DNA from: an uncultured virus (IMG/VR IMGVR_UViG_3300025769_011517)
Taxonomy: Duplodnaviria; Heunggongvirae; Uroviricota; Caudoviricetes
Direction: 5' to 3' (one strand)
Virus record (IMG/VR): IMGVR_UViG_3300025769_011517
Length of the DNA: 20,000 nt
A program made the position numbers and the translations under genes. Positions within the stretch are counted from its first letter, which is position 1. Every line of letters starts with the position of its first letter. Below, one piece after another: positions 1 through 20,000 of this stretch. The notes under the pieces are model-generated. The model saw only the letters and a list, made by a program, of their open reading frames with translations. It was not told the origin of the DNA and did no database searches.

Positions 1-612
1 AGATTTAACGTAGAGCAGCTCTGCACGCTTAACGTCCATACCTGTCATCTCTTTAAGAAGAATGCTATAGATCGTAATCTGCATCTTCTTCTCCCACTCG
101 TACTGCTTGCGAGGCTTCTTACCTGTCTTGTAATCCGAGATTACTAGCTTACCGTCCTCAATCGTGTAACGGTCAATGATGCCAAAGATGGGTACGCCAT
201 CAATGTCGCCGTCCATCTTGGCTTCAATACCTTCAGCGTCAAACTTCGTGGGGTCTTCCATCCCGAAGTAGTTTTCGATACACCACCAAGCCTTCCACTT
301 AAATGCATTAGGATCATCTTCACGATCAGCCAAAGCAAAGTACTCATCAGCCCACTTTGACTCCCACAAGCTCTTCGCTAAACGACTCGCAGCCTTTTCT
401 GTCCGCTCTTCCGCAGGAAGCTTAAACAACTCTTCCAACACTTCATGAACAAACGAACCCAGATGCTGCGCTTCAGTAGACTCCGATGGAAGCTTATCTA
501 GTTTTGAAAACTTAAACTTTAACGGACACTGCTGAAACGTGCTGATAGAACTAGGCGACATGTACCTCGGATACTCATAAGGCAACGGACCTAAATCCAA
601 ACTATCCTGCAT
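1..612 (-). CDS. RecB-family / PD-(D/E)XK exonuclease (3' end runs off the window)
   Basis: Not in the ORF track because it is truncated. Manual translation from ATG at 612: MQDSLDLGPLPYEYPRYMSPSSISTFQQCPLKFKF...GSFVHEVLE...GIIDRYTIEDGKLVISDYKTGKKP...QITIY. Shows the SPSS..CP, G..H..LE, GxIDR, DYKTG and QxxxY motifs of the PDDEXK_1 family. Confidence 0.9.
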   Translation of the reverse strand, partial: MQDSLDLGPLPYEYPRYMSPSSISTFQQCPLKFKFSKLDKLPSESTEAQHLGSFVHEVLEELFKLPAEERTEKAASRLAKSLWESKWADEYFALADREDDPNAFKWKAWWCIENYFGMEDPTKFDAEGIEAKMDGDIDGVPIFGIIDRYTIEDGKLVISDYKTGKKPRKQYEWEKKMQITIYSILLKEMTGMDVKRAELLYVKS

Positions 613-1276
613 CAGTGTCAGCCCCTGCCTGCGTTTCGCTGCTCTCAGCATTCATCGACTTAACAAAATCCAACATAGTCTTCAGCAAGTCACGAGTAAT
701 ATTCTCATTCGCAAACTCAGCATTGTTAGAAATCTCTGACCAATGCGCACGACAAGCATCCATAACACTCTGCGACTGACTGTTCAGTACTTCTCGCAAC
801 TTCTCAAAATGCTCCGCTGAAATAGGCTGCTCAGCTACCTCTTGAGCATACTCTAAACTCATTGACTCTTCAGAACGAGCAAGATACAAACCGACACCGA
901 AGTGCTGCGCTGCCTTCTTCAAAGCATCAGACACCGCTCCCTTCATCTCGTCGCCAAGATCAACAATGTCACCATTCTTCGTGCGCTTAATCTTCTGACC
1001 GCCAATACCGTCCTTAACGACAGTTAGCGCAGGCGCATTATCCGTGGGAACAAAAGTAGCAGTGAGTCGGACATGTGCAACAACATAGTCAGGGTCCAAA
1101 GTATCACGGGCACACGAAACAATATGGTAAGACCACATGTCCACACCTAGTACCCGATTTAATCTAGTAATCACCTCACTAACAGGAATATACGTAAGGC
1201 TTGCCCCGCCCTTCTTTAGCTGCTTCTCAACCGAAGGGTCAAAAGGCTCTGATAACGCTGATAACATATTACTCAC
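602..1276 (-). CDS. Rad52/Rad22-family (Sak-like) single-strand annealing protein
   Basis: Motifs LSEPF, LTYI..SEVITRLNRVLG..W, DGIG and KGAVSDALKKAAQHFGVGLYL; adjacent to an exonuclease. Confidence 0.88.
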   Translation of the reverse strand: MSNMLSALSEPFDPSVEKQLKKGGASLTYIPVSEVITRLNRVLGVDMWSYHIVSCARDTLDPDYVVAHVRLTATFVPTDNAPALTVVKDGIGGQKIKRTKNGDIVDLGDEMKGAVSDALKKAAQHFGVGLYLARSEESMSLEYAQEVAEQPISAEHFEKLREVLNSQSQSVMDACRAHWSEISNNAEFANENITRDLLKTMLDFVKSMNAESSETQAGADTDAG

Positions 1277-1791
1277 TTGTCTCTCCTAATAACTAGACTC
1301 TTCTTAGCTTCGCCAACTTCACAGTAATCATCTGCATCCAAATGAAGGTCCTTCAACTTAGAAACCTTCCAATACGAAATACCGGCAAACTCCAACGCCT
1401 CACGAATCATATCCGTGGGAGTCTTCACAATTTCACCGGTACTCATATCGACACTGCTGTCAACAATACGCTTACTTACATCTTCAATCAATGACTTATG
1501 ATCCCATGTCTTACGAGGTGAACCTGCCTTAATCTCAACAGTCGCCCCATCAACTTGAACAGGAACAGGAACATTACCAAGCTGCTCCGTAATCATAGAC
1601 TGAAGCTCATTAAACAACTCAGTCGTGTACGACTTAACCAAATGCATATCACTCGCCAACTGCATCGTCTCTTCAACAGACGCATAATCCAAATTTGAGG
1701 TGTCTTTCATCTCTAGTATGTCACGCTCAACTGAACGAAGCGCCGTATAAACTGACTTCAAAGATGCAGTCGGATTTTCTAATACTGACAT
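1273..1791 (-). CDS. Hypothetical phage protein
   Basis: 172-aa ORF with an AAGGAG RBS and its own promoter; 4-nt overlap with the Sak gene. Confidence 0.8.
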   Translation of the reverse strand: MSVLENPTASLKSVYTALRSVERDILEMKDTSNLDYASVEETMQLASDMHLVKSYTTELFNELQSMITEQLGNVPVPVQVDGATVEIKAGSPRKTWDHKSLIEDVSKRIVDSSVDMSTGEIVKTPTDMIREALEFAGISYWKVSKLKDLHLDADDYCEVGEAKKSLVIRRDK

Positions 1792-1821
1792 TATGTCTCC
1801 TTAATAAATAGTATCAACCAT

Positions 1822-1850
1822 AGACTACCCAAAACAACTGCAGTAGTCAA
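1822..1850 (-). promoter_or_regulatory. Sigma70/SigA-type promoter
   Basis: Minus strand TTGACT-N17-TAGTCT upstream of the 1791 gene. Confidence 0.6.
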
Positions 1851-2239
1851 GCCTCATCATCTAGTAAACGCTTCAACGCAGACTCAAAACTGACCTCATC
1901 AGGATCATTTGAGTACACAAATATAACATCATTCAATATTGCATCAAGCTCCTTAGCCAACAACTTGATCGCCATCTCCCGCACATCCGCAGGCTCATCA
2001 GAATCATAACGTTCTCTTACCGTGGATGCTATCTCAGAAGCAATCGCTTCATCCACATAGTCATCTAAATACTCTTGCGCCACAACAATCTGCATCTCTT
2101 TCTTTTTCCACATTACCAGATCGTAGTCTTTATCATTAATAGCACCACGTGGAGCAGTCAAGAACGTGACCTCAATCTGCCCACGTTTAACAACTGCTAA
2201 CACATCACTGTCAAACTCATCAGCCCAATCATAAATCAT
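1847..2239 (-). CDS. Hypothetical acidic protein
   Basis: 130-aa ORF with an ATGA overlap with whiB. Confidence 0.7.
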   Translation of the reverse strand: MIYDWADEFDSDVLAVVKRGQIEVTFLTAPRGAINDKDYDLVMWKKKEMQIVVAQEYLDDYVDEAIASEIASTVRERYDSDEPADVREMAIKLLAKELDAILNDVIFVYSNDPDEVSFESALKRLLDDEA

Positions 2240-2460
2240 GAATTAACTAACCTGTCCAACTCTGGCCCGGTCTTACCACCCCACACACCAATCGTGATTT
2301 TATTCGTGACTGCAAAATCTAAGCACTTAGCAGAAGCGGTACAACCTGCACAAACCTTAACGGCGCTCTTGCGTTGCGACGGCTTGCTCGAAAAAAACGT
2401 TCGGTCATTACCCCGACACGGCGCACTCTCAAACCACTCAGGGCTAGAAAGTTTAATCAT
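2236..2460 (-). CDS. whiB: WhiB-family Fe-S transcription factor
   Basis: W...APC, C-x2-C-x5-C (CAGCTASAKC) and GVWGG motifs; AAGGAG RBS. Confidence 0.92.
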   Translation of the reverse strand: MIKLSSPEWFESAPCRGNDRTFFSSKPSQRKSAVKVCAGCTASAKCLDFAVTNKITIGVWGGKTGPELDRLVNS

Positions 2461-2538
2461 AAATCTCCTTAATTATAAACAACATACGTGTAATATCATA
2501 CCTGTCACCCGTCAAGGAGACAAGCCAAAACCTACCCC

Positions 2539-2567
2539 TTGACCTGCGCCGTCGAAGCCAGTAGCAT
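2539..2567 (+). promoter_or_regulatory. Sigma70-type promoter facing the ORF-free structured region
   Basis: TTGACC-N17-TAGCAT. Confidence 0.6.
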
Positions 2568-2572
2568 ACTCA

Positions 2573-3000
2573 CAAACTACTACACAAGGAGCACACTGCC
2601 ACAAGACTGCAGCCGGGTAATCCCGATGACATAAACGTTCACTGAAGGACCGGTGGGTTACACTCGTTACGCAACTGGTACTAACACTTAAGAAACAAGA
2701 GGGCACGCCTGCCCAAAGAGGAACGATCTGAATCGCACGATAAACTGGACACACATCCTTGACGAGATGCCAGTCACTGCACGGAGAACATCAAGCCTTG
2801 AGGAACAGGTTCGGAACAAGCAAACGCCCATGCGGTTCCGGCACACGGGCTACTAGAGCCATATCTAGGGAGAGTGGGCATCGCTGAAAAAGATAGGCGG
2901 TGCTTGGGGTCCATGAAGTGAACAGCCTTGAATAAACCAATTGGGTTCGTCCCAGCCTCTCGTGCGTTAGCGTCAACTACCACACGAAAGGGAGGGAAAA
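2573..3000 (+). ncRNA. Candidate large structured non-coding RNA (family not recognised)
   Basis: No credible ORF and an upstream promoter. Long-range stem 2637-2651/2908-2923, plus local hairpins at 2614-2625, 2701-2714, 2744-2774, 2826-2850, 2853-2868, 2876-2905, 2942-2954 and 2956-2995. Confidence 0.5.
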
Positions 3001-3028
3001 CGCTGCCAAAAACGAGTAGGATAAACGC

Positions 3029-3562
3029 ATGTATGAAAACATCAAACTAGAATGGCAACAACACACTTTACAGCCCCTAAAGGGCAAGCCAGTCATGGAA
3101 GTTTTGCTTCGTGGACTTGAGTTTTTAGATGACTACTGGCTGTCTGCAGGAACGTTGCTGGGGCTAGAAAGAGACAACGAGTTCATTCCCCATGACACCG
3201 ATCTAGACATTGCTGTTATGGGTTACTGGGATAAAGCACGACTACCAGAAGAAGAGTTCTTTGCAGGAAGAGTTGTCAGTGATGGCGACAGGCCGATGCA
3301 AGCAGCGTATGTACATAAGGACACAAACATAGTTTTTGACGTGCTTCATTGGTGGCCGCACCCAACAGATACTGAACTTTTAATAAATATTAAAGAAGAC
3401 GGTCATCTAATCAGACCAAAGCACCTAGTCTCTCCCCTATCAACCAAAAATTATTTAGGTCACGAATTTAGCGTGCCTAACGATATTGATGGTTATTTAA
3501 CTGATTGGTATGACACGTGGCGCATCCCTCAAAGAGGAGGCAAGACTAAATGGCTAAAGTAG
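3029..3562 (+). CDS. LicD-family nucleotidyltransferase / phosphotransferase
   Basis: YWLSAGTLLGLERDNEFIPHDTDLDIA motif and C-terminal F.VP.D..GYL..WY..WRIP. Confidence 0.85.
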   Translation: MYENIKLEWQQHTLQPLKGKPVMEVLLRGLEFLDDYWLSAGTLLGLERDNEFIPHDTDLDIAVMGYWDKARLPEEEFFAGRVVSDGDRPMQAAYVHKDTNIVFDVLHWWPHPTDTELLINIKEDGHLIRPKHLVSPLSTKNYLGHEFSVPNDIDGYLTDWYDTWRIPQRGGKTKWLK

Positions 3563-3969
3563 CACTCACTGCAGCAATAATGGACTTGTGTCATGAGGGA
3601 CACATCAAACTTTTAAAGCACATGAAAGCTAGTGCTGATGTTGTAGTTGTAGTTTTACACTCCGACGAATCTTGTTGGAGCATTAAAGGCAAAATACCAA
3701 TCCAAACACTAGATCACAGAAAGAACAACCTAAAAATAACGGGTTTGGTTGACAATGTACTTGTCACCTACACAGATGACCCAAGCGCATCTTTCAAAGA
3801 AGCTTTTGATGCCTATCCAGACCACGAGTTTATTTTCATTCGAGGGAATGACAACTATGATTTCCCAGGAAAAGAAACAATTCTTGAACTAGGAATACCT
3901 ATTGAATTTACGGAGTACACAGCAGGAATTAGCAGCACTCAGATAAGAAATGAACTACTATGCGACTAA
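3550..3969 (+). CDS. Cytidylyltransferase (TagD/HxGH family)
   Basis: DLCHEGHIKLL (HxGH), HSDE, KGK.PIQ...R, RGND and YTAGISSTQIR motifs. Confidence 0.88.
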   Translation: MAKVALTAAIMDLCHEGHIKLLKHMKASADVVVVVLHSDESCWSIKGKIPIQTLDHRKNNLKITGLVDNVLVTYTDDPSASFKEAFDAYPDHEFIFIRGNDNYDFPGKETILELGIPIEFTEYTAGISSTQIRNELLCD

Positions 3970-4292
3970 TATGGTTACTAGCGGCACATCATTTTGCCGA
4001 TGTTGCGCTTCAACCAGACTGGTTGATAAAGTTAAAGTCAAAGCGACTGTTTGCAATTTTTGAACACGTTATGGTATACACAGGAGTTGTATGCGCTACC
4101 CTGTATTGGTTGGGAGATACAGTCACGCCTTGGATATTTGCGTACTTTGCTGTAGGGCACTGGCTAACAGACGCATTCTTCTACCAGTTTCTTCCGTGGA
4201 AAACTGGAAAGCCCAAACCTTACTGGCATGTTTACCCTGACCAAGCACTCCACTATTTACAAATAGTGCTTTATCTTCTGCTAATAGCCTAG
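3960..4292 (+). CDS. DUF3307-like membrane protein
   Basis: AHHFADVALQPDW, H..VY, HWLTD and DQALH pattern; hydrophobic. Confidence 0.7.
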   Translation: MRLIWLLAAHHFADVALQPDWLIKLKSKRLFAIFEHVMVYTGVVCATLYWLGDTVTPWIFAYFAVGHWLTDAFFYQFLPWKTGKPKPYWHVYPDQALHYLQIVLYLLLIA

Positions 4293-4301
4293 ATTTATTT
4301 T

Positions 4302-5024
4302 TTAAGGTACGTCTATAACAAACCCACGACGAACGTCAGACAGGTGACCGTGGGCCGAGTACTTCTCTAGGTCTTCGTGTAGGTTCGGCATGAAAACACC
4401 GCCTGCAGGAATGTCCATGTCTTGCCAAACGGGCGTAATGCGTGTACCGACAGGAAGGTCCTCAAATGGATCATTACCGTGACGTAAATGAATTTCAGTA
4501 ATAAACCCTGACCGAGTTTCGATGTTGATACCGTTGACAGGTAAGTCAACAAGGTTGATAAAATGGGAGCACTCATGAATATCAGAAACATCTGTTTCAG
4601 GTAGTCTTTCCCAATGACTAAACCTAGTCAAGTTCTCGTCGCTTGAATGAAACCCTTCCCATGCTGATACGGTATGCCAGCCACCTTCAGAATCTTTTTG
4701 AAAGTCAATAGAAAGGTGTGGGCCATCTAGCCACTCGCACCAAAAACTACCGGGAGGGACCACGGCATTGTTTAAAAAGTCTTCTTCCATTTGGGAAAGA
4801 TACAAAAACTTCGTTGCACCAATGCCCATACCAAAAAGGTTGTAGACGGGTCGGTGAATGTAAAAGCCTTCATATTGTGGAGCGCAGCCAGCGGGTCCTG
4901 CTTCTAATCCTTGATGTAACGCAACTTCTAACTTATTGAACACCCAACGAACTTCAGGTGCATCTCTGAAACGCTCCCAAGTTGCAAAGTCTTCGTCTTC
5001 TTCAACTGTCAAAAAATCCGTCAT
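4302..5024 (-). CDS. Conserved phage protein, possibly ATP-grasp-like
   Basis: 240-aa ORF with RPVYNLFGMGIGA, FWCEWLDGPHLSIDF and INIE...ITEIHLR.GND motifs, resembling a family seen in aquatic phages. Fold assignment is tentative. Confidence 0.55.
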   Translation of the reverse strand: MTDFLTVEEDEDFATWERFRDAPEVRWVFNKLEVALHQGLEAGPAGCAPQYEGFYIHRPVYNLFGMGIGATKFLYLSQMEEDFLNNAVVPPGSFWCEWLDGPHLSIDFQKDSEGGWHTVSAWEGFHSSDENLTRFSHWERLPETDVSDIHECSHFINLVDLPVNGINIETRSGFITEIHLRHGNDPFEDLPVGTRITPVWQDMDIPAGGVFMPNLHEDLEKYSAHGHLSDVRRGFVIDVP

Positions 5025-5374
5025 GTTGAAATATTCCTTAGTTGTTGTGCATCAAGAAACACTGTCGCTGTACCGTTTACAAGTTCAACTTGGTCTAGCG
5101 GGACCCCAACCTTAGAAGCCAAAGTTGCTTTAATCTTCAGCTCATCCATCGGATCATAATCAACCCAAGGCGCTACATCCGCAAATGGGTCCACGACAGC
5201 AGGGGGTGGCGGAGCAACACAAACTTTACAGCAAAGTCTATCTTCATTAACTTTAGGCTTGCGCTTAGTCTCTACTGTGTGAGAGCACTCAAGCTCAACA
5301 TGCCAAATAGTATTACCGTATTCGCCAAATTTCACGGCGTTAGTGACAGTACGCTTAGGGCCTCGTTTACTCAT
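5021..5374 (-). CDS. Hypothetical protein (possible metal-binding CxH...CxxC)
   Basis: 117-aa ORF with LECSH and CCKVC; TAGAAT lies 6 nt before the ATG. Confidence 0.7.
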   Translation of the reverse strand: MSKRGPKRTVTNAVKFGEYGNTIWHVELECSHTVETKRKPKVNEDRLCCKVCVAPPPPAVVDPFADVAPWVDYDPMDELKIKATLASKVGVPLDQVELVNGTATVFLDAQQLRNIST

Positions 5375-5395
5375 AGGTTTATTCTATCCGCTCAC

Positions 5396-5424
5396 TTGAC
5401 TTCGTTCCACCTAAACCGTAGAAT
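5396..5424 (+). promoter_or_regulatory. recA promoter (leaderless arrangement)
   Basis: TTGACT-N17-TAGAAT; ATG follows after 6 nt with no SD. Confidence 0.7.
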
Positions 5425-5430
5425 ACAAAC

Positions 5431-6405
5431 ATGGATAAAGATAAACTTCTCGAAGATGCTCTAGGACAAATTGAAAAGCAGTTTGGCGCTGGAAGCATCA
5501 TGCGTCTAGGCGACGCTGCTTCAATGCAAATTGAAACGATTTCAACCGGCTCTATCGCTCTTGACTTGGCGCTAGGGGTTGGAGGTGTTCCTCGTGGACG
5601 AGTCACCGAAATCTACGGACCTGAGTCTTCTGGCAAGACAACCATTGCCCTGCATGTGATTGCAGAAGCCCAAAAGAAAGGTGGCAAGTGTGCATTCATT
5701 GATGCGGAGCACGCCCTAGACCCTGTGTATGCTAAAGCAATCGGATGCGACATTGACAATCTTTTGGTTGCACAGCCAGACACAGGTGAGCAAGCCCTGA
5801 CCATTACTAACAAGCTGATTGAATCAGGCGCTCTAGACGTAGTAGTTGTAGACTCAGTTGCTGCGCTCACTCCTCGTGCCGAGATTGAAGGCGAAATGGG
5901 AGACAGCCACGTTGGCCTGCACGCTCGTCTGATGTCGCAGGCGATGCGAAAGATTGTAGCTAACCTTAATCACTCTAAGACAACCCTTATCATGATTAAC
6001 CAGTTGCGTGAAAAAATTGGTGTCATGTTCGGTTCTCCTGAAGTAACCACTGGCGGCAAGGCACTCAAGTTCTATGCGTCAGTTCGGATGGACATTCGTC
6101 GTATCGAAACGCTGAAGGACGGTGGCGAAGCATCTGGCAATAAGACACGAGTCAAGGTTGTCAAGAACAAGTGTGCTCCTCCTTTCCGTCAGGCAGAGTT
6201 TGAAATTGCATACGGTGAAGGAATCAGCCGTACCGGAGACATCGTGGACATTGCTGCTGAGATGGGTATCCTTGACAAGAAGGGCGCATGGTACGCCTAC
6301 AAAGGCGAGAACATTGGACAGGGCCGTGCCAATACCAAAGCTTTCTTGGATGAAAACGAGCAAATCCGAGAGACAATCGCAGATACCATCTACGCAACAA
6401 TTTGA
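5431..6405 (+). CDS. recA: Recombinase A
   Basis: [41 protein letters not shown] and [12 protein letters not shown]. Bacterial-type RecA lacking a long C-terminal tail. Confidence 0.98.
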
Positions 6406-6430
6406 CAAACGCTACCATATGTAGTATCCT
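6402..6430 (+). promoter_or_regulatory. Sigma70-type promoter
   Basis: TTGACA-N17-TATCCT, followed by an AGGAGA RBS. Confidence 0.6.
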
Positions 6431-6454
6431 TGCTGAGCAAAGAAGGAGAAGCAT

Positions 6455-6760
6455 ATGGCTTTGAAAAAAAGTAAACAACCTGTCGGCCCTCCTCAAGGAT
6501 GGGTCATTAGCGAAGAGTATCAAATCTCTAGTCAGATCACACTTGGCAAGGGCGATGTGTGCAAGATCAAAGGCGAGCGTGGAACGTTTGTTTTCAAACG
6601 CCACGTTGTAAACACTAACCTAACGCCTGCTAGTGAATGGATTGACCTGTGGGGTGGCTCACATGGCCACGGCCAGTGGAGATCGATTACTCCTGATAGA
6701 CTGAAGCACATTCCTACTAAGCGTCGTAGGGCAAAGAAAAACCCCCAGTCACAATCGTGA
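6455..6760 (+). CDS. Hypothetical basic phage protein
   Basis: 101 aa with its own promoter, RBS and terminator. Confidence 0.8.
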   Translation: MALKKSKQPVGPPQGWVISEEYQISSQITLGKGDVCKIKGERGTFVFKRHVVNTNLTPASEWIDLWGGSHGHGQWRSITPDRLKHIPTKRRRAKKNPQSQS

Positions 6761-6772
6761 CCGGGGGTCTTC
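6741..6772 (+). terminator. Intrinsic terminator hairpin (possibly bidirectional)
   Basis: ACCCCCAGTCAC-aatc-GTGACCGGGGGT, flanked by an A-run and TCTTCTT. Confidence 0.6.
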
Positions 6773-6870
6773 TTGTTAGTGGGTTGACACAAAAGGAGCA
6801 AAAGGCCATCCCCCAACAGTCTTAGTTTACAGTATCGCTTGTAGTTGGATCAAGCGATGCTTAACACAAC

Positions 6871-7068
6871 TTAGACGAGTGAAGCGGATGACTTGTCGCC
6901 AACTTTGGTGGCGGCAAATGACTTCAGTACTGAAAGGGCAGCAGCTAGGCCAGCGGCAGCAGCACCCTTGGCTGATGACATATCCGTAACAACAAACATC
7001 GCAGCGAAAGCCTGAATGAATGTCATAGCAGCACGTTCAGCAACCTGCTTGTACATGTTCATATCCAT
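6871..7068 (-). CDS. Holin, r1t-like family
   Basis: AERAAMTFIQAFAA...AAALSVLKS pattern, two hydrophobic segments, AGGAGA RBS. Confidence 0.7.
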   Translation of the reverse strand: MDMNMYKQVAERAAMTFIQAFAAMFVVTDMSSAKGAAAAGLAAALSVLKSFAATKVGDKSSASLV

Positions 7069-7171
7069 TTACAATTCTCCTTGTTAGGGGATACTTAAAA
7101 GGCTATTTGCCTCTTAAATATTGTACCATACAGTCGTCATGCCCCCAAAAGAACCTTTATAGAAACTTTAG

Positions 7172-7441
7172 TTAACTTTTCTTGGGCTGGGTCATGCTAA
7201 ATGCAGCGTCAATCTCATCGGCAGTGATCTTTCCGTCATCAGCATACGCTGCGGCGAGCTTCTGAATAACAGTCGCAGCAGAGGTAGCACCTGCCAAAAC
7301 GGCAGCCTTCCACGGATCAATACCACCAATAAGACTAGAGCTACCAACAATAGCCATAGCATTCATTGCAAACACCGCCGCAATGCGGCCCAAGGTGTTC
7401 CACACAAGTTGATTAGTTGCTTTCATTTTCTCTCTCATCAT
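7172..7441 (-). CDS. Small membrane protein
   Basis: Two hydrophobic segments followed by ADDGKITADEIDAAF. Confidence 0.7.
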   Translation of the reverse strand: MMREKMKATNQLVWNTLGRIAAVFAMNAMAIVGSSSLIGGIDPWKAAVLAGATSAATVIQKLAAAYADDGKITADEIDAAFSMTQPKKS

Positions 7442-7649
7442 CTACATAGTCTAATACAGTACCCATTAGATGCAGTGCAAGACCCGCAAGAGAAATATAT
7501 ATTCCCTGACGTAACGTGGTCGATGACAAGGTGATCAACACCAACCCTGTACCTGCTAATGTCCATCCGAGGTAAAGCATTTCTCTACCCATACGACGGA
7601 CGGCCCCTACTGCTAGTTTGATTATTTTTTTCATGGTGCCTCCTTTCAC
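7413..7649 (-). CDS. Small two-TM membrane protein (true start may be 7634)
   Basis: WTLAGTGLVLITLS and IYISLAGLALHL; coupled to the upstream large gene. Confidence 0.7.
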   Translation of the reverse strand: MKGGTMKKIIKLAVGAVRRMGREMLYLGWTLAGTGLVLITLSSTTLRQGIYISLAGLALHLMGTVLDYVDDERENESN

Positions 7650-9721
7650 CGAGACCTTCTTCTAGAATTACCCTTTTTACCTTTACCTCCACCGGAGTCG
7701 CCTCCGGGGCCTCCTCCTCCGCCACCACCGGAAGGACCGCCACCGCCGCCACCGGCAGGACCAGCAGATGTCGCAGCAGTGGCTACAGTCACGGCTGCGG
7801 CGGCAGCAACAACAGTACGACGAGTTTCTGTATCAACCACAGAACCCTCAGCGATGTATTCATTGAAAGCCTCGTCGTCAAAGATATCTACAGTCTCTTC
7901 AAACTCTGCCTTAACTTCGTCGTCCGCTTCGTTAACGGCAGCGACGAGAACAACTTTGGCATCGTCAGAGATGTTGTCAAAGTTTTCGTCAGTCACAAGG
8001 CTTTTGATTTCTTCCGTGGTGATTTCACCGTCAACGACATTCAAGAAATCTTCCGCAAGTTCCTCATCAAGCTCGTCTAGTTGTTCCACAACTTTGACTT
8101 CTGCTTCATCAACCTCAAGCAATTCAACGCCTTGAGTATCAATACCGAGTTCCTCAAACTCCACTTTAGTTTCAGCGGCTTTTTCTTCTTCAGGTGTCGG
8201 TGGAATGGTCGTTATTACCGGCAGCGTCGTCGTTGTCGTCGTTGGCGGCAGCGTTGTTGTCGTGCTTGTTGTAGTTGTAGTACTTGTTGTTGAAGAAGTA
8301 GTCGTAGTTGGGGTTACCGTAGTCGTCGTAGGCGGTAGGGTTGTAGTCGTTGATGTTGTCGTCGTAGTGGTAGATGGCGGTGCCTCCGTCGTTGTAGTTG
8401 TAGGCGCTACCGTCGTCGTAGTTGTAGGCGGCAACGTCGTTGTTGTCGTTACAGGTATTGTAGTGGTTGTGGTCGTGGTTGGAGGCAAGGTCGTAGTAGT
8501 TGTTGTCGTCGTGGTCGTCGTTGTGGTCGGGGGAACGGTGGTTGTCGTCGTGGTAGTCGGAGGAGTACCTTCTGAAACTTGAATTTCCATCGTCTCTCCA
8601 ACATGACAATCGTTCTCAGAACCGCAAGCAAGAATGTTAAAGAACCACGTCGCACTACCTAGGTCATCATAAGCAACCGTGTGAGAAGTCGAAGAAATGG
8701 TTTGAGTATAAGTAATGTTAGACTCATCTATTTCCCACGGATTACCAAGTTGGTTCCAAGCGATCTTGTAATGCGCAGGATCGACAAAACCGTCACTAGA
8801 AGCATCCCAACTAAATGTGATGTCGCCAGTAGCGTCATCCCGTTCGTAAGTCTGGTTGTCAACTATGTCGGGCATATTCATGATGGAGATGGAGGCAACA
8901 GATGTCCAATTAGAGTACAAAGCGTTAGTGTCGTTATCCGAGCGAACATTAACGTTGAACAAACCGTGTGCTTCGTTGAACAACTGCTCTATGTAAGAAG
9001 CGTTGAACGTATACTCGGTAACGAGAGCGTTCTCATCTCCAACGTTACCAGTAGCAACGCCATACGGTCCAGCGTTCCCGTCGTCATTCAGACCAAACCC
9101 AATAGCGTAACGTTCTGGATCAACGTTTCCGTCAGTTGGTGCATCCCAATCAGCCTTCACCGTACCGTTGTAGTAGTCAACGGTTAAAGTCAAATTGGTA
9201 GGATCGCCTATAGTTTGAGGAATTGTCGTCGTGGTCGTTGTGGTGGTTGTAGTGGTTGTGGTCGTGGTTGTGGGTATACTGTCTGAAGTTAAAGACAGAT
9301 CAGCAACTATTTCATAGTCATAACCAGACGGGTTCGAACCCAAGCCACGCAAACTGCAGCAATAGCCAGCCCTAATTCTGTAATCTCCAGCATTTAGGGT
9401 GGTATAAATCTTTGACGAAACACACTGATCAGCGAAGTTGTGGTTACCGTCGTCGTTTTGCGCAACTAACGCTCCAGTAGATTCGGGACCGTCTTCGTAT
9501 ACCCATAAATAGGGGTCTGCGCCGGGTTCTGAGCATGACCTGTTTGAATTACCATAGATAATGACTTGAGTCCCGTCATTATCAATTGAAAAGTACCAGT
9601 CAGATTCTTCGGTGACTGTGTATGTGGCGGCGGCTGCAGGTACAGGAGAAAACCACGCTAAAGCAAAAACCCACACAAGAGAAGCTTTAGCTGCACGCCT
9701 AAAATGTCTACCTCGACTCAT
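7646..9721 (-). CDS. Large secreted/surface protein: signal peptide, PPC-like and FN3-like domains, Thr-rich linkers, acidic domain, C-terminal hydrophobic + Gly-rich + basic tail
   Basis: ATG at 9721 with a GGAGA RBS. Basic/hydrophobic N-terminus ending PAAAA; DPYLWVY...NDDG; W.AP and FSWDA FN3-like motifs; long poly-Thr tracts. Confidence 0.8.
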   Translation of the reverse strand: MSRGRHFRRAAKASLVWVFALAWFSPVPAAAATYTVTEESDWYFSIDNDGTQVIIYGNSNRSCSEPGADPYLWVYEDGPESTGALVAQNDDGNHNFADQCVSSKIYTTLNAGDYRIRAGYCCSLRGLGSNPSGYDYEIVADLSLTSDSIPTTTTTTTTTTTTTTTTIPQTIGDPTNLTLTVDYYNGTVKADWDAPTDGNVDPERYAIGFGLNDDGNAGPYGVATGNVGDENALVTEYTFNASYIEQLFNEAHGLFNVNVRSDNDTNALYSNWTSVASISIMNMPDIVDNQTYERDDATGDITFSWDASSDGFVDPAHYKIAWNQLGNPWEIDESNITYTQTISSTSHTVAYDDLGSATWFFNILACGSENDCHVGETMEIQVSEGTPPTTTTTTTVPPTTTTTTTTTTTTTLPPTTTTTTTIPVTTTTTLPPTTTTTVAPTTTTTEAPPSTTTTTTSTTTTLPPTTTTVTPTTTTSSTTSTTTTTSTTTTLPPTTTTTTLPVITTIPPTPEEEKAAETKVEFEELGIDTQGVELLEVDEAEVKVVEQLDELDEELAEDFLNVVDGEITTEEIKSLVTDENFDNISDDAKVVLVAAVNEADDEVKAEFEETVDIFDDEAFNEYIAEGSVVDTETRRTVVAAAAAVTVATAATSAGPAGGGGGGPSGGGGGGGPGGDSGGGKGKKGNSRRRSR
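8205..8560 (-). repeat. Low-complexity (ACN)n Thr-coding tract
   Basis: Encodes repeated (L/V)PPTTTTTT units. Confidence 0.85.
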
Positions 9722-9769
9722 AATATCTCCACAAAACAGCACTTAACATTTATTGTACAAGGAAAGCCC

Positions 9770-9797
9770 TTGCTTGATTTGCGGAAAGTGGTATAAT
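9770..9797 (+). promoter_or_regulatory. Promoter with extended -10 (leaderless arrangement)
   Basis: TTGCTT-N16-TATAAT preceded by TGG; ATG follows after 7 nt. Confidence 0.65.
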
Positions 9798-9804
9798 ACC
9801 AAGT

Positions 9805-10023
9805 ATGCCGAACTATACTTACTCGTGCCCCACTTGCGGCACCTTTGAAATATTCCAGAAAATGTCTGATGACAGCCTGACCGAGTGCCCAACTTGTTCA
9901 AGTTCGGTCAAAAAGATTTACAGCGCCCCAGGCTTTGTAGGCATGCCAAACGGACCAAAAGATACTGCTCCTGCCTACAACTCGGAGAGATCAGCTCTTT
10001 GGAATTCAGCACAGGCAGAGTAA
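9805..10023 (+). CDS. FmdB-family zinc-ribbon protein
   Basis: MPNYTYSCPTCG-FEIFQKMSD...CPTC...KKIYS. Confidence 0.85.
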   Translation: MPNYTYSCPTCGTFEIFQKMSDDSLTECPTCSSSVKKIYSAPGFVGMPNGPKDTAPAYNSERSALWNSAQAE

Positions 10024-10024
10024 C

Positions 10025-10654
10025 ATGGCCAGAATCACTTTTCTCACAGGAACAATGGCCTCTGGTAAAACCACCCACCTGCTACAAACGCATTTCAACA
10101 TTGAAGCAGCATTTCCAACACAAGTGCTATTAGTAAATCGAAACGACCGCATGGGTTCATCTATCTGTTCTAGCAGAATGGGTGGAATGACAGTCTGCGA
10201 AACAATAAACACAGACGACTCTTTAGTCTCTTTGATAGATAACCACAACCATAATAACCAAACATCTATCAAGTACCTATTCGTAGATGAAGCACAGTTT
10301 TTAACTAGTCAACAAGTTGACGATCTGGTTGAACTAGCTGATCTTAAAGATATTGAAATCTACGCTTACGGTCTACTAACAAACTTTAAAGGACGCCTGT
10401 TCTCTGCGTCGCAACGGCTGATTGAAGTTTGTGACAGATTAATTCAACTAGATAATGGGGTACGGTGTTGGTGCGGTAATCCCGCCACGCACAATGCACT
10501 ATTTATTTCGGGCGAGCCGCACGTAGAAGGAGCAGACGAAGTAGTTGACGCTAGCGACATGGTTGAATATCGGGTCATGTGCAGAAAGCACTTTACCTCA
10601 CACCGGAACCATCAATCAAAGGTTAGCAGTAAAGTGAATCGTACCATCGTCTAA
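10025..10654 (+). CDS. tdk: Thymidine kinase (type II)
   Basis: GTMASGKTT, SSRMG, VDEAQFL, YGLLTNFKGRLF, CWCG and Y.VMCRKH. Confidence 0.93.
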   Translation: MARITFLTGTMASGKTTHLLQTHFNIEAAFPTQVLLVNRNDRMGSSICSSRMGGMTVCETINTDDSLVSLIDNHNHNNQTSIKYLFVDEAQFLTSQQVDDLVELADLKDIEIYAYGLLTNFKGRLFSASQRLIEVCDRLIQLDNGVRCWCGNPATHNALFISGEPHVEGADEVVDASDMVEYRVMCRKHFTSHRNHQSKVSSKVNRTIV

Positions 10655-10825
10655 CTGTTGAGCTTCAATAGACAAGCCTTCAAATAGTACGCTAACCACG
10701 TTGAGCATGTCGTCACGAGTCTCTTGTTCTTCCCCTTCTTCAGGGTCGTATAAATCAACAAGAGTGTCTACAAAATAGTCGTAAAGGGCTTGCATAGCCT
10801 CATCAGAGTTTCTAATCACCATCAT
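10616..10825 (-). CDS. Small acidic hypothetical protein
   Basis: 69-aa ORF filling the gap between tdk and ssb, with a protein-like acidic helical composition. Confidence 0.65.
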   Translation of the reverse strand: MMVIRNSDEAMQALYDYFVDTLVDLYDPEEGEEQETRDDMLNVVSVLFEGLSIEAQQLDDGTIHFTANL

Positions 10826-10876
10826 TTTAGTTTATTGTTATCTTCTTTCAGAATCAAGCAATCCGACAATTTGGTC

Positions 10877-10905
10877 TTGACAGACATGTGAGTACAGAGT
10901 AGTAT
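10877..10905 (+). promoter_or_regulatory. ssb promoter
   Basis: TTGACA-N17-TAGTAT. Confidence 0.7.
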
Positions 10906-10944
10906 ATGGACATCTGTACATAGTCAACATGATAGGAGAAGATA

Positions 10945-11376
10945 ATGAGCAATGCAGATATTACAGTAACCGGTAACGTTACCGCCGACCCCGAACTGAA
11001 GTTTGCCTCCAACGGCAACGCACGTTTGTCGTTTTCAATTGCGTCAAACAAGCGCTTTCAGGTCAACGGCGAGTGGCAGGAAGAAACGAGTTTCTTCAAC
11101 GTAGTGGCGTGGCGAGGAATCGCAGAAATGGCCGCTAACGTGCTAGAGAAGGGCACGCCCGTAGTTATCAAGGGCCGACTGGAACAGCGCTCGTGGGAGA
11201 ACGCAGAAGGCGAAAAGCGTTCAACTGTCGAAATCGTTGCTGACACCGTTGCTGTCAATACCATCGGAATTGAAAGCCTGGAGCGCCGCCGTGGCGGTGG
11301 AGGTGGCGGCTCAAGCCGTCCTGCGCCTCGCCAGAAGGCGACAGTTCCTAGCAGCGATCCCTTTGAGGATTTCTGA
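10945..11376 (+). CDS. ssb: Single-stranded DNA-binding protein
   Basis: ITVTGNVTADPELKF, FFNVVAWR and GRLEQRSWE..EGEKRSTVEI; acidic DPFEDF tail. Confidence 0.96.
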   Translation: MSNADITVTGNVTADPELKFASNGNARLSFSIASNKRFQVNGEWQEETSFFNVVAWRGIAEMAANVLEKGTPVVIKGRLEQRSWENAEGEKRSTVEIVADTVAVNTIGIESLERRRGGGGGGSSRPAPRQKATVPSSDPFEDF

Positions 11377-11400
11377 TAGCCACCTAGCAGAAAGGAGTAC

Positions 11401-11428
11401 AGCCCCCCGAAAGGGGGGCTTCTTCTTT
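11401..11428 (+). terminator. Intrinsic terminator
   Basis: AGCCCCCC-GAAA-GGGGGGCT followed by TCTTCTTT. Confidence 0.85.
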
Positions 11429-11432
11429 GGTA

Positions 11433-11461
11433 TTGACATTTACTAAAAAGGAGTGTAGTCT
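11433..11461 (+). promoter_or_regulatory. Replication operon promoter
   Basis: TTGACA-N17-TAGTCT; ATG follows after 6 nt. Confidence 0.65.
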
Positions 11462-11467
11462 GTAAGC

Positions 11468-11935
11468 ATGGACAAGAATGAATGCAAAAGCGCAGTTGAG
11501 CTACTGAGCGTGACATGGAACCAGTCACTAGACAATGCCTCGTTAACCATCAGAATGAAAGGCTACTGGGAATACATTAGCGACCTAGACTACGAGGCAG
11601 TAAGAGACACTATCAAAGAGATGGGTATCTCAGGCAAGAAGTGGCTACCCCGGCCCGGAGAACTTCGAACTATTGTTTTGGCAAAGATTAACGGAGAAGA
11701 ACTTCCTCCTGAACCTGAAGAAGCGTGGACAGTACTTCAAGCTATTGGGCAAAAGATTTATAGCGGCACGTATGATTACAACAAGCCCCATCCCGTTCTG
11801 GCAGAAACCATCAAACGGTTGGGCACAAACGCTACCGCATTGACAACCAACGCAGATCGTGCTATGTTTATCTCTTTGTACGAGAAGACACGAGAAGCGT
11901 GGATACTAGAAAGGTACGGTTATGGAACCGATTGA
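11468..11935 (+). CDS. Helicase loader/inhibitor-like protein (SPP1 G39P-like)
   Basis: W.EYISDLDYEAV......KWLPRPGELR...EEAW pattern, directly upstream of the primase-helicase. Confidence 0.55.
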   Translation: MDKNECKSAVELLSVTWNQSLDNASLTIRMKGYWEYISDLDYEAVRDTIKEMGISGKKWLPRPGELRTIVLAKINGEELPPEPEEAWTVLQAIGQKIYSGTYDYNKPHPVLAETIKRLGTNATALTTNADRAMFISLYEKTREAWILERYGYGTD

Positions 11936-13718
11936 TAACGTATTAGCACGGCTAAACAGTAAAAAGTCAGGCAACAATCAGTGGGATGCAACGTGCCCTT
12001 GCCGTTCTGACGATGACAATCCTTCTCTTCGTGTATCTGTAGGCCGTCAGGGACAAGTCCTGATGAAGTGCCTACGGGGCGGAGGGTGCGACCTTAACGA
12101 GATTTGTGAATCTATTGACCTTACCACGTCGGACCTTTTCCCTAAAGACACTGAAGCCCCCAAGAAGCCTAAGCTAAACCTAGTAGACACCTACCCTTAC
12201 TACGATGAGGAAGGCTCACTAGTGATGGAAGTTCTTAGGTTTGTGGACGAGCGAGGCAAGAAGACTTTTAGGCAGCGTCAGCCTGATGCCAACGGCGGCT
12301 GGAACTGGTCAACATCAGACTTGCAGAAGCCTCTCTATAGGCTTCCTCAGGTGCTCGCCGCTAAAGAAGAAGGCCGACCTATCTATGTTGTTGAAGGTGA
12401 GAAAGACGTACACTCACTTGAAGACTTAGGGAAGACTGCTACAACAAACCCTGGCGGTGCAGGTGCTGAGGGGCAAAACAAATGGATGGCTCACCACACC
12501 GCAGCGCTGGCCGGAGCTAACGTTATCATTATCTGTGATAACGATGAAGCGGGCTATCTCCACGCAAGATCAGTCAATAAAATGCTGACCGAGGCAGGAT
12601 GCAAAGTAAAGGTCTTCAAGCCCGGAAAGCACAACGACGTTTCTGACTTGATTAATGCTGGTGAAGAACTTAGCGATAGCCTCATTCCTTTTGACACTAG
12701 CGTTGAAGATGACGTGGTTCCTGAAGAAACCGAATCACCTCTAGACAAACTCATCTACGATCTATCAGACTTGAAAGATCAAGACTTGTCATCAGGTGTC
12801 CTTATGGGCAGAGTTGCGTCAAGCCTTGACGCATTCATTTCACAAAAAGATCGTCAACACAGAGACAATGGTAATCTGGTAGAGTGGACTCCTTTCTTAG
12901 AAACAGACGTTGATCTCTCCTACGATTGGGTTATCCCTAACGTACTAGAACGCCAAGAACGAGTCATTGTTGTTGCCGCTGAAGGCGCAGGTAAAACTAC
13001 TCTCGCCCGACAGGTTGCGCTAATGTCTGCTGCAGGCATTCACCCTTTCAGACGAGACGTTATGAAGCCTGCCCGTACTCTCATGATCGACTTGGAAAAC
13101 CCTGAGCGAATCATTAGACGAACATCAATGCGAATCTATGACAAAATCAAATGGTTTGAAAAGCACGAAAGCATGGACGCCCATCTACTCATGAAGCCTG
13201 ACGGCGTTAACTTGCTAACCCCTGCAGACCGAGCCATGATTGAAGAGCACGTTGCGGCAATCCAGCCTGACATCTTGTTCTTTGGTCCTCTGTACAAGGC
13301 GTTCATTGATCCCGGTGGACGCACGGCAGAATCAGTCTCAATTGAAATCGCAAGGTTCTTAGACTACCTTCGCCACACCTACAACTGTGCGCTATGGATT
13401 GAGCACCACGCCCCCTTGGGGTCTGGTGGACAGCGAGACCTTCGTCCTTTCGGTTCAGCAGTATGGTCAAGATGGTCAGAGTTCGGTATTGCTCTAGCGC
13501 CTGATCCCACCGATCCTGAGCTTATTGAGTTTAAGCACTACCGTGGACAGCGAGAAGCTAGAGAATGGCCTGCGCTTTGCAAGCGTGGCGATACTTGGCC
13601 CTTTGAAGTTGTAGAGTTCTCTCAGTACAACTCCACGGTAGAAAGTGGCCGGACAGACGAAGAACTTAACACGGCTCTGGAAAACGAAGAGTTTGACGAC
13701 GAAGTAATTAACTGGTAA
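11922..13718 (+). CDS. DNA primase (Zn-binding + Toprim) fused to a RecA-like AAA helicase
   Basis: CPC..D.NPSL...C..GC zinc finger; VVEGEKD and DNDEAG Toprim motifs; AAEGAGKTT Walker A, IDLEN and EHH...R.FGS. Confidence 0.9.
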   Translation: MEPIDNVLARLNSKKSGNNQWDATCPCRSDDDNPSLRVSVGRQGQVLMKCLRGGGCDLNEICESIDLTTSDLFPKDTEAPKKPKLNLVDTYPYYDEEGSLVMEVLRFVDERGKKTFRQRQPDANGGWNWSTSDLQKPLYRLPQVLAAKEEGRPIYVVEGEKDVHSLEDLGKTATTNPGGAGAEGQNKWMAHHTAALAGANVIIICDNDEAGYLHARSVNKMLTEAGCKVKVFKPGKHNDVSDLINAGEELSDSLIPFDTSVEDDVVPEETESPLDKLIYDLSDLKDQDLSSGVLMGRVASSLDAFISQKDRQHRDNGNLVEWTPFLETDVDLSYDWVIPNVLERQERVIVVAAEGAGKTTLARQVALMSAAGIHPFRRDVMKPARTLMIDLENPERIIRRTSMRIYDKIKWFEKHESMDAHLLMKPDGVNLLTPADRAMIEEHVAAIQPDILFFGPLYKAFIDPGGRTAESVSIEIARFLDYLRHTYNCALWIEHHAPLGSGGQRDLRPFGSAVWSRWSEFGIALAPDPTDPELIEFKHYRGQREAREWPALCKRGDTWPFEVVEFSQYNSTVESGRTDEELNTALENEEFDDEVINW

Positions 13719-13728
13719 GGTAGACAAC

Positions 13729-14754
13729 ATGAGAAAGCGCATTTTACTAACAGGTGGACTTGGGTTCATCGGATCACACACCGTAGAACATTGGCTAAAA
13801 ACGACAGACTGGGACATTGTTGTCTTAGACTCTCTAAGGTTCTCCGGCAGAATTGAAAGACTGCTGGACATTGAAGCCTACGACCCCAAACGGGTTACCC
13901 CTCTATGGCATGATCTCCGAGCACCCCTCCACGATCAAATCAAGCGACAAATCGGAGACATCGACTACATCGTCAACATGGCATCCGACTCGCACGTAGA
14001 CCGGTCCATCACTGAACCAGTTGACTTTGTACAAAACAATGTAAGCCTTGCACTAAACATGCTGGAGTATGCACGAGACGTACAGCCAGAAAAGTTTATT
14101 CAAGTATCAACAGACGAAGTATACGGACCTGCCCCCGTCGGACACGACCACGCAGAAGGAGAGCCGCATAGGCCCTCTAACCCTTACTCTGCATCAAAGT
14201 CTGCACAGGAAGCAATAGCTTTCTCATACTGGAGAACATACAACGTTCCCGTATACATCACCAACACCATGAACAACTTTGGCGAAAGACAGCACCCCGA
14301 AAAGTATGTTCCCATGGTCATCAACAAGATACTTAATGGTGAACAAATTGAAGTCCACAGCCGCCCTAACGAAAACGGCGAATGGACAATTGGATCACGA
14401 GTATGGCTACACGCACGCAACCATGCGGACGCAGTACAGCACATACTTCAAAACATTGACCATCAGCAGTACGTCAACAGCGACGTAACGCCTGACCTTC
14501 AACGCTACAACGTATCTGGCGACAGAGAAATCGACAACCTGCAAATCGTGAACATGATCAGCGATATTGTAGGCAAGCCCGCAAACTATGAGCTTGTGGA
14601 CTACCACTCTAGCCGACCCGGACACGACTTGCGTTACTCGCTCAATGGTGATAAACTTAAAAACGCTGGATGGACAGCACCCATGAGTGTTGAAGAATCG
14701 TTTGAAAAAACAGTCAACTGGACACTTCAGCATCCCGAGTGGCTGCTAGATTGA
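13729..14754 (+). CDS. dTDP-glucose 4,6-dehydratase-like NAD-dependent epimerase/dehydratase (RmlB-like)
   Basis: TGGLGFIGS, ASDSHVDRSI, VSTDEVYG, PYSASK, NNFGERQHPEK and RPGHDLRY. Confidence 0.9.
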   Translation: MRKRILLTGGLGFIGSHTVEHWLKTTDWDIVVLDSLRFSGRIERLLDIEAYDPKRVTPLWHDLRAPLHDQIKRQIGDIDYIVNMASDSHVDRSITEPVDFVQNNVSLALNMLEYARDVQPEKFIQVSTDEVYGPAPVGHDHAEGEPHRPSNPYSASKSAQEAIAFSYWRTYNVPVYITNTMNNFGERQHPEKYVPMVINKILNGEQIEVHSRPNENGEWTIGSRVWLHARNHADAVQHILQNIDHQQYVNSDVTPDLQRYNVSGDREIDNLQIVNMISDIVGKPANYELVDYHSSRPGHDLRYSLNGDKLKNAGWTAPMSVEESFEKTVNWTLQHPEWLLD

Positions 14755-14762
14755 TGTCACAC

Positions 14763-14791
14763 TTGACATAAACCAAACGGTTGCATATTAT
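14763..14791 (+). promoter_or_regulatory. Promoter of putative sRNA
   Basis: TTGACA-N17-TATTAT. Confidence 0.7.
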
Positions 14792-14796
14792 AAGAG

Positions 14797-14881
14797 TAGT
14801 CCTCTCATAATACACAAACAGCACTTTGGGTATTTCCAACGAGGAAGTGACCCCGGCCTTAGGGCTGGGGTCACACTATTT
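14797..14881 (+). ncRNA. Candidate ~85-nt small RNA
   Basis: Lies between a near-consensus promoter and a strong hairpin; contains no ATG; internal TCCTC/GAGGA and TTGG/CCAA stems. Confidence 0.45.
14847..14881 (+). terminator. Terminator hairpin
   Basis: GTGACCCCGGCC-ttag-GGCTGGGGTCAC followed by ACTATTT. Confidence 0.7.
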
Positions 14882-14894
14882 ACAGCCTACTTAT

Positions 14895-14923
14895 TTGACA
14901 TACCATTACAAGTGTGTTATAAT
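14895..14923 (+). promoter_or_regulatory. Perfect consensus sigma70 promoter
   Basis: TTGACA-N17-TATAAT with a TGn extension. Confidence 0.85.
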
Positions 14924-14951
14924 GAAGGCTCCATAACAAAAGGAGAAGAAT

Positions 14952-15545
14952 ATGGAATCAACAAACGAATACGCCGTTTTCCTAGACGTAGACGGTGTAA
15001 TTAACAGCATCAACCACCTGTACACTCGTGGCGAGCTTGACTTTGACGCAGAAACTCTGCCTCATCCCGCCAACGGCTACACAGTGTGGGTTCCCGACTA
15101 CATGGCGTCACTTGTGCAGGGGCTTTACAAGAGCACCGACCTGTACTGGCTGACCACGTGGCGAGATAATGCAAACCAGCACATTTCGCCCATTCTCGGA
15201 ATCCCCGAAGACATTCCCGTCATTGACGACGGCACCAAGGAACGTGCAGTGCACTGGAAGTTTGATGCATGCCTTCCCCTGGCGCAAGAACTTGCAGCCA
15301 AGGGACAGAAAGTATACTGGATCGAAGACTTTGGCGGACGGATCGACCCCCGCCACTCGCCTTACCTTACCTACGTAGACACCGACACTCGTGACGAAGG
15401 AGTCCTACTCCCTCAGCACCTGCCCTACGAACTGCAGGAGCACATCATTGACCACGGCGACTACAACGGCCCCCTGTACCTTAAGGCCCCTCGCACGAAG
15501 AGCAACTTCACGGTCCACACCCGTAACTTCGGAGTAGACGCCTGA
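14952..15545 (+). CDS. HAD-superfamily hydrolase (HAD_SAK-like)
   Basis: FLDVDGVIN, WLTTWRDNA, WK and WIED motifs. Confidence 0.8.
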   Translation: MESTNEYAVFLDVDGVINSINHLYTRGELDFDAETLPHPANGYTVWVPDYMASLVQGLYKSTDLYWLTTWRDNANQHISPILGIPEDIPVIDDGTKERAVHWKFDACLPLAQELAAKGQKVYWIEDFGGRIDPRHSPYLTYVDTDTRDEGVLLPQHLPYELQEHIIDHGDYNGPLYLKAPRTKSNFTVHTRNFGVDA

Positions 15546-16225
15546 TGACAAACCAGATCACAGTGCTAGACCAAGGCTTCGTAAGACTAGACGCCGCAAC
15601 AGCAGACGACCTGTCCGTAGTAAACGCCGCACGAGTCAGCTTTGGTCAGCACAGTGACGGCCTAACCGAAAAAGACAAAGGTCTCATCGGTTTCCTGATG
15701 CGGGAACAGCACGGAACCCCCTTCGAACACAACTTCTTCAGGTTCCACATCAAAGCACCTATCTTTGTTGTGCGAGAATGGTTCCGTCACCGCATCGGCT
15801 GGTCATACAACGAATACTCTGGACGATACTCAGAGATTCCCACCGAAGCCTACATGCCCGCAACCGAACAAATGCGGACACAAGTAGGCAAGCCCGGATC
15901 ATACACATTTGAACCCATGGAATCTGCAGAGTTCTCCGAAGCCCGAATGAAACTATCATACCACGCTAGTTTCCACGCCTACGAGAAACTCCTAGAAGAA
16001 GGCGTAGCAAAAGAAGTAGCCCGCATGGTGCTACCCGTCGCAACCTACAGCGAATTCTACGCCACAACAAACGCACGGGCACTCATGAACTTCATCAACC
16101 TACGAGGCGACGAAACCGCCCAATGGGAGATTAGACAATACGCAGATGCCTTGGAACACTTCTTCCAAGCAGCAATGCCCATCACACACGACCACTTCAT
16201 CAACAACGGGCGAGTAGCGCCCTGA
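15545..16225 (+). CDS. thyX: Flavin-dependent thymidylate synthase
   Basis: VNAARVS, HGTPFEH, REWFRHRIGWSYNEYSGRY, EVARMVLP and AQWEIR. Confidence 0.97.
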   Translation: MTNQITVLDQGFVRLDAATADDLSVVNAARVSFGQHSDGLTEKDKGLIGFLMREQHGTPFEHNFFRFHIKAPIFVVREWFRHRIGWSYNEYSGRYSEIPTEAYMPATEQMRTQVGKPGSYTFEPMESAEFSEARMKLSYHASFHAYEKLLEEGVAKEVARMVLPVATYSEFYATTNARALMNFINLRGDETAQWEIRQYADALEHFFQAAMPITHDHFINNGRVAP

Positions 16226-16236
16226 AAAGGAGAAAC

Positions 16237-17097
16237 ATGAAACACACAATTTACTGGAACGAAAAGTACACAGGCGCTGAACACGCCTTCGACACCACCC
16301 GCAAAAGCGGCGAAATCGCAGACGCAATCGGTCACGAACACATCACCGACCCCGCCAGCAACGGACACGTCGCCCTACACAACGCAAACGACGAAATCAA
16401 AAAGGCGCTGAGCGCCGACTACTACGAAGACCTGAAAACCGGTGGACCCAAGTCGCAATCCAACGGATTCGCATGGGACTACGGCATTTGGGAAATGGCA
16501 CTCAACTCCACAGCAGGAGTCATGTCAGCCACGGCAGAAGCCATCGTCAACAACACCGTAGCAGGAAGCCTCTCTTCAGGACTTCACCACGCCCACCACA
16601 ACAACGGCGCAGGGTTCTGCACAGTCAACGGCCTAGCCGTCACAGCAAACTGGCTCAACTCCCTACACGTCACCATCCTAGACTTCGACGCCCACTGCGG
16701 CGGAGGAACCGTCAAAATGCTACGGCACCTCAACATCGACTCCAGAGTGGAACAATACGACATCTCCACCAACTACTTTGACCAATACGAAGAAGATGAA
16801 ACACACAACATCCGAATCGCACAATCAGACGCAGACTACACAGATGCCGTAAACGAAACACTAAACAAAGTTAACCCCAACACAAACGTGATTTTGTACA
16901 ACGCAGGAACAGACCCCTACCCCACAATCTCACACGAAACACTAGCCGAACGAGAAAACACCGTATTCCAATGGGCAAAACAACACAACATCCCCATCGC
17001 ATACGTACTCGCCGGAGGCTACACCTCTGCCCAAACCATGGACAGCCTCGTAGACTCCCACATCAACACACTAGACGCCGCAGAAAGCATCGTGTAA
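16237..17097 (+). CDS. Histone-deacetylase-family (Zn-dependent) amidohydrolase
   Basis: GLHHA, GFCTVNGLA, ILDFDAHCGGGT, YNAGTDP and LAGGY. Confidence 0.88.
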   Translation: MKHTIYWNEKYTGAEHAFDTTRKSGEIADAIGHEHITDPASNGHVALHNANDEIKKALSADYYEDLKTGGPKSQSNGFAWDYGIWEMALNSTAGVMSATAEAIVNNTVAGSLSSGLHHAHHNNGAGFCTVNGLAVTANWLNSLHVTILDFDAHCGGGTVKMLRHLNIDSRVEQYDISTNYFDQYEEDETHNIRIAQSDADYTDAVNETLNKVNPNTNVILYNAGTDPYPTISHETLAERENTVFQWAKQHNIPIAYVLAGGYTSAQTMDSLVDSHINTLDAAESIV

Positions 17098-17106
17098 AAT
17101 AACACC

Positions 17107-17463
17107 ATGGACCCATACGAAACCTTCCCCACATACAGAGCAACAAAAAACTGTTTAGACGACCTCAACCCCGACGCACTACTAGCCGACGGACTTGAAT
17201 TCGCCTGCATAGGATGGACCGAAGTATGGGTCCCCCAACAAACAGGCGGCGTAGAACGCCTCCCAATCGCCGTATACAGCAAAAACAAAGTCATCGCCAT
17301 ACTCATGGAAGAAACAGACATGACACTAGAAGACGCACTAGAATACGCCGAATACAACATCTACGCCGCCTACATGGGACCCAACACCCCCATCTTCATA
17401 GACGACAGCTTCCAAACCATCCCCACACAACCCGTCCACCCACAAGACATGTACGAACTGTGA
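17107..17463 (+). CDS. Conserved phage hypothetical protein
   Basis: LADGLE.A.IG...AVYS..KVI..L...MT.EDA.EY.EYNI.AAYMG.NTPIF, a pattern common in aquatic phages. Confidence 0.8.
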   Translation: MDPYETFPTYRATKNCLDDLNPDALLADGLEFACIGWTEVWVPQQTGGVERLPIAVYSKNKVIAILMEETDMTLEDALEYAEYNIYAAYMGPNTPIFIDDSFQTIPTQPVHPQDMYEL

Positions 17464-19346
17464 AACGACTCTACCTCAACGGCACAAAACTCATCCTAGA
17501 CACACCATACAACAAAGATGAAGTACAAGCCCTAAAAACATCATTCCCCAACGCACGCTGGGACAAAATCAACAAACACTGGACACTACCCGTAGCCGCC
17601 CTAAAACGAGCCATATCCTTCGCCAACTCATGGAACATCAACGTGGACGAAGAACTCATAAGGCTACAACTACCCGACCACCCAATCGGCACAACCACCA
17701 TCAGACTCGAAAAAGAAATCCTAAAAATCAGCGTCCCCTACGACACCCTACAAATCCACGACCTCAAAGCCATCCCCGGCATAAAATGGAACCCCCACCA
17801 AAACCACTGGGAAACACCATACAACAACGTCCACGAACTCATCCAATGGGCAGACAAATACAACCACCCCATCCCCAACCACATCCGCACACAAGCAGAA
17901 ATCGAAACCAAAAAAGCCCAACACGCCCAAGAACTCACACAAGCAACCGACGCAAACATCAACATCCCAACCCTCCAACTCCAACTCTACCCATACCAAA
18001 AAGCAGGCGTAGCCTACGCCGCAGAAAAACAACGCACCTTCATCGCAGACGAAATGGGCCTCGGCAAATCACTCCAAGCCCTCGCAACCACAGAACACAC
18101 AAACCAATACCCCGCCCTCATCATCTGCCCAACCAGCCTCACAGAAGACTGGAAAACCAAAATCCAAGAAGCCCTACCCCACCGCACCATCCAAACCATC
18201 CAAGGCCGCAAAACCCCCACACTGACCGAAACCGACTACACCATCATCGGATACCCCAACATCCACGCCCAAAAACAACACCTCAACAACCAACACCACA
18301 ACACCCTCATCCTAGACGAATCCCACTACTGCAAAAACCCAGACGCACAACGCACCAAAGCCGCCAAAAACATCGCCAAAAACATCCCAACCACCGGCAA
18401 CATCCTCCTCCTCACCGGCACACCCATCACCAACATGCCAGCCGAATACGCCCCACAACTCGAAATCCTCGGCCACATCGACAACTTCGGAGGCCGCTGG
18501 AACTTCTACAAACGATACTGCGGAGCCTACAGAGACAACTGGGGCCACTGGCAAATCCACGGCTCAACCAACAACAAAGAACTCCTCAACAAACTACAAA
18601 CCCACTGCTACATCCGCAGAGAAAAACAACACGTCCTCACCGACCTCCCACCAATCACATACAACACCATCCACACCACAATGGACAAAAAACACCGCAC
18701 CATGTACAACCACGCCCTCAACGACCTCCAAGAATGGTACACCCAACAACAAGAACAAATCGCCATCAACGAAGGCACCAACCCCAACCAAGCCCGAATC
18801 CGAGCACACTACGCAACACAAAACTACGAAACCCTCATCCAACTCACAGAACTCAGAAAAATCGCCGCCAACTCCAAAATCCCCCACGCCCTAGAATGGA
18901 TCGAAAACGCCAACAACTCAGGACAAAAAATCGTCATCGCCGCCCACCACCGCCAAATAGTACAAACCCTAGCAAACGAACTCAACGCCCCAATGATCAT
19001 CGGAGGCCAAAACCCCCAAAAGACCGAAACCGCCAAACAAGAATTCCAACAAAACACAAACTGCATGAACATCATCATCTCAATAGACGCAGCCGCACAC
19101 GGACACACCCTCACAGCATCAAACAACATGCTCTTCATCGAAGCCCCCTGGACACCCGCCAAATACCACCAAACCTGCGCCCGAATCCACCGAATCGGAC
19201 AAACCAAACCCGCCACCATCCACAACCTCATCAACCCCAACACCATCGACCAACACATCTACAACACACTACAAAACAAAACCCAAAAAACACAACCAGC
19301 AATCACACCCACAGCCATACAAAACATCCTCAACACAAAACCCTGA
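17460..19346 (+). CDS. SNF2-family helicase with two N-terminal HARP-like domains
   Basis: Probable GTG start at 17460 (GTGA overlap). Motifs LYPYQ, IADEMGLGKS, ILDESH, LTGTP, GHTLT and ARIHRIGQ; two PY...LK..P...W...W repeats at the N-terminus. Confidence 0.9.
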   Translation: MKRLYLNGTKLILDTPYNKDEVQALKTSFPNARWDKINKHWTLPVAALKRAISFANSWNINVDEELIRLQLPDHPIGTTTIRLEKEILKISVPYDTLQIHDLKAIPGIKWNPHQNHWETPYNNVHELIQWADKYNHPIPNHIRTQAEIETKKAQHAQELTQATDANINIPTLQLQLYPYQKAGVAYAAEKQRTFIADEMGLGKSLQALATTEHTNQYPALIICPTSLTEDWKTKIQEALPHRTIQTIQGRKTPTLTETDYTIIGYPNIHAQKQHLNNQHHNTLILDESHYCKNPDAQRTKAAKNIAKNIPTTGNILLLTGTPITNMPAEYAPQLEILGHIDNFGGRWNFYKRYCGAYRDNWGHWQIHGSTNNKELLNKLQTHCYIRREKQHVLTDLPPITYNTIHTTMDKKHRTMYNHALNDLQEWYTQQQEQIAINEGTNPNQARIRAHYATQNYETLIQLTELRKIAANSKIPHALEWIENANNSGQKIVIAAHHRQIVQTLANELNAPMIIGGQNPQKTETAKQEFQQNTNCMNIIISIDAAAHGHTLTASNNMLFIEAPWTPAKYHQTCARIHRIGQTKPATIHNLINPNTIDQHIYNTLQNKTQKTQPAITPTAIQNILNTKP

Positions 19347-19431
19347 CATAACACAAACCAACCAACCCATAAAAAATATGTCACAAGTCCGCCCACGGAT
19401 GGAGGTCGCCCTCGAAAAGTCCCGGGCGATA

Positions 19432-19579
19432 CGAACAGGTGTTCGGTCGGGGTGGGCGAACAGGTGTTCGTGCGAACAGGTGTTCGGTCGTGTCGGCATG
19501 CGAACGTGTGTTCGTGCGAACGTGTGTTCGGTCGGGGCTGTCCGGGGTGCGAACATATGTTCGTGCGAACGTGTGTTCG
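19432..19579. repeat. Array of seven palindromic LexA (SOS/Cheo-type) boxes CGAAC-N4-GTTCG
   Basis: Boxes start at 19432, 19457, 19473, 19501, 19517, 19550 and 19566. Central spacers are AGGT x3, GTGT x3 and ATAT, all fitting RNRY. Confidence 0.85.
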
Positions 19580-19651
19580 TGCAAGCTTTGACCATCACAC
19601 GTCGACTCATCAAGCGTGAGATCGTTAAAGCCTTAACTATCTTTGGTGCAT

Positions 19652-19683
19652 GAAAGAACCCCGACCGCTGTGGCCGGGGTTCT
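19652..19683 (-). terminator. Intrinsic terminator for the minus-strand small gene
   Basis: Minus strand AGAACCCCGGCC-acagc-GGTCGGGGTTCT followed by TTC. Confidence 0.65.
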
Positions 19684-19690
19684 CGGGGGA

Positions 19691-19765
19691 TCACGAGTGC
19701 TTGTGCATGTCGTGGGTGATGAGTAGCGCTGCTGTGAAGAACAGTGCCAGTGAGATGAGTCCCAT
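19691..19765 (-). CDS. Putative 24-aa hydrophobic peptide MGLISLALFFTAALLITHDMHKHS
   Basis: AGAAAGG RBS before the ATG, with an upstream promoter and a downstream terminator. Confidence 0.45.
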   Translation of the reverse strand: MGLISLALFFTAALLITHDMHKHS

Positions 19766-19811
19766 CTCTGTGCCTTTCTGCCGATCCGGTAGTTCCGGTG
19801 CGACATGGATC

Positions 19812-19839
19812 ACTCTAGCGTATCTACTGCGCATGTCAA
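19812..19839 (-). promoter_or_regulatory. Sigma70-type promoter
   Basis: Minus strand TTGACA-N16-TAGAGT. Confidence 0.5.
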
Positions 19840-20000
19840 TAGCTTTGCCATAGTTGCTACAGATAGTTGTGATCGCTTTGATTGATAGCTCGCTGACTGG
19901 CATTCGTCGCCGTCCTGTTGCCGTTGCCGCCGCTCATGGCGAGTGCAATGGCGAGTGTTATGCCAGGATGCCGTCGCCTTCACCCCTCACCCTTCACCCC

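Follow-up and report, generated by a model that had tools for sequence, protein, structure and literature searches.

The window, by which we mean the whole stretch of 20,000 nucleotides that was analyzed, has the gene content of a phage: whiB, a Rad52-like protein, a PD-(D/E)XK nuclease, recA, SSB, a primase-helicase, thymidine kinase and thyX. A near-identical relative (G012) and a 128-kb relative (G007) also carry terminase, portal, capsid, tail sheath and baseplate genes and encode Pol A, a sigma-70 factor and a class II ribonucleotide reductase, with a second WhiB in G007. The carriers of the RNA described here are contractile-tailed phages (myoviruses) of roughly 148 kb, as calculated via CheckV completeness, and tRNA genes are present elsewhere in their genomes. 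Because their capsid protein is best matched, among cultured phages, by those of Gordonia and Brevibacterium (45 to 47%), the host is most likely actinobacterial. Three of the metagenome contigs carrying the RNA bear Tara Oceans names.

Beside the divergent whiB gene lies a stretch for which the first-pass annotation had proposed a structured noncoding RNA behind a TTGACC-N17-TAGCAT promoter. The promoter was found exactly as described (Table 1), and TTGAC-17/18-TANNNT stands 52 to 71 nt upstream of the first conserved motif in all 49 copies that we compared. We place the start of the RNA about 7 nt past the -10, while its 3' end would lie at or beyond the G-rich tail, possibly extending to about 3012. 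Across the copies, the RNA measures 398 to 472 nt (median, 414), and the G+C content of the stretch is 0.53 versus 0.43 in the flanks. No U-tract terminator was seen at the 3' end, where the G-rich tail resembles a Shine-Dalgarno sequence. The leader harbors AGGAG in 47 of the 49 copies, followed 3 to 13 nt behind by a start codon in a single one of these 47, which leaves 46 of 49 with AGGAG and no start codon.

Table 1. Features of the RNA locus (window coordinates)
Feature	Position	Strand	Evidence or remark
whiB	2236..2460	-	Pfam Whib; divergent from the RNA; promoter-like sites at 2472-2523
Sigma-A-type promoter of the RNA (TTGACC, 17 nt, TAGCAT)	2539..2567	+	Kept in 49/49 copies
RNA gene	2574..2996	+	Both ends placed from sequence and alignment
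A/C-rich 5' leader with Shine-Dalgarno-like AAGGAG (2586-2591), no start codon behind	2574..2613	+	49-copy comparison
Hairpin P0 (2614-17/2622-25), then conserved unpaired motif AUGACAUAA	2614..2634	+	6 double changes, 0 breaks; alignment
Closing helices P1 (2637-42/2918-23) and P2 (2647-51/2908-12), variable internal loop	2637..2923	+	Covariation, RNAalifold
Long-range helix P3, CACUC (2661-65)/GAGUG (2872-76), nested	2661..2876	+	100% of cells paired; RNAalifold
PK1, UGGU (2676-79)/ACCA (2979-82) in 3' hairpin loop	2676..2982	+	99% paired
PK2, GGGC (2701-04)/GCCC (2826-29) in P10 loop	2701..2829	+	Co-change in 6 copies
Long arm P5-P9, most invariant internal loop (2729-42 facing 2775-90)	2707..2810	+	Covariation, alignment
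PK3, kissing loop, UUGAC (2759-63)/GUCAA (2972-76)	2759..2976	+	12 double changes
Hairpin P10 (2811-17/2835-41)	2811..2841	+	RNAalifold and final model
Probable PK4, small H-type, GGC (2848-50)/GCC (2858-60), at P11	within 2848..2868	+	49/49 paired, 1 double change
Hairpin P11 (2853-57/2864-68)	within 2848..2868	+	5 double changes
Hairpin P12, A-rich loop	2877..2904	+	11 double changes
3' hairpin P14, loop containing the partners of PK1 and PK3	2957..2990	+	Covariation, final model
-10 of the next gene (LicD family, 3029-3562), outside the RNA	3017..3022	+	Sequence, Pfam

The stretch had been described as free of open reading frames. This does not hold literally, as four minus-strand ORFs of 52 to 80 codons overlap it; what stands is that no frame is conserved among the copies. 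The longest stop-free stretch across copies ranges from 44 to 78 codons on the plus strand and from 50 to 105 on the minus strand, and the aligned copies differ by indels of 1, 2, 4 and 5 nt. A minigene AUG-ACA-UAA was considered and rejected: the U of the AUG and the last A vary, and GACAUA is mostly kept.

Homologues were collected by protein-anchored and motif scans, which gave 49 IMG/VR contigs (48 of the 49 loci of one scan, plus one); five partial loci were left out before alignment, and 49 distinct sequences were kept. A motif scan of metagenomes returned at least 29 RNA-bearing loci among the 120 listed, and none of the 92 loci from the same type of scan in GTDB was genuine. A covariance model (CM) search of 141 genomes of the best-RecA-scoring order, with 19 candidates scored per genome and no positive control, gave 0 matches, and blastn against 50,697 phage records found 23-nt chance matches only. 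Three motif matches (L055, L370 and L661) were dismissed as chance, two of them (L055 and L661) lying in ORF-like sequence. No copy was detected in three related phage records that are 60 to 88% complete (G002, G009 and G010); in G002 and G009, the whiB/p117 regions are filled with ORFs.

The 49 copies share a median pairwise identity of 72% (minimum, 49%), the most distant subfamily (L311, L402 and L501) standing at 54%. There is one copy per record in all six long records. The divergent whiB gene adjoins 47 of the 49 copies, the remaining two having too little upstream DNA, and the whiB-RNA interval holds an insert of about 1.1 kb in two lineages. When genes at 93% identity or more were left out, DNA identity to the window copy was higher for the RNA than for whiB in 41 of 42 comparisons, than for Rad52 in 36 of 38, and than for recA in 27 of 30. 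The alignment contains 93 invariant positions, a number that overstates constraint relative to phylum-wide families because all copies come from one phage clade. Fifty-nine of them fall outside the scored helices, including about eight in the tentative 2-bp stems P7b and P7c and in the 3' tail, and they are densest where 2729-42 faces 2775-90.

A covariation scan was run over 85,491 column pairs against a purpose-made, tree-based null in the manner of R-scape (40 shuffles). Its top 12 places were taken by 12 canonical pairs, four of them at E ≤ 0.05. RNAalifold, applied to 18 of the 49 copies, recovered P0, P1, P2, P3 and P5-P12, with 37 of 70 pairs compensatory. Our final model comprises 91 pairs, with 95.9% of the cells paired and changes on both sides in 57 pairs, and the tree count amounts to 120 independent double changes on 86 pairs, or 1.40 per pair, whereas random pairs have 0.06; the pairing and double-change figures are inflated because the helices were chosen from the same alignment that was scored. 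In the controls for this model, 0 of 500 shuffles scored as high, and pairing was 32 to 40% when the partners were slid. G-U cells outnumber A-C cells (363 versus 71), and the plus strand is therefore the RNA strand.

The first-pass annotation had named beforehand a folding energy no better than that of shuffled sequence as a sign against its own claim, and this is what we obtained for single sequences, with z values of -0.92 for the window RNA, -0.23 for the core (2613-2992) and -0.68 for a distant copy. We do not take this outcome as decisive because short and crossing helices escape the energy model; as judged from the alignment, the case for a structured RNA rests on covariation instead of folding energy. 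The nested part of the model comes to -70.7 kcal/mol versus an MFE of -109.5 kcal/mol, and the fold must therefore be held by tertiary contacts, by Mg2+ or by a partner.

Much of the secondary structure proposed earlier was retained. The long-range helix 2637-2651/2908-2923, which corresponds to P1 and P2, is present as drawn (8 and 7 independent double changes), and the tandem GA mismatch within it occurs in part of the copies without being constant, positions 2644 and 2916 being G and A in 32 of 49. P1 and P2 lead into a junction with P12 and P3, and P3, with compensatory changes in three of its five pairs, closes the core. The pairings ACTGG/CCAGT, CATC/GATG and CTAGA/TCTAG showed compensatory changes among copies, as did GGCATCGCT with GGCGGTGCT. 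The GGGCA/TGCCC hairpin had to be abandoned (78% paired, 0 compensatory pairs, 7 breaks). Of the two hairpins foreseen at the 3' end, the last one was kept as P14, and the UUCG hairpin was not supported, with 1 double change and 5 breaks. Within the P5-P9 arm, the purine-purine pair 2722/2794 switches from AA to GG. A pairing of the leader AAGG with 2926-30 was tried and rejected (18 breaks).

Pseudoknots were absent from the earlier reading; the alignment supports three, and a fourth, PK4, is probable. In PK1, two of the four pairs are compensatory, and the tree shows 3 double changes against 2 breaks. The GCCC/GGGC hairpin proposed at 2826-29/2847-50 is paired in 99% of the cells yet shows 0 double changes and 2 breaks, and GCCC 2826-29 co-changes instead with GGGC 2701-04, which constitutes PK2; there, G-C turns into A-U in the six copies through two independent events. 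The PK3 pair 2762-2973 ranks second of the 85,491 column pairs. Together, PK1 and PK3 pin the loop of P14 back onto a compact core. In the L311/L402/L501 subfamily, P3, PK1 and PK4 are kept, P9 and PK3 are missing, and no clear PK2 is seen. Another locus (L015, about 5135-5215, minus strand) carries a tandem duplication of about 36 nt over the 5' strands of P3 and PK1.

We then compared the RNA with known classes. Rfam, searched at the gathering score and at E ≤ 10, gave nothing beyond chance matches for the window or for the 13 loci holding more divergent copies, and tRNAs only on whole related records, so that the Rfam check suggested earlier ended without a match. No published description was found in a full-text search by title and abstract start, in which subscription journals are thinly covered. 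A catalogue of 8,495 motifs of 29 to 151 nt has been predicted from IMG/VR (Fremin 2023; PMC10690425); six motifs of the RNA had no match in those of its supplements that were searched, and a fragment of the RNA could be among its entries. The RNA corresponds to the descriptive kind of large ornate phage noncoding RNAs in being longer than 350 nt, with multistem junctions, covarying pseudoknots, its own promoter and no ORF. The proposal of a functional RNA of an undescribed class thus found support in the promoter present in 49 of 49 copies, in compensatory changes far above the controls and in the plus-strand G-U excess. This family of large knotted phage RNAs is real and probably undescribed, and it lies outside every catalogued family.

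The comparisons with published systems, here and below, draw on the accessible portions of the papers cited. In kind, the RNA comes closest to ROOL and GOLLD, in constraint to raiA, and in biology perhaps to the Pleft RNA. Like ROOL, it is a large phage-borne noncoding RNA that contains several multistem junctions and in which covariation revealed three pseudoknots (PMC5737381, PMC12286853). ROOL averages 581 nt, with six multistem junctions, three pseudoknots and 10 highly conserved positions (PMC5737381), whereas the present RNA has about 414 nt and 93 invariant positions. It also differs in the order of its helices, as far as the text description of ROOL goes, in not occurring in tRNA islands and in having no Rfam match. 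ROOL and GOLLD often lie near tRNA genes in phages, whereas the present RNA mostly does not: a tRNA adjoins it in the loci of 1 of 48 lineages and lies 3 kb away in one more. With GOLLD it shares an ornate, phage-associated architecture with kissing loops (PMC12990946, PMC5737381), but it has far fewer helices than the P1-P27 of GOLLD (PMC12990946), no linkage to tRNA clusters and no Rfam match; the conserved 3' domain of GOLLD (P14-P27) gave no Rfam-model match in the window or the 13 divergent-copy loci.

The likeness to raiA (RF03072) lies in a pseudoknotted, trans-acting RNA with many invariant unpaired nucleotides that occurs in Actinomycetota; raiA, however, has about 200 nt, is chromosomal and folds into P1-P8 with two pseudoknots (PMC10861870). 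Eight actinobacterial raiA loci searched with our model gave nothing better than an E value of 0.2. The Pleft RNA of the Cluster A mycobacteriophages L5 and D29 is a noncoding early actinophage transcript of about 500 bp with a strong promoter and serves as a functional precedent, but it is divergent and processed into smaller RNAs, and no conserved ornate fold is reported in the accessible text (PMC5712189). No similarity to our RNA was found at the right end of mycobacteriophage L5. Ms1/6S RNAs are abundant actinobacterial noncoding RNAs, of 200 to 300 nt, that bind RNA polymerase, but they form a long hairpin with a central bubble (PMC9130861), whereas the present RNA is multibranched, knotted and without an Rfam match. 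As context for this comparison, a sigma factor and WhiB proteins are also phage-encoded.

Bacterial RNase P RNA has a P4 pseudoknot with conserved regions CR-I to CR-V. No Rfam match to RNase P was obtained, and our models missed the five (CM) and four (HMM) actinobacterial RNase P genes that they were run against. A resemblance of CACAGAG/UUGAG to J11/12 failed, as 2713-14 pair with 2802-03 by covariation, and a resemblance to the interdigitated T-loops of RNase P was rejected as well. For tmRNA (tRNA-like domain and tag frame), ARAGORN found nothing in the window, and there is no conserved frame. Group I and group II introns gave no Rfam match, and the RNA is intergenic, with its own promoter, in all copies. 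Complementarity to or mimicry of rRNA did not exceed chance (longest matches, 8 to 12 nt), and no guide-like match longer than 13 nt was found in G012.

We also looked for partners among the phage proteins. An omegaRNA/HEARO, a retron RNA or the noncoding RNA of a defense reverse transcriptase would come with a cognate IscB, TnpB or reverse transcriptase gene. The Pfam matches of the 28 window proteins include none of these three, and neither they nor Ro60 turned up when ORFs of 95 aa or more were scanned in two relatives: 130 ORFs in G007, which is 87% complete, and 76 of the 88 in G012, which is 61% complete. An obligatory role of p130 was rejected, as p130 is absent beside the distant copy L311. 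In a comparison of gene content, 32 of 88 shared ORFs were missing from the RNA-less records, which are incomplete, and no evident RNA partner was among them. As no reverse transcriptase, TnpB, IscB or Ro60 was found in the relatives scanned, a conserved partner would more likely be the host's.

The explanation that we tentatively put first, without calling it probable, is that of an independent, stable trans-acting RNA with a new fold that would bind conserved host machinery early in infection. The RNA has a host-type promoter of its own, which stands back to back with that of the whiB-recombination operon. It would be made early and in quantity by host RNA polymerase, and its knots, by burying the 3' end, would make it last. 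The 5' exonuclease RNase J could be held off by a 30S subunit that stays on the Shine-Dalgarno motif lacking a start codon; in B. subtilis, ribosomes bound to Shine-Dalgarno sequences are described as blocking RNase J1 (PMC5737220). A binding surface may be formed by the invariant loops (chiefly those at 2729-42/2775-90 and 2626-34), and through it one conserved host macromolecule of gene expression or defense would be titrated or redirected during host takeover. For an abundant, stable and toxic early noncoding RNA, actinophages offer a precedent in the Pleft RNA (PMC5712189).

Unpaired nucleotides that never vary suggest either a fixed partner or an active site. If the invariant loops were a metal-binding active site, the RNA would be a ribozyme of novel fold; one example would be a hydrolase that acts in trans on RNA or DNA, in the way of RNase P or of a nuclease derived from an ORF-less group II intron. 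Its size is like that of RNase P, the crossing of PK2 and P10 resembles the P3/P7 crossing order of group I introns, and the phages carry tRNA genes; moreover, its 93 invariant positions compare with the 10 highly conserved ones of ROOL (PMC5737381) and 51 in raiA (PMC10861870). Nevertheless, we consider such an enzyme unlikely, given that no RNase P, group I or group II model matched at E ≤ 10, that the RNA interrupts no gene and that no substrate is evident. Somewhat broader, and rated as rather unlikely, is the idea of a large ribozyme or RNA machine of unprecedented fold and activity in an aquatic actinobacterial myovirus clade, in which the four crossing helices would shape a protein-free active or binding site out of the roughly 59 invariant unpaired nucleotides, and which would act on a target of the host during infection. 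We give little weight, too, to an RNA-only homo-oligomer of the ROOL/GOLLD type, in which PK1 and PK3 would form between neighboring chains to build a ring or cage serving as scaffold or container. The RNA is as phage-borne, ornate and unannotated as ROOL and GOLLD, a covarying contact of ROOL first read as tertiary proved intermolecular (PMC12286853), and in 23 of the 49 copies P1 is followed by a palindrome of 4 nt. This palindrome is, however, missing in the window copy, PK3 is absent in the three most distant copies, the RNA is shorter and far more invariant than ROOL, and the rarity of adjoining tRNAs also argues against it. Cage formation and host binding are mutually compatible.

The remaining alternatives turn on the surroundings of the gene. 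A cis-acting leader or riboswitch for downstream cargo (the LicD cassette, the methyltransferase cassette or recA) would fit the same-strand ORF found downstream in about 30 of 45 copies, usually within 40 to 65 nt, as well as the Shine-Dalgarno-like tail and the lack of a visible terminator. However, among these 45 copies (four with less than 100 nt downstream were left out), the RNA is followed by a convergent gene in 14, a LicD cassette in 8, a methyltransferase-type cassette in 17, recA in 3 and other genes in 3, the genes other than the convergent ones being of at least four unrelated kinds, and its fold is the same whatever the downstream context. A leader or riboswitch would be expected to sit at a constant place 5' of related genes. 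Same-strand downstream genes, where examined, have their own -10 or full promoter; in the window, the predicted TAGGAT was indeed found six bases ahead of the LicD ATG, and the LicD mRNA may be leaderless. Because the downstream genes vary and 14 of 45 are convergent, the RNA is probably an independent gene, and we regard a leader as improbable. That the RNA primes replication or forms an R-loop at a phage origin, in the manner of ColE1 RNA II, is very improbable in our view: the promoter is strong and of constitutive type, the 3' tail is G-rich, and the phage encodes Pol A, an RNase H-like protein, a primase-helicase, SSB and RecA, but the tail pairs inside P14, the sequence immediately 3' shows no conservation and differs between copies through insertions, and four crossing helices are more than a primer needs. 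That the stretch makes no RNA at all and is instead a DNA element, or a protein gene that is short or has decayed, would agree with the shuffle-level folding energy and the overlapping minus-strand ORFs; it is hardly credible against the compensatory pairs, the G-U excess, the indels of 1, 2, 4 and 5 nt and the short stop-free stretches.

Only a handful of bacterial and phage RNA classes of such size and complexity are known, and those whose role has been established work as catalysts or as core machines. The present RNA, which has no Rfam relative, is under tighter conservation than recA, and its model, now backed by covariation, specifies the pseudoknot partners exactly and comes with compensatory variants found in nature. 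This model makes the RNA ready for probing, cryo-EM and activity screens without phage culture, and it offers a test case for whether cages of the GOLLD/ROOL type are general or whether large phage RNAs act as catalysts or decoys.

Several further observations concern the locus and the genome. The interval between the RNA and the gene for a 117-aa protein (window 3029-5024) is an insertion hotspot, containing LicD, cytidylyltransferase and DUF3307 genes in the window and a methyltransferase/polysaccharide deacetylase/PhyH cassette or nothing in relatives; cargo genes in relatives have the same -10-to-ATG spacing as LicD (window 3017-3031). In one lineage, the RNA is closely followed, on its own strand, by a tRNA-Arg(UCU) (L408, 1654-1726, minus strand). 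Two -35-like hexamers set back to back at 2510-2544 (TGTCAA on the plus strand, then TTGAC) serve the whiB promoter and the divergent RNA promoter, and most relatives retain them. The recA gene (5431-6405) is host-like, 69 to 70% identical to the best of 121 genomes sampled, and recA, the sigma factor and Pol A were not found in the three related RNA-less records, which are incomplete. The protein encoded at 7646-9742 has 698 aa, contains long threonine tracts and matches nothing in Pfam; small membrane-like and holin-like genes follow. In G012, an ORF of about 3,050 codons separates the capsid gene from the prohead protease region (L602, 4008-13163, plus strand). A histone deacetylase-domain gene is present at 16237-17097, and G007 has one too. 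Strand bias is extreme at 16000-19500 (AT skew up to 0.56, GC skew down to -0.51), a region that spans the deacetylase and SNF2 helicase genes. Finally, imperfect repeats with units like CGAACA-TGTTCG, noticed via odd ORFs, lie 3' of the SNF2 gene (19378-19620) and could represent an origin or a genome end.

Follow-up and report, generated by a model that had tools for sequence, protein, structure and literature searches.

A graded A/C strand skew ending at a conserved element in phage DNA, and a possible role for NucS-filtered recombination at a DNA end

Introduction

Why should one strand of a phage genome become almost devoid of G and T at silent sites over a few kilobases, and then turn G/T-rich within a few nucleotides? 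The question is raised by a 20,000-nt stretch of DNA from an uncultured virus of the Caudoviricetes (IMG/VR record IMGVR_UViG_3300025769_011517), hereafter the window. An earlier note on this DNA had described the skew, placed its end at ~19378, just before an array of SOS boxes, and proposed single-strand exposure near an origin of strand-displacement-type replication, or else a genome end.

Results

The A/C skew is real and extreme. The relevant features of the window are given below with, in brackets, the A+C of the + strand at four-fold degenerate sites.

1..651, minus strand: PD-(D/E)XK exonuclease, running off the window (Pfam PF12705, E 5e-27); candidate resection enzyme
602..1276, minus strand: Rad52/Rad22-family single-strand annealing protein (Pfam PF04098, E 4e-13); candidate annealer of the 3' strand
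5431..6405, plus strand: RecA; unskewed control and host clue (0.51)
11922..13718, plus strand: Toprim primase with AAA_25 helicase; baseline here (0.50)
13729..14754, plus strand: NAD-dependent dehydratase; outer end of the gradient (0.67)
14952..15545, plus strand: HAD-like protein, PF18143 below the curated cut-off; under the trend (0.57)
15545..16225, plus strand: ThyX (0.82)
16237..17097, plus strand: histone-deacetylase-family (HDAC-like) protein (0.87)
17107..17463, plus strand: 118-aa protein (ORF118), phrog_13182 (0.96)
17460..19346, plus strand: SNF2-family helicase, 628 aa, GTG start; skew peak (0.99)
17630..19351, plus strand: open alternative frame of 573 codons
19347..19356, plus strand: J1 box A, probably an eroded form CATAACACAA of the family motif GATAAATCTA, judging by position and spacing
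19371..19385, plus strand: J1 box B, an A-tract followed by ATGTCACA
19386..19414, no strand: J1 spacer, fixed in length and variable in sequence, with the A/C-to-G/T switch at ~19396; putative cut site
19415..19423, plus strand: J1 box C, AAAAGTCCC, with the invariant core AAAGT
19432..19579, no strand: seven LexA-type boxes, exact CGAAC-N4-GTTCG

As the earlier note had it, the skew is graded from the dehydratase on and G and T nearly vanish from the third positions of SNF2, though the HAD-like gene dips below the trend: 263 of its 265 four-fold sites are A or C, against 142 of 282 in the primase gene (Fisher p 3e-47), and its 629 third positions comprise 376 C, 227 A, 25 G and 1 T. The gradient is monotonic on the one strand, spans ~6 kb and reaches a strand bias of up to 100-fold, while G+C content stays at ~0.50 despite the skew. 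The shift in protein composition was also borne out, K, N, T, Q, H and P together making up 0.449 of the SNF2 residues (0.239-0.279 in 90 homologs, P0031-P0120) and V 0.016; the helicase motifs are kept. The open frame at 17630..19351 is a by-product of missing T and not a gene; it has 0-5 stops in the 15 loci counted. To the right of the switch the + strand is G/T-rich through the box array, as described before, A+C being 0.39, 0.42 and 0.47 in the final three bins of 200 nt of the window. This arm is short: in up to 14 relatives, A+C right of the SNF2 stop averages 0.41 at 50-300 nt and 0.50-0.52 beyond, a reach of only ~300 nt, and the kilobase-scale mirror image that the note had suggested looking for is absent.

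The gradient recurs, smoothly, in 77 of the 85 clade loci, and it follows a conserved three-box element, J1, at which the skew ends; it tracks distance from J1 and not the gene. Across 27 distinct clade junctions, C stands at 0.67 at positions -27 to -21 and G at 0.44 at -21 to -15 from AAAGT, which locates the switch to within a few nucleotides, ~20 nt before the invariant AAAGT. In the window we placed it at ~19396 through L079, a 99% twin; the sharp end noticed earlier thus holds, at a conserved cis element, and only its position moves. When one gene is followed across lineages, A+C declines as J1 gets farther away, in the dehydratase (rho -0.97), thyX (-0.67), HDAC (-0.62) and primase (-0.59), though these lineages are not independent and codon use differs between genes; the trend is not significant in 5 of 9 genes, four of which lie at least 4 kb from J1. 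The positional character claimed for the skew, with recA and primase at baseline, is supported; the primase itself is skewed (0.67-0.81) in relatives that place it 3.9 kb from J1.

Could the skew belong to the gene, to a transferred block or to an assembly chimera? Within the clade the strongest skew does sit in one gene, and in a single genome a step looks similar. Nevertheless, none of 75 SNF2 loci at greater evolutionary distance is skewed (G+T 0.38-0.63), an intein inserted in SNF2 has an A+C of 0.91 while an intein-bearing terminase gene has 0.56, and in the distant relative G137 a different gene, a phrog_13182 homolog, is the skewed neighbour of J1. Together with the intein, other genes and a second switch follow position. 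A step model fits far worse than a smooth gradient, and the junction is continuous in independent contigs: each in a single piece, L096 aligns to 18020-20000 of the window with 99.95% identity and L079 to 17461-19957 with 97.3%. We regard this explanation as refuted, and with it the block and the chimera that the note had named as its own undoing.

The skew is absent from whole lineages that keep J1 (L092/L137/L158, L112-L116 and many freshwater relatives). In G007 and G008 there is A/C-rich DNA to the right of J1, in the form of microsatellites; the fall of A/C downstream of SNF2 in distant relatives, considered as a mirror arm, proved to be this DNA. A scan with the J1 pattern returned 118 stretches, of which 80 were examined; 7 were judged genuine by spacing and likeness and 73 were dropped as chance, and none of the 7 lies at a contig end. 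Five cultured phages with related terminase genes have no J1 and no skew above 60% A+C per kb, and no Rfam match was found in 14000-20000 that would indicate an RNA gene at J1.

The earlier note had the skew end just before the SOS boxes. With one mismatch allowed, the window holds 8 LexA-type box matches against 0.55 expected, and its seven exact boxes fit the core of the actinobacterial LexA operator consensus, tCGAAC-N4-GNNCGa, as given in the excerpted text of PMC9380542. The only sigma-70-like site found lies outside the array, at 19839-19812 on the minus strand. Since 15 of 32 distinct junctions lack an exact SOS box, fully skewed ones among them (L012, L081, L086, L094, L097), the array is neither cause nor marker of the skew. 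Its type varies among close relatives (LexA, DnaA, other palindromes or none), with at least two DnaA boxes in 6 of the 32 junctions and no array in 9, and the tandem SOS boxes of 42 viral loci mostly occur without such skew. The boxes are dispensable, and the LexA array is one of several interchangeable operator-like palindrome arrays. As regards the skew they would be passengers, which probably load host proteins onto the DNA end that enters first.

A second switch, J2, lies near a putative small-terminase gene and has two arms in 4 of 5 clade loci; across it, A+C in minus-strand genes flips from 0.97 to 0.04. The terminase identity comes from a distant homolog, whose own matches are weak (E 6e-6 to 6e-3) and which is also annotated as RNase E or an HTH protein. 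J1 and J2 share a contig only in G011, ~29 kb apart, and G139, which carries J2, has no overlap to G002. In L264 a dCMP-deaminase-family gene lies ~3 kb from J2.

The main rival to the reading developed below, and one that we consider somewhat unlikely, is that leftward synthesis sets out from J1, by strand displacement, rolling circle or D-loop, and that the minus strand gains G and T by single-stranded deamination or by uncorrected G.T errors in the first kilobases of new strand, J2 being a bidirectional start. The C-rich to G-rich polarity of an origin, pointed out in the earlier note, is indeed present at both J1 and J2; genes of both orientations in the left arm share a mild + strand A+C excess (0.51-0.61 and 0.63-0.69); primase-helicase, SSB and PolA with an exonuclease domain are present; and DnaA boxes adjoin J1 in some relatives, although at least two occur in only the 6 junctions counted above. 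Moreover, Corynebacterium leading strands gain G and T, according to PMC6159521, as this model would have it.

The substitution pattern speaks for a bias in fixation. T/C and G/A fall together toward J1, a lockstep loss of T and G that is awkward for an origin, cytosine deamination being far faster than adenine deamination; an early idea that T-to-C far exceeds G-to-A failed at two-fold sites. No neighbour or deaminase motif was found. Transversion divergence is lower in SNF2 than in primase in all 6 pair sets, which rejects general hypermutation, and transition turnover relative to transversions is not raised, where an origin would lead one to expect a rise of ~2.5-fold by a hand estimate: in the middle zone the transition/transversion ratio is 1.8-2.4 at NNY and 0-1.6 at NNR sites, and in the far zone 1.6-3.1 and 1.0-2.7, from few, non-independent pairs. 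Residual silent G/T is common to up to 33 of 79 loci, and at 2-3.5 kb from J1 the pyrimidine share drops in 8 of 8 codon families, both of which also count against the origin. In 20 related loci an exponential-logit decay, with a length scale of ~1.3-1.7 kb, beats both the mutation-gradient model and the step model in all three site classes. Incompatibility, used as a recombination test, rises from 0.25 to 0.34 with distance in SNF2, the primase control being saturated.

Four-state fits divide the lineages. In the low-GC group, conversion with an added A-to-C term wins (7875.5 against 7907-7921); in the high-GC group it ties with transitions-only mutation or is slightly behind (16419.9 against 16413.7), and the latter, which suits an origin, yields an excess of C without an added term. 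Such an excess of C over A, beyond background, is seen within 2 kb of J1, and a model of strict NucS specificity is the worst in both groups. The deamination put forward in the note would entail faster transition turnover and T-to-C change only, and neither is seen, even if the transitions-only model does equally well in high-GC lineages. Because T and G are lost in lockstep, there is no motif and no faster transition turnover, and the lost T becomes A as well as C, we tentatively conclude that fixation bias fits better than single-strand deamination.

Ordinary selection near a fixed end, the + strand being exposed in ejection or annealing and A/C-only DNA being unable to fold back or escaping a nuclease, is likewise a fixation bias. 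It thus accounts for the divergence, lockstep, pyrimidine-share and turnover results, and it is independent of gene and strand. It would, however, have to prevail against protein constraint in a large fraction of the residues (K+N+T+Q+H+P from 0.26 to 0.45) and to switch off in the whole lineages named above that keep J1, through an agent with no known candidate, and we find it improbable.

The phages probably form a group of large marine actinobacterial phages, their host order being suggested by the window RecA, which is nearest to Acidimicrobiia. In the likely host order NucS occurs in 70 of 121 genomes, with no NucS over the cut-off in the other 51, and MutS_I in 0 of 121; no repair enzyme of matching specificity was found in any of 5 phage records. 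In M. smegmatis, excerpts of PMC11551744 report that NucS/EndoMS corrects incoming dG-dG, dG-dT, dT-dG and dT-dT to the resident strand, whereas dC-dC, dA-dA, dG-dA, dC-dA, dA-dC and dA-dG persist, dA-dG being listed as not repaired. In the filtering of oligonucleotide recombination described there, incoming A and C fare better than incoming G and T, the same order as at 2-5 kb from J1. This filtering is a laboratory editing outcome, and the phage skew is an evolutionary signature; the filtering predicts no C-over-A excess of the kind present within 2 kb of J1.

Discussion

The reading we favour, quite possible though short of probable, is that the DNA is cut at a fixed place, J1, that the 3' strand of the resulting end anneals to other genomes, and that host NucS rejects incoming G/T and passes A/C. 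The genome end offered as an alternative in the earlier note is, jointly with this NucS reading and at the same strength, our preferred identity for J1. The end would most likely be a terminase cut in the spacer near ~19396, leaving a left-hand piece whose end carries the 3' terminus of the + strand. A phage exonuclease would resect the opposite strand, and an annealing protein or RecA would pair the + strand with another genome copy, in tracts that become rarer with distance over the ~1.3-1.7 kb scale. The A/C-rich strand would then be the 3'-ended one, matching ordinary 5'-to-3' resection. In a host with NucS/EndoMS in place of MutS, as the likely host order suggests, NucS would remove an incoming G or T that faces G or T and leave A.C, A.A, C.C and A.G alone, so that A/C alleles on the incoming strand pass and G/T are rejected, a strand-polar gene-conversion drive acting like selection. 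Such a drive would fix A/C at silent sites and enrich the proteins in K, N, T, Q, H and P. J2 would be a second break site, two-armed because both ends recombine there. Against this reading stand the A/C-rich DNA right of J1 in G007 and G008, the position of the putative small terminase at J2, the 7 genuine J1 hits that all lie away from contig ends, the unskewed cultured phages and the 51 genomes with no NucS over the cut-off, besides the C-over-A excess, which strict NucS specificity does not predict.

In GC-biased gene conversion, heteroduplex repair close to breaks fixes certain bases whatever their effect on fitness; the process fades with distance and can override protein constraint. The phage skew likewise fades from a proposed break and overrides protein constraint; unlike that process, it favours A and C on one strand, leaves G+C as it was, and would have NucS acting on phage DNA as its agent. 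The strand-asymmetry gradient of vertebrate mtDNA also has one strand A/C-rich, graded by position, with proteins shifted in composition, all of which the phage gradient shares; the latter differs in its ~6 kb, in both transitions moving together, in turnover that is not raised and in an end within a few nucleotides. A bidirectional origin shares the C-rich to G-rich polarity of J1, where a mirror arm of similar reach and conserved initiator boxes or iterons are absent.

Headful packaging of the pac type starts from sites such as those of SPP1, P22 and psiM2, and J1 resembles these in its layout of boxes and A-tracts, set at constant distances about a spacer of variable sequence, with putative protein binding and cutting. 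The large terminase is nearest to that of psiM2 (44%), whose record likens its own to SPP1, and a headful-type strategy may be used here on that likeness. Unlike pac sites, J1 lies outside the putative small-terminase gene, which is beside J2, and psiM2 has no such skew. In the excerpted account of bioRxiv 10.1101/866236, the T5 injection-stop region is a non-coding stretch that carries repeats and DnaA boxes, lies next to early genes and is not an origin. The J1 side is similar, being non-coding phage DNA with repeats beside early genes and, in some relatives, DnaA boxes; those of T5 are in a fixed arrangement, while the J1 arrays change among close relatives between LexA, DnaA, other palindromes and none.

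We also put forward, as a rather doubtful extension, that NucS repair acts as a general strand-polar drive wherever breaks recur in an organism without MutS, toward A/C on the 3'-ended strand and toward G/T on its partner, and that J1 and J2 are two cuts bounding a long terminal repeat of early genes (~29 kb in G011), whose leftover ends are rescued by recombination, with whole proteins rewritten. In the literature searched we found no A/C-favouring mismatch-repair bias at recombining genome ends. If the proposed drive is true, biased gene conversion would have a second kind, which runs along the amino/keto axis, is bound to a single strand and has enough force to alter roughly every fifth residue in a conserved helicase. 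Base composition would then show where the genomes of uncultured phages break and end. A sharp skew flip in actinobacteria, in archaea or in the viruses of either would not have to mark an origin, and phylogenies and selection tests would be distorted there. Even if J1 were an origin, a 6-kb zone with a strand bias of up to 100-fold that goes on and off between lineages would be an unusual footprint of phage replication.

Skew by position rather than by gene

The window comes from a large tailed phage and encodes an exonuclease, a Rad52-family annealing protein, WhiB, RecA, SSB, a primase-helicase, ThyX and an SNF2 helicase; in a relative there are also genes for capsid, portal, terminase, a sigma factor and a PolA that has an exonuclease domain. 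The + strand share of A and C at four-fold sites (A+C) climbs from 0.50 in the primase gene to 0.99 in SNF2, with a dip at HAD. The earlier note had reported an extreme skew that peaks in SNF2, spares the primase gene and distorts the SNF2 protein, and the counts agree: A or C fills 263/265 four-fold sites in SNF2 vs 142/282 in primase (p 3e-47), and K+N+T+Q+H+P make up 0.449 of the protein against 0.239–0.279 in 90 homologs (~40% identity). Because SNF2 has two similar N-terminal repeats (17460–17870) and proteins P0010 and P0076 contain a HARP domain (PF07443), SNF2 may belong with the SMARCAL1-like annealing helicases.

The skew is graded, as proposed. In 20 pooled loci, T/C at four-fold sites drops from 1.2–1.7 beyond 5 kb to 0.002–0.008 within 1.5 kb of J1, a conserved three-box element right of SNF2, and G/A at two-fold sites from 0.6–0.9 far away to 0–0.011 within 1.5 kb. 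A given gene is more skewed in loci where deletions have brought it nearer J1 (rho −0.97 for dehydratase, −0.67 thyX, −0.62 HDAC-like, −0.59 primase); in five other genes of the same test the trend lacked significance. The SNF2 intein of relative G005 reaches 0.91 between flanks of 0.97 and 1.00, and the intein-bearing terminase gene 0.56. In distant G137, the skewed neighbour of J1 is an ORF118 homolog, not SNF2. Insertions with intein ends lie in the Walker A region of the G005 SNF2 (55701–58658) and, twice, in its large terminase (27628–31101); a LAGLIDADG domain was found in proteins P0007, P0010 and P0013.

Within a clade of 85 loci (SNF2 ≥55% identity, window and duplicates included), four-fold G+T is ≤0.06 in 77 and weaker-skewed (0.25–0.36) in 8; all 75 more distant SNF2 loci are unskewed. 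Of the mapped relatives, G011 (128 kb) is the nearest; complete distant relatives are 148–170 kb. L092, L137 and L158 (G011) keep the skewed amino acids in SNF2 with silent sites partly relaxed (G+T 0.25), and L119 and L161 have scattered private G/T in mid-SNF2; the force behind the skew seems to switch off in these loci.

Elsewhere in the window, within 1–3000, a mild C-rich to G-rich change near 2.6–2.9 kb adjoins the WhiB gene, with four-fold A+C of 0.71–0.77 to its left, slightly over other minus-strand genes. A G/T-rich patch at 8200–8600 is due to the long threonine runs of a 698-aa minus-strand protein (7646–9742), unrelated to the gradient.

The conserved element J1 and its arrays

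Comparing 86 junction sequences, reduced to 50, we found the following + strand order:

Box A, right of the SNF2 stop: GATAAATCTA in the wider family, eroded in the window
Box B, between box A and the spacer: A-tract
Spacer, ~28 nt, between box B and AAAGT: sequence differs even among near twins
Invariant motif, after the spacer: AAAGT

Across 27 distinct clade junctions, A+C falls within a few nucleotides, ~20 nt ahead of AAAGT. The abrupt end described in the earlier note stands, with the switch at about 19396 and not at ~19378; independent contigs span the junction unbroken, which rules out an assembly chimera. The geometry recurs in 23 hand-picked wider-family junctions. In the wider family, A+C in the left kilobase is 0.63–0.74 in L269, L281, L287, L299, L300, L303 and L311 and unskewed (0.46–0.58) in other members. 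A kilobase-scale mirror image of the skew does not appear beyond J1, as the G/T-rich arm fades within ~300 nt.

Right of J1 come variable arrays, different even among close relatives, and then small genes. The window has seven exact CGAAC-N4-GTTCG boxes, matching the Streptomyces LexA consensus (PMC9380542). Among 32 junctions, 17 have at least one LexA box, 6 at least two DnaA boxes, 5 GTTAG-N6-YTAAC palindromes and 9 no array. Up to 12 DnaA-box matches replace LexA boxes in L008 (~12000–12300), L101, L102, L110, L112 and L115; other relatives have AAGTTAC-N7-GTAACTT or CCGAC-N7-GTCGG palindromes, or TGTTAGGTCAGCTTAACA repeats, which we take to resemble a DtxR/IdeR or TetR-family operator. 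The arrays look like interchangeable landing pads for host proteins, to which the T5 injection-stop region may be analogous (bioRxiv 10.1101/866236). Separately, phage records of 64–68 kb and 65–67% G+C (L014, L025, L028, L044, L045, L052) have two or three tandem LexA-type boxes where A+C shifts mildly, from 45–47% to 52–54%.

A second switch, J2

At the far edge of the small-gene region, ~29 kb from J1 in G011 (~68.8–69.0 kb), the skew switches again with unchanged polarity but with two arms, within a second WhiB gene and adjoining an HTH gene. A+C left and right of it is 0.97/0.04 in L263, 0.97/0.19 in L264 and 0.90/0.24 in L266; the switch is weaker in G011 and absent from L265. Since the flanking genes share one strand, neither codon choice nor transcription explains J2. 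In 17 actinophage records, genes annotated as small terminase, RNase E or HTH protein give weak matches to a distant homolog of this HTH protein; the large terminase is closest to that of psiM2. PMC6802176 supports whiB as an actinophage marker.

The J2 WhiB gene (L263, L264, L266, G011) has an N-terminal extension rich in T, K, Q, P and H. Freshwater relatives L306, L307 and L286 show a two-armed switch (0.74 left, 0.29 right) near a WhiB-like gene, ~200–300 nt from its end. About 3 kb from J2 lie a small G011 gene with a replication-initiation PHROG match (65756–66091, to the left; E 2e-13) and, in L264, a dCMP/cytidine deaminase-family gene (4040–4426).

A proposed role of host mismatch repair in the bias

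As to the likely host, nine of the best 10 RecA genome matches listed are Acidimicrobiia (67–71% identity), by record title or, for Aquihabitans, by its classification. NucS (EndoMS), a mismatch-repair endonuclease, occurs in 5/5 genomes behind the top RecA matches and, across their order, above cut-off in 70/121 (one of them, G053, unpublished), with MutS_I in 0/121; none of five phage records carries NucS. In M. smegmatis, according to PMC11551744, NucS acts on an annealed incoming strand so that dG-dG, dG-dT, dT-dG and dT-dT mismatches are lost to the resident strand, while dC-dC, dA-dA, dG-dA, dC-dA, dA-dC and dA-dG persist; PMC6159521 also describes cleavage of G/T, G/G and T/T. We infer that, in an incoming strand, NucS ranks A and C above G and T.

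The explanation that we tentatively prefer for the J1 footprint is a biased, strand-polar conversion acting at a fixed end of the DNA. A putative cut at J1 would leave the SNF2 side with the + strand as its 3′ end; this A/C-rich strand would survive 5′-to-3′ resection and anneal as the incoming strand, of which host NucS would reject G/T and pass A/C. At J2 the break would be used on both sides, giving two arms. Patchy NucS could account for those lineages that carry J1 yet are unskewed.

Under deamination or polymerase error the mutation rate goes up; under conversion or selection it is fixation that is biased. A replication start at J1, running leftward, the main rival and in our view somewhat less likely, fits the polarity and the mild genome-wide + strand A+C excess equally well. 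Both transitions drop ~2–3-fold at 3–4 kb and >20-fold at distances under 1.5 kb, and neighbouring bases have no strong effect. The mutation model would raise turnover ~2.5-fold by our hand estimate, but transitions per transversion in close pairs are 1.8–2.4 in the middle zone vs 1.6–3.1 far away at NNY sites, and 0–1.6 vs 1.0–2.7 at NNR sites. In all three site classes, exponential log-odds decay beats a mutation gradient by 12–19 log-likelihood units, and a step model is much the poorest, which speaks against a step-like skew. By contrast, in four-state fits, made with a rough optimiser on related loci, transitions-only ties with conversion plus an A-to-C term in 12 high-GC loci (16413.7 and 16419.9; strict NucS, 16557.8), and conversion is favoured in 8 low-GC loci (7875.5 vs 7907–7921).

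SNF2 has less A–C divergence than primase in 6/6 pair sets, and several silent G/T sites are common to 23–33 of 79 loci. At 2–3.5 kb from J1, 8/8 codon families show a fall in pyrimidine share with C/(A+C) close to background, which means that T gives way to A as well as to C; strict NucS specificity does not account for the C excess within 2 kb. Also counting against conversion at an end, none of five cultured phages with related terminase genes is skewed, and in G007 (101.6–102.7 kb) and G008 (end and start) A/C-rich microsatellites lie right of J1, opposite to the skewed side in the window's clade. The 6-kb reach of the skew equals 4–5% of the genome, as does the headful redundancy of P22 or SPP1.

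Titles and abstract openings of the literature searched, from which subscription journals are mostly missing, describe neither the skew nor the J1 element, nor a strand bias that NucS would drive in phages. The footprint at this conserved phage element is real, clade-wide and extreme.

Follow-up and report, generated by a model that had tools for sequence, protein, structure and literature searches.

Seven perfect copies of the LexA-type operator CGAAC-N4-GTTCG are clustered within 148 bp of a spacer located past an SNF2-family helicase gene in the stretch of DNA analyzed in the current work (named the window, 20,000 nucleotides in length), which is part of a large uncultured phage and has a GC content of 48%. 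The explanation that we prefer, held tentatively and as a possibility rather than a probability, is that this array captures host LexA away from any promoter, as a sponge or as a sensor, a reading based on the sequence and placement of the boxes. The elements that are new here are a conserved slot with exchangeable cargo, an all-or-none perfection of the boxes, a cassette insertion/deletion between sister strains, a perfect box pair that is nearly absent from cellular genomes, and the coincidence of the slot with a sharp break in strand asymmetry. The features of the window to which the text refers are the following, with coordinates given from its first nucleotide.

2236-2460, minus strand: WhiB gene (Pfam).
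5431-6405, plus strand: phage recA (Pfam RecA, 2.3e-136).
17466-19346, plus strand: SNF2-family helicase gene, in an ORF open from 17214 with homology beginning near 17466.
19368-19385, no strand: A/T-rich block ATAAAAAATATGTCACAA, kept with small changes in most close relatives.
19386-19420, no strand: variable segment, the sequence of which differs between relatives, ending in a conserved GAAAAGT (19414-19420).
19432-19579, no strand: LexA-type box array, with boxes of 14 bp each starting at 19432, 19457, 19473, 19501, 19517, 19550 and 19566.
19655-19683, minus strand: hairpin with a 12-13 bp stem, followed by UUCUUUCAU (-26.7 kcal/mol, z = -3.9).
19691-19834, minus strand: small gene, encoding 47 aa if translation begins with the ATG at 19834, or 24 aa if it begins with that at 19765.
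19839->19812, minus strand: sigma-70-like site TTGACA-16-TAGAGT (10 of 12 matches), overlapping the start of the 47-aa ORF.
19936-19959, no strand: two direct copies of ATGGCGAGTG, a doublet present to the right of the slot in L032, L050, L069/L070 and G003.
19975-20000, no strand: start of a C-rich, heptamer-like simple repeat (TCACCCC-like), which L049 continues.

Exactly seven perfect boxes are present in the window, all within 19432-19579 and none elsewhere, which confirms the count given in an initial annotation of this DNA. The chance level of the pattern was obtained from 200 dinucleotide-preserving shuffles of the 20-kb window and amounts to 0.03 per 20 kb (shuffle mean), with none of the 200 shuffles reaching seven. 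The 12-mer core GAAC-N4-GTTC is likewise present in seven copies, every one inside the array, and when up to two mismatches are allowed 14 sites are retrieved versus 8.3 expected, the extra seven being scattered outside the array at approximately chance level. The layout that had been described, being a single box followed by three pairs, each pair joined by TG to generate a 16-bp period, with GTCG and G-rich linkers trailing the single box and the first two pairs, was found as claimed. Box-to-box spacings are 16, 25, 28 and 33 bp, the linkers are G+T-rich (A1 C8 G28 T13), and the N4 spacers are AGGT (three times), GTGT (three times) and ATAT (once). The combination of invariant arms with a varying N4, also pointed out in that annotation, is seen in the window and across the 47 perfect boxes of the relatives described below. 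When folded as a single strand, the array reaches -80 kcal/mol (z = -6.4).

The genes of the window with a Pfam match encode WhiB, RecA, a Rad52-like annealase, a Cas4-like nuclease, SSB, a primase-helicase, thymidine kinase, ThyX, a deacetylase-like protein and the SNF2 helicase, and the replication genes among them are located just upstream of the array slot. Many other ORFs either have no match in Pfam or PHROGs or belong to families of unknown function, and no known DNA-binding repressor family was matched among the window ORFs in these two collections. The WhiB family is typical of Actinomycetota and their phages; its presence points to a phage of actinobacteria, and to Actinomycetota only as the host group. 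Comparison of the phage RecA with 301 Actinomycetota genomes produced matches in 294, the best matches listed being 63-70% identical, which provides no host resolution, and the isolated phages closest to the window share just 28-31% identity in SNF2. RecA is the co-protease of LexA, and its presence on the phage, which had been noted before, is upheld by the Pfam match to the product of 5431-6405; the box scan of the window retrieved no LexA box in front of this gene.

The site at 19839->19812 is the sole sigma-70-like site in 19000-20000 and is located more than 230 bp from the array. No sigma-70-like promoter touching the array was found on either strand within 230 bp by a consensus scan, which can miss atypical promoters. 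The hairpin at 19655-19683, absent from the output of a strict terminator scan, probably terminates a small minus-strand unit; 75 bp separate it from the last box. Considering the end of SNF2 on one side, the minus-strand hairpin on the other and the lack of a promoter, the array is positioned between two converging units without a detectable promoter, as had been proposed. Between SNF2 and the array no conserved RNA was indicated, the fold being not significant (z = -1.2), and a search of 19200-20000 against Rfam yielded four chance-level matches, all far under the gathering scores. The 47-aa ORF contains a hydrophobic C-terminal stretch, MGLISLALFFTAALLITHDMHKHS, and in L050 (a 97% strain) it differs silently or conservatively only. 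The least stable 20-mer of 18800-19980 starts at 19369 (-21.1 kcal/mol), at least 15 20-mers elsewhere in the window being less stable. To the right of the slot, L036/L061 carry one copy of ATGGCGAGTG in place of the doublet, and the C-rich repeat extends at least 226 bp further in L049, which terminates inside it.

The Streptomyces venezuelae LexA consensus obtained by ChIP-seq is tCGAAC-N4-GNNCGa, and the recA and lexA boxes of this species are themselves imperfect (PMC9380542). All seven boxes of the window and the 47 boxes across relatives fit the SOS-box pattern, with a purine at the first and a pyrimidine (T) at the fourth position of N4; among the relatives, position 1 is a purine in 47/47, position 4 is T in 47/47 and position 3 is a purine in 45/47. 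The initial annotation had likened the boxes to the LexA operator of Firmicutes and Actinobacteria, a match that is borne out in the arms as well as in the N4 preferences, while the placement of a conventional LexA operator, which lies on or next to the promoter of the gene that it represses, is not that of the window array. The search for a phage-encoded LexA-like repressor, suggested at the same time as a check, was carried out on five related records, being fragments 19-71% complete, and returned no match to Peptidase_S24 or LexA_DNA_bind, the same searches matching control genomes. These five fragments (19-71% complete) also yielded no tyrosine integrase, and no lysogeny genes were found for this phage, the lifestyle of which looks lytic. 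Host LexA is the economical candidate for the binder, and we consider it a likely one.

Searches based on SNF2 retrieved 13 viral and 25 metagenome contigs, and the removal of duplicates between both sources left 27 related contigs extending 150 bp or more beyond SNF2. The corresponding slot contains at least one perfect box in 14 of these 27 contigs, at least three boxes in eight, and none in 13. The perfect boxes of the individual slots are as follows.

L049 (99.95% identical to the window): seven, in the layout of the window.
L050 (97% strain): six, the seventh having decayed.
G002 (68.5 kb): seven.
L052 and L055: six each.
L031 / G003: five.
L026: four.
L033: three, the contig then stopping within a further box.
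L034, L056 and L059: two each.
L030, L032 and L057: one each.
Thirteen other contigs: none.

The scan of relatives for box clusters, likewise suggested with the initial annotation, thus uncovered arrays at the same place in 14 of 27 contigs. Absence of the array from related phages had been named there as an outcome that would speak against a function, and this is the case for one part of the set, the 13 contigs without boxes, and not for the 14 that have them; we read this partial absence, on sequence grounds, as the mark of an accessory element and not of a meaningless one. All seven boxes of the 68.5 kb of G002 are confined to its array, and in G003 three extra boxes lie 8 kb from the array, at another non-coding site. 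Perfection of the boxes was scored over 18 slots, which hold 47 perfect boxes versus two with one mismatch and five with two; close strains are included in these 18 slots, so that the boxes are not all independent. Linkers, N4, copy number and box order vary between relatives, and neighbouring boxes are spaced by 16 bp in 12 of 34 cases, the other spacings being mostly 24-46 bp with outliers of 117 and 263 bp. The TG-joined pair of L056 sits where L054, otherwise of the same backbone, has unrelated sequence. This difference, together with the ratio of 47 perfect boxes to two with one mismatch, implies that boxes are kept perfect or lost whole and that they move as cassettes. Because near-identical sister strains are without them, we regard the boxes as accessory, and probably as neither a core element of the origin nor a signal for packaging. 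Iterons of a core origin, or a pac site, were for this reason rejected as the main reading, L054 being without boxes and L056 with a pair.

Other repeats occupy the same slot. The 105 kb of G004 contain 12 TTWTCCACA DnaA boxes, 10 of which are crowded into 260 bp next to the single LexA box of this relative; in the window such a DnaA box occurs once, at 2104, in keeping with chance. In G003 the LexA boxes flank approximately nine copies of a different palindrome, which a terminator scan also flagged as hairpin-plus-T-run, and two 18-bp GTTCC-N7-GGAAC repeats abut three or four LexA boxes in L052 and in the unrelated L005 and L042. Among the 13 viral contigs, 12 end inside SNF2 or at most 2.2 kb after it, and nine inside it or at most 850 bp after it; L050, L031 and L064 are contigs that read through the slot, and repeats or low-complexity sequence also explain frequent contig ends at this place. 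The nearest record, G001, is identical to the window and stops at window position 18130, before the array. Positions 19300-20000 had no near-identity match in the phage collection, a 35-base exact-word search with the right flank of the window had none among the viral contigs, and BLAST with 19580-20000 detected no similarity among the relatives except in L049 and L050.

The slot is also the place at which the strand composition changes. Over kilobases up to 19350, A and C prevail on the plus strand, which turns G+T-rich within the array region; between 17600 and 19200 the GC skew reaches -0.53 and the AT skew +0.6, and at approximately 19400 the GC skew switches from -0.5 to +0.3 and the AT skew from +0.6 to about -0.1. 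At the four-fold sites of SNF2 (n=265) the frequencies are A.36, C.63, G.01 and T.00, and a gradient is apparent at such sites in the deacetylase-like gene (G.08, T.05) and ThyX (G.10, T.09). The minus-strand genes at 1-2460 exhibit the same plus-strand bias, with a GC skew of -0.4 to -0.7 at four-fold sites, and therefore the asymmetry goes with the DNA strand, whichever way the genes are transcribed. Of the 228 SNF2 columns that vary among five relatives, 179 are A/C polymorphisms. The cumulative G-C curve of G003 falls steadily over 86 kb and becomes flat exactly at the array, G002 and G004 exhibit the same rise in skew toward the slot, and the box-free relatives retain the switch from A+C to G+T as judged by inspection of their sequences. 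On the right-hand side of the slot, a mirror-image skew does not persist for more than a few hundred bases.

The leading strand usually contains more G than C, and mitochondrial gradients offer an analogue (PMC3269012). By analogy, the skew fits forks that leave leftward from the slot, in which case the minus strand would be exposed longest as single-stranded DNA near the start. Because the strand asymmetry stops there, the slot is suggested to be origin-proximal, beside a replication start. The skew could also be the product of selection, since a strand of A and C only cannot form hairpins or palindromes. As regards other properties expected of an origin, regularly spaced initiator sites or a cluster of DnaA boxes are absent from the window and a DnaA cluster is present only in G004, the LexA boxes are neither indispensable nor conserved among close relatives, and a skew switch is present at approximately 19400, with no lasting mirror skew. 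A limited literature search retrieved no description of an A/C-only silent-site composition in phages; such sites may report an unusual mode of replication. The slot represents a concrete candidate replication start for a large group of uncultured actinophages.

According to the explanation that we tentatively prefer, the seven boxes would be host LexA sites that form an accessory cassette, itself non-coding, which the phage keeps in the hypervariable and non-transcribed spacer past SNF2, and their function would be that LexA dimers are held on phage DNA. The array would most likely act just by holding LexA because there is no promoter at this place to repress. Every new genome copy would add seven consensus sites, phage replication would pull LexA off the weaker host operators, and the SOS regulon would be loosened without DNA damage; the occupancy of the array would also report the SOS state of the host to events at the spacer. 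With copy number rising beside a replication start, the array would become an increasingly strong sink. The clustering of high-affinity sites outside promoters that characterizes a titration locus is found here in the form of seven consensus sites in 148 bp, their affinity being predicted from sequence. Perfection, dense packing, promoter-free placement, turnover as cassettes and exchange with other arrays fit an element that holds LexA, and it is our inference that the sites are bound by LexA and titrate it to the advantage of the phage. Considering that about half of the relatives are without boxes, any benefit would be conditional, and what a phage carrying its own recA would gain from induction of the host SOS response is not evident. 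A broader proposal, which we regard as conceivable yet doubtful, is that the origin-proximal slot swaps non-coding cassettes directed at host regulators (LexA boxes, DnaA boxes, another palindrome family), achieving capture by DNA only and in step with copy number. If capture is true, the virus would rewire host regulation with DNA alone and no encoded protein, and the intergenic 'junk' of uncultured phages could carry a host-directed function.

Several other explanations were weighed against such capture. A LexA decoy and an SOS-gated origin were the two functions offered in the initial annotation, and both are kept here among the candidates. An SOS-gated or LexA-modulated replication start, in which the array would block initiation or one fork until LexA is cleaved and would thereby serve as a switch or direction-setting barrier, is in our estimation unlikely. 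It draws on the strand-skew break, situated exactly at the slot in the window and in G003, on the ten DnaA boxes in the slot of G004, and on the replication genes just upstream with the locally least stable 20-mer at 19369. The boxes are dispensable, however, since 13 of 27 relatives are without them though the skew switch is kept, and L054 and L056 differ by a box pair; moreover, apart from the 16-bp pairs, their spacing is irregular, unlike that of iterons, the skew has no mirror image on the right beyond a few hundred bases, and the A/T-rich block is not outstanding across the whole window. A role of LexA at a replication origin would, to our knowledge, be without precedent. Somewhat less likely still is that the boxes are the ordinary operators of an unrecognised promoter or small RNA, reading rightward antisense to the small minus-strand gene or leftward antisense to SNF2. 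In G003/L031, where the boxes could be ordinary operators, TTGTCA-17-TAACAT (9/12 matches, with 0.8 expected by chance) is located 21 nt upstream of the first box, and in L031 a second promoter-like site, recognized by eye, lies after the array, which is succeeded by small plus-strand genes; the window nevertheless lacks the promoter-like segment that G002 and L031 contain, and G002 has no promoter at its array by the scan. In the window itself TTGACC occurs 8 nt past the last box and is kept in L050, but a TANNNT hexamer 16-18 nt after it is absent, and no sigma-70-like site is present within 230 bp on either strand. Actinobacterial promoters are often without a clear -35 element, so that a consensus scan can miss them. 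A small gene for a predicted membrane peptide is situated 110 bp from the array, and LexA-controlled small toxic peptides exist in other bacteria; set against this, seven operators far exceed what repression needs, and 19200-20000 matched no Rfam family.

That the binder is a phage-encoded protein of an unfamiliar family with the specificity of LexA (initiator, partition-like or small-terminase-like), host LexA then being irrelevant, appears improbable to the same degree. Many ORFs of the window and its relatives are without a family, and the ending of 12 of the 13 viral contigs near the slot could be caused by a physical end or packaging site; yet L050, L031 and L064 continue through the slot, repeats account for the contig breaks as well, and an essential cis-site should not be missing from sister strains. 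The motif, furthermore, equals the host-type LexA consensus in arms and N4 preferences, and the same box arrays are found in unrelated phages ranging in GC content from 28% to 66%. Least probable in our assessment is that no protein is involved and that the array is a selfish palindromic repeat, or a cruciform or hairpin-stack structure that resembles SOS boxes. Adjacent boxes share N4 and linkers, as they would after tandem duplication, and the single-strand fold of the array is strong; any palindrome array folds in this manner, though, and relatives differ in how their boxes are arranged. The arms are perfect throughout, whereas N4, linkers, box order and copy number are all variable, and chance is unlikely to have produced the exact LexA consensus in several lineages of phages.

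Capture of a host regulator by DNA sites has relatives among known systems. The datA locus of E. coli is a cluster of high-affinity DnaA sites outside promoters that lowers the free pool of the regulator. The array resembles it in being a site cluster outside promoters, and the relative G004 has a DnaA-box cluster in the same slot; datA is a host locus, whereas the array would, by analogy, be a viral sink that multiplies with replication and targets LexA. The family of repeats of EBV oriP and lacO/tetO arrays exemplify protein-DNA arrays located beside origins that stall forks. With these the window shares tandem dimer-binding palindromes beside a probable replication start and a one-sided skew, and it differs in that the binder would be a host repressor removed upon damage and in that box-free relatives show the same one-sided skew. 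Spo0A boxes and parS are present in phi29, and CtrA boxes are reported to occur in alphaproteobacterial phages (PMC9437464). All of these are likewise sites for global regulators of the host on phage DNA, but they couple phage promoters or segregation to the state of the host, while here the type of site swaps within one promoter-free slot.

In Bacillus phage GIL01 the boxes are reported to be located in promoter P1 and to serve lysogeny control with the co-repressor gp7, so that this phage too uses host LexA sites in place of a repressor of its own (PMC4551915); it differs from the window, the array of which has no promoter and many more sites, and no integrase was found in the five related records. 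The SOS boxes of Actinobacteria and Firmicutes have the same palindrome and N4 preferences as the array, the Streptomyces venezuelae consensus being an example (PMC9380542). In hosts the boxes come one to three at a time, overlap promoters and deviate in most cases from the consensus, in contrast to the seven perfect and promoter-free boxes of the phage. The known use of LexA by phages concerns temperate phages with boxes in promoters, whereas the sites described here belong to a lytic-looking phage and are promoter-free, perfect, numerous and exchanged between strains. The open-access literature searched contained no account of LexA-box arrays, or of LexA decoys, in phages, lytic or uncultured actinophages included.

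The arrangement is rare outside phages. The perfect TG-joined pair was retrieved from 14 viral contigs with a GC content of 49% to 62%, several of which have arrays of three to seven boxes, and from only three contigs among 185,579 species genomes (one genome each). One of these three (L041) is a Mycolicibacter contig with two boxes 16 bp apart, joined by TG and located directly upstream of a terminase small-subunit gene, a neighbour that makes this contig a probable prophage; the remaining two come from MAGs, carry additional boxes and have a GC content of 66% and 28%. Five Actinomycetota genomes of 1.3 Mb contain 1, 1, 1, 0 and 0 perfect boxes, no more than the reversed-pattern control, although LexA is encoded in all five, and in four of the five a one-mismatch box, CGAAC-N4-GTTTG, is present singly upstream of lexA. 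One phage genome has more consensus sites than such a 1.3-Mb genome in total, these genomes not being known hosts. A mycobacterial genome of 4.8 Mb contains 30 boxes with perfect arms, versus three for the reversed control pattern.

In the slot past the SNF2 gene of the related 105-kb phage record G004, ten perfect DnaA boxes (TTWTCCACA) are clustered inside 260 bp (104612-104871; locus L032/L039), representing 10 of the 12 copies of this motif in the entire record, and the cluster adjoins one predicted LexA box in the same slot.

LexA boxes were also found combined with other palindromes. In three phage-like contigs whose GC contents differ widely (~50%, 62% and 66%), one an SNF2 relative (L052) and two unrelated, 3-4 tandem LexA boxes are directly abutted by two 18-bp direct repeats, each of which contains a GTTCC-N7-GGAAC palindrome. 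This arrangement looks like a composite module with a putative second binder.

L052, ~1150-1230: 18-bp repeat pair and LexA boxes
L005, ~3031-3065: 18-bp repeat pair and LexA boxes
L042, ~1245-1282: 18-bp repeat pair and LexA boxes
G003, 8438-8594 (94001-94157 in reverse orientation): non-coding, second LexA-box site
L041 (Mycolicibacter contig), 996-1530: LexA-box pair and terminase small-subunit gene

The second site of related phage G003, located ~8 kb past the slot, contains three LexA boxes together with TTAGG-N4-CCTAA and TCCCGA-N-TCGGGA palindromes, both repeated, and similar modules occur in three more viral contigs (L003, L008 and L009). In a set of one genome each of 185,579 species, L041 gave the sole match to a perfect TG-joined LexA-box pair from the genome of a cultured organism. 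Because this pair is positioned 14-43 bp upstream of the terminase small-subunit gene, the locus suggests a prophage whose packaging genes would be under SOS control.

The plus-strand silent sites of the SNF2 gene are nearly all A or C, with G and T at.01 and.00, respectively, of its four-fold sites (n=265).

Window 14000-19400, strongest at 17466-19346, plus strand: A/C silent-site bias
Window 16237-17097: histone-deacetylase-family gene (Pfam Hist_deacetyl, 1.8e-21)

This bias, which is set by the DNA strand and not by gene direction, is likewise present in G002, G003 and G004; it is graded across ThyX and the deacetylase-like gene and ends abruptly at the array. When five relatives were compared, A/C polymorphisms accounted for 179 of the 228 variable SNF2 columns. 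The bias is the same in kind as that of mitochondria, being more extreme in the phage, and may result from single-strand exposure near an origin or from selection against hairpins or palindromes. The histone-deacetylase-family protein is encoded beside SNF2 in the phage replication module, a pairing that is unusual in phages.

To the right of the array lie a small gene and, further on, a ATGGCGAGTG doublet (window 19936-19959) that is conserved among relatives.

Window 19691-19834, minus strand: small gene, 47 aa in length, or 24 aa if an inner ATG is the start
Window 19975-20000; L049 (99.95%-identical contig) 1981-2207; ends of SNF2-relative contigs L032 and L034: pyrimidine-rich simple repeats

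The small gene, followed by a strong hairpin (19655-19683), specifies a product with a hydrophobic C-terminal helix and is retained in the 97% strain L050 with silent and conservative changes only. In several relatives the doublet is followed by long pyrimidine-rich simple repeats (TCACCCC-like or CTCTCC-like), inside which the contigs stop; this region may be where the genome physically ends, may impede a polymerase or the assembly, or may hold another protein site.

Elsewhere (window 3029-4292 and 13729-14754), LicD-like, cytidylyltransferase-like, DUF3307 and GDP-mannose-dehydratase/epimerase-like genes have possible cell-envelope or sugar-modification roles.
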